From Lytechinus pictus (Eukaryota): a stretch of 64,000 nucleotides of DNA. The stretch's first letter is position 1. Each line of letters begins with the position of its first letter. The translations under genes and the position numbers were made by a program. The notes under the pieces were generated by a model. The model was not told the DNA's origin and searched no databases. It saw only the letters and a list, made by a program, of their open reading frames with translations. Positions 1-64,000 of this stretch are shown in pieces. The stretch is from the NCBI RefSeq assembly GCF_037042905.1, contig NC_087245.1, positions 24,802,001 to 24,866,000 of the forward strand. Reading direction: 5' to 3'.

Positions 1-290
1 TTCTATTTCGAGCTCTCCTTTTCGGTCCTTTAGTTTCGCTTTTATTTCTTTCTCTCCCCCCCCCCTCTCTCTCTCTCTCTCTCTTTCTTTTTTCCCTCTT
101 TCTTTCTTTTTTTCTTTCTCTCTTCATTCTTTCTCCCTTACTTTTTTTATTCATATTCTTTTATTTATGGTCACTGTATTCTTATTACCTAATTTCCTTT
201 CTCTTTTCTATTTTCCTTTATCATGAGTATGTTCTCTTCATTTTCCTTACTTTTTCTACTTTTTTCCCTTCTCTTCCACCTTTTTGATGG
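1..290. repeat. Pyrimidine-rich low-complexity tract with (CT)n
   Basis: Poly-C, (CT)n and T-runs. Confidence 0.85.
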
Positions 291-454
291 GTGCCAAGCC
301 CCCTGCACTTCCGTGTCGGCCCATGATGCAGCACCGTTAGATGAGGTTTCATAAAACTGTTCGTATACATATGAATTATGAAGGGTGAAAGGCCAAAAAA
401 AAATCCTAACACTACACAAACTATTACACTGTACATGAATTTAATGGTTTATTT

Positions 455-1538
455 CAGTCAGACCGCAGGTCCCTATGCTAATGAGCAAAAAGGCCAGATT
501 CATCCAAATCATCTCGTGGCTGAATCCTCCTCCTTGCAAAATCTCGTGATTCGTGAGATTTTCTTTCTCTAAGAATTTACCTGTTTTAACCTCAAGTTAA
601 ATGAAATATTATTGCACCATCAGATAGAGTAAATGTTACTCTTTCATATTGGTCATTTATTTTGTATACAATATTTTGTTAAATAAGTAAATTTCTGGCC
701 TGAAAATGTGCCTCAAAACTGAATTGTTTTCCTCTGTTTTCTTTTGCAAATTGTGCAAAACTTTTTATTTTGAGCCTCAATGATATCTATATCACCATAA
801 AGCTGAACATCTGTACTTTCTCACAATGCCACTCTTGATATGCAGCACCTTTTAATCGGGTCAAGATCACACTTTTCCCACCAAGGTACAAGACGAGATT
901 TCTGAAATTTTGTACTTGCATGAAATCCAGAGTTCTGATTGGCTGGATAAGGTTCACAGAACAACAGGCGCGGGGTATTTGAGGAGATTACCACATGGGA
1001 AGTGTGACCTTCCCATGAACCCAGGCACTGGAACCGTTGGAATTTGCCAATGGGTGGTCTCTTTGACCAATCAGTGTGCAGCATTCTTGTTTTCAAGCTG
1101 CTTTATGTACTTGGCAAATGAAAAATGTGATCTTGACCCGATTAAACCAGTTCTTATTTTGAAACCTATATCATTTTAAAGCATACATATTCAGCTTTAT
1201 CATGATTTAAAAATCATTTGGGCTCAAACAAAAATAAAGTGTAAAAATAGCAGCTTTTGTCAGGTGAAAATAATTATTTTGTAGCATATTTTAGATCAAA
1301 ATTTTAACCTATATTACAAAATCTTTGAATGAATTCAAACACATGACCTGAAAGAATGATTCTTCTTCTTTACAATGATACCAAAGTTATTAAATTCGAT
1401 GCACAATTAGAGCAGCAATGACCGAATGAAAAGAGGTGTTTTGGTCCGCATCAAGCTCATTAAATATGCAAAACATCTCAAGTCATGAATATCACTTGGA
1501 TGAAAGAAGCCACTTTCTTGGGACCTGCCGACTGACTG
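455..1538. mobile_element. Non-autonomous hAT-like DNA transposon (MITE)
   Basis: 19-bp TIRs CAGTCAGACCGCAGGTCCC / GGGACCTGCCGACTGACTG (2 mismatches); 8-bp flanks GTTTATTT / ATTTATTT (1 mismatch). Confidence 0.8.
856..1141. mobile_element. Palindromic MITE nested in the 455-1538 element
   Basis: TIRs TCGGGTCAAGATCACACTTTTC / GAAAAATGTGATCTTGACCCGA flanked by TTAA on both sides; internal mirrored motifs CTGATTGG / CCAATCAG. Confidence 0.75.
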
Positions 1539-2039
1539 ATTTATTTAGACTGGTACTATCAAGATAGACATCTGTCAAATGAAACTTTTTTTGCGATGGG
1601 AAATCACACAAGATTCGTTCGTGAGGTCGTGTTAAGACTTTACGAATCATCATGTATCATATCCTTTTTGCAGTGGAGGACGTGGCGATTTCTTTACTCA
1701 GAAGAAAAGGCAAGCAACCAGTGGACCGAAGGCCTAAGTTACTCTCTAATGCTGTTGTAGATGTTCACCCTGATGAAGAATTGGTTGAAACAAAAGAGAA
1801 AAATACAACAAAACGTTAGCAAAGTTTCAATTAAAAATCAAAGAAATAACAGTTATGATTTTTTGTAACAATAGTGGGTCTAATTTTATATTCATCGAAC
1901 AAAATAAAATCGCTTTCAAAATTTTGAGAAAGTTGCATTATTTTTTTCATATCACACCGACGTATGGACATGACGGAGGAGCCTGCTCGTTTGTGAAGTC
2001 ACAAAATCTAAAACTTCAAAATCCATGGCTCCGTTATTG

Positions 2040-2490
2040 GAAACGGGAGATGGATAGGAAAGGGAAAGAGAAAAGAGAAAGAAAAGGGAAAGTGAGGAAG
2101 GAAGGTATAGGAAGGGAAAAGAGAGAAAAAAGAGACAGAATAGAAGGGAGAGAGCAAAGATTGAAAAAAGGAAACAAAAGGGAAATTGCGAGGGGGAAGG
2201 TAGAGGAACCGAAAGAAAAAGATGAGCAAAAATGAAAGGATGGAGTCATAGATACAAAAAGGGGAATAGAGAAAGGGAAGCAAACAAGGGATACGGAGAG
2301 CGAAAAAAAGGAAGGAAATAAGAGAATAAACGAGACGGTAGTCAAGGGAAAGGGGAGGGGAAAGAAGAGGAAGGGAAAAGGAGAAAATGAGAGAAGCACA
2401 TGGAAAGGGATGCAGATAAAATGGAAGGAAGGAGAGCGAAAGAGAGGAAAACGGAGAAGGGGGAAGAAAAACGGGAGCAAGACAAGTTAA
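2040..2490. repeat. Purine-rich (GA) low-complexity tract
   Basis: Almost only G and A; explains the K/R/E-rich and F/L/S/P-rich spurious ORFs here. Confidence 0.9.
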
Positions 2491-3364
2491 AAAGGCCCAT
2501 CCCCGCTCCTGCATGGGCTAACTGTAGTTTTTTTGGGGGGGTTATAATTTTTTTTTTAATCACTCATCTTATTTCCACAACTTTTTTTTTCTCACAAAGT
2601 AGAAAAACAGAATGTGAAAGGATCTTGCCTGGATATCGAGCCCCCCCCCCCCCCCCCCCGCAAGGGTAAAAGAGGAAATGAAGAGAGAGAGAAAGAGAGC
2701 GTTTCGGAACAGCATTGCATCCGAACTCCATGAAAAACAAAAATAACGAAGATGGAAGAAAAGAATGGAGAAGTACGGGACTAATTTCTGAAATATCAGT
2801 TATTTTTTTACAAAATAAATCTATAGAGTCTATAAGCCCTGGCCGCAGCTTGTACCAAATAAAATAGATTAGGAAGCGAAATTAAAAGATATAGGGGGAC
2901 CTGGAACTGCAGCTGAAAGGGCCTCAAATTTGTGGAACAAAGAAAAAGAAACACCATGAGAGAAATGGATATTAATCAATTCATGTTAATTGCTGCTTTA
3001 GTGGTGCAAGGGCATTACATTTTGTGCAACATCTTTACATCTTGTTCTGCTGGCTAATTATTCGTTTTGGATCTTTTTGATTGTGTGTAGAACTATTTTC
3101 AAAAAGTGTGGGCAAATTTTAAAAGATAAGTTCAAATGTTTCGGCAAAGTTTCCTGCCAATTGCATTTGTGATGCCCTTGCACTTCAACAGGGTCACCGC
3201 GTGAAGGTAGCAGCATGACCCCGGGTTAGTAGAACAGAAAGGTGATAAACTAAAATAAATAAAAGAGAATCATGTAATGTAAATATGGTTAGTAAAAAGC
3301 CCCTAATGAATGGAAGATGGATAAATGATAAATAGAACATGAAAATATTTAACAAATTTCACGA

Positions 3365-3540
3365 ACAGGCATAGACATACATATACACATGTAGGCACAA
3401 ACATACACAAGTAGGCACAAACATACATATACACAAGTAGGCACAAACATACATATACACAAGTAAGCACAAACATACATAATTTATACGCAAGTAGGCA
3501 CAAACATACCTATACAAAAGTAGACACAAATAGACATATA
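3365..3540. repeat. Minisatellite, ~20-30-bp unit
   Basis: About 6 copies of AAGTAGGCACAAACATAC(ATATAC)AC. Confidence 0.85.
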
Positions 3541-3559
3541 AAGACAGAAAAAAAAAGAT

Positions 3560-6500
3560 GAACAAGTTTCATCATATGTTAGCAAGATTACACTAAGATC
3601 TGAAATGGTTGCCTTATAGGTAAATAAGAATCATTAAGGGGAAATAAACACACATAATTATAAAAACATACTTCATTCTATATGAACAATGGAAGATTAC
3701 CAATAAAACCCGAAATAAGAATTATTGATAAGGGGAATAAAGACATATAAAAACATTTCATTCTGTTAGCAATCCAATACAGCTGGGAAGATGGAAAAAA
3801 TTGAAGTGGCTACCTGACATGCCCGAGGTAAATAAGATAAAGGTAAATAATTATGTTACCAATACAGCTGGAAGATCGCCAATACAAATCCGTAGTTCCT
3901 ACCTTAGGTAAATAAAAAGCATTATTAAAGGTAATATAATCATATGAAAACATATTTCATTTTGTTAGAGATTTTCAGCTAGAAGACTTCCTATAAAATC
4001 CGAAGTGGCTATACCTTAGGAAAACAATCATTATAAGGGGATAAAACATGAAAACATATTTTATTCTGTTAGCAATACGTATTGCTTTACTTTGGTAATA
4101 AGAAGCAATAAGGGTGATAAAAACATATGAATAGATATTTTATTCTGTTAAAAATACCAATAAATTGTGAAATAATTTTCCTGGATATTTAAGCATAGTA
4201 ATGAAAGATGAATACATATTTCATTTAGTGAAGAATACAGCAAGTTGCTCCTTAGGTAAATAAGAATTATTAAGGGGAGTGAAACATATGAAATTACAAT
4301 TTATTTAATTCTGTTGGCAATACATCAGTATTGGTTACCTGAGGTAATAAAAATCATTAAGGGGGATAAAACAATAAAAATATATGAAAACTTATTTTAT
4401 TCTTATATCAATACTGCTGGAAGATAACCAGTAAAATCACAAGAATCATTATACTAAGGGGAAAAAACATATAAAAACATATTCCAGCATTCTGTTGGCA
4501 ATACATCTGCATGGAACCTTACATAAAATACAAAGTGATTGCCTTAGGTAAATAAAAACCATTTACGGGAATTAAAGCATAAAAAGGATAACGGGGAATA
4601 AAAACATATGAAAACATTTTTCTTTCTGTTCGCAATGCACTACAGCTGGAAGAATGCCAACGAAATCCGAATTGGCTACCTTATAAGGATCATTAACGGG
4701 AATGAAACATAATGAATACATGTTTAATTATGTGACCAGTTTTCAGCATGGGATAACCAATAAAATTTGAAGTGGCTACCTCAGGAAACAAATAATCACT
4801 TTCAATGATAAAATATGAAAACATATTTCATTTTGTTAGCAATACAGGAGGAAGATGAAAATACATAATTCAATTCTGTTAGCAGTACATCAGTATTGGT
4901 TACCTTAGGTAATTAGAAACATTAAGGGGGATAAAAACATATGAAAACAAATTCATTCTGTTAGCAGTACGGCTGAAAGATGAAAATACATAATTCAATT
5001 CTGTTAGCAGTACATCAGTATTGGTTACCTTAAGTAATTAGAAACATTAAGGGGGATAAAAACATATGAAAACATATTTTATTCTGTTATCAATACAGCT
5101 GGAAGATTAACAGTAAGATCACAAGAATCATTATTTAGGGGAATAAAACATACGATAACATATTCAATTCTGTTGGCAATACAACAGCATGGAACCTTAC
5201 AAAGTGGTTGCCTTGGGTATATAAGAACCATTTAGTTTAGCATTCAGCATAAAAAGGATAACGGGGAATAAAAACATATGAAAACATTTTTCATTATGTT
5301 AGCAATGCAGCGTGAAGAATGCCAACGAAATCCGACTTGGCTACCTTAAGTAAATAAGGATCATTAACGGGAATGAAACATAATGAATACATGTTTAATT
5401 CTGTGACCAGTTTTCAGCATGGGATAACGAATAAAATTTGAAGTGGCTACCTCAGGAAACAAATAATCACTATCAATGATAAAATATGAAAACATATTTC
5501 ATTCTGTTAGCAATACGGCTGGAATATAAAAATACATATTTCAATTATGTTAGCAGTACATCAGTATTGGTTACCTTTAGTAATTAGAAACATTAAGGGT
5601 GATAAAAACATATATGAAAACAAATGTTATTCTGTTATCAATACAGCTGAAAGATTACCAGTAAGAGTCATTAATAAGGGGAATAAAACATAATTTCATA
5701 TTCCATTCTGTTGGCAATACAACAGTACTGCATGGAACATTACATAAACTACAAAGTGATTGCCTTAGGTACATAAGAACCATTTAGGGGAATTAAAGCA
5801 TAAAAAGGATAACGGGGAATAAAAACATTTTTTCATTCTGTTAGCAATGCAGCTGGAAGAATGCCAACGAAATCCGAATTGGCTACCTTAGGTAAATAAG
5901 AATCATTATTAACGGGAATGAAACATAATTAAAAGATATTGAATTATGTTACCAATTTTCAGGATAACCAATAAAATTTGAAGTTGCTAACCTAAGAAAC
6001 AAATAATAACTATTAATGATAAAACATGAAAAACATATTTCATTCTGTTAGCAATACATCAGTCATTGGTAACCTTAGGTAATAAGAATCATTAAGGGGA
6101 TAAAAACAAAAACATATTTCATTATGTTAGCAATACGGCTGAAGATGAAAATGCATAATCCTGTTCTTTTAGCAATACATCAGTATTGGTTACCTTAGAT
6201 AATAAGTATAATTAAGGGGGATAAAAAGATATATGAAAACATATTTTATTCTGTTATCAATACAGCTGGAAGATTACCAGTAAGAATCATTAATAAGGGG
6301 AATAAAACATATGAAAACATATTTCATTTTGTTGACAATACAACTAGAAAATTATAAAATACAAAGTGGTTACCTTAGGTAAACAAGAAGCATTAAAGGG
6401 GAATATAAATATATGAAAACATATTTCATTCTGTTAGCAATTCACTTGGAAGATGGAAACAAATCTGAAGTGGCTACCTAAGGTAAAAAATTATTATTAT

Positions 6501-7600
6501 AAAAGGAAATAATCTTTTAGCAGTACAGATCGCCAATAAATATCTGAAGTGGCTACCTTAGATAAATAAGAATCATTATTAAGGAGAGTAAAAAAAAAAC
6601 GATAACATTTTATTCTGTTAACATCACCCGCACGAAGAATGCCAACAAAACTCCAAGCGGCTACCTTAGGTACACAAGAATCAACATTAAGAGGAATCAA
6701 AACACATAGAAAAATATCAATTCTTTTAGCAGTACCAGCTGGGAAGATTACGAATAAATCCGAAATGGCTACCTTGGGTAAATAAGATCAAAACATATGT
6801 AATCATATTTCATTCTGTTAACACAACTGAAAGAATACGGATAATTTCTGATGTGGCTCCTTAGGTGGATAAAAACATGAAAACATAATTTATGTCATTT
6901 CTGTTAGCAAGACGGCTGCAAGGTCACCAAACAAAATTTCAATTGGCTCCGTTAGATAAATAAGAATCATTATTAGGCGTAATAAAAACACATGAAAATG
7001 TTTTATTCTGTTAGCATCGCATGCAGGAAGCATGCCAACAAAATTCCATCTATAGCTATACCTTAGGTAAAGAATACTAGTAATCATTATTTAGATGAAC
7101 AAAAAACATGTGAAAACGTATTTCATTCTGTTTGAAATACAGCAATTTTTAACTGATTCCTACCAATCAGATAAATCTCTTTAAGCATGTTAAGAATACA
7201 GCTGGAAGAGTGACAATATAAAAAATCTGAATTGGCTACCTTTGATGAATAACAATCAGTAAAAAGAATAACACATAAAAATATTTTATTCTGTAAGCAT
7301 CATGGCTTGAAGAATACCAATAAAAATCCGAAGTGGCTACCTTAGAAGAATAATTATTAAAAGGAATAAAAGCATATGAAAACATATTCCATTATGTTAG
7401 CAATACAGCTTGAATATTACAAATAAAATCCGAACTGGCTACCTTAAGAATCCTCATTAAGGCAATGAAAACATTTCATTCTATTATAAACACGGCTTGA
7501 ATATCACCAATAATATACGAAGTAAGATTAAAGGCACTAAAAAGCACATGAAAACATATATTACTCTCATGCAGCAATAAAGCTGGAAGATTACCCTAAG
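3560..7600. repeat. Satellite array A, degenerate ~60-105-bp unit with higher-order repeats
   Basis: Recurring ATTCTGTTAGCAATACAGCTGGAAGATTACCAATAAAATCCGAAGTGGCTACCTTAGGTAAATAAGAATCATTAAGGGGAATAAAACATATGAAAACATATTTC; a multi-monomer block recurs near 4510, 5190 and 5730; older copies extend to ~8640. Confidence 0.9.
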
Positions 7601-9254
7601 GAGATGGCCACATTCAGAGTCTTTATATTACCAGGGTCAATGAGAGGCCGCCTATATCAACTGAATTAGTTTGCCTTGTTAAAAAATTGAATTGAATTAA
7701 ACTTCCTACCAAAATAATCACTGCCAGTATGGTCAGGTACATTGACATGAAACAGTACATCATAAAAACATTTGAAAATTGGAGGGGAAAAATGAAGAGT
7801 CATTAGAGCGCATCCTGTCGGAAAAGAGAAAAATACATCATAAGTTATGGGAAACGAGAATACACATACTTACAAAGTAATTACAATTTCAATTCAGGTA
7901 AATATTAAAAAGAAAATTTGAAAGTGACTTTCTTTTCTGTATCATCTACGCTGATTTTATTATTCTAAATGAAAGATGAGAAGTAAAACAAATATGTTAG
8001 CAGGTTCGCTGAAAGAACACCAGCAAAAAAAAAGGGAAGAAAAGTCGATCAGTGATTAGAAAAGGAATAAACATGTAAGCTGGGCCCGGAGGAGCGCCAA
8101 TAGAAGCCAGAGTTGCTCCCCCAGATTAAAAAAAAACCTCCTCATAAAAAAACAGCCTGAAAAGAGAAATAAAAATACATTTGTATGAAGAAACAGACAT
8201 GTACTAGAATTGCATAGTTAACAAAAGCTTATGTATTTCAATAAATAATATTGCATGTCCTGTAGGCATATATTTAAAAAATGTGACTATTGTTTTTTGT
8301 AACAGCTACTCTAGATTTGAGAATGGAAGAAAGGAATAAATGCAGATATGTTAGTAAGGGCTGCCGAATACCGCCAATAAAAGCTGAAGTGGCTACCCTA
8401 AAAAATAAGAATCATATTTATGGGTATTAAACACACTTTAACAGAGCTGCAGGAAGAACACAAATAAAACCAAAATGGCACCCTGGGTAAACAAGACATG
8501 ACATTAATAGCATACATTTTAATTGATGTCCAGTAAGTCCGGCCGTGGGTAGGGTTAATTAAAGTCGCTAGCAAACGGGAAAATCAAGATTTCAACATTC
8601 AACACTGCCAATAAATGCTGATGTTACCCTGTGCAGACAAAATTTATTATCAATGTTATGAGCATGATTCATAATTATCCAGCGTGAAAACAAGAAGTGA
8701 GGGGATTCGGAGAGAAAATGAAATTGAAATGATCCAGGAAATGTATCCTGTGCATCAATGTCTCCCTTGGTCTTGGACGCCATCGTAACTTTGTTTTCAC
8801 CAGAGCTTTCCTGAATATAAATGATAGTTATGATACTGTTAAGATTACATAATATAAATAATTTAGAAATATCAAATTTTAGGCATTTAAATTCCAATTG
8901 GCCTGATCAAAGATTAAGTTGACTTTCCTTTTATTTAACAGCACATATGGGATACACATTTAATAACAAGTATACAACTGTAAATGTACGTTCTCGTTAA
9001 AATTCGATATCTCTTAGAACTCATTCCATTTTGCGGAATCTTTGAAGATTGTACTTTCTATGTAATTCCTTCTTTCTTTCCTTCTCATAGTACAAAGGAG
9101 ATAATTGAAGTGAATAATAGAATTATGTATTTTATAAAATTATAGGTTTATGGCTTGTGATTAATGTCGGAGCAAGATGGCAGATCATTTGAAAATTACC
9201 TACCTTGTTTCTTACCTTTGTATGCATTACAGAGGGTAAACATAATCGGCAGAA

Positions 9255-12200
9255 ATGTTGGATGAAAGGGCGACATGTTGGATGGAAGGTGACTTGTTGG
9301 AAGGGCGACATTTTGGATGAAAGGCGACTTATTGCTACATGATGAAAGGGTGACATATTGTATACGGAAGGTGGCTTATCTCTGTATGATAAAAGGGCGA
9401 CATTTGGATGAAAGACGACTTCTTGGATAGAAGGCGATCTGTTTCTGTACGATGGAGGGCGAAATTTTGGATGAAAGGCGACTAGCTGCTGTATGATGAA
9501 AGGGAAACACGTTGGATAGAAGGCGACTTGCTTCTGTATGGTGAAATGACGACATTCTGGATGAAAGGCGACTAGTTGCTGTATGATGAAAGGCGTCTTG
9601 TTTCAGATGAAAGGGCGACGTGTTGTTGCATAACGATGAAAGGGTTTCATGAAAGGTGACTTGTTGCATGATAAGGCGGCTTGCTTCTGTATGATGAAAG
9701 GGTGAAAGGGCGACATGTTGGATGGAAGGCAACTTTTTTTTCTGTATGGCGAAAGGGCGACATTTTGGATGAAAGGCGAGTTGGTGTAGAATGATGAAAG
9801 GCTGACATATTGTACAAAAGGTGGCTTGTTGCTGTTTGATGAAAGGGCGACATGTTGGTTGAAAGGGCGACTTGTTGGATGAAATGGTGATATTTTGGAT
9901 GAAAGAGTGGCATTGCGGATGAAAGGGCGACATCTTCGATGAAAGGCGACTTGTTGTATGATGAAAGGGTAACATTAGGGTTAAAAGGGCGACATCTTCG
10001 ATGAAAGGCATCTTGTTGCTGTATGATGAAAGACGTCTTCTTTCAGATGAGAGGGCAACATGTTGCAGTATGATAAAAGGGCGACTTGTTGCATTATATA
10101 AGGCGTCTTGTTGCTGTATCATGATGAAAGGGTGACATGTTGGATGAAAGGCGACTTGTTGCTGTATGATGAAAGACGTCTTGTTTCAGATAAAAGGGAA
10201 ACATGTTGCCGTATGATGAAAGGGCGACTTGTTGTATTATAAGGCGTCTTGTTGTATGGTGAAAGGGTGACATGTTGGATGAAAGGCGACTTCTTGCGGT
10301 ATGAAAGGGCGATATTTTTGATAAAAGGCGGCTTGTTGCTGTACGATGAAAGGGCGACATGCTGTCTGAAAGGCGACTTATTTCACTATAATACGGCGGC
10401 TTGTTGCTGTCTGATGAAAGGGCGACATTTTGGATGAACGGCGGGTTGTTGCTGTACGATGAAAGGGCGACATGTTGTATGAAAGGCGACTTATTGCATA
10501 ATAAGGCGGCTTGTTGCTGTATGATGAAAGGTGACTCGTTGTACTATGATGAAAGGGCGCTATTTTGGCTGAAAGGTGACTTTTTCCTGTAAGATGAAAG
10601 GGCGACATTTTGGATGAAACGCGACTAATCCTGTATGATGAAAGGGCGACATTTTGGATGAAACGCGACTAATCCTGTATGATGAAATGCGTCTTGTTTC
10701 AGATGAAAGGGCGACATGTTGCAGTATGATGAAAGGGCGAAGTGTCGTTGCATAATGATGAAAGAGTCTCATGACAGTTGACTTGTTGCATGATAAGGCG
10801 GCTTCCTTCTGTATGATGAAAGGATGAAAGACAACTGTTTGTAGCATGATGAAACGGTTATATATTGTACAAAAGGTGGCTTGTTCCTATGCGATGAAAG
10901 CGCGACACTTTGGATGAAAGGCGACTTGTTTCTGTATGATGAAAGGACAACATTTTGGATGAAATGCTACTAGTTGCAGTATGATGAAAGGGCGACATTT
11001 TGGATGAAAAACGACTTGTATGATGAAAAGGTGACATATTGTACGAAACGTGGCTTGTTGCTGTATGATGAAATGCGTCTTGTTGTTGTATGATGGAAGG
11101 GCGACATGCTGAAATATGATGAAAGGGTGACGTGTTACTGTATAATGATGAAAAGGTCCATGTCGTACGAAAGGCGACTTTTTCCTGTATGATGAAAGGG
11201 CGACATTTTGGATGAAAGGCGACTATTCCTGTATGATGAAATGCGTCTTGTTTCAGATGAAAGGGCGACATGTTGCAGTATGATGAAAGGGCGACGTGTC
11301 GTTGCATAATGATGAAAGAGTCTCATGACAGTTGACTTGTTGCATGATAAGGCGGCTTGCTTCTGTATGATGAAAGGATGAAAGACGACTGTTTGTAGCA
11401 TGATGAAACGGTTATATATTGTACAAAAGGTGGCTTGTTCCTATGCGATGAAAGGGCGACATGTTGGATGGAAGGCGACTTTTTTCTGTATATATTGTAC
11501 AAAAAGTGGCTTGTTGCTGTATGATGAAAGGGCGACATTTTGGTTGAAAGGGCGACTTGTTGGATGAAATGGTGACATTTTGGATGAAAGGGTGAGATTT
11601 TGGAAGAAAGGGTGGCATTGTGGATGAAAGGGCGACTTGTTGCATTATAAGGCGTCGTGTTGCTGTATGATGAAAGGGTGACATGTTGGATGAAAGGCGG
11701 CTTGTTGTATTATGAAAGGGTAACATTATGATTAAAAGAGCGACTTGTTGGATGGAAGGCGTCTTGTTGCTGTATGATGAAAGACGTCTTGTTTCAGATG
11801 AAAGGGCAACATGTTGCAGTATGGTGAAAGGGCGACTTGTTGCATTATAGGGCGACTTGTTGCATTATAAGGCGTCTTGTTGCTGTCTGATGAAAGGGTG
11901 ACATGTTGGATGAAAGGCGACTTGTTGTGGTATGAAAGGGCGATATTTTTTATGAAAGGCGGCTTGTTGCTGAGTGATCAAAGGGCGACATTTTGGATGA
12001 AATGAGACTTGTTGCTGTACGATGAAAGGGCGACATGTATGAAAGGCGACTTATTGCATAATAAGGCGGCTTGATCCTGTATGATGAAAGGTGACTTATT
12101 GTAATATGATGAAAGGACAGCATTTTTCAGTATGATGAAAGGGCGACATTTTGGATGAAAAACGACTTGTGTGTGATATTCTACGAAATGTGGCTTGTTG

Positions 12201-14780
12201 CTGTATGATGAAATGCGTCTTTTTGTTGTATGATGAAAGGGCGACTTGCTGAAATATGACAGGGTGACGTGTTACTGTAAGATGAAAAGGTCTCATGTTG
12301 TACGAAAGGTGACTTGTTGCAGTATGATGAAAGGGCGCTATTTTTGGATGAAAGGTGACTTTTTCCTGTATGATGAAAGGACGTCATGTTGCAGTACGAT
12401 GAAAGCGACATGTTGAGCACACTGTATGATGAAAGGGCGATAATTTGGATGAATTGGCGACATTTTGGATGGATTGGCGACATTTTGGAGGAAAGGGTGA
12501 CATTTTGGATGAAAGGGAGACATTGTGGAAGAAAGGGCGACATTTTGGATGAAGGGCGACTTGTTGTAGTATGATAAAAGGGTGATATTATGGTTGAAAG
12601 GGCGACTTGTTAGATGGAAGGCGTCTTGTTGCTCTATGATGAAAGGCGTCTTATTTCAGATGAAGGGGCGATACGTTGCAGTATGATGAAAGGGCGACAT
12701 GTTGCTGCATAATGATGAAAGGGTCTCATATAGTAGGAAGGCGACTTGTTGCATTCTGGCGTCTTGTTGTTGTATGATGAAAGGGCGACATGTTGCAGTA
12801 TGATGAAAGGGTGACATGCTGCTGCATTAAGATGAAAGGGACTCGTGTTGTAGGAAAGGTGGCTTGTTGCTGTATGATGAAAGGCGTCTTGTTGTAAGAT
12901 GAAAGGGCGACATGATTATTGCAGTATGATGAAAGGGCGACGGGTTCTGCATAATGATGAAAGGGTCTGTTGTACGAAGATGACTTGTTGTAGTATGATG
13001 AAAGCATGTTATTTTTGATGAAAGGCGGCTTATTCTTGTATGATGAAAGGGAGACATCAAAGTTTTGGATGAAAGGTCACTTGGTGCAGCTGTATGATGA
13101 AAAGGCGACATTTTAGATGAAAGACGATATGTTGTTGTATGATGATAGGGTGACATGTTAGATAAAGGCGACTTGTTGTGGTACGAAAGGGCGACATGTT
13201 GAATGAAAGGGCAACTTGTTTCTGTATGATGAAAGGGCGACAATTTAGATGAAAGGTGAATTGTTGCTGTATGATAAAAGGACGACATCTTGCTGTATGA
13301 TAAAAGGGCGACATGTTGGATGAAAGGCGACTTGTTAATGTATGATGAAAGGGCGGCATGTTAAATGAAAGGCGACTTACTGCATTATGATTGAGGCAAC
13401 ATGTTGCTCTATTATGAAAGGGCGGCATATTGTATGAAAGGCGATTTGTTGCTGTGTGATGAAAGGGTGACATGTTGGATGAAAGGCGACTTGTTTCTGT
13501 ATGATGAAAGGACAACATTTTGGATTAAAGACGACTAGTTGCAGTATGATGAAAGGGCGACATTTTGGGTGTAAAACTACTTGTAGTATGATGAAAGGGT
13601 GACATATTGTACGAAAGGTGGCTTTTTGCTGTTTGATGAATTGCGTTTTGTTGCACGAAAGGGGACTTGTTGCAGTATGATGAAAGGAAGCTATTTTGGA
13701 TAAAAGGCGACTTTTTCCTGTATGATGAAAGGGCGACATTTTGGATGATAGGCGACTTGTATGATAAAAGGCGTTTTGTTTCAGATGAAAGGGCGACATA
13801 TTGCAGTAAGATGAAAGGGTGACGTGCTGCTGCATAATGATGAAAAGTCTTCATGTTGCAGTATGATGAAAGGAAGCTATTTTGGATAAAAGGCGACTTT
13901 TTCCTGTATGATGAAAGGGCGACATTTTGGATGATAGGCGACTTGTATGATAAAAGGCGTTTTGTTTCAGATGAAAGGGCGACATATTGCAGTAAGATGA
14001 AAGGGTGACGTGCTACTGCATAATGATGAAAAGTTTTCATGTTGCACGAAATGTGACTTGTTGCAGTATGATGAAAGGAAGCTATTTTGGATAAAAGGCG
14101 ACTTTTTCCTGTATGATGAAAGGGCGACATTTTGGATGATAGGCGACTTGTATGATAAAAGGCGTTTTGTTTCAGATGAAAGGGCGACATATTGCAGTAA
14201 GATGAAAGGGCGACATGTTGCGGCATAATGATGAAAGGGTCTCATATAATACGAAGGCGACTTGTTGCATTCTGGCGTCTTGTTGTTGTATGATGAAAGG
14301 GCGACACGTTGCAGTATGATGAAAGGGTGACATGCTGCTGCATAAAGATGAAAGGGCCTCATGTTGTTACGAAAGGTGGCTTGTTGCTGTATGATGAAAG
14401 GCGTCTTGATGTTGTAAGATGAAGGGCGACATGATTATTGCAGTATGATGAAAGGGAGACGTGTTGCTGCATAATGATGAAAGGGTCTCATGTTGTACGA
14501 AGGTGACTTGTAGTATGAAAGGGCGACATGTTGAATGAAAGGGTGATATTTTGCTTGGAACGCGACTTGTTGTAGTATGTTGAAAGGATGACAAGTTGCT
14601 GTATGACGAAAGGGTGACATAAAGGGCTTGTTGCTGCATGATGGGAGGGCGACATGTTTTATGAAAGGCGACTTGTTGCTGCATGACGAAAGGGTCATAT
14701 GTTGTAAGATATGCGACTAGTTGCGGGATGATAACAGGGTGACATGCTGCTGCATAAAGATGAAAGGGCCTCATGTTGTA
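9255..14780. repeat. Satellite array B, ~20-27-bp unit
   Basis: Some 200 or more variants of (GTAT)GATGAAAGGGCGAC(A)T(T/G)TTG; internal duplication ~10675-10900 / ~11230-11455 and a triplication across ~13670-14215. Confidence 0.95.
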
Positions 14781-16576
14781 TTCACTTTAGAAGTAGAAAA
14801 GTAATTTGCGAAAGTGACTAAGTTCATATTTGAAAGAAAAAAGGCCAATTTGTGGCAGGGAACCTGTAAAATAAACTTCGACCCTCAGAGGACCTGACAT
14901 TATTACTCAAACCATTGCATTTATGTAATTTATACCGTAAGGTAGAAGACAATAAAGATTATAGATCACCTACAATCACATCTTACGAAAATAATATCCT
15001 ACAAAAAATACCTAATAATTATTTTACTCGTATTCCCTTTACTCCATTCCTCTTTAATAATTTGATAAACTGTTCAGTTGTATCCATGTGAGCTTTGCTG
15101 TAAGAACGCTGCATTGATGTAGACCTACAGGCCAAGTGACTTGCGAAGAGCTTGATTCATTTTTCATGAGGTTTTCCATCGACAATGTTGCAGCTCCTCT
15201 TAAAAACAACGTGAAGGTATATTCATATTCCTGTCCTGTGCGGCATAAAGTTTCATGAGGCTTTTCCTGGTCGACATGGTTCGAACAGGAGCTTTTCTAC
15301 AAAACTGCGTGAACATAATGACGATCCCACCCCAGACCTGCATGGCATTAAAAAGAAACTATTAATAACATTTTTGTCTCGACTGATTGGCATCTTAACT
15401 TTATTTCATTTCAATTACATAACTCATTTATCATAAAAGATCTAGAATTAAAAACTAACTTTGCAAATTGCTGTTAATAACAGTCATCCTGTTTGCAGAG
15501 TTTATTTCTACTTATCTAGATCTAAAGCCGAGATAATAGCAGCGATTTGTATCCTCAGGCAAAAAGCTCTATATAAATCCAGCTATCATTATTATCAACA
15601 GTAGTAGTCGTAGTAGTCTCTCAAAAAAAATAAGTATCAAACCAAGTTGCTGCTAGTTTTATGATGATCGATTTTAGCCTAATTTGTCGAAAGCCGGTTA
15701 TTAAGGTATGTCTCCATCACTGAGCATTTATGAGCTAGTTCTCAGTCAAAAATCAAACCTAAATTACGAAATTTAGATTTACAGCTATCTTAATAACGAA
15801 TAATGAGGCTTATATAAATGACTGATTGGTATAAAGAAATTGTTAATGATTAATGATTTTAAACTTACCGCACTAATTCAAACGAACGATGTAATATGTC
15901 CGACACAGAAAGCATAAGCACAGTGATCAGCGACTCAACGAATAAACGCACTAATTATATAAACTTTTTTTTTTTGCTAGCCGAAAGTCGAAAGGCTAAA
16001 TGCCAAACGATTGAAAGTATGGCGCAACCACAACTGTTTTTTTTTCGAAACATTCGAACTATACAAGTCACGATAGAAAAAAAAATCTAAAGGTGACAAT
16101 GCAGCAATCCTCTTGACATGAAACGAGCTAGTTTGAGAATAAGCTTAAACTGTCAGGCGCCTACTGGGGACCTAATGTATCAATTTTGCCTAGAAATCCT
16201 GACACTAAACTTGGCCTCAAGAAACCAGCTCGATAAAATTCATAGTTTCATTAAGGTCATGAAGAGTGATCACTGTATTGTTCGACAAGTAAATTACTCG
16301 TGCAGTAATTTTCTTCACTTTCATGACGTTTCCTCAGGAAAAACGCAGACAAAAGCCATGAATGATTAATAGCGCCCTAAGCCCATATTCGTAAAACTTT
16401 ACCGTAATAAGATTGTGAACGAACTGAATTTGCCTCTTAGTTATACATGTGTAGATACTGTTGGGCCATTCCACACCAGTCCTGAAACAGAAACACAAAA
16501 AATCCACGTTAATGACACTTTGGTGGTAATAATGGTTTCCATGAATTCAAATATATAAATGCTAGTTCTAGAATAT

Positions 16577-17610
16577 ACAAGTGGAGCGCCTGTGACAGTC
16601 TCACCTGCATCGCGCGATTCAATATAGCAGCAGTGATAACTTTGAAAACTACTATAATTATTTACAAAAAAAAACATTCATATAATCATGGACCTATTCG
16701 TAATAGGTCCATGATATAATGATACCATACTACGTTCATTGACAATAAATGACATTCGACCTTGATCATGCGACCAAGACTTGTCAGTGATACTTGATTA
16801 CCCATTTATCCACATTTTATAAACTATATCTATAAACTTTGAAAGTTATGACAGCAATCTAATAATTACCTCCAACATGACCAAAGTTCAATGACCTTAA
16901 ATGACCTTTGACTTTAGTCATGTGACCTTAAACTCACATGAGATGTTCAGTTATACTTGATTACTACTTTTATGTCCAGGTTTTATGAACTAGATCTATA
17001 CACTTTCAGAATTATGATGGTTATTCAACAAATACCCCCAACATAGCCAAAGTTCATTGACCTCAAACTCACACAGGATGTTCAGTGATACTTGATTACT
17101 CTTATGTCCAAGTTTCATATATCAGATCCATAAACTTTCAAAGTTATGACGGTTATGCAACAAATACCCCCAACTTGGCCAAAGTTCATTGACCTTAAAT
17201 GATTGTCATGATTGTCCCAAGTGACCTTGCTCATGTAACCTGAAACTCATGCAGGATATTCACTGATAATTACTTTTATGTCAAAGTTCATGAACTAAAC
17301 CCATATAATATGATGACATTTCAAATACTTAACCTTGGGTAAGATTTCAATTTTGATTCCCCCAACATGGTACTATTAAATTCATTGACCCTAAATGACC
17401 TATGGCCTTGGTCATTGGCCTAAAACTCAGGCAGGATGGTCAGTGATACTCAAATAACCTTATGTTCAAGTTTCATTCGGCCTAAATAACTCCATGTTCT
17501 TTCTAAGTTATGATATTTCAAGTACTTAATCTTGGTTAAGATTTCAATGTCGATGACTCCACCTCACTTGTCGCCGCCGCTGGAAAACAGGCGTATACAG
17601 TCTTGTTACA
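16577..17610. mobile_element. Helentron-associated non-autonomous element (HINE-like), distal end truncated
   Basis: Starts ACAAGTGG...GTCTCACCTGCAT; internal tandem core with TGACCTT repeats; homologous to 20622-21366 but lacks its final ATGCAGGTGAGAC. Confidence 0.65.
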
Positions 17611-17614
17611 ACAT

Positions 17615-20600
17615 TCAAATTTCCTTAACCTATTTTTTTCCTGAACCTTTAAGTTCGCAAAGCAGACTTCAATATCTGTAACCGATCAAGGTAATAAAGG
17701 GAGATAAAAGAAAGGAAGAAACTGGCTATATGTATCTGTAACTGAACGAGGTAATAGGAAATAGAGAGAAAATGAGAGGGAAAGAGAAAGAAGGGAAGAG
17801 ACTGGCCACTCCAATAAGTCACATTGCATAGGAGCTATTGCTGATTTCAAAGTCAGTCTCTTACCTCGGTAAAAGATACTTCACAAAAAACACAATTTTA
17901 TAAGATCAACTTCACTATTAGACTAAAAATATACATTTGCAATTCACAAAACATTCCGTTTCCATGTACTTATTTCTTTCCTGAACCTTTATGTTATCAA
18001 AGCTTTTTCAGCATCTGTAACTGATTGAGGTAATAAAGACAGAGAAATAGAGATAAAAGGAGAGAAAGAAAGGAAGAGAATGGCTACTCCAATTAAAGTC
18101 ATATTGCATAGGAGCTATTGCTGACTTCAAAGTCAGTCTTTTACCTCCGTTAAAGATACTTCACATGAAAACATAATTTTACGATTTAAGATCCACTTCT
18201 TTCTTAGACTAAAAATATAAATAATTTGCAATTCAAACAACATTCCGTTTCCACAAACCTATTTCTTTCCCGAACCTTTAAGTAAGCAAAGCAGACTTCA
18301 ATATCTGTAACCGATCAAGGTAATAAAGGGAGATAAAAGAAAGGAAGAAACTGGCTATATGTCTTGTTATACCTTTGAGGTATTGCTGATTTCAAAGTCA
18401 GTCTCTTACCTCGGTTAAAGATACTTCACAAAAAACACAATTTTATAAGTTAAGATCAACTTCACTCTCAGACCAAAAATATATATGTTCAGAATTCACA
18501 AAACAAAAATAATTTCCATGTACTTAATTCTTTCCTGAACCTTTGAGTTAGCAAAGCTTTTCTCAGTATCTGTAACTGATCTAGGTAATAAAGAGAGAGG
18601 AAAAGAGAGAAAAATAGAGAAAGAAAGGACGAGAATGGCTACTCCAATTAATGTCATATTGCATAGGAGCTATTGCTGACTTCAAAGTCAGTCTTTTACC
18701 TCAGTTAAATATACTTCACATGAAAACATAATTCTACGATTTAAGATCCACTTCATTCTTCGACTAAAAATATGAATAATTTGCAATTCAAACAACATTC
18801 CGTTTCCACAAACTTATTTCTTTCCTGAACCTTCTCAGTAATATCCGTAACTGATCGAGGTAATAAAGAGAGAGAAATAGAGAGAAAGAGTGAAAGAAGG
18901 GAAGAGACTGGCTACTCCAATAAGTCACATTGCATAGGAGCTATTGCTGACTTCAAAGTCAGTCTTTTACCTCAGTTAAAGATACTTCACAAATATGAAA
19001 TACATAATTTTATGAGTTAAAACCCACTTCACTCTCAGACCAAAAATATGTTCCGAATTCACAAAACAAAATCATTTCCATGTTTATTTCTTTCCTGAAC
19101 CTTTGAGTTAGCAAAGCTTTTCTCAGTATCTGTAACTGAACGAGGTAATAAGATAGAAAGAAATAGAGAGAAAAGGAGAGGGAAAGAGAAAGAAGGGAAG
19201 AGACTGGCAACTCCAATAAGTCACATTGCATAGGAGCTATTGCTGACTTCAAGTCAGTCTTTTACCTCAGTTAAAGATACTTCACAAATATGAAATACAT
19301 AATTTTATGAGTTAAAACCCACTTCACTCTCAGACCAAAAATATGTTCCGAATTCACAAAACAAAATCATTTCCATGTTTATTTCTTTCCTGAACCTTTG
19401 AGTTAGCAAAGCTTTTCTCAGTATCTGTAACTGAACGAGGTAATAAGATAGAAAGAAATAGAGAGAAAAGGAGAGGGAAAGAGAAAGAAGGGAAGAGACT
19501 GGCCACTCCAATAAGTCACATTGCATAGGAGCTATTGCTGACTTCAAGTCAGTCTTTTACCTCAGTTAAAGATACTTCACAAATATGAAATACATAATTT
19601 TATGAGTTAAACCCACTTCACTCTCAGACCAAAAATATATGTTCAGAATTCACAAAACAAAATCATTTCCATGTACTTAATTCTTTCCTCAACCTTTGAG
19701 TAAGCAAAGCTTTTCTCAGTATCTGTAACTGATCTAGGTAAAAAGAGAGAGGAATAGAGAGAAAAAGAGAGAAAGAAAGGACGAGAATGGCTACTCCAAT
19801 TAAAGTCATATTGCATAGGAGCTATTGCTGACTTCAAAGTCAGTCTTTTACCTCAGGTAAAGATACTTCACAAATATGAAATACATAATTTTATGAGTTA
19901 AAGCCCACTTCACTCTCAGACTAAAAGTATGCGTTCAGAATTCACACAACAATATTCCGATTCCATGTACTTATTTCATGAACCTTTGAGTTAGCCAAGC
20001 TTTTCTCAGTATCTGTAACCGATGTAGGTAATAAAGAGAAGAAAAATAAAGAGAAAAAGAGAGGGAAGGAGAAAGAAGGGAAGAGACTGGCCACTCCAAT
20101 AAGTCACATTGCATAGGAGCTATTGCTGTCTTCAAGTCAGTCTTTTACCTCAGTTAAAGATACTTCACATGAGTTAAAATCAAATTCACTCTCAGACTAA
20201 AAATATGCGTTCAGAATTCACACAACAATATTTCGATTCCATGTACTTCTTTCCTGAACCTTTGAGTTAGCAAAGCTTTTCTCAGTATCTGTAACCGATC
20301 GAGGTAATTAAAGAAAGAGAAACAGAGATAAAAAGAGAGAAAGAAAGGACGAGAATGGCTACTCCAATCAAAGTCATATTGCATAGGAGCTATTGCTGAC
20401 TTCAAAGTCAGTCTTTTACCTCAGTTAAAGATACTTCACAAATATGAAATACATAATTTTATGAGTTAAACCCACTTCACTCTCAGACCAAAAATATATG
20501 TTCAAATTTCACAAAAGAAAATCATCTCCATGTACTTAATTCTTTCCTGAACCTTTGGGTTAGCAAAGCTTTTCTCAGTATCTGTAACTGATCTAGGTAA

Positions 20601-20620
20601 TAAAGAGAGAGGGATAGAGA
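17615..20620. repeat. Satellite array C, ~10 copies of a ~295-bp unit
   Basis: TTGCATAGGAGCTATTGCTGACTTCAAAGTCAGTC recurs about every 270-300 bp; near-identical ORFs 19010-19252 and 19305-19547 are 295 bp apart. Confidence 0.95.
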
Positions 20621-20621
20621 G

Positions 20622-21366
20622 AACAAGTGGAATGCCTCTGGCGGTCTCATCTGCATCACGCGATTCAATAGAGCAGCAGTGATGTTCAGTGATACTTGGT
20701 TACTTTTATGTATACGTTTTATGAACTAGACCAACACACTTACAGAGATATGATGGTAATTCAACAAATACCCCCAACATTGCAAAGTTCATTGATCTTA
20801 CAAGACCTTTGACCTTGAACATGTGACCTAAAACTCGCACAGGATGTTCAGTGATACTTGATTACTCTTATGTCCAAGTTTCATTAGTCAGTTCCATTAA
20901 CTTTCAAAGTTATGATGGTAATTCAACAGATAATCCCATTATGGCCAAAGTTCATTGACCTTTGACCTTGGTCATGTGACCTGAAATGCACACAGGATGT
21001 TCAGTGATACTTGATTACTCTTATGTCCAAGTTTTATGAACTAGACCAATATACTTTCAAAGTTATGACATTTCAAAAACTTAACCTTAGGTTAAGATTT
21101 TGATGTTGAATCCCCAACGTGGTCTAAGTTCATTGACCCTAAATGACCTTTGACCTTGGTCATGTGACATGAAACTCAAACAGGATGTTAAGTAATACTT
21201 GATTAACTATACGGCCAAGTTTCATGAACTAGGTCCATATACTTTCTAAGTTATGCTGTCATTTCAAAAAAAATAACCTTCGGTTAAGATTTCGTGTTGA
21301 CGCCGCCGCCGCCGTCGTCGGAAAAGCGGCGCCTATATTCTCACTCTGCTATGCAGGTGAGACAAA
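20622..21366. mobile_element. Helentron-associated non-autonomous element (HINE-like), complete
   Basis: Subterminal inverted repeats GTCTCATCTGCAT (~20644) / ATGCAGGTGAGAC (21351-21363), internal tandem core, A-run ends, no TSD. Confidence 0.7.
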
Positions 21367-24259
21367 AGCTATATTCACTGTATTTCAATTGACATTCATC
21401 AATATAATCATTGGTACGATGAACCTCATTTTATCTCTACTTCCTATCCTATTACTAACACAATCATCGTAAACCTTTTTTTACTTCAAGCATGAAATAG
21501 CTTGGTTCTGGCATGGACCTATTGGTTCTGGTAATGGTTTTCATGAATTTGAAGTAGAGATGAAGCACTATATAGATCTCGAATAAAATACAAACTTCCA
21601 TGTTGATCTTAATAGCTTGGCTTTGAAAGCGCGTTTCTATAAATTTGAATACACAAATTACGAGTTAGATCTACAATGTGAAACAAACTTTTTTTATTAT
21701 TTTAATAATTATTTAACCACCATCAGCTCAAACTTATTGGCTATTTCTGCATCGTATCATCAGTATCACCTTATATATGTTTTGTTACTTCTAATTCTGT
21801 TTCAGCTAGGTTTAAGAACAGACAGTTAGGCCCTTGTTTTGCCAGGAGTTTATGTCTGTTCCCGTTTTCCTTTATAAGTTGATTCGTTGATAATAACGTT
21901 TATCTAAAATCCACAGTACTTCTAGTACCAACCGTGGAAACTTGTCTACATCTACTAATATATTACGTACATGCAAGTATTTGCAAAAGTTCATACAGCA
22001 ATTTCAATAACAAATGATAAAATCGTACTTATATCAATGATTGATGTTTACAAGACATGTAAAAATAATTCAGCAAAAAGAATGTTAATGATATTAAACG
22101 TACCTTCAAACGAACGAGACGGTCGATGGTTGTATGCATATTGAGCAATGACTAAAGCGAGAAAAAAATGGTCGTACGAAAGATTTAACGAAAAACCGAT
22201 AGATGAACGAATATTTGAAAATTAACAGGTTTTCTGTTTGTTTTCTTGCTCGCCGAAAAAGTAACTCCGGAAGGCGAAACGCTGAAGAAAAGTTTTCGTC
22301 AAACAGTGTCAAAAGGCGCGACCTCAATTGTTTTTTCAGAATAGTCGAGCAACCCTAGTCACTTTCGAAAAAATATAACTTTTAGTTGACAATGCAGCAA
22401 TCTTCTTGACATGAATTAATAAATCTTAACGAGCTGGTTTAAGAATAAGCTTAAAAGTGTCAGGCGCCTATTGGGGACCTACTGTACAAATTTTGCCTAG
22501 AAATCCTGACACTAAACTTGGCCTCACAAACCAGCTCAATAGAATTCATAGTTTCATTAAGATCATGGAGTGACTGCTGTATTGTTATACAAGTTATAAA
22601 ATACTCGCGCAGTTAGGTTTCCCCGGTTGAGACACCGACAAAACCCACGAAAGATTTTACTCTCGCGGACCTATATTCATAAAACCTTGTAAGTCTAGAA
22701 ATCATCTATTGTGAACACGGGATGTGAACTAACTAGACTTGCCTCCTAGTTTTAGTGCTATGTTAGATATTCGGGAGCAATCCATACCTGAAACGTAAAC
22801 ACAAAAAATCCAAGTCAGTGAAATAGCTCGGGTTCGATAATGGTTTCTTTATAATGTTAGTTCTTTACCAATGTTATAAAACGATATTCACTGTCTTTGT
22901 TTTATTTGACAATAATCATTATCAATATCATAATCATCGGTACGATGAACCTCATTTTATTTCTACTTTCTATCATTATTGCTAACACAATCATCATCAT
23001 ATACGTTTTTTTGTTACTTCAAGTAAGCTTGGTTCTGATGTTTTCCATGAATCTAAATCATCAACCAAGCACTAGATCTAAAATAAAATACAAACTTCCG
23101 TGTTAATTTAATAGATTTGTTCTGAAAGCGGTTTCTATAAGTTTGAACACACAAATTATGAGCTAGATCTACAATATGAAACAAACTTTATTTTCTAATT
23201 CATTTTATCATTATAACTACCATCGGTTCGAATAAACCTTTTTTTGCTATTTCGGCATTGTATTCCTTATCACTTTCATAATTATCACCTTAAACCCTTT
23301 TTTTGTTACTTCTACTTCTGTTTCAGCTAGATCTAATAACAGAAAGTCAAGCCTTTGTTTTGCCAGATGTCTACATGTATGATTGTTATCATTTCCCCTT
23401 TCCTATCTAAAATCCACAATAACTTTAGTCCCAATACCAACCGTTTACATTTGTCTAGAACTATTATTATTATTATATTACGTGCGTGTAACTATTGTTA
23501 AAACTTCAAACCGCAATTTCAATAACAATTATACTTATATTAATGATTGATGTGTATAAAACATGGAAAAAGAATTGTCAAAAGAATGTGAATAGTATAG
23601 ACGTACCTTCAAAGGAGCGAGACGGTCGATGATTATGTGCATATTGAGCATGATGACTAAAGGCAAGAAAGAAATGGCCGTATGAAAGATTCAGCGAATA
23701 GCCGTGTGGATGGACGAATAATTTAAAATTATATTTACAGGGTTTTTTTTCGCCGAAAACCCAACATCGGAAGGCTAACGCTGAACAATTTATTGTACGT
23801 TTAACGCGCGACCTCAACTTTTTTTTTCAAAATATACTGAGTCTAAAAATTACGTAACCTTCAAGTGACAAAGCAGCAATCCTCTTGACATGAAATAATA
23901 AATCTTAACGAGCTAGTTTAAGAACAAGCTTAAACTATCAGGCGCCTACTGGGGACCTAATGTATAAATTTTGCCTAGAAATCCTGACACTAAACTTGAC
24001 CTCAACAAACCAGCTCGATAAAATTCATAGTTTCATTAAGATCAAGAAGTAGTTACTCTATTGTTCTACAAGGTAATTACTCGTGCAGAAATTTATTCAT
24101 GCTGATAAGGTTTGCTCAAGTCTCCATAATAAATCCTTAATAAGTCCAGTAACTGTGGTAACCATCTTTTTTAGTGATGACTATTCATCAAACTAGACTT
24201 GCCTCCTAGCTATATATTACTGTGTAGATATTTGGGGCATTCCATGTACCTGTAACATA

Positions 24260-25160
24260 AACACAAAATTCATGTTAATGAAATATCTTGGCTCTGATGG
24301 TCTCTCTAAATTTGAATACTTAAATTATTCGCTAGATCTAGAGTAACAAAATTCCATGTTAATGAAACAATGTTTCTGAAAATAATTTCTATAAATTCGA
24401 ATACATGAAAAATAATACACTAGATCTAGTAACACTCCATGTTGAAATAACTTGATACAAACTTACATGTTACTAAGAAGCTTGGTTCTTATAATTTCTA
24501 TAATATAGAATACTTAAATTATGCACAAGAGCTAGAATATAAAACTAAATTCCATGTTGGTTAAATAGCTTGGTTCTGATAATGATTTCTATAAAATCAA
24601 ATACATGAATACACAATTATAATAGCCCTAGGATATAAAACACAATCCCATAAAAATGAAATAGCTTGGTACAAACTTCCATTAAAGAAATAGCTTGGTT
24701 CTACTTATTTCTATAAATTCGAATACACCTGTACATGTACATGAATTATGCATTAGATATACAAAATAATTTTTTTTACAATAATCCTCAATATTATCAC
24801 GGTTATAATCATAATTATCACCATCGACACAAAACTCCATGTCAGAAATTGATAGGCTCTGATAACGGTTTCTATTAATTCAAAACATAAGTTATGCACT
24901 AGATCTAGAATGTAGGCCTAAAAAAAATCATAAATAGCTTGATTCTGATGATGCTTTTTAACAATTCGAATACATGAATTATGGTCTAGATCTAAAACAT
25001 AAAAAGAAATTCATTGTCATTTCTTAAGTAATCATCACTTTTGTACAATAATCATATCTATCATAATCATACATATTGCCATTAACTCAAATTCCATGTT
25101 TGGCTCTAAAAATGGTACCTATAAAGCATGTGCAATAGATATATAGACTATAAAACGAAA
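24260..25160. repeat. Degenerate ~85-bp tandem repeat
   Basis: Recurring AAATTCCATGTT..AAATAGCTTGGTTCTGATAAT..TTCTATAAATTCGAATACA..TTATGCACTAGATCTAGA. Confidence 0.75.
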
Positions 25161-26037
25161 TGCATTGTCCTTTTCATTTCACAATAATCCTAAATATCAT
25201 CACTGCTATAATCTTATCTTCTACTTCTGTTTGAGCTATTTTCTGAACAGAAAGAAAGGCTTATGTTTCTATCAGGTACTTGTAGTCATGATTGTAAAAC
25301 AAATTTTCTCTCTCTTTGTATGCAGCAAATGCCCACTATCATCTCAAATCCGCGATCATTTTAGTACCACCATGCATGCAACGATATATATATCTATAAT
25401 TACATTATGTTTGTGGGACTGTTTCACTTCAAATTGCAGAACAAAAATTTAGACAAATGCAATCTGAGCATATAAAATTTAGATCTACTTTTTATGAAGG
25501 GGAATTCTAAGCTATTCTCGTCCTTGTCCACCTTTTAAATTTGACCATTGGCCCTTTCCCATATGCACTCTTTAAATGGCTATAATGTCTACATTATGCC
25601 TATTATTCATAGCCCATCCAGTCTCGCTCATGCATGTCATATACTTGACTTGTTGAGGATTACCAAACTAATTTTCCATGGGTTTACAACTCGATTACGG
25701 TACTATTCAATGTACCACACTGTAATAATTAGAATATAATCTTTAGCTATGAAAATTAAGAAAATAATCGGCATACCAAAATGAAATATACAAGATTACG
25801 GCTGATAAAATCAATGCAACCAATCTTACCTTGAAAACAAAAGAAACAGATAATCTATAATCAGCATACCGAATAAAATTTACAAAATTAAAGTAATATA
25901 TCTCACCTTGTATTGAATAAACGTGACGTTCATGTCTTTCAGACGCGAAATCGATAAACGCCCGAATTATCGAAATATGTTTTTATGCTAATTTCACCTG
26001 TCCAGCCAGAATCTTGGCGTGTGAAAGTAGTTTCATT

Positions 26038-26367
26038 CAGGGGCGGTGCTAGGGAATTATCATCATTAAGGGGCTAGATGACGTAAAAGTGACGTCATTT
26101 TTTAATCAACTAAATGATTTAGATATTCAGATGTTCAGATATTCAAAATTTACTGCCATGCTCAAATAAGATATAATTACATTAGCATAAAAATCATATT
26201 CCCATATGGGTCTAATAGAATTAAACGATCCAAAACTGTTAATATATACTGTTCCTTCGTCTTAATTCGTTTTCTATTTCTCATCTTTGTTAGTATTATT
26301 TTGATCATTACTTAAAAAAAATCATAGGGGATAAGGCCCCTGCCCCCTCACCATGGCACCGCCCCTG
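26038..26367. mobile_element. hAT-like MITE
   Basis: 12-bp perfect TIRs CAGGGGCGGTGC / GCACCGCCCCTG; TSD not recognisable. Confidence 0.6.
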
Positions 26368-29315
26368 TTTTTTTAGACACTACGCACAATACTCGCTATA
26401 ACGAACGATTAAGCGAGATTGTCGGGGTAAAAGCCTTACCACCTTTTTTCCAAAAAAAGTTGTAAAGCTTTCGGCAAACATTTTATCAAGAAAAATTATG
26501 CAACTAACTTTGATTACCAGTAGGTGACAACACAGCAATCTTCTTGATATGACACGATGAACTTTATGGAAAAAGGCTAAAGAATGCATTTCGGCCAGGC
26601 GCCTATCCTAACGGGGGGGGGGGGGGTGTAAATGAACTTACACTACGAATCCTGGCACTAAAACCTAAACTTAACCAATTTCCATAAAATTCATAGTTTC
26701 ATTAAGATCATGAAGTGATATTGCCGTATTGTTCTACGGGTAAAAGGACTCACTCATACAGCAACGTTTGATCAGTCTCAGCAGGTTCATCTGTCCAATC
26801 CCATCCAATTTAATCAAATCCAATTCAATGATAGCATCGTCATGTATCCATGGTCACAACACAAAGTTAGCGTTTTCATCTCAGGTCCAATGAGAGAATC
26901 TTTCTCCATAGCTTCATAATCATGTCTCTGACCGCTGATATTCACAAAATCATCAAGTTCAAATTGATTATCAAGGGTAGAACGACCGTCCGGAGACCCA
27001 TCAACAAACCCGCCGTAAGGTTCGGATAGTCTCGGCGAAGCTCTACCGTCAAAATGCTGTCTAGGCCGCACACAAAAAGTGAAGAGTTTTCCTGTTCAAG
27101 AATAAAACGTTGTAAACTAATTTTGTATCCCAAGTTTTCCAGTTAATAGTCCAATGTTTTAATATTCACCAACTGCCTGTAAAATGGTTTCTAAAGTACA
27201 TTCTGTCCCGTTTGAGAAGCGTCAGTTTCGTTGAGCGTACTTGGCCCATCCTCGGAGAAAAAAATGATTCCAGCGTTTAATCACGTGATGGAAATGTGAC
27301 GCATAAATTTATGTCCAGAATTCAGTTGGCGCCGATTACTGAATGTACCTGTGCAGTGAGCGAGGAAAAAGGGGCCATGTTTAGCTTCCTTCTTGTCCAT
27401 CTTCTAAAAGTTTTAAAGTGGTAATGTGCGTCGTACTTCATTCCATTTTAATTTCCCAATTTCAAAACTAATTCTAGATACCTTGCGAATTCCCAAATCT
27501 GTAAAATTAATAAAAGACAAAAAGGGATCATAAATATCTGCATGTGCAATAAAGAGCGAGGGATTGCATTTATAATTTTCATTTCAAAATTTAACAAAAA
27601 TTTAAAATGTAAGGCAAAACAAGATAATATACAGAAATGAATAAAAAGGAACCCACTGGAAAGCAAAGTTTGTTAATGTGGGTTCCCTGCAATAAACAGT
27701 TGATTCAAGTTAATCCTTCAATCAAATTTAAATCGTAATTAACAAGGTTCAATATCGAAAAATACTAATACTATACTAGTCTTAAGGAAAATCAGGACAA
27801 TAAACCTAAGCAATACTATTATGCCCAAATATGGCCTGTATTCTGCAATGTGTATGGTCATGTTTGGACCTTGATAATTGTGGGAAAGATGTCTGTTGAG
27901 AATTGATGACAATTTTGTGAGAATTCTGCAGGGGCGGCGAAACTGGGGGCAGGAAAGCAAGTTCATTCAAGGCCACCTTGTTATAGGCCTGCGATCCGAT
28001 TTTGGAATAAAACACATAGTAAAATCTGATGCGAATATTGAGACATGGAATATCTTACTATTTAAAGTTCTAAATCATCGTTAAAAATGAGGTTCAAATT
28101 ATGTTGCAATACTACTTGTTAAAATTTAAAGCGATTTGAATATCCAGTCTTTATGACGTCATAGCAATCGTATGATTGGCTACGATTTGAATCCAATTTA
28201 GCCTTTAATCCAAAGTAAAGGGCAAAAGGTTTGTAAAATTTGTAATCATCAAAGCTTGTTATATTCGTATTCTTACCTTTAATTTTCAAATCAAATAAAG
28301 AGATATTTTTAATTCACATTTTAAGAAAATAAGCAAAATGTGATTTGTTCCAAACTCGGATCGTGGACCAGTCTTAAGGTGTGCGGAGGCTTCAGGACAC
28401 CTGACTGCGTGACGTGATAGGACCATAGATACGACAGTCGGCACGTGCCGCGCACGCTTTAATATATTATTGATTATCTGTCAATTAAATTAACGGATCG
28501 AGGAAATATACCTGTCTTTTTTAATTAACGCATATTAGCATGCTTGAAATGTACAACACCCTCAGATAGAATGCAAAATAATGTTGATTTTAAAAAGCCT
28601 CTCTTGTTCTTTTCATAAATTGATTGACAGCTATTTACATTCAAGAATTTCTGCTGGCGAGATCGAAGATGGCGAGAGAGAGGGGGGGGGGAGAGGGGGG
28701 GCAGGGGGTCATCCACCCAGAATTAGCTGCAGAATGAATTCTTTCATTGAAAATTATTTTCAGATGCTTTTCTTATTTGTTACCGTAATACTAGAGCAAA
28801 GGATGAAAGAATAAATACATGTCTAGGAAATTTTGAACGTGTATATAAAAGTAATATCCGTTTAATCTCGGGCCTTTCTCGGTCTCTCAAGTTTGAGACC
28901 ATGAATCATGTAAAAACCAAAAACGCTCTTCGGCTCTTGATGGTTACAAGTCAATACATGGTTTCATTATGCATTTCACATATCAAATTTGATTTCCAAG
29001 ACTCAATATTTTATCGAAAATGTCAAAATTCTCGATTTTATTCCCACAATGTATAAATGCTGTTTAACTTTAAGCCCATCACGCTAACAACTAATTCTTT
29101 AAGCTTTAAAAAGGATGTTAAACTGTTTTGAAGAAGTTCTTTAAAAAATAATTCAACAATTAAAATATATTAAATGTTTAAACAACTTGGGAGTTATGGG
29201 CTGAAACAACGTGCTATTTTTTTTACTATGCAGATTATCTCAAATTATAACAAGGGAGCAAAAGTGGTATCAACTTGAAGGAATGTAATTTTTTTTCAAA
29301 TAAAGTATTTTCTTA

Positions 29316-29486
29316 CTTAGATCGTCCAGCGTTCTCGGTACAGCCAGGATATAGGCAGCAGCTTGGCGCCCTCGCCTTCTGATCTGGGCTGCTTCTTGCC
29401 AAGGTGGTTCTCCGCCGCTTTGAGTTTCAGTGTCTCCCCTCCAGCTATTTCCAAAGCCGACACCGTCTCCTCCTCCCCGCCTACTA
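29316..29486 (-). other. Candidate isolated exon (GC-rich island)
   Basis: Minus-strand acceptor-like TTTGTTTGTCATCTAG(TAG) and donor CTAA|GTAAGA bound a GC-rich segment with one open frame (RRGGGDGVGFGNSWRGD...); no family recognised. Confidence 0.4.
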
Positions 29487-30582
29487 GATGACAAACAAAA
29501 TTAGGGCAAAGTGTTAAATCTCGCGTCTTAATATGATCTCGCTAAATGCTGACAATGTGCTTTTTTTTAATGTCAAACCGTGAGTGAAATGAAAACCACC
29601 TATTTTGATTATGGCCTTCTCGTTAAATTTGGATTAGGCGTCTTTCTTACATCATATAATTAGTGTACTTTAAAATAAATTCCACCTAAAGGAATAAACT
29701 TCACTATCCATCTTTGCATTTCATTGGAAATGTAAATTGATCATTTTGATTTTATACAACCTTCAAGAAATAGGTTTCATTATCTATCAAAGCAAAGGGA
29801 TAAACCATTTGACGACATCACAGTAAAGGTTTAAACATTAGCATGACTCTATATCTCTTTGAAGTAACAAAAAAGTCATTAAAATTCAACTTCATGCCTC
29901 TAACAGTTTATAAATATACATGATTCAAATAATAATCTAACCTTTATTCTTACCTTTCTGATGACATTAAATACCTAAATCTGAAGGATGCTACTGATAA
30001 ACGTGAAATCGTAGCCTCATTCGAACAAAGTGCGATCTAAGAATGATCTGTTAAAGCGCGGATGAATACATTTTCGCATCTTGGGTTAGCGGTGCATGCC
30101 AGAGAACGTTTTCTTTTTTTTTAATTGATGCACATGATCTGGCATAACAACAATAAATGCGGTGTATTCTATCCATTTATACGGCATTCGCCATCGTAAA
30201 ACTTTAATCCAAAACAGCCTTCCAATCTGTCAGTGGTCACTGGGGCGGATACAGGCCGTTTATAGGAGGGAGTGGCACAATAAATTGCTGATCATCCCTC
30301 CCCCCCTTTCGGGGGGGGGGGCATCATGCAAATAAGTAATAATTTCCTTTTTAATTATTTTAGGGGCAGTTTTCAGCACCTCCTCCGATCCACCAATGGT
30401 AATCATGGTTATCACATTGGGTAGTTCTAAAACACCGCAAGCATGAAAAGAGGGTAAATATAAGTTAATTATTGAAACGAAACTGTCATCTTAATAACAG
30501 ACATATAGGAATATTGATAGGCCAAAATCGAATGTAAACTGAGACTATTAAATAAAAACAAAGGACAAACGATTCATAATAC

Positions 30583-30635
30583 CATAGGCGGCGGAAGCGG
30601 GGGGAACGGTCCCCCCCCCTAAATTTTTAGTTGAT

Positions 30636-30670
<35 letters not shown>

Positions 30671-31989
30671 TGTCAATTTTTTTTACATGCCCACTGGGCA
30701 TTTTACCCGATATTACCCGGGTTGTAACAGGTAATAACGTAGTTATTACCACGGTAACACCAGTGGGTAGTAACGGGGAAATAGTAGACCAATCTTTCCC
30801 CGTTATTACCCGGACCCGATATTACTCCATTTACCCAATATTACCCAGTATGATGTAACCGATATTTCCAGCATTTTAATGATATCACCACCTCATATTA
30901 CTCTGTTTACCCAATATTACCCAATTAATGTCGGCTCATTAAAAAAACAATTAGTGTCATTAGGGTCATTGAAGCACATTTTTACAACTCCATACTCTAA
31001 GCCATATCATCTTATCCTATCCTAAAATCCTACATCCTAATCCTAATCCTATCCTACACCTATCCACCAAACCCTGTCATTTACTTCTATATATTGAGCG
31101 AGTTTACAACACTTGACAAATTATGGTTAACAATTATTCAACCCTAAAACATTTTTCTAAAATTAATGTCATGATTATGACTAATATGATATATAAACTA
31201 CACATTTTTCTGAAAATTTTCTGGGTGGAATAATTGCATAAACATAAACACATTAATTATTACAGCTATATTAGCTAAAATTTTGGCCATTTATTGTAGT
31301 AATGAATATTCATGAGTAACTAATATTCCCAGCATTTTCCTGATATTACCATCTGATATTACTCCATTTACCCAATATTAATGGGTTCCGCATGGGTTGG
31401 AGGTCTCGTTTCCATCTGAGTCCTATCTGGGCACCATGTGGGTTCAAGTATATGTTTTCATCTGGGTTCCATGTGGGCCCATATGGGACCCAGATATCCC
31501 AGATAAGAACCGTATGTGATCCAGATACTTTGCTGTCTGGGAATGGAAGCGCTTCAACATTACCCATTACCCCTTATCAACCTGTTTGTAACTGGGTAAA
31601 ATGTTGGTTTCATCAGGGTGATAACAGTAATTTTTTGGACTTTGACAATTTCGCTGGGATTGCTGTAAGATTACTGTTATTACTAAAGTTTGCAATGTTA
31701 TAACCAATCAAAGTCATTCAACATTACCCTTATTACCCATCGTCACCCTGTTGTAACTCGGTAAATGTCGGTTTCATCAGGGTGATAACAGTAACAGGTA
31801 TCAACAGGAATTATAATTTCGGTAATAGCATGGTAATAACGGTAATATTTGGTGTTACTCAAATTTCCGGGTGATATTACCGGTAATAACCGGTAAAATT
31901 GGTAATCGGTAACAAATTGCCCAGTGGGTGTGTCCATCACAAAATTTCAGGTGGACCCCCCTTAAATTTTTTGGCTTCCGCCGCCAATG
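30583..31989. mobile_element. hAT-like MITE with a nested insertion
   Basis: TIRs CATAGGCGGCGGAAGC / GCTTCCGCCGCCAATG; perfect 8-bp TSD CATAATAC; empty site present in the other three tandem copies. Confidence 0.9.
30690..31928. mobile_element. CMC/EnSpm-like non-autonomous element
   Basis: TIRs CCCACTGGGCA / TGCCCAGTGGG, 2-bp TSD TG, subterminal TTACC/GGTAA repeats. Confidence 0.75.
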
Positions 31990-32028
31990 CATAATACAAT
32001 AGAGAACGGGGAGATGGGTGCACATGGG

Positions 32029-32427
32029 GGTTTATTTTCAATTGGTTTAATGCCATTTCGTCCAATTACCCGCTCGTCTACTTTCATTTGGTCTTCCATC
32101 ATTTCATCCACTATCGACACGATCTAATTGCCATTTCGTCTAATAACTTGTTGGTCCAATAGCCATTTAGTCCATATACCATTTGGCAAAATTGGACTTA
32201 GTGTTAATTGGGCAAAATGAATGAAAATAAAATGCATATCAGACTGATTATCATACGAAATGGTCATAGACGAACTGGTGATTAGACAAAGTGCTGATTG
32301 GCCCAAGTGGTTATTAGACCAAATGGTTGTTAGACGAAATGTAGATGGATGGAATGGCATTGGACTAAATGAAGGTAGACCATGTGATGAGTGGACGAGT
32401 TGGTAAAAGACGAATTGACAATTTACC
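32029..32427. mobile_element. Mutator-like foldback MITE, present at least in part in all four tandem units
   Basis: Imperfect TIRs GGTTTATTTTCAATTGG / GAATTGACAATTTACC, 8-bp TSD CACATGGG, internal (CATTTCGTCTA)/(TAGACGAAATG) repeats. Confidence 0.7.
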
Positions 32428-33501
32428 CACATGGGGAGCGTCAGAACTGACCCCAGACAGAACGACGATGATGTTTCGTCAGAATCATTATATTATTTTA
32501 TTTCACTATTTTTATAATCAAATTTGAGAAAATCAGTATTGTCTATAACATTCCATTTTAGTTAGATGGCTCTGATAAAAATTACATCAGTTTTCAACAC
32601 ACCTTCTTCCCCCTTTTTTTTTTTGGGGGGGGGGTTGTCAATCCTTGAAAAAAAATCCTGAGGCGATATCCTGCATGCCCCCACCCATAGACGTAGTCCA
32701 TGCACTATTTTCTTTTGGGTGGATAAACTCGAATAAAGTAAAGCGGTTATTTGGCAGTCCGTCAGCCGAAGATTTGTTTGACGGCGAAATATCTAATTCA
32801 CGTGCATTTTATTTGTACTGGTCATTATTAGGGGAGTGGTTCATGAAACAAAATAGCTAGTGATTTTCACTAACAAATTGCATCTGAGCCAATGGGATGC
32901 AAGGATTTTGGTAGCTTATAACAATAGTCAGTTGCCGTTAGCATGGTTAGACCAGATATACTCAATGACGCACGAGCTTGTGGCAGGTGTCTTGCATTCT
33001 TACGCCAAGATAATAGATGTTTATTTCACTTTAGCTTGCGCGAATGAATTAGCGAATGAACTTGGATTCCTTGTTATGTAGATTTTTTAACAGCCACTTG
33101 CAATGAATGAATAGAGTATTAAGCTGCGCATGAAAAAGGCACCTGGTTATATTTCAACGGAACCAGTTTCATAAATCAATTTTGCACAGGTCTCCATTAA
33201 ATACGCCCCTCATACAGTTTTCATGCTCCCCCCTGATTTTACCAAAGATTTTTTCATCGTGCTCACTCTCTTGCGGAAAATGTTCCCCTATCAAATTAAT
33301 TACCTGAAACTTCTTCCTCTAAATATTTATTTACATTCATACATTCATTAATAGCTGGATTGATTCATCAATTTATTTGTTTCTTCATTTATTCATAATT
33401 ACTTTTGTTGATTCATTGCTTGTCAGAATCATATGCAAATATTTCAATTGATGCACATATGGCATAGCAACAATAAATACAGTGTATTCTATTCATTTAT
33501 A

Positions 33502-33764
33502 GAATAATAATAGCTGTATTTATAAAGCGCCTTTTGCCTGAGGATACAAAGCGCTGCTATTATTACCCCGGCTGTAGCTCGAGCTACCATCAACGGCGCT
33601 CAGTGCATGCAAGGAAATAATCCTGCCGGGTACCCATTCACCTCACCTGGGTCGAGTGCAGCACAGTGCGGATAAATTTCTTGCTGAAGGAAAACACGCC
33701 ATGGTTAGGATTCGAACCCACGACCCTCTGTTTGAAAGGCGAGAGTCAGAACCACTAGACCACG
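33502..33764 (-). mobile_element. tRNA-derived SINE
   Basis: Minus-strand head with box A TGGTCTAGTGG and box B GGTTCGAATCC, (ATT)n tail; absent from the paralogous site in the other tandem units. Confidence 0.9.
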
Positions 33765-35035
33765 ATTCGCCATCGTCAAACGTTAATCCAAACAGCCTTA
33801 CAATTGTGTCAGTGGTCACTGGGGCGGATTAAGGTTTATAGAAATGATGAGGGGATGGCACAAGAAATTGCTGACCACCCCCTAGCTTCCCCCGGAAAAA
33901 ATGGCTTATCATGCAAATAAGTAATAATTTCCTTCTTATTTTAAAAGGGGCAGTTTTCAGCAGCACCCCCCCCCCCCCCCATTCAGCAATTGTAATCATG
34001 GTCATCACATTGGGCAGTTCTAAAACACCGCTAGCATGTAAAGAGGTTTGTAAGGATAAATTAATTATTGAAACGAAACTGTCATTATAATAAAAGACAT
34101 GTATGAATATTGATAGGCCAATATCGAATACAAACTGAGACTATTAAAAACAAAGGACAAACGATTCATAATACAATCGAGAGCGGGGAGAAGAATGCAC
34201 ATGGGGGTTTATTTTCAATTGGTCTAATGCCATTTCGTCCAATTACCCACTCGTGTACTGTCATTTGGTCTACCATCATTTCATCCACTATCGACACGAT
34301 CTAATTGCCATTTCGTCTAATAACCTGTTGGTCCAATAACCATTAACAAATTGACTCTGAGCCAATGAGATGCAAGGATTTTGGTAGCTTATAACAATAG
34401 TCCGTTGCCGTTAGCATGGTAGACCAGATATACTCAATGACGCACTAGCTTGTGGCAGGTGTCTTGCATTCTTACGCCAAGATAATAGATGTTTATTTCA
34501 CTTTAGCTTGCGCGATTAGACAATTAACTAGGTTTCCTTGTTACGTAGATTTTTTAAAGTCACTTGCAATGAATGAACAGAGTATTAATCTGTGCATGAA
34601 AAAGGCACCATGTTATATTTCAACGGAACCAGTTTCATAAATTAATTTTGCACAGGTCTCCATTAACTGCGCCCCTTATACAGTTTTCATGCCCCCCCCC
34701 CCACCTCCCTGATTCTACCAAAGAATTTTTCATTGTGCTCACTCTCTTGCGGAAAATGTTCCCCTATCAAATTAATTAACTGAAACTTCTTCCTCTAAAT
34801 ATTTATTATATTCATACATTCATTAATAGCTGGATTGATTCGTCAATTTATTTGTTTATTCATTTATACATAATTACTTTTGTTGATTCATTGCTTGTGA
34901 GAAACATATGCAGATCTGGAATAGCAACAATAAATACAGTGTATTCTATCCATTTATACGGCATTCGCCATCGTCAAACGTTAGTCCAAACAGCCATTTG
35001 TCAATGGTCACTGGGGGATACAGGTTTATAGAAAT

Positions 35036-35238
35036 AACTTTTTTTTGAGGATTTTCTGCATTTATTGGAATAATATACAAACAAATTTACAATGCGTGAG
35101 ACATAATCATAAAATAGCATAAATTACATAACCAAGTGACAATCTTTTATGTAGTGACTGGAGAAAGACATAAATACAATATCGAAAAAAAATATGAGTA
35201 AAATGCAGAGGCAAATTATATAAGCAAATATATGCTTG
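35036..35238 (-). mobile_element. Probable retroposed 3' stub
   Basis: Insertion unique to copy C; minus strand ends with AATAAA followed by an A-run. Confidence 0.4.
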
Positions 35239-36653
35239 ATGGGGTGGCACAAAAAAATGCTGACCACCCTGTAGCTCCCCCAGAAAAAGGGGTTATCATG
35301 CAAATAAATAACAATTTCCTTCTTATTTTAGAAACAGTTTTCAGCACCCACCCCCCCCCCCCGATCTACCAATGGTAATCATGGTTATAACATTGGGTAG
35401 TTCTAAAACACCGCAAGCATGAAAAGAGGAGAAATAAGTATAAATTAATCATTGAAACAAAGCCGTCATCTTAATAACAGACATAATTGATAGGCCGAAA
35501 TCGAATACAAATTGAGGTTATAAAAAACAAAGGCAAACGATTCATAATACGATAGAGAGCGGGGAGAAGGGCGTACATGGGGATATTTACAATTGGTCTA
35601 ATGCCAATTCGTCCAATTACCAACTCGTCTACTGTCATTTGGTCTACCATCATTTCATCCATTATCCACATGATCTAATTGCCATTTCGTCCACTCATTA
35701 TTTCGTCTAATAACCTGTTGGTCCAATAATCATTTAGTCCATATTTATTAGGTCTAATTAGACTAAGTGTTAATTGGGCAAAATTAATAAAATATAAAAT
35801 GCATATCAGACTAACTGATTATCATACGAAATGGTCATAGACGAACTGGTGATTAGACAAAGTGATGATTGGACCAAATGGTTATTGGACTAAATGGTTG
35901 GTAGACGAAGGGTAGATGGATTGAATGGCATTAAACTAAGTGAAGGTAGACCATGTGATGAATGGACGGTTACAGCCCGATAGACCGCGGGTCCGATAGT
36001 CCGCGGGTCCGATAGTCCGCGGGTCCGATAGACCGCGGGTCCGATAGACCGCGGGTCCGATAGACCGCGGGTCCGATAGACCGCGGGTCCGATAGTCCGC
36101 GGGTCCGATAGTCCGCGGTGTGTGTAAAATTATGATCAGGATATAGTGAGATCCAATGTCATCAAGAGGTTTCTATAACGATGACCGAATGGACAATCGC
36201 CCCCTGACAACTACTTCAAGGAAAATATTATCCCCATATTTTTATCGTCGGGGACTGTTACCCCCCCCCCCCGGAAATTTACCCTCTAGACGCCAATTAC
36301 CCCTAGTACGGAGCCTTTCAAATGCCACTGACTTGACGACATGGCGAAATACTTTATCTTGCCATATCGACTACATAAGCTTATTATGTCGGCATGGCGA
36401 GATACCTGCCAAGTCCACATATAAAAGTTATACGTCAACATGGTGAGATATTTTATCTTGCCAAGTCGACTTGTAACAAGTTATATGTCAACATGGTGAT
36501 ATATCGGGATTCTGGCCGGGACTTGTACACTTCAGATCTCGCCATGTCGACATATCGACTTGACAAGATAGAATATATCGCCATGTCGAAATAATAAGCT
36601 TATTAATTATACATGGCAAGATAAAGTATCACGCCATGTCGTAACGTCGATGG

Positions 36654-39600
36654 TTGATTGATTGATTGATTTTATTTGTCAGGTAACTATGAACAAGTAC
36701 AAGAAAATATGAACAGAAGTGTATACCTTGACAGGATAACCCATGAAAGCCGAGATGGCTTATTTCCAATGGGGTCCTTACATCAGTAATTGAAGACAAT
36801 GTACATCTATGAAAAAACACCTATAGAAATCTACAAACTACATCAATTAAGTCTAGACCACTAAATTAACACGATGAATTGTAAAACTTAATATATAAAA
36901 AGACAGAAGCAAATAAGTTTGCCATGAAAAACACGCAGTCAACAAAATATGATTAAAATAATTGTAAAACAGGCTGAGTAAACGATCATTACTTCTAAGT
37001 TACATATGAGAATTATACTAATAATCAATTTTTAGGTAGCGGTAAATGCATCGTAACTAATACAAGATTCATGAATCGTAAAACCTAAGATATGAAAAAG
37101 TACAAATAAGTTTGACATCAAACTTTCACGCAAACAACAAAAGATGATGAAACAATGTAAAACAAGTTGATTAAAAAAAATCATATCTAAATAGTTATAT
37201 ATAAGACTACAATATTTAACATTACAGAGTGGGGACATTTTTTAAGTGTTGTTTCAATACTCTTTTAAATTGTGAAAAAGTCTTAACCGATTTAACATGA
37301 TTAGGGAGGGAATTCCAAAAATGTATACCTTTATAATAAAATGTGTTACCAATTTGACCTTTTCTCATAGGTACAACAAAGTTAAACAGACTATTTCTTG
37401 TTTCATGCCCGTGAATATTAGATGACCGTGTAAAATTTTTTGATATGTAATGATATTCGTTTGAATAGAAAATGTTATGAACATGGTGAAGTATAAGTTG
37501 TTGCGACCTCAAGTCTATGCGAAGAAGGCCAGCTTTTTCGATTTCATTCTTCCCAACATGTGTTCTTGGGTGTAAGCAAGTAATAAATCTAACAATCTTA
37601 TTTTGCATAATTATAAACTTTTTTTGATCAACCTTTCCAAGACTGCAGTACCATGCTGCATTAGCATAATCAAATAAACACTGTATTAATGAAAAGCTTA
37701 AAATGCGTCTGGATTTCGTATTCATGCAATTTTGGTACCGGTATAGAAATTTCAAGCGAGCATTAGCTTTTTTGACAATAGAGTCAACCATGGATGTACA
37801 TGAGAGATCACTATTTAATATCAGGCCTAAATACTTCACGGAATTCTGTCTCTTAATTAATTGATTGTTATAGTATATATTGAAATCATCTGTATGCTTA
37901 GACTTACCCCGCGAACAAAACAAAATACTTTCAGTCTTACCAACATGTAAGCTAAGCTTGTTATCTATCATCCATTTAACACAATTTGATAATTCTAAGC
38001 TAAGTTTTTCACCGATCAGCTTAGGACTTGTATCAGAATAGAGTAAAACACTGTCGTCTGCATATAAAAGTAATTTACTTTCATTAACACAAATACACAT
38101 ATCATTGATATAGCACATAAAAAGAATGGGACCTAATATGCTCCCCTGTGGAACTCCACACTTTATAGGCATAGAATAAGAAAGTACATTTTGCATGGAT
38201 ACCACTTGACGGCGATTGGTCAAGTAAGACCTAAACCAATTCAAGCATGCTGAATTCAAACCCATCACTTCTAATTTCTTTAAGAGTATTTCATGATTAA
38301 CCGTATCGAATGCTTTTTGTAAGTCAAGAAGAACCATGCCAACATAACGGCCTTCGGAAATTTCATTCCTAACAAAATCCAACAAGTGAATTAAACATGT
38401 TTCAGTAGAATAACCATTCCTAAAACCAGACTGAAATTCATAAATGATTTTGTATTCTTTAAAGTATTTCTCAATTTGAGAATACACGCATTTCTCCAAA
38501 ATTTTCGACACTATGCTTAACACACTAATAGGTCTATAATTGCCAACGTGAGTTTTGTCTTTCTTTTTGTGTAGTGGTGTGACTTTAGCGATTTTCATTT
38601 CATCAGGGAAGGTACAAGTTGAAATAGATAGGTTAATAATGTAAGTTAAAGGTATAAAGACGTTTTTTGCACCATCCTTTAAAAATCTAGCAGGAACCAA
38701 GTCAAGTCCGGTACTTTTTGATATTTTCAACTTGGATAATTCATCTAATACAAACTTTTCTGTGACAGGAGAAAAATTAAAACAGCCTCTTTGTATACCT
38801 TTATTGTCGTATAGTTTTTTTAAATTAGGACTGTCGGCCCCAAACTCACTTCTGTCCGTAATGGGGAGCTCACAGGCTAATTTATCGGCCACTGTTGTAA
38901 AATAATTGTTGAATTCGTTGGCTATCTTTAGATTATCATGACATAATTCCCCTTCAATATTAATAACACTTTTCTGAATATTTTTTTGTTTGTTTTTTAA
39001 ACCTAACTCTTTGAGATTCTTCCATAATTTCCTAGAATCATGTTTATTGTCTTCAATTTGATTTTGGAAAAATTCGTCTTTAGCTTTCCTCACTTTTCTT
39101 TGTACCACATTTCGCAATAGTTTAAATTTCCTTTCGAGTTCTAAATTACCAATATCCTTTTTCATTTTCCTGAAAGCTATATTTCGTTGTCTTATCAAAC
39201 CAATAATTTCACTGTTCATCCATCTTTCTGTTCTTTGCTTAATTCTTACTTGTTTTAGAGGCGCACACTTATCAACTACTGACATGAAAATACTTTTGAA
39301 GTGTGACCAAGCAATATTTACTTCATTACATTCAAATATAACAGACCAATTGATTTGAGATAAAACGAAATTAAAATCATTTTCACAATAGTTTTTCATA
39401 CATCGAATGCTTATAGTTCTATGTTGCCCGAATACAGGCCTGATAAGTTTCCTTGAACAATACGTTAAAAAGTGATCACTTAAGCCAATTTCAAAAACAC
39501 CACTTTGACAGATATTTTCTTCTTTACTACAAATTACATGGTCTATTAATGAAGAAGTGGTAGGTGAAGTTCGGGTGGGTTTTGTTATAAGTTGGCTAAA

Positions 39601-40272
39601 ACCATATAAATTCAAAATATTCTTGTATCTTTTGGTCAGTGCTGATTGTTGTAATAGACAAATATTCATGTCCCCTAAAAGTATAACCTCATCATCTTTT
39701 GTTAATATGTCCAATATATCAGGGAGAGAATCAATAAAGTGATTGTCTCTCGGGGGTCTGTAGACTACACCTAAAGTAATAGGCTTTGTATGTGGTAATA
39801 GAATGTCGATCCACAATGATTCAATACCATCAGGTGTAAGATCTTCTCTTAGATTAAATGCAATATCATTTTTAATATAAAGGCAGACCCCACCACCATG
39901 GTCGCCTGCACGATCTCGTCTTAATATAGAATAACCATCGATATAAATTTCTTCATCATTTATGGACGAATTCAACCATGTTTCAGTAATTGCAATTACT
40001 GAAATTCTACTTTCATTGAGAAGGACGCGTAGTTCAGGAACTTTATATAAAATGGATCTGATATTTAAATGAACGAAATGCAACCCTTTTGCTTTAAATA
40101 TATCATTAAATGATTTGTATAAAACAGCCTTATCAATTCCAGTAGGTGGGTTAAATTCAGGGATAGGAGGTGCATTAACTTTTGAGGTGGGTTGAACATC
40201 AATCAAGGATTGTGTAAAAATGGAGTCACAAAATGGCGGCAATGAACAGGTTAAACATATCCAATTCTCATT
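36654..40272 (-). mobile_element. 5'-truncated CR1-group (Crack/L2-like) LINE
   Basis: Intact APE-RT frame, ~570-bp 3' UTR with terminal stem-loop GGACCCCATTGGAAATAAGCC..GGCTTTCATGGGTTATCC and (CAAT)n tail; only TGG is shared at the two junctions. Confidence 0.9.
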
Positions 40273-40278
40273 TGGCAT
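37222..40278 (-). CDS. LINE ORF2: APE endonuclease plus reverse transcriptase (1018 aa)
   Basis: APE motifs HLNIRS, AITETWL, VYRPP, LGDMNI, SLIDH, SDHF; RT motifs NYRPIS, QSGFR, LDLQKAFDTV, GVPQGSILGP, LYADD, KYLG; N-terminal WxCxxC remnant. Confidence 0.95.
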   Translation of the reverse strand: MPNENWICLTCSLPPFCDSIFTQSLIDVQPTSKVNAPPIPEFNPPTGIDKAVLYKSFNDIFKAKGLHFVHLNIRSILYKVPELRVLLNESRISVIAITETWLNSSINDEEIYIDGYSILRRDRAGDHGGGVCLYIKNDIAFNLREDLTPDGIESLWIDILLPHTKPITLGVVYRPPRDNHFIDSLPDILDILTKDDEVILLGDMNICLLQQSALTKRYKNILNLYGFSQLITKPTRTSPTTSSLIDHVICSKEENICQSGVFEIGLSDHFLTYCSRKLIRPVFGQHRTISIRCMKNYCENDFNFVLSQINWSVIFECNEVNIAWSHFKSIFMSVVDKCAPLKQVRIKQRTERWMNSEIIGLIRQRNIAFRKMKKDIGNLELERKFKLLRNVVQRKVRKAKDEFFQNQIEDNKHDSRKLWKNLKELGLKNKQKNIQKSVINIEGELCHDNLKIANEFNNYFTTVADKLACELPITDRSEFGADSPNLKKLYDNKGIQRGCFNFSPVTEKFVLDELSKLKISKSTGLDLVPARFLKDGAKNVFIPLTYIINLSISTCTFPDEMKIAKVTPLHKKKDKTHVGNYRPISVLSIVSKILEKCVYSQIEKYFKEYKIIYEFQSGFRNGYSTETCLIHLLDFVRNEISEGRYVGMVLLDLQKAFDTVNHEILLKKLEVMGLNSACLNWFRSYLTNRRQVVSMQNVLSYSMPIKCGVPQGSILGPILFMCYINDMCICVNESKLLLYADDSVLLYSDTSPKLIGEKLSLELSNCVKWMIDNKLSLHVGKTESILFCSRGKSKHTDDFNIYYNNQLIKRQNSVKYLGLILNSDLSCTSMVDSIVKKANARLKFLYRYQNCMNTKSRRILSFSLIQCLFDYANAAWYCSLGKVDQKKFIIMQNKIVRFITCLHPRTHVGKNEIEKAGLLRIDLRSQQLILHHVHNIFYSNEYHYISKNFTRSSNIHGHETRNSLFNFVVPMRKGQIGNTFYYKGIHFWNSLPNHVKSVKTFSQFKRVLKQHLKNVPTL

Positions 40279-41663
40279 TTTAAAGGCTCCGTACTAAGGG
40301 TAATTATCCGGGGTAATTGTCTCGAGGGTAAATTTCTGGGGGTAACAGTCCCCGGCGGTAAAAATATGGGGATCATATTTTCCTTGAAGTAGTTGTCAGT
40401 GGATGATTGCCCTAATTTGGTTATTGTTATAGAACCCAGGCGCGGATCCAGGATTTGGTGAGAAGGGGGGCCCAAATTTGACCTGATTCTTGGCGCCCAT
40501 GTGTACTTTTCGAAAAATTGCGCCCACTCCCTTCCAGCCAGGCTAACTTAAGTGCCTTAAATGGATTTTGAATTATCTTATAATCACATTTTAAAAAGGC
40601 AATTAAAGACCATTCTTTTAATGTGTTCTTTAAAAAAAAATCGATGAATATAATAATGAAATATCAATGGGAGCGCGAAGCGCGAGCGATTGGGGGGGGG
40701 GGGGTTCAATTTGGTTTAATTTCTCACGAGAGTAGGCCCTACTAGAATATTGTGTGAACGGGAGCTGTAGTTTCTTTGCTTGTTGTTTTAGAATAGCCTT
40801 CAATAATATTAATGATAGCTTCTTGGGAATAATGCAATCACGAAGCAATCGACTCATTCTCCTCATTTGTGGCGTATTTATTCAGCATGGGTGCACGAGG
40901 GGGGGGGGGTCTTGTTGAACTTTTGTAGAGGGCACCAAGATAACAACAATCAATGAAATGGGAGGGGGGTAGAGGTTAAAGAATATCTGAGATTTTATTT
41001 TAAAAAACACATTGAGGTATTTCACAAGGCCTAAATATATAATGAGAACGCGAAGCGCGATCTGATTTTTTTTTTTTGATGTATTTTATCCTGAAAGCCT
41101 AATTCCGGGGGCGGACCCAGCTTCCGCAAATGAGGGGGCGAATTTTTTCACCCATATTTTCCCCGATCGGCCGCTCAATGTTGATTTTTTTTTTTTTTTT
41201 TTGAAAGGGTTGTTCCAGTGGCGTAATGAGCCAACAATTTTGAGGGGGCTCGATATGGCGTATCGCATAAAATTAATAAGAAGTTTCCAGTGAGCGAAGC
41301 GAGCAAGCAAATATGCTGACATTTTTATTACAAAAATACAAGGTTGTGATAGATTTTGACATAATATTTGGAAAATAATATCATATTTCATCCTAATCCC
41401 TTTCCTTTTCTCTCTTTTTTTTTTTTTTTTTTTTGGGGGGGGGGGGCAAAACGCCCGTGTCCTAACAGTCATTTCCTAGCTTTACTTTATAAACAACATA
41501 AATGTGTAACAATCTCATAAGCCCTATGCAAGCTAAAAAAAATGAAATTTCATGTATTTTGTCCAGAAAATTGAAAATTCTGGGCAATGTTTGTAAACCT
41601 GAACAGAACGCGTTATGTAACTAGATAATTACCATGAGCGCGAAGCGCGATCAGAAGTGTTAA

Positions 41664-42273
41664 AGGACAAGCCCACCCCAACAAAAAGTTGCTTTGAATA
41701 GAAAGTGAAAAATTAAACAAACATAACACTGAAAATTTCATCAAAATCGGATGTAAAAAAAGAAAGTTAACATAACACATAACATTTTAAAGTTTTGCTT
41801 AATTTTTCAAAACATTTATATGCACATCCTGGTCGGTATGCAAATAAGGGGACCGATGACATCACCCACTCACTATTTCTTTTGTATTTTATTATATGAA
41901 ATATGAAATATTTTGATTTTCTCGTCATTGTCATGTGAAACAAAGTTTCATTCTTCCCTGAACACATGTAATTCAATTATTTTAACATTTTGTGGTTCAA
42001 GCAAGGGGGTCCTAATTGTCGAATTCATAAAAATTGAAATATTGTATTATTCAAACAATAGAAAACAAAATAAATAGTGAGTGAGTAACATCATCGACTC
42101 TCTCATTTGCATATCACTGAGTTGAGCATAGAACTGTTTTTTTGAAAAAATAAGCGAAACTTTAAAATGTCATAACTTATTTTACATCCGATTTTGATGA
42201 AGTTTTCAGCGTTATTCATGTTTGATTTTTCTCTATTTATTCAAATCAACATTTTCTGGGGTGGACTTGACCT
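41664..42273. mobile_element. Kolobok-like palindromic MITE
   Basis: TTAA on both sides; TIRs AGGACAAGCCCACCCCA / TGGGGTGGACTTGACCT; long mirrored arms. Single-arm relatives at ~51290-51408 and ~54180-54330. Confidence 0.8.
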
Positions 42274-44439
42274 TTAAATATGCATTCTGGCCTAGTCGAA
42301 AAGGGACCTGTTAAGGACGTTTTGCAGTTAGCCATTAAGACGATATATATTTCAACGATTAAATAATGTGAGCGCGAAGCGCAAGCTGAACATTTTTGAT
42401 ATTCCAACCTAAAAAGATGAGATTTCAAACCCCCCAACAGGACGCTCGAGTCATGTTTTGTCAATCATGAAAAAGGATGGGTAATTTTTAGTGTCTTCAT
42501 AATGCGAGCGCAAAGCGCGAGCAGAAAATTTTTGATATTCTGATCTGAAACTGGATAATTTTAGTACGTTTTGAATAAGATCAAGCTGCGTATCTAAAAA
42601 AAAACATGCGTGCGCGTGTTTTAGAGTTAGACCAGTTAGACAGAATCTGCATTCTGAATACATTTCATTTTTCATCATGAAAATCAATAATGCGATCGCA
42701 GAGCGCGAGTTGAAAATAATATTTGAAATTCCGATATGAAATGAGTCAATTTAAGCACTATTTACAGCACTTTGTATATAGGAAAATTGTGACGTCGATG
42801 TGGATAGCACTAAATAAATGATGCGAGCGCGAATCGTGTGCTGATATTTTATTATTATTTTAACCTAGGATCGAGACATTTTAAGCCTAAGGATATTTTG
42901 TCATCATTATAAGAATGATGACTATCTTCTATTTCTTTTCTTAAAACGTGTCGATATTTATTTATGAAAAAGGGACAATTTAGTTATTATGAATTCATAA
43001 AAATTTTATTTCATATTTATTAATTTAATAAGCCTAATGAGTGTGTGAAATTTGTTGACAGTGTATGTGGCCTGAAAACTGGAAATTTTAAGTATTTTTA
43101 TAATCATGAATAGGATTCATTGGTTGATATATTTTTAGCAAATAACGTGAGCGCAAATCGCGATCCGAAATGTTTAAATGGGGGGGGGATTTAAGTAGTT
43201 TGTTATAGAATTAATATACAGTATAGGTGTACATAACTCACCAAAATGCGAGAGCACAGCGTGAGCATAGGCCTTCATTTTTTTTTAGAATCGAGACACC
43301 TGAAAAGGAATATTTAGATAATCTTATATGAAATACAAAAAGGCAAAAGGTAGGCCTACATAGCAAATAATGCGAGCGCACAAAATGTTGCAAATGTTGA
43401 TTCACACCATAAAACGGACATTTTCCAGAGCACTTTAAAAAAAAAAAATGGCCAAAAAAAAAAAAAATGAAAGATCGATGTCCGAGCTGAATTATGTTTT
43501 GTATATTGACTTCAAAACTTTATCTTTTGAACTATATATCAGCCTATATTGACCGAGATATGTATCTCATCGAACAGGCAATGCGAGCGTGATGCGCGAG
43601 CGAAATTTTAATATAGTGACATTAAATATTTTAAAAATTATTTTTTAAGTCTTCTCCTGACCTTATTTTATTCACTCGTCTTCCTCCTTTTATCTTTCCC
43701 CTTCTTTTTGTCTTTCTTTCCCCGTTTTTCCCAATTTATTTGCTCCGTCAATAGGGGGAGGGGCCCTCGGGCCCCCTGGATTCGCCTATGTTAGTAGTTG
43801 ATGAACACGATGCATATCTATTAAGAAATGAATGCGAGCGCGAAGCGCTAGCTGAAAACTTTTATAATGATAAAATGAAAAATACATTTTCAGTTGTCAG
43901 GTTAGAATATCAAATATTTTCAGCTTGTGCTTCTCGTTCTCTAAAAAAAAACTGTGAGGTCGGGATGCGTATATAACTAAACAATTTATTGATGCCAGCG
44001 CGAAGCGCGAGCTCAATTTTTTTATATACTGACTTAAGAAGGATTAAGGTATAATTCCTATTCTAATTGCTTGTCCCTTTTCTCTTCGTTTTCTGTTTCT
44101 TACCCCTTTTTTGCGCCACCATGGGGGGGGGGGCAAAATCTTTGCCCCGTGGATCGGCCTATGTATGTTGACTTGAAGAACACTAACACTTACATGTAGG
44201 ATTGATGCAGAGGATGCATACCTCATTGATGAAATATTGCGAGCGCGTAGCGCGAGCTGAATTTGATAATAACCCCTTTTTGTGACCCTGAACAGGATAT
44301 CTATCTCGCTAAACAGACTTAAAACTCGAAAACATTGTTTTTGTCTATTATCGTAAAAACGGGATATTTTAATTCACCCGCATGAATTTAAGCTTTTTGG
44401 GCAGGACATATATTTCACTATAAACAGGCAATACGAGCA

Positions 44440-44790
44440 ATGTTGCGCCCCCGGTCGAAAATGAATTTGCATGAAGCCCCCTAAGTTCAAGGTCAATTTG
44501 GCGCCCTCGGTTGAACATAAACTTGGCGCCCCCATGTGAAATATAACTTTGCCCTCCCCCCCCCCCCCCTCTGAAACATGTATTTGTCGCATTATGGTCA
44601 AAATTCAAATTAGCGCTCCTCTATAGTTCGAACATCAATTTGGTGCCCCGCTAGATCGAACATCAATTCGGCGCTCCCATAGTTCGAACATCAATTTCGC
44701 GCCCCCCTCCCAGTTCAAACATCAGTTCGGCGCCCCATAGTTCTAATGTTATTTTGGCGCCGCCTAGTTCGAACATCAAATCGACGTCCG
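44440..44790. repeat. ~27-30-bp tandem repeat
   Basis: Repeated TAGTTCGAACATCAATT(T/C)GGCGCCCC. Confidence 0.75.
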
Positions 44791-44799
44791 GGTCAACAT

Positions 44800-45700
44800 C
44801 TCCCTCTTTCGTTTCCCATCTCCTTTTCTTTCTTTCTTTTTTTTCTTTCTCTTATCCTCATTCCCCTTCCTTTCTCTTTCTTTCTCTCTTTCTTTCCCCC
44901 TCTTCCTCTCCCCTTTTCTTCTTTTCCTTCCTCCTCTCTCTCTCTCTCTCATTTTCTTCTCTTAATTTTCCCCTTTTCTTCTCTTTTTTCTTGTCTTCCT
45001 TTCTCCCTTTTCTTCTCTTTTCCCCTATCTTTTCTTTCCCACTTTTCTTCTATTTTTTCCCGTCTTTTCTTTCTCTCTTTTCCTCTCTCTTTTCTCTTTT
45101 TTCTTCTTTTCCTTCCCCCCTCACTCTCTCCTTTTTTCTTCTCTTTTCCTCTATTCCCCTCTCTCTCTCTCTTTTCTTATCTTTCTTCCCATCTTCCTCT
45201 CTTTTTAAATATTATTCTCTTCCTTCCCCTTTTCTTTCTCCTTTCTTTTCCCTCTTCCGCTTTTTTCTTTTTCCCCCTTTTTTCTTTTTCTTTCCTTTCC
45301 CCCTTTTTCTCTTTTAATTTTTTTTCTTCTCTCCCTCTCCTTCCCCCTCTCTCTTTTTCTTCTCTTCTTTTCCCCTCTTCCTCTCTCTCTCTCTTTTTTT
45401 CTTATCTTTCTTCCCATCTTCCTCTCTATTTAAATATTCTTCTCTTCCTTCCTCTTTTTTTCTTCTTCTTTTTCCTCCTTTTCCATTCTCCTTTCTTTTC
45501 TTCTCTTCCTTTTCCCTCCTCTCTTGTTTTCTCTTCTCTTTCCCCCTTTTCTTCTCCCTTTTTCCCGTCTTTTCTGTCTCTCTTTTCCTCTCTCTTTTCT
45601 CTTTTTCTTCTCTTCCTTCCTCCCCCTTACTCTCTTTTCTATTCTCTTCTTTTCCCATCTTCCTCTCTCTCTTTTCCCCTCTTCCCCCTCTTTTTTTTTT
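44800..45700. repeat. Long polypyrimidine low-complexity tract with internal duplications
   Basis: ~900 bp of almost pure C/T; TTAAATATT-containing block repeated at ~45205 and ~45430. Confidence 0.9.
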
Positions 45701-46134
45701 GAGCTGGGGGTGGGGGGGTGAGGCAGTTCCCCCTCGGCCCCCCCATGGATCCGCACCTGATAGAACCCCATGGTCTCGTATCATTTGACCTTTGGACCTC
45801 TCGATGACATTTGATACATCTGATCATAATTTTACACACACTGCGGACTATCGGACCCGCGGTCTATCGGACCCGCGGTCTATCGGACCCGCGGACTATC
45901 GGACCCGCGGTCTATCGGACCCGCGGTCTATCGGGATGTCCCCGAATGGACGAGTTGGTAAAAGACAAATTGGCAATTTACCCACATGGGGAGCGTCAGA
46001 ACTGACCCCAAACAGAACGATGATGGTGTTTCGTCAGTGTCATTTTATTTCACTATTTTATTAATCAAATTTGAAAAAAATCAGTATTGTCTTTAATATT
46101 CCATTTTAGTTAGATGGCTCTGATGAAGATTACA

Positions 46135-46589
46135 AACATTATACAAATAATGAATGTTTTAATGCAATGGACAGAATACTTCATGAGGTGAAAGATGAAA
46201 TGATCCATTCAACGAGGCGTAGCCGAGTTGAATGGATCATTATTTCATCTTTCACCGAATGAAGTATTCTGTCCATTGCACAAATGAAAAAACATTCATT
46301 ATTTGGTTTATATGACACCTAAAAATTTTTTTCATATGAAATTCATGAATTTCGATGCAAAACATGCTCATGCAGTACGAGTTCGGTCTGTTGATTGTTA
46401 CGTCATTGCAACATGCGCACTGCTGGTGCATGAGCTGCAGTCTCGTTGCGCGAGTGCAATGGACAAAATCGTATGGATCCAATGAATGGATCCAAAATTG
46501 CACGTTTGATGACGTCCTTGCAAAATGGGCTGAATGAACGATATCAAACAACCAATCAAATCCCAAGGATCTATCTAGGTGTCATATAA
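46135..46589. mobile_element. Hairpin-bearing non-autonomous insertion, family uncertain
   Basis: Absent from the paralogous site in units A and D; ~170-bp hairpin with loop CGAGGCGTAGCCGAG; inverted pair TTATATGACACCTA / TAGGTGTCATATAA. Confidence 0.75.
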
Positions 46590-49500
46590 CAGTTTTCAAC
46601 ACACCTTCTTTTCCCAGTTACCAAGGTGATATCCTGCATGCCCCCACCCATAGACGTAGTCCATGCACTATTTTCTTTTCGGTGGATAAACTTGAATAAA
46701 GTAAAGCGGTCATTCGGCAGTCCGTCAGCCGAAGATTTGTTTGACGGCGAAATATCTAATTCACCTGCATTTTATTTGTACTGGTCATTATCAGGGGAGT
46801 GGTTCATGAAACAAAATAGCCAGTGATTTTCACTAACAAATTGACTCTGGGCCAATCGGATGCAACGATTTTGGTAGCTTATAACAATAGTCAGTTGCCG
46901 TTAGCATGGTAATCCAGATATACTCAATGACGCACGAGCTTGTGGCAGGTGTCTTGCATTTTTACGCCAAGATAATAGATGCTTATTTCACTTTAGCTTG
47001 AAATGCGCGAATGAATTAGCGAATGAACTTGGATTCCTCGTTGTGAAGATTTTTTAACAGCCACTTGCAATGAATGATCTGTTCATGAAAAAGGCACCAG
47101 GTTATATTTCAACGGAACCAGTTTCATAAATTCATTTTGCACAGGTCTCCATTAACTACGCCCCTCATACAGTTTTCATTCTCTCCCCCCCCCCCTGATT
47201 TTACCAAAGATTTTTTCATCGTGCTCACTCTCATGCGGAAAATGTTCCCCTATCAAATCAATTACCTGAAACTTCTTCCTCTAAATATTTATTTACATTC
47301 ATACATTCATTAATAGCTGGATTGATTCATCAATTTATTTGTTTCTTCATTTATTCATAATTACTTTTGTTGATTCATTGCTTGTCAGAATCATATGCAA
47401 ATATTTTTAATTGATGCACATCTGGCATAGCAACAATAAATACAGTGTATGCTATCCATTTATACAGCATTCGCCATCGTCAAACGTTAATCCAAACAGC
47501 CTTCCAATTGTGTCAGTGGTCAGTGGGGCGGATCAAGGTTTATAGAAATGATGAGGGGGTGGCACAAGAAATTGCTGACCACCCCCTAGCTCCCCCAGAA
47601 AAAATGTGTTATCATGTAAATAAGTAATAATTTCCTTCTTATTTCATGGACAGTTTTTAGCACCCCCCCCCCCCGATCCACCAATAGTAACCATGCATTG
47701 GGTAGTTCTTAAACACCGCAAGCATGAAAAGAGGGTAAATAAGTATAAGTTAATTATTGAAACGAAACTGTCATCTTAATAACAGACATAATTGATAGGC
47801 CAAAATCGAATACAAACTGAGGTTATTAAAAACAAAGGATAAACGATTCATAATACGATAGAGAGCGGGGAGAAGGGTGCACATGAGGGGGGTATTTTCA
47901 ATTGGTCTAATGCCAATTCGTCCAATTACCCACTCGTCTACTGTCATTTGGTCTACCATCAGTTCGTCCACTATAGACATGATCTAATTGCAATTTCGTC
48001 CACTCATCATTTCGTCTAATAACCTGTTGGTCCAATAACCATTTAGTCCATATACCATTTTGGTCTAATTGGACTAAGTGTTAATTGGGCAAAATGAATA
48101 AAAATAAAATGCATATTAGACCAACTGATTAATATGCAAAATATTCATAGACGAAGTGGTGATTAGACGAAATGATGATTGGACAAAATGGTCGTTAGAC
48201 GAAATGTTGATGGATGGAATGGCATTACACTAAATGAAGGTAGAACATGGGATGAGTGGACGAGTTGGTAATAGACGAATTGGCAATTTACCCACATGGG
48301 GAGCGTTAATAGAACTGACCCCAGACAGAACGACGCTGGTGTTTCGTCAGTGTCATTATATTGTTTTATTTCACTATTTTCATAATCAAATTTGAGAAAA
48401 TCAGTATTGTCTATAACATTCCATTTTAGTAAGATGGCTCTGATGAAAATTACATCAGTTTTCAACACACCTTCTTCCCCCTTTTTTCAATCCTTGAAAC
48501 CAAAAATTACCCACAGGTGATATCCTGCATGCCCCCACCCATAGACGTAGTCCATGCACTATTTTCTTTTCGGTGGATAAACTTGAATAAAGTAAAACAG
48601 TTATTTGGCAGTCCGTCGGCCGAAGATTTGTTTGACGGCGAAGTATCTAATTCACGTGCATTTTATTTGTACTGGTCATTATCAGGGGAGTGGTTCATGA
48701 AACAAAATAGCCAGTGATTTTCACTAACAAATTGACTCTGAGCCAATGGGATGCAACGATTTTGGTAGCTTATAACAATAGTCAGTTGCCGCTAGCATGG
48801 TTAGACCAAATGACCAGTAGCACATGTGGCAGGTGTCTAGCATTCTTACGCCAAGATAATAGATGTTTATTTCACTTGAGCTTGCACGAATGAAATAGCA
48901 ATTCAACTTGGATGGCTTATCCAAAACATGGAAAGCATAATGTGTACGTGGGAGACTGTCCTGATCTGACCAAGCAGCTAATCACACGCCCCTGACCCCA
49001 ATAATGTTTCTATGTTATGCGAGGGCAACTATAATATATAGAGTATCTATTTTTTTTCCTTTGTGGTCGAAACTTATTTTTGTGGGGGGGGGGGGGGGGC
49101 TTGAGTGATTTTTTTTTTTTTTTTGGGGGGGGGGCTTCAGCCCTATGCTTCAGCCCCCAAAGTTTTCCTCTTGAACCGCGCCTGGCGAGCGCGAATCGCG
49201 AGCGAAACATTCATTAAAAGGCTTGCTATTTGCAAATTATCCTCCTCCTCTAATTTTCGCCACTCCGATCATTCTTCCTCCTTTTCTTTTTTTTCTTCCT
49301 CTTCTTTTCTTCATATTCTCCTCCCTTTCCCCCCCCCCTTTTTTTTTAAGATTCCTCCTTTTTCTGCTTCGCCAATTGACGGGGGCGGCGCAGCAGCTGC
49401 TTCACCCTCCTTTATTTTACAATATGTTTCCCGCCCTGATCTATTGATTTTTGGACGAGAGAAGGCAATGGATTTGAGGCTATTAGATTCACAATTTTGT

Positions 49501-49738
49501 TGGAAAAAAGATAGCAACTGATATTTCTCCTTTACTGGTAAATGCTAATATGGGTTCACCTCAATGGCCTTACCCAATATTTGTAGGAGGGCAGTTGCAC
49601 CTTTTTTTTTGGCTGAAAATTAAGGTGATTTATGTTAAGCGTCTACATTCCCGCTGCAAAAAAAATCCTTGCACAGCCCAAAGTACCGTCGAAAGTTTGC
49701 ATGATTAACCATTTTCCCTTGATAAGGTGGGCCCAGAT

Positions 49739-50818
49739 CAGTCGCGTAGCCAGGGGGGCGGTTGGGGTGGTCGCCCCCCCCCCCCCAAAAAAAAAAAAAA
49801 AAAAAAAAACCGCTCCCATAAAGAAAAAAAAGAAGGAGAAATAGAAAAAGCGAAAGGAGAAAAGGGAAGAAAGGTATATATAGCTTTGTTGTCTTTTCCC
49901 TATTTTTTTTTGGTTAAAATATTAAAAACTTAAACGAGACCTTCTTCTCTCTTTATACCAAAATTTTGCTTCCGCGCTCTGCGCGGGAAAATATCAAAAT
50001 TGCCATTCCCTTTTGTTTCCCACACCTTTTTTCTACTCCATTTTTCTCCTTCCCAGCTGTGGGAATCGTATAGTCTTGCCATAAATTATAAGGTATACAT
50101 GGGTGTAAAGAGAATGACAAGTATTTTTTCAAATATTGCATTGACACAAAAATTTAGCTCATCTTTTCGGAGCGGGTAAACATTTCCGTCACTCCCCGAG
50201 TCCCCAAATGCTATTTCTTCATCTTTTCAGCAAGTAATTTTTGTCAAAGTATCTGCTCAAAGGGGAGGCATTAAATTCGTGCCGTGCTATATGCAAAATT
50301 ATGTACGATATTAAACTTTATGCTATATGGTTGCACATCTATGTCTTGTTTTGCGTCATTGATTTGAAATTTTGAATATCACTGAAGTTTCTTAATCAAA
50401 ACGAAGCGCTTAATATGAGCGAAATTGCACAATTTTTTCCCAAAATAAATCACAAAGGTTTCCGTGCTTCGCGAGCATGGGAAGGGAAAAGTCTCTCTTT
50501 CACATTTGAGCTCGTTTTTCTTCTCAATCGAGTTATATATAATCTAAGAAATATCAATATTAGAACAGTTTTGTTTTAATCTTAGCAAGTCAATATTCGA
50601 GTTGATAAGGGTACTAGAGACGCAAGAGACGCCTTCTTTTTATTTGAATTTGATGAGATATCGAAAACTTATACTCCCCCCCCCCTCCCCCCCTCCCCCC
50701 CCCCCTCCCCCCCACCCCCCCCCCCCCCAGGGAGCGCGCTTCGCGCGCTCTTCAAGTGTTGGCACGCTTCGCGTGCACTTACCGCCCCCTCCAAAATTAA
50801 CTCCTGGCTACGCGGTTG
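49739..50818. mobile_element. hAT-like non-autonomous element
   Basis: TIRs CAGTCGCGTAGCCAGG / CCTGGCTACGCGGTTG; degenerate 8-bp flanks GCCCAGAT / GCCCCACT. Confidence 0.6.
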
Positions 50819-52123
50819 GCCCCACTGATCTCTCCACTAACTGGATATGCGGGGAGGGTCCTTTGTTTTGAAGCCCGCGAGTTCTATTGTCCGCCATACC
50901 AGTTCCCCCAAAAGGAACGCGATCGCTCCACTAGCATTTGCATTATGAGCGATATAGCTGTCTGCACACTGAAGCTCTCATTACTTTTCATATAAAAGGT
51001 GCCAGAATTCGCAATTTTCTTGAAACCATGGTACTTTCCCAGTACATTTCGGAAACATAATTTTGAAGGGGTTGGTGTTTTTCTCACCTAAGGAAGAATG
51101 GATGAAATCCTTGACTTGTCTAGGGGTATTTTGGAGGTTTGCCACATAACATCTTAGGGATAGGGCGAGGACTTTCTAGGTTATGCAGGCTTATACACTG
51201 GGCTTGAAACCCCCTTTTATTTAAGCCCACCCCCCAAAAAATAAATCAAACAAGCATATATAACACCGAAAAATTCATCGCTTAAGTAAAACTGTAAAAT
51301 ATCATAACTTTCATATTTTACTTCTGATTTTGATTAAATTTTCAGCATTATTGTGGGTTTTTTTACTCTATTCAAATAATCTTTTCCATGAGGTGGACTC
51401 GCCCTTTAAGAGTGTCTCTCTCTCTCTCTCCCTCCGTCACATTGATCGACCCTATTCAATTATCCTCTCCCCAGTTTATTCATAGTATAGGCAGCGGAAG
51501 CGGGGGGGGGGGGGGTCCTGTCCCCCCTAAATTTTAGGTGGGGGTCAGACCCCAAAAAATTTATGTTGATAACCTTTTTTGTTCTTTTTGCTTGTCAATT
51601 TTGTTTCCTGCATCCCCTCTAAATTAAGGTGGACCCCCAAAAATTGTTGTGGTCCGCCCTAAAATTCTGGTTGGTAACCTTTTTTTTGCTTGTCAGATTA
51701 TTTCTTTTGTTTTGCATCCCTCCCTAAATTTTGGGTTGATAACCTTTTTTTTTGCTTGTCAGATTATTTTTCTTGCATCACCCCCCTAAATTTTTGGTAG
51801 ATAACCCCCCCCCCCTTTTTTTTTTGCTCCACCGAGACATTTTTTTCTTTGAAGACATTCATCTCAAAATAAGTTCTGTGAAATTTCTGAAATCTGTAAA
51901 TCCGTCTCTGTAGCCTAATGTCTTTTATGTACTTTTTTTAAAAAAATGAGTTCTTGGAAAAAATAATTAGATCTATTGTTGACAGAGAAATATCACAAAT
52001 TCACATGCCACAAGTTACATTACCCTCCTAAAGTCCTAGCCTACCGTACATGTAGCTTGTAAATTTTATTGTCCTTTCCAAGGAAATTAACACAAATAAA
52101 AGATAAAATAATTTCCAGAATAC

Positions 52124-52430
52124 CTTGTAGATAGTCCTTGACCGAAAAAATCAGTCTATTTCGGTCAGGATCTGTGCTTCGCAAAAAATCAATTTTTTAA
52201 AACTCCTCCGAAACGGCAGATTTTTCAGTCTTAAGTCAAGTTTCAGAATACAGGCTACACGGTCAGTATTTTCGTGTCTCGTGATATTCTTGACTTCGAT
52301 TTTGGCTTTTTCGGGGGAACTCGGCGTGCGGAGGTACCAACTTCCGGTGCTTCAACACGGAATAGGCCAATCAGCGTTATTGTTCCCATCCAGATAGGGG
52401 AGAGATCAGTGGTTGGCCCAGATGTTTGCA
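52124..52430 (-). promoter_or_regulatory. Candidate promoter and minus-strand first exon
   Basis: CpG-enriched; ETS-like CTTCCGG (~52341), CCAAT box GGCCAATCAG (~52365); minus-strand donor CAAG|GTATTC at ~52123. Confidence 0.35.
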
Positions 52431-52561
52431 CCCAATTCAGAATTTTATAGGCACTGGTGTAAATTCAACCAACCCACCTATTGTTTAGAGGGTGTGGATC
52501 ATTGTGTCATCCCCCTACTTGAATAGCATGACGTCATTCAGTAGTGAATATTTACTCCTGT

Positions 52562-52675
52562 CAGTGGCGGACCGTGACCCGCAGGAGACAAAGCACTGGA
52601 GGGGCACTGCATTATTTGTGAACAATGCTGTGCCCCTCCAATGCTTTGTCTCCTCTGGGTCACGGTCCGCCACTG
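52562..52675. mobile_element. 114-bp hairpin hAT-like MITE
   Basis: Near-perfect palindrome CAGTGGCGGACCGTGACCC...GGGTCACGGTCCGCCACTG; perfect 8-bp TSD ACTCCTGT. Confidence 0.9.
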
Positions 52676-52707
52676 ACTCCTGTAGTTATTAGCCTTTTGA
52701 CAAGGCC

Positions 52708-53246
52708 CCCGGGGGGGCACTCGACCAAAAAAGTAGTGGGTATGTGCCGCAGGCGAGACAAAAAACGGGGGCCTTGGAGCGGGCTTATTGTAAAAAGGAG
52801 GGTCCTCGGAACGGGCTTCGGAACGACAAATGTTTGTGAAAACGGGGGTCCTTGGAACGGGTCGCTTGCGTGTGCATCCCTATGGAACGGGCATACGTGT
52901 ATAGGCAGCTAGCCAGCGGCACGGGCGCCGGGTGCGCTCGCGCAGAGGCGATGGTCGGACAGCGCTCAGCGGCCGCTTTTCACCAAAATTGCAGCTCATT
53001 GTGGCGGATCAATGCGACCGGAACGGCGTAACGAAAAATATGCGAAGCTTTGGAGCGGATTTCTTTCTTCTTTTCTCTCGATAAAAGAAAATGCTATGCT
53101 TCGGAGCGGCTTTCTTAGTTCTTTTTCTTAATAAGATGAAAATGCTATGCCCTGGAACGGAAATTTGAGTGTAAACATGGGGATCCCCTCCGCGGCACAT
53201 ACCCACTATGCATTATATACTGAGTGCCCCCCCCCCCCCCCCCGGG
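52708..53246. mobile_element. GC-rich MITE with CCCGGG termini
   Basis: TIRs CCCGGGGGGGCACTC / GAGTGCCCC..CCCGGG; perfect 8-bp TSD ACAAGGCC; internal GGAACGG/GGAGCGG repeats. Confidence 0.85.
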
Positions 53247-53737
53247 ACAAGGCCTTGTGACTTGGGCTATATACCTCGTCAAGTATAGTGGATGAGACGA
53301 AACTAGCGGTCCACGAAGGAAAATGGCACGACCTAGTCTAGTTTAGACGATTTCAAATGAATTCTATTCTCTGAGGCGACGTATCCTTAGTATCTTTCTG
53401 CCGATTTTTTTTTCGGCGGAAACGTTCTCGGATTTGCGCCCTCACTCGGCTTGGTCGTACGCACGGGATGGTACACGTTGCCTCTGAGAATAGAATTGAA
53501 ATCGTCGAGGACTATATAGACAAGATGTAAAGTTGCAGGTGTGGCGATATGCATTATCAACGACCTACATGCATGAAACGATTTGATTCGCGGACACATG
53601 AATCAAGATTTGGAATCCATGGATATTTTGCCACATTCTTGAGGGAATTTCTATTCCAACATGGAAGTACAGGAGAACTTAAAAATGCTCTGAAAAAAAA
53701 TATTTCGTCCCTCAATGTTTAATCATCTAGATCTACT

Positions 53738-53864
53738 ATGACCATGATCTGTGTTCGATGGATCGACGTTAAAGCGATAACTTTTCTTGGGGTCACCGTA
53801 TCTTTGATGATATATATTGTGATATTGAACTATGGATCTTCCGTTTTATTCAATTATCATATCG
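53738..53864 (+). CDS. Candidate first coding exon with a hydrophobic signal-anchor
   Basis: ATG at 53738 reads MTMICVRWIDVKAITFLGVTVSLMIYIVILNYGSSVLFNYHI up to the canonical donor G|GTAAGT. Confidence 0.4.
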
Positions 53865-55869
53865 GTAAGTTTTATTCATGGTATGTCTAAATTATTTGCA
53901 TGTGTGGAAATGTGTAGTTGCAATTTGTCTAAATAAAAAAATGTTCGGTAACGAAAAGGCAATAATATGAGCGACCGCCAACCGAGCAGAGAATTGGATT
54001 TCGTCACGGTCGGGGACATGGGAATGCATTTTCAGTAGGATCTTTAAACAATTTATTTTTAGATAAATCTATACGCTCCTATTTTGCCTCAACGGTTATC
54101 ATATTCAAGCGTCGAGCAAATATCCCATAATGATGGTTCTACCGCGTCGGCCCCATGTAAATGACATGATGATTCGTTTAAGGTCAAGTCCGCCTCAACC
54201 AAATGTGACTACACAGAAAAATGATACAAACGTAATGTTGAAAATGTCATCAAGATCAGATGTAAACATCGTGATATTTAAATGTTTTGCTTATTTTCAC
54301 AAAATAGTTAAATGCCCAACACAGATAATATGCAAATGAATATGTGATGATAGCATACCATATGAATTGTATGTTTTGTTGTTTGATTGTAAATATTTAC
54401 CTTAACCTTGAAAGGGCTGCATGGGCTATTTGAGATGTAATGAGGACTGGGGCATGATGCCCCCCCCCCCCCCTTCTGATATCGGCCGCCGTTTGCGTGA
54501 TTGCGTCGAAATTTGGCATGCACATTCTTTACAACATAAACTACAAGCCAGTATTTAAAAAGTCCGAAAATACATATCATTTCATATATCATGAATAAAA
54601 TATGCAAATTTATCGTGAAAAATATAATTTGCATACTTAACATCCAGTTTCATTTCAATTTTTTTTTGTCATCGTTGTTAAAATATTTAAAGATTTCCAC
54701 AAAGAAAAATTGCGAAAGCCAAATTTGTCCGTATGTATTTCATTGTTTTTTCATCTTTTGTTTGTCATTGTTTTTTATGGAAATTTTTACAGAACGTTTA
54801 ACAACTAAATCAAACCCTAAATCAATTAAGCAGACCAATTAGAATGAAAAATAATCACCCTTTTATGAATTTCATCTCCCGTAGACTTTGTACACAAAGT
54901 ATAAAAATTAGCCATTTTCGGTAAGACATTCCGCCCTTTCACACGGTAAAAAATCGTAATTTGAATGACGATTCCAGTGAAAAATAAAGATAATGACGAA
55001 CATTTAGCACGTGTGAAACCAAACTAGTACATGAGTAGAATCACAAACGCTAATCACAGTCACAATTACAAAAGTAATCATATCAATTACAATAATGATT
55101 CAAGATTCACGTGTGAAAAGGCACATTGTCTTCTAAAAAGTCACGTGGCGTCGCGACATAACTGTACATTACGAATTTGGTCTCAAAAGTTGCGCGAGAC
55201 TTAAAAAAAAAGCCATAAAATTTTGCGGCTCTGTCTTTTCGCGTTTCGGAAATATCGCGCGAAGCGTTGAGGGGCCCATTATGGCCCCTAATCCTTTTTA
55301 GGGTTTGAGACATCTTAATTATATTTTTATGATTTTCTATACCATCAAATTTATGCAAATGATTTAGTATATGGCGATGACGCTATCAACTATACCATGA
55401 CATTGATGAATATAGTAAGTACATGTGATATGTTTTATGAGGACCATTAACATCATGTATTAGTTTGTTTCTTATGGGAATTTTAATATTATTTATCTGT
55501 TTATTTATTTATTTTATTCATTTGTTTATTTATTATTCATTTATTCATTTACTTTTTTTTTTCTTTTTTTTTGTTTGATTTTTTGTGGGGGTCCCGGGCA
55601 AACTATATTTAGGTTTATAACATAATGAACAATTTTTTGACAATCTTACCATTACTTCACTTTATTTTTTCTTACATTGAATGTGAAACTATTTTTCGTA
55701 TTATATATGTTCAAATTTTTATTTTCACAGTGAGTTTTTTTATTATATCAAGCCTAATTTACAAACTTTCATTATTAATGAATACAACTCGGAAGAAACG
55801 AGCTTTAATGTTTTTTTTCTTCAAGGGCAGACCCTGTGTTAAATAATAAAACTACAATTTTGTTTGCAG

Positions 55870-55959
55870 GTATCAAGAAGATTCGCAGAGCTATCATTAG
55901 GAGTTAGCATGAGAATAGCTATCACAAAGTTTATCATCCTAGATACTGACAATCCTATG
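55870..55959 (+). CDS. ADAMTS-like metalloprotease-domain exon (90 bp, phase 0-0)
   Basis: Acceptor TTTTGTTTGCAG, donor GTAAGT; only one open frame, VSRRFAELSLGVSMRIAITKFIILDTDNPM, which aligns without gaps to the recalled ADAMTS pattern VxxLYxDxSLGxxxNIxVxRLIxLxxDQP. Confidence 0.6.
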
Positions 55960-57985
55960 GTAAGTATATGAAAATATCATTTAATAGTAACTTAATCATC
56001 ATTGCATTTGGGAAAGAGAATAAACAAGACAAAATTTAGCGCGAGGACTGGGACCTTGCGTTCATAAACATATTAAAGTTTAACATTCACAACAACCCTT
56101 GTAAACACTGTCTACCTATTAATGCATCAACAATCCCACACTTTTACGATCCGGTATATAACCATGATGACACTTGCTCCTGCGACAAATTGCTCCTGAA
56201 ACTGAACTTCAAACCTTACCCTATTAATCCTAATCAACATATGATACTTAATTTTTTTTAAATAGTCTTAATGACCAGGCTAAAATATATTTAATTGATT
56301 TCAGTTCAAAAAAAAAAACATTTGCATTGGCCTTTGAGGATCGAATAATGAAAAATACATCAAAATAAGTCATGACAAAAATATCTTCGATGTAGGCATT
56401 TATTTTGATGCTCTTGATTTGTTTTGAATCGATTGTATAAAACTTGTTTCAGACGGACGCCCAATTGAAATTTATAATTGCAACATCGCCTTGTTTTCTG
56501 AACTTCCTCCCATGTGAAAGTTCTATACAGGGACACTAGTGACTGATAGGTCATCACGCCCTCTCTCGTCTCGTGAGGGTTGTATTTATACCGATGATTT
56601 GAAAGATGTTTTGTAATGAGTCTAGACAGATTCCATGTGGTAAATTATTGGTTATTCCTCCAATGATTGATTTAATCAGGTTGAGTTAAAAGAGAATCAT
56701 ACGCCTTGATACTCAATTATAGATACTCTAATCTTATTCTATTAAGTTCAAAATCAATTTATGGTAAATCACCAATCATGTATATACATATAATTTCACG
56801 AATAAGGCAATGATGATTATTGCTATTAACAGAAAAAATATTGGCCCGTTGCTCAAAGGGTTGGGATTTATCACAACTGGATTTTCAACCAATGTAAGAA
56901 CCACGTATTCTGGGATTAATGCTTGTTTTATAAAAGTTGCTACATGTCTGTAGGGATTTTACATAATTATAAAAGGTCAGAATCCTGTTTACAAACAAAA
57001 CTTTTTACATCTGCTGACCAGGCTCTGTGAACGCCTTTTCTAATCTATTTCGTAATTCTGTTATGAGAATAAGAAAATAAATTGCTTCTCTCTATTCTTT
57101 ACTTACCTCCTAATTCAAAATAGAAACATAAAATATACACTATATTTTTTCCTCAGAGAAACATTCTTTATATTTACTCCAGCGTGCAATAAAGGATCGA
57201 AATGAATTATATCTAGAGATGGAATTATAGAATTTTATGACAACATTATTTTTTTATTTTTTTCTTCCATGATACAGCATGTAAGCAATCCATTACCGTT
57301 AATCATGTTTTAAAACATGACTGAGAAATGCAGAGGTTCAAGGGAAAATAATTATATTAAAAACTCTAATAAAGACGATATCTCTTCAAAATCGTAAATT
57401 GCGAATAATCAACGGCATACATTTTTAATAATAACCAATATATTTTGCAGTGTTGTTGCGGGTCGCGACAAAGAAAAGTGATCAAAATAATACTGGCCAA
57501 ATACCTCGCAAATAAATTATTTTATCAGATTGAGGTTGAGAGTATTCTAACGAAGAAGTTTTATCGTCTTTATGTGAGTTAAAACCAACGGACGTAGAGG
57601 GCAGCAACACATAAGCTTCAAGGCCCTATATAAACAAGGTTGCGACAACAGGGGTCAAACGTCAAATTTGAAGGGTCTCGAATAGTTCCAACCGGGCCTT
57701 TTTGTCGACTGCTACCATTGGAAATGCGTGCAAAGTTTTGAATCATTTTTTTATAATTATATCGGAAATAGACATTAGAAATGTATTTTTACGCTGCACA
57801 TTCATACCAATTAGCGACCACCTAAATTTATCAAATTTGTACGAGATTATAACAAAATACGTGAAATATCGTTGAGTTGAAAAATGGCAACCGAGACCGA
57901 GTTCGTCGCAAGCCGTAAATGCTCACTGCTGCTGGTAGCGAGCGGGACGCGACGCTGCACTAATTTTCCCCGGAACTGTCGAGCC

Positions 57986-60900
57986 TATGAGGCGCCGAAT
58001 GTACCAATATTATATAGAACAATTATTTGTTATATAATCATTATTTATTAAATAATAACTATTATTTATATATAATTTACATTTTATTTGTAAATAACTA
58101 CTATTATATAAAATATCATTTCTAATTATTTATATATAATTCCAAGTAATACTTCATTATTTGTAAATAATAATAGTTCGACATTCCATTATTTATAAAT
58201 AATGATTATTTGTTTTTCATTATTTATAAATAATGATTATTTGTTTTTCATTATTTATAAATAATGATTATTTGTTTTTCATTATTTATAAATAATGATT
58301 ATTTGTTTTTCATTATTTATAAATAATGATTATTTGTTTTTCATTATTTACAAATAATGATTATTTGTTTTTCATTATTTATAAATAATGATTATTTGTT
58401 TTTCATTATTTATAAATAATTTGTTGAGTTTTCCATTATTTATAAATAATGATTATTTGTTAAATAATGAAAACGTCTACTTCATTATTTATAAATAATT
58501 TTTTCGAGTGCACCATTATTCTCATTATTTATAAATAATCATTATTTAATGTTCGAGTTTTCCATTATTTATAAATAAAGATTATTTGTTAAATAATGAA
58601 ATATCTACTTCATTATTTATAAATAATAATTTTGTTTCAATATCCCATTATTTATAAATAATCATTATTTATAAACAATTTTTACAGTTTGCCATTATAT
58701 ACAAATAATCATTATTTATATACAAATAACCATTATTTATTAAATAATGCCATTATTTATTAAATAATGGAAAACTCGCTATAACATGCAAATGTGGGAC
58801 CGCCCATGATATGAATATTCATGATGCGATTTCCTTTTTCGTGATTTTTCTTCACAAATTTTTGTCCATTTCCTCTTCATAATGACATTTCTTGAAGCAA
58901 TTTTCTAGGGATATGGTCTGATTGTAATATTCTTCATTTTCTATATAACTTCGTCTTCGTAGAAATATCAAAAAGTGTAATTTTATACGATTTTTCCTAC
59001 AGTTCACAATCCCCATAGGCGCGCGTGTACGGTAGGGACAACCGGTGAATCGACGGAGTGCTCTTCATCGAAATACTACGTTGGTTGGTCCCCGGAAGTG
59101 GCGGGCGGAATTTAGCCCGAATCCTCGATGGAAGTCGATCAAGTGCATATGAGCTGAGAGAGTGAAATATCAGTGTACTTGTACAGGCCCTTCTACTTTT
59201 TATAAATATTTCTTGTTGCTTTTTTTGTTAAGTTAATTTTTCCTGGTGTAGAAATAAGTTTCAGTTCTAATAATGCACTTCAAATACATTTTGGAGTGTC
59301 TGTTTGAGGCGTTTGGGGCGATTTCACCCTGGCCCCAAAATGCTCGCAACGACAATACGGGGGCATGATGACCCCTAATTTTTTAAAAACTTATTTTTCT
59401 ATTGAAAATTATCACAAAATTCACCAAAAGTGTGCACGAAAGCCTTCGTATTTCACTTTTAAAACTCCAAAAAGTGCCCAAATGACAAGCTTGGTCGCTT
59501 CGCTGTGTCGCTTTCAACTTGAGAACGTTTACGCGTCTGCTTCCCCCCCCCCCCCCCTCCTCCGAAAGAAATTCTGTATACGGCCATGCTCTAAAGAGCC
59601 TGGCACATTGATTTATGTATACTTCATTTTCATTATTTTTATCTCATTATCATCATGGCCTTACGTAGAATTTTTTCCGGGGGGGGGGGGGTGGGGGGAG
59701 CAGGACGCGCGTAAACTTTCTCATAAAAATCTTGAGAAAGCGAAGCGACCAAGCTTGTCATTTGAGCTTGGTCGCGTCGCTGTCTCGCTTTCAAGATTTT
59801 TTTGAGAAACTTTACGCGCGTCCTAGCTGCCCCCCCCCCCCCCCCCGGTAAAAATTCTGTGTAAGGCCATGATGATAATGAGATAAAAATAATGAAAATG
59901 AAAAGTACATATAAATCAATGTGCCATATGCTCTTTTGAGCATGGCTGTTCACAGAATTTCTTTCGGGGGGTGGGGGCAGACGCGTGTAAACGTTCTCAA
60001 GTTGAAAGCGACACAGCGAAGCGACCAAGCTTGTCATTTGGGCACTTTTTGGAGTTTTAAAAGTGAAATACGAAGGCTTTCGTGCACACTTTTGGTGAAT
60101 TTTGTGATAATTTTCAATAGAAAAATAAGTTTTTAAAAAATTAGGGGTCATCATGCCCCCGTATTGTCGTTGCGAGCATTTTGGGGCCAGGGTGAAATCG
60201 CCCCAAACGCCTCAAACAGACACTCCAAAATGTATTTGAAGTGCATTATTAGAACTGAAACTTATTTCTACACCAGGAAAAATTAACTTAACAAAAAAAG
60301 CAACAAGAAATATTTATAAAAAGTAGAAGGGCCTGTACAAGTACACTGATATTTCACTCTCTCAGCTCATATGCACTTGATCGACTTCCATCGAGGATTC
60401 GGGCTAAATTCCGCCCGCCACTTCCGGGGACCAACCAACGTAGTATTTCGATGAAGAGCACTCCGTCGATTCACCGGTTGTCCCTACCGTACACGCGCGC
60501 CTATGGGGATTGTGAACTGTAGGAAAAATCGTATAAAATTACACTTTTTGATATTTCTACGAAGACGAAGTTATATAGAAAATGAAGAATATTACAATCA
60601 GACCATATCCCTAGAAAATTGCTTCAAGAAATGTCATTATGAAGAGGAAATGGACAAAAATTTGTGAAGAAAAATCACGAAAAAGGAAATCGCATCATGA
60701 ATATTCATATCATGGGCGGTCCCACATTTGCATGTTATAGCGAGTTTTCCATTATTTAATAAATAATGGCATTATTTAATAAATAATGGCATTATTTAAT
60801 AAATAATGCCATTATTTATTAAATAATGATTATTTGTATATAAATAATGATTATTTGTATATAATGGCAAACTGTAAAAATTGTTTATAAATAATGATTA

Positions 60901-61542
60901 TTTATAAATAATGGGATATTGAAACAAAATTATTATTTATAAATAATGAAGTAGATATTTCATTATTTAACAAATAATCTTTATTTATAAATAATGGAAA
61001 ACTCGAACATTAAATAATGATTATTTATAAATAATGAGAATAATGGTGCACTCGAAAAAATTATTTATAAATAATGAAGTAGACGTTTTCATTATTTAAC
61101 AAATAATCATTATTTATAAATAATGGAAAACTCAACAAATTATTTATAAATAATGAAAAACAAATAATCATTATTTATAAATAATGAAAAACAAATAATC
61201 ATTATTTATAAATAATGAAAAACAAATAATCATTATTTGTAAATAATGAAAAACAAATAATCATTATTTATAAATAATGAAAAACAAATAATCATTATTT
61301 ATAAATAATGAAAAACAAATAATCATTATTTATAAATAATGGAATGTCGAACTATTATTATTTACAAATAATGAAGTATTACTTGGAATTATATATAAAT
61401 AATTAGAAATGATATTTTATATGATAGTAGTTATTTACAAATAAAATGTAAATTATATATAAATAATAGTTATTATTTAATAAATAATGATTATATAACA
61501 AATAATTGTTCTATATAATATTGGTACATTCGGCGCCTCATA
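57986..61542. mobile_element. 3.56-kb palindromic (foldback) DNA element, IS3EU-like ends
   Basis: Two ~1.77-kb inverted arms centred near 59760; termini TATGAGGCGCCGAATG / CATTCGGCGCCTCATA; 6-bp TSD CGAGCC; subterminal 31-bp AT arrays. Confidence 0.9.
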
Positions 61543-62687
61543 CGAGCCGGATGTAAGGTTCTGCTGGTCCCCCACGGGTCGTTTTGAGAGCGAAAGGTGA
61601 GATGTATGTGGTGCCATAAATACTAGTTTCATATCCTAAATTCTTATTGTAGATTTTGTGCCGTTGTAAATTAAGCTGATCTTAATTTTTTATACAAGAG
61701 AGCTCAAAAACATGATTGATTTGAGCATATCTTTGACTTTGTGCTTTTGTCTTTGACTGAGTTTGACTTTGACTGTGAGAATTGTGTGAGAATTGATTTT
61801 TTTTTAATTTCTGATATTTAAACAGGCCACAGGGTGGCACATATCATCAACTTGGTGGTCTTCCATGTGACCCTATTAACAAAAAAGAGCAGCAAAAAAA
61901 TATTACGACTACTAGATCTAAATAGGCAAGTCTAATTAAGAACAAGATCAGATAGACCTATAATACCACATAGATCTAGATCTACATGCAGTGAGTTATA
62001 AATAAACATGACAAAATACAGGCAAAAAATGTATGCAAAGATGTTATAAGAAAGGTAATTGGTATCCTTGGGAATTACGTTCATTTGATAATCAACTTTG
62101 ACAGTTAGAATCAAATTTGTGAATTTAGATTTTGAAGATGAAACATATATTGCCTATTATTTGGTGGAAAGTGAGATAAGTGAGATATTCACTTTCACAA
62201 ACTTTATTTTTAATTAGAACAAAATTAATTTCAAGAATTCAATTTATTTTGGGGCAAAGGCATAAGATGAATTTACAACCAGGACTGTACCAAATAATGA
62301 AGCATTTATCCAGTTTAGATCAAAAGAACATAAAAAAGAAAGTAAATAAATAAATACTTATTCATTTCAATCACCACACAGCACAGGGGTTACTAACTGA
62401 GGATAAGGTTAGGTTATGTCATAACCTTTTACTTTGGATAAGTGGTCTTGTCAGTTGTCACCAGAATTACAAAAGTCTAGAGCTAGTAATAGTAGTATCC
62501 CCTTATATTCCTATCGCTACATAATTTTTTATAGCATTCTTAATAATTCTACCCTTTATGCCCTGTAAAAACATACCATGGTGTTCTTTGGATTTTATAC
62601 CACTTACATTATAATCATGCCTTACATACTTGTACCTCGGTGCTCTCGAGATTAACATGCCTTATTTTATTTTCATATATGATACAG

Positions 62688-62753
62688 GCCAGGGTTATCC
62701 TTATAGTTGCCACCGTGATGTAAAACTATTCCGAAGGCAAGTGAAATACCCAG
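62688..62753 (+). other. Candidate 66-bp internal exon
   Basis: Acceptor TTTATTTTCATATATGATACAG and donor CAG|GTAGGC; downstream of the donor at ~61598. Confidence 0.35.
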
Positions 62754-63192
62754 GTAGGCCTAGTACAGTACTAGACCAAAAGCATCAGTCTCTGTATTTG
62801 GTTGTTTCGCTGAACTGCGTTGGCTTCTCTCACTTAGTAAAATGTCAGAAATTGTTAAATAAATCCCCAGAAACGACGGTTATTCCTGTCTAGCCTAGTA
62901 CCGATTTGGCTATAAACTCTTTGTTGTGTACTGGGTGAGTTCAATTCTCCCGAGGCATATTCGAACATCATTGACCACTAGGTCTATGATAACCCTAAAT
63001 GCTTTCATGGTGTCAGTACATGGACAAATGAGTTTAGTAATCCAGTTGGTTTGCATGTAGCTTCCTTTTTTTTATTATTTCATTTCTGCACTGCCAATAT
63101 TTTGCCCATTTTCTAGACCAAAAAGCTCCAATATCTGTACCATCTCAGATGTTGTAACTTCTGGAGGTTTCCATGGCGAAGAAGAATAGTGT

Positions 63193-63425
63193 AGCAGAAC
63201 AACATCTGAGATAGTGTAGTAGGTTTCATGGTATACCATGTATCTTTCTCGGGCAAATGTTGGTCCTGAAAAGGACCACCCAATCTCGACGTTTCAACAA
63301 GTGTGTTCTTATTGTCCTCAGGAGAATGATGAGATTGGGTGGTCCTTTTCAGGACCAACATTAGCCCAAGAAAGATGCATGGTGTACCGTGAAACCTACT
63401 GCACTATCTCAGATGTTGTTCTGCT
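63193..63425 (-). mobile_element. Hairpin element with a Penelope-type minimal hammerhead motif in its loop
   Basis: ~95-bp inverted arms; minus-strand loop CTC-CTGAGGA-CAATAAGAACACACTTGTT-GAAACGTC-GAG. Confidence 0.65.
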
Positions 63426-63729
63426 TTGATTGGCTCCACTTACTCTACTGGTATACATAGTAGTCCTGGTAGCACTACATACGATTAATTACAAATGTAT
63501 GAAGTTTTCAAATAAATCACCATAACTGACAACCTGTCTACCAATTTTCATGTTCTACACTTAACAAACCAGGGTTAGAAATGTAATCAATTGCATCCTA
63601 AGTTGATCTCTGTTGTCTCCATTCCAATTTTTACCAAAAAACAAGTCCAAATATGCTTACCAAGAATGCTTATAGCATTTCCATAGTCTTAGTTCTATTT
63701 ACTTATTTAGGATAGAAGAGCTCTGTTGT

Positions 63730-63825
63730 TTAAATACATTGCTCAAGGGATAGGTTTTGTGGCCGGGGATCGAACGCCAGACTTTTGTGTGTCTAGTTAG
63801 GCTCCTTAGACTATGCGGCCAAAGT
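63730..63825 (-). mobile_element. Degenerate tRNA-derived SINE head
   Basis: Minus strand TGGCCGCATAG...GCGTTCGATCCCCGGCC resembles boxes A and B. Confidence 0.5.
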
Positions 63826-64000
63826 CTGATGTGCAAACCCTTCACTCGAGTTCAGGGTCTAAATGTGCAGCCTACTCATGCCTTGCATACTGAAAGCCCT
63901 CTTGCTCAGACAGCAAATTTTGTAAAAAGTGCTAGTTTTTGCGTGGAGACACACTTGTTGAACAAGTTTCAATCGGTTTGTGCCTGCTGACTAATGCGAC

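Follow-up and report, generated by a model that had tools for sequence, protein, structure and literature searches.

Does an open reverse-transcriptase (RT) frame which lies between the ends of a DNA transposon represent a gene that could move by cut-and-paste, or is it instead a retrotransposon that inserted where it now stands? The question is raised by positions 35968-45943 of a 64,000-nucleotide stretch of Lytechinus pictus DNA (the window), which form the outer element, about 10 kb long, of a nested pile (Table 1). A first-pass annotation had described these positions as an intact RT open reading frame (ORF) packaged within concentric palindromic layers, i.e., as an APE-RT ORF with DNA-transposon ends, while holding sequential insertion to be the simpler explanation. 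The stretch is indeed a real stack of transposons nested one within another. Most probably, it consists of insertions within a Merlin-like non-autonomous element, that is, nesting of an ordinary type, with the LINE arriving late and retrotransposing into its present position. The ORF does lie between the ends of a TSD-flanked element, but forms without the LINE, and separate forms, are found as well. Sequential insertion for the LINE thus is the better supported, given contig evidence along with 5' truncation.

Table 1. Positions in the window of the nested elements, their target-site duplications and the open frame
Feature	Positions	Strand	Remarks
Layer 0, left part	35582-35967		Older foldback with degenerate 16-bp repeats; host of outer element
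Outer TSD, left copy	35960-35967	+	GAATGGAC
Layer 1, left arm	35968-36170	+	GG tip, 9 x 16-bp array, shortened inner arm
Layer 2, left arm	36171-36306	+	Tip may include 36168-36170
Layer 3, left	36307-36653	+	TACGG end; palindromic interior as far as the LINE; fold z = -12.4
LINE	36654-40275	-	5'-truncated non-LTR retrotransposon; 40273-40275 common to target
Open frame	37222-40278	-	1018 aa; ATG at 40276-40278; last C-x-x-C of PHD finger, APE, RT
Layer 3, right end	40276-40293	+	..CCGTA
Layer 2, right arm	40294-40436	+	Final 8 bp are target of the insert
Insert	40437-45759		5.3 kb; CAGG..CCTG ends; 8-bp TSD ATAGAACC; itself nested
Hairpin MITE within insert	41664-42273		TTAA on both flanks
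Insert TSD, second copy	45760-45767	+	ATAGAACC
Layer 1, right arm	45768-45943	+	From palindromic centre CCATGG through 6 x 16-bp array to CC tip
Outer TSD, right copy	45944-45951	+	GAATGGAC; match 8/8
Layer 0, right end	45952-45982		31 bp

The outermost structure is a fourth and older foldback, layer 0, which the first-pass annotation did not list. It is bounded by an 8-bp repeat (TACATGGG / CACATGGG) and belongs to a locally triplicated unit, with paralogs at about 32022-32435 and 47888-48300 that are empty, i.e., sites 32389-32396 and 48254-48261 in these two host copies each hold a single GAGTGGAC. It is because of these empty paralogs that the outer insertion is proven. Direct repeats of lengths 2-10 were tried at its boundaries, with a full match seen at 8 only, and the 8-bp TSD that had been claimed for the outer element is therefore a true one, being fully matched as well as absent as a duplication from two paralogous sites. 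Its occurrence by chance is rejected, at about 1e-5 for the given 8-mer and in light of the same paralogs.

The outer element proper, layer 1, carries the inverted arrays of 16-mers that had been noted as its TIRs, nine units to the left and six to the right, which together display 1 departure over 221 non-polymorphic positions. Low divergence such as this is also possible since arrays homogenise. The TIRs start with GG (GGTTACAG.. and GGGGACAT..), as Merlin TIRs are described as doing (PMC8101967), and the 8-bp TSD, with its empty paralogs, falls within the 8-9 bp seen with Merlin elements. Layer 1 thus is probably a Merlin-like non-autonomous element, an assignment made, as is that of transposase type, from ends alone. 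No long frame for a DDE_Tnp_IS1595 transposase is present within the unit, which is without a transposase and could be moved only in trans. The right tip differs from the left by 3 mismatches within the first 9 nt. That these mismatches mark a dead outer element was considered and rejected, since some Merlin families are active despite TIRs that are very imperfect (PMC8101967). The left inner arm is missing about 22-29 bp.

Within layer 1 reside layers 2 and 3, the inner palindromic core. The layer 2 arms pair with 117 matches and 15 mismatches and those of layer 3 with 82 of 98. The left layer 2 tip, first read as GGTTCTATAAC, is in actuality GGTTTCTATAAC, and there is no convincing layer 2 TSD, just a 3-bp GGT in asymmetric register. 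Layer 3 termini are of the TA..TA type (TACGG..CCGTA), as seen with IS3EU elements, but a 6-bp TSD is not found (CCCTAG versus CTAAGG, 2/6), and filing of layer 3 as IS3EU was rejected on that basis. Because layers 2 and 3 recur together in other copies (run X1 record 1, run X3 record 30 and a joint in run X14), this core is a real multi-copy composite. The junction between the two nonetheless varies: TACGG directly follows at 36295 in 11 contigs of X11 and 11 of X14, and X14 displays a different right spacer as well.

The tip of the layer 2 right arm was entered by a separate 5.3-kb insert, listed in the first-pass annotation and confirmed by its ends and 8-bp TSD. These CA..TG ends in combination with an 8-bp TSD we take to be hAT- or P-like. 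The hAT element BuT4, for example, has an 8-bp TSD (PMC2775673). The longest frames of the insert are of low complexity, and its left end is multi-copy in public contigs. Removal of the insert and of the LINE leaves a foldback of 1023 bp, in accordance with the exactly TSD-flanked foldback of about 1 kb that had been predicted.

The LINE itself is readily recognized. Hallmarks of non-LTR retrotransposons are a 3' simple-repeat tail, 5' truncation, and a short TSD or none. Here there is an (AATC)n tail at 36654, followed by a 568-nt 3' region; TGG flanks the LINE (36654-40272) on both sides, as either a 3-nt duplication or microhomology; and the element is truncated relative to a copy elsewhere, X3 record 29, which shows 7 differences over the matched part, 38823-40275, and then continues for 361 further upstream letters that are unlike the arm. 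Pfam PF03372 (APE) and PF00078 (RT) fall in one frame, with motifs TETWL, GDMN, SDH and YADD present; no C-terminal zinc knuckle was seen in the protein. The ORF thus is open, with its APE and RT motifs in place, but cannot be described as intact since it is 5'-truncated inside the PHD finger. Among the matches listed, the closest near-full-length relative possesses 128 more N-terminal residues. Residue 2 of the ORF aligns with residue 129 of P0001, the PHD of which spans residues 87-138, so that by P0001 numbering the 2A motif and 42 of 52 PHD residues have been lost; starting as it does at P0001 residue 129, the frame is not that of an intact autonomous 2A-PHD-APE-RT LINE. The ORF has no PHD profile match, while relatives carry a GD(V/I)xxNPGP motif upstream. 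No named CR1, Crack or L2 reference sequence is found among the 120 matches listed for the protein.

The ATG of this frame is supplied by the host arm, in frame and directly before the first LINE codon, with A at -3. That it is native to the LINE was rejected, as the record 29 match stops at 40275. An in-frame ATG is expected at a random junction with a chance of 6.6% within 3 codons or 26% before the next stop, and the start codon would appear to be a chance gift of the arm. Changes private to the ORF are neutral-like (6 replacement, 2 silent; 0.80 expected, p = 0.67), whereas differences among runs are not (4 replacement, 6 silent; p = 0.007 against neutral). The contrast between the two is not itself significant (Fisher p = 0.13, or 0.19 with X3 rows). 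These counts are from 40 of 215 difference rows, with a mixed ORF row at 38739 left out. Among the runs listed as containing the stretch, none is recorded as RNA. The frame presumably is open because this copy is young.

What bears on the mobility of the RT frame is whether the layers also occur apart. Runs X1, X3, X11 and X14 (4 of the 24 listed, 20 of which contain the stretch) were compared over 36105-40620; of their 4264 contig pieces 32 were listed, and of their 896 loose ends 24. A LINE-less joint, 36650 to 40273 with a single TGG, is seen in X1 (1 contig), X11 (2) and X14 (1), but is absent in X3; X14 contains two further LINE-less forms, and such forms are present in both organisms of the contigs. 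The longest of the contigs without the LINE, at about 90% identity, is therefore a paralog. No allele of the exact locus that lacks the LINE alone was seen in the contigs, nor among the 32 of 4264 pieces any that spans the LINE/arm junction. Layer 1 continues without layer 2, and with the missing inner-arm part included, in 5 contigs of X1. Pattern scans of metagenome contigs for layers 3 and 1, and of viral contigs for layer 2, gave 0 matches, which carries no weight because DNA of this animal may well be absent from such collections. The annotation's own test, under which unique junctions and layers that occur only independently elsewhere would refute the idea, gave the following outcome: the LINE-less joint, layer 1 alone and the LINE with a longer 5' end are all found, but layers 2 and 3 recur joined. 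That outcome is largely against an RT that is DNA-mobile. Relative ages point in the same direction. The LINE differs from X1 contigs at 13 of 3058 letters, i.e., about 0.4% from its family, whereas the inner foldback interior differs from other copies by 12 of about 155, 15 of 122 and 21 of 162 (about 8-13%), and it is because of this disparity that the LINE can be said to have arrived late.

The most probable history is as follows. An old foldback, layer 0, lies within a locally triplicated unit. Layer 1, with its GG..CC ends and arrayed imperfect TIRs, entered one layer 0 copy near the right end, generating the 8-bp TSD. The older, multi-copy palindrome of layers 2 and 3 occupies the layer 1 centre, having arrived either here or in a donor layer 1, and the left junction has lost about 25 bp plus any TSD. 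The 5.3-kb element entered the right tip of layer 2 with its 8-bp TSD. A LINE of 2A-PHD-APE-RT type, truncated inside the PHD finger, stands 18 bp from the layer 3 right end; it would have inserted by target-primed reverse transcription, with synthesis halting inside the PHD finger and joining at a 3-nt match, a mechanism that is established LINE biology.

Fitting less well with retrotransposition of the LINE in place is the near absence of point changes from the layer 1 arrays (1/221). By this measure the outer layer seems no older than the LINE and more recent than the layers it encloses, which would fit the arrival, not long ago, of a unit already assembled. By that explanation, the 10-kb unit, LINE included, was assembled elsewhere and then moved once by a Merlin-type transposase acting in trans, the RT frame being a passive passenger. 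Both outer ends and the exact TSD are present, the arrays look very young, imperfect TIRs do not preclude activity among Merlin families (PMC8101967), and cut-and-paste can leave just one copy, so even unique junctions are compatible. It demands, however, transfer of a 10-kb cargo following a LINE insertion that is only about 0.4% old, LINE-less forms exist in both organisms, and no second copy of the whole unit is found within the 64-kb window. We consider such a move unlikely. Less likely still, by a fair degree, is that hairpin-tip targeting repeatedly builds concentric foldbacks, one of which rescued a truncated LINE via its arm ATG, thereby placing between Merlin-type ends a translatable APE-RT gene that has been, or could be, moved and copied as DNA; if true, this would be a route from a retrotransposon to a DNA-mobile RT gene. 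Least probable, to the point of being very hard to credit, is a propagating composite in the manner of Tx1, with the LINE targeting the foldback family, the arm ATG permitting translation and DNA ends plus RT spreading jointly, since against the well-placed ATG, the intact APE and RT motifs and the existence of LINEs that target non-autonomous DNA transposons (Tx1 in Tx1D, Tx1-Mar; PMC4494074) there is the sole 5'-extended LINE contig listed running into other sequence rather than the arm, the confinement of target-specific examples to the Tx1 clade as opposed to the PHD-APE-RT layout without C-terminal zinc knuckle seen here, the neutral look of the private ORF changes, and an ATG that is not improbable by chance.

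Why layers 1 to 3 are concentric is a question unto itself. The layers had been described as stacked at or near each other's symmetry centres, and this is true of layer 2 relative to layer 1 and of layer 3 relative to layer 2, but not of the remaining insertions. Only 2 of 5 insertions, that is, are at a symmetry centre: the outer element is separated from a layer 0 end by about 30 bp, the LINE is close to a layer 3 end and the insert is in a layer 2 tip. It is about an even bet that separate elements entered hairpin or cruciform tips of an underlying foldback, with the layer 2 plus 3 product later amplified as a family. Layer 2 resides at 1-3 bp from the layer 1 dyad CCATGG and layer 3 at the layer 2 dyad, layer 1 is found alone in X1 contigs, the 2/3 junction takes other forms in X11 and X14, registers yielding a TA or GTAC duplication fit, and cruciform tips are in vitro targets of RAG transposase (PMC1618415). 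Standing against tip insertion are the TAC..GTA ends, which give no 6-bp TSD, the TSD deficit of layer 2, the avoidance of centres by three other insertions at this locus, and the lack among rows listed of a layer 3 copy outside of layer 2. A credible explanation, if one to which we would give somewhat under even chances, is that layers 2 and 3 are instead a single element whose TIRs, about 230 bp long, arose by one inverted duplication or one-end conversion, rendering centre targeting unnecessary. The flanks at the 2/3 junction mirror one another and are not direct repeats, the arms continue unbroken and both layers are together in all 2/3 junction rows listed. The junction position nevertheless varies between copies, and TA..TA ends belong to a known superfamily (PMC10045372), which suggests that layer 3 was formerly separate.

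The locus thus offers a tidy, partly datable case of nested transposons, and it cautions that an RT frame can be open and lie between TIRs without being an intact or DNA-mobile gene. Were the LINE-bearing unit to be found at several loci, this would be an RT gene spreading by cut-and-paste; no description of this element, or of an RT frame spread by Merlin-type ends, was found in literature to which subscription papers and Repbase mostly did not belong. Side questions are whether palindromic MITEs are built by hairpin-tip insertion, layers 2 and 3 recurring with shifted junctions, and whether a truncated LINE can take its start codon from a TIR.

Several known systems resemble parts of this locus. 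Merlin non-autonomous elements have an 8-bp TSD and TIRs that start with GG and can be imperfect, and internal tandem repeats occur in them as well (PMC8101967, PMC10045372), whereas the unit here, without transposase, is likened to them by its ends only. Full-length relatives of the LINE, the 2A- and PHD-bearing APE-type non-LTR elements (Odon et al. 2013, PMC3708506), combine a 2A-like motif, PHD, APE and RT in one frame, but this copy is without the 2A motif and most of the PHD. Layer 3 shares TA..TA termini with IS3EU/GingerRoot (PMC10045372) but lacks both 6-bp TSD and transposase. Xenopus Tx1 (Tx1L in Tx1D) and crocodilian Tx1-Mar likewise involve a LINE inside a non-autonomous DNA transposon (PMC4494074), but Tx1-clade elements choose their target repeatedly, while here there is one insertion with no sign of targeting. 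Galileo foldbacks of Drosophila buzzatii are similar in being long-TIR non-autonomous elements, with their own TSD, within which an 8-bp-TSD element is nested along with a LINE-like piece, both viewed by the authors as secondary colonisers (PMC2775673). Galileo ends, however, are P-like rather than Merlin-like, and the locus described here differs as well in its 3.6 kb LINE piece with open APE-RT frame and in its three concentric palindromic layers.

Nested insertions, with a truncated LINE arriving late, quite probably gave rise to the outer unit. The unit is bounded by two copies of GAATGGAC, and among TSD lengths of 2-10 tested there, a full match is seen for 8 only. The surrounding unit is present three times in the window, in copies ~10% apart, with the other two empty and carrying one GAGTGGAC each. 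As a G-to-A change is common to both TSD copies but absent in those paralogs, the outer insertion is later than the local duplication. That duplication, a tandem one (30118-35970 and 45944-48913; ~1-1.1-kb units, 80-93% identity), thus supplies natural empty-site controls. The exact 8-bp TSD of the first-pass annotation, which was made from sequence alone, is borne out in this manner, as is its ~1-kb foldback, i.e., removal of the LINE (a minus-strand non-LTR retrotransposon) and of a 5.3-kb insert leaves 1023 bp which align with their own reverse complement.

The outer unit itself is located within an older foldback (layer 0), ~30 bp from the right end of that host and off its centre. Layer 0, too, has tips rich in G and internal repeats of 16 bp, and it is flanked by an 8-bp repeat (CACATGGG), so that a Merlin-like element seems to have inserted into a second such element. 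Layer 1, the outermost of the three palindromic layers inside the unit, possesses GG..CC tips (3 mismatches within the first 9 nt) and 16-mer units, 9 versus 6 in the two arms, with about 22-29 bp missing from the left arm. In its GG tips, 8-bp TSD, imperfect TIRs, and tandem repeats it is like Merlin, as described in passages of PMC8101967, though this is an assignment by ends alone as no transposase is present. Layer 1 would be moved by a Merlin-type transposase supplied in trans.

A distance of 1-3 bp separates layer 2 from the layer-1 dyad, CCATGG; the left tip of layer 2 is GGTTTCTATAAC, and its flanks show no convincing TSD. Layer 3 (TACGG..CCGTA) is placed at the dyad of layer 2. It is like IS3EU in its TA..TA ends but unlike it in that the flanks agree at 2 of 6 positions, versus a TSD of usually 6 bp according to portions of PMC10045372; registers yielding a TA or GTAC duplication fit, but trivially. 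A layer 2 motif, GGGGACTGTTACC, and its mirror (36250-36262 and 40341-40353) resemble both layer 1 tips (GGTTACAG, GGGGACAT), and these possibly are shared, putative transposase-binding sites. The proposed stacking at symmetry centres thus holds for layer 2 in layer 1 and for layer 3 in layer 2, but not for the outer element, for the LINE (18 bp inside the layer-3 right end), or for the insert (in the end of layer 2), that is, for two of five insertions. The concentric core might reflect insertion at hairpin tips, for which RAG offers an in-vitro precedent, as reported in part of PMC1618415; layer 3 folds strongly (z = -12.4). A single, mirrored long TIR making up layers 2 and 3 would account for the core nearly as well.

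The LINE frame, with 1018 open codons and APE and RT domains, best matches protein P0001 (57% identical across 99% of the query). Having been called intact, it is open but not whole, as alignment begins at P0001 residue 129, inside a PHD finger (87-138) of which the last C-x-x-C only remains. Close full-length relatives (15 of 120 listed matches aligned) carry an upstream GD(V/I)xxNPGP motif, mostly plus PHD, the layout that sections of PMC3708506 describe for sea urchin and lancelet LINEs with a 2A. One contig (X3 record 29) agrees with 38823-40275 apart from 7 differences, then continues for 361 letters unlike the arm; the LINE family thus has a longer 5' end, and CCA is a codon belonging to the LINE itself. 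An in-frame minus-strand ATG (40276-40278, with A at -3) adjoins that first LINE codon and, judging from where the match ends, would be the layer-3 arm's. Its position is presumably due to chance, in-frame ATGs being expected 6.6% of the time within three codons and 26% before the next stop. At its other end the LINE has an (AATC)n tail, which together with the 3-nt junction match fits ordinary target-primed insertion with 5' truncation. The 3' region additionally contains an internal duplication (~110 bp, 77% identity, 36874-36982 versus 37071-37175). Contig depth, a poor measure, is several-fold that of the body within the terminal 200 bp of the 3' end (36558-36859) in all four runs, which may indicate numerous short 3' copies or a partner resembling a SINE.

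Public contigs provide evidence of separability. Parts of the stretch occur in 20 of 24 listed runs, and four of them (two from each of two organisms), all in the form of contigs, were compared with 36105-40620 at 85% likeness. A LINE-less joint, 36650 to 40273 (minus the LINE and one TGG), is found in X1, X11, and X14 though not X3, with two more LINE-less forms in X14. Other copies also have layers 2 and 3 joined, namely X1 record 1 (~90% alike, LINE absent), X3 record 30, one X14 joint, and 11 contigs from X11 plus 11 from X14 in which TACGG lies at 36295 rather than 36306. Five X1 contigs depart from the stretch behind 36170, and what follows in them resembles the inner part of the layer-1 right arm; layer 1 therefore exists without layer 2. 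Seen apart, that is, are layer 1, the LINE-less core, and a longer LINE. No piece spanning the LINE/arm junction occurs among the 32 of 4264 pieces listed (15 of 88 joints, 24 of 896 loose ends), contigs showing presence and not absence.

Differences between the LINE and X1 contigs number 13 in 3058 letters, and those between it and X14 record 21 number 37 in 1733, versus 12/~155, 15/122, and 21/162 for the foldback interior against other copies, so the LINE is much younger than the layer 2 and 3 family. It would have inserted late and in place, as a dead-on-arrival copy. Where all four runs differ from the window (eight ORF sites), six changes are replacement and two silent (0.80 expected), in line with neutrality; among runs, four of ten are replacement and six silent (p = 0.007 versus neutral). 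The contrast between these, counted from the 40 rows listed out of 215 with one mixed row omitted, is not significant (Fisher p = 0.13-0.19). With ~5% of random changes making a stop, a frame would still be open after nine changes 61% of the time.

Five insertions with their junctions, along with the LINE truncation, thus are in evidence. The nested unit as first noted is largely real, and its interpretation as potentially cut-and-paste mobile is partly supported: layers 2 and 3 do turn up joined elsewhere, but LINE-less joints and layer 1 alone largely speak against a mobile RT. A single cut-and-paste move with the LINE aboard is unlikely, though kept possible if layer 1 arrived with layers 2 and 3 inside. 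With a single departure across 221 positions of its arrays, the outer layer appears young, and indeed younger than the layers it encloses, which counts against nesting with a late LINE. This reflects either array homogenisation or a layer 1 already holding layers 2 and 3 upon arrival; the latter, if true, would partly vindicate the first-pass annotation for the 1-kb core. A propagating RT composite is very improbable, and repeated targeting of the foldback by the LINE was not seen among those same 32 listed pieces.

The insert is bounded by CAGG..CCTG, and its target duplication consists of the final 8 bp of layer 2. Within it are further element-like ends (41106 and 41216, plus strand; 43790 and 44163, minus strand), a GCGAGCGCGAAGCGCGAGC-type motif present 13 times, a CT-rich tract of 900 bp, and, at 44613-44783, a 28-bp array. 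The insert is probably made up of several nested elements.

Positions of features within the window
Feature	Positions	Remarks
Outer unit	35968-45943	
Layer 0, older host foldback	35582-35967 with 45952-45982	new relative to the first-pass annotation; copies ~32030-32427, ~47890-48292
Tandem units	~30-32k, 32-33.5k, 34.2-35.9k, 46.6-48.9k	
LINE	36654-40275	
APE-RT frame	37222-40278	
Insert	40437-45759	
Hairpin MITE	41664-42273	TTAA flanks, AGG..CCT ends; presumably Kolobok-like; related pieces 51283-51409, 54177-54339
Small hairpin element right of outer unit	46144-46305	arms 46163-46204 and 46239-46280, 93%
Degenerate 20/25/45-bp repeat array	9255-14746	5.5 kb; many open frames on minus strand
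295-bp satellite	18377-20623	7.8 copies
AT-rich arrays	58.0-58.8k and 60.7-61.5k (within 58013-61520)	consensus units look mirror-image; possibly another large foldback

The outer unit is another example of an already known kind of nested transposon. Its LINE within a foldback is like Tx1-in-Tx1D and Tx1-Mar in layout only, going by passages of PMC4494074. The nested stack works instead like Galileo copies, which, in the parts of PMC2775673 that treat them, gather nested hAT and LINE-like insertions.
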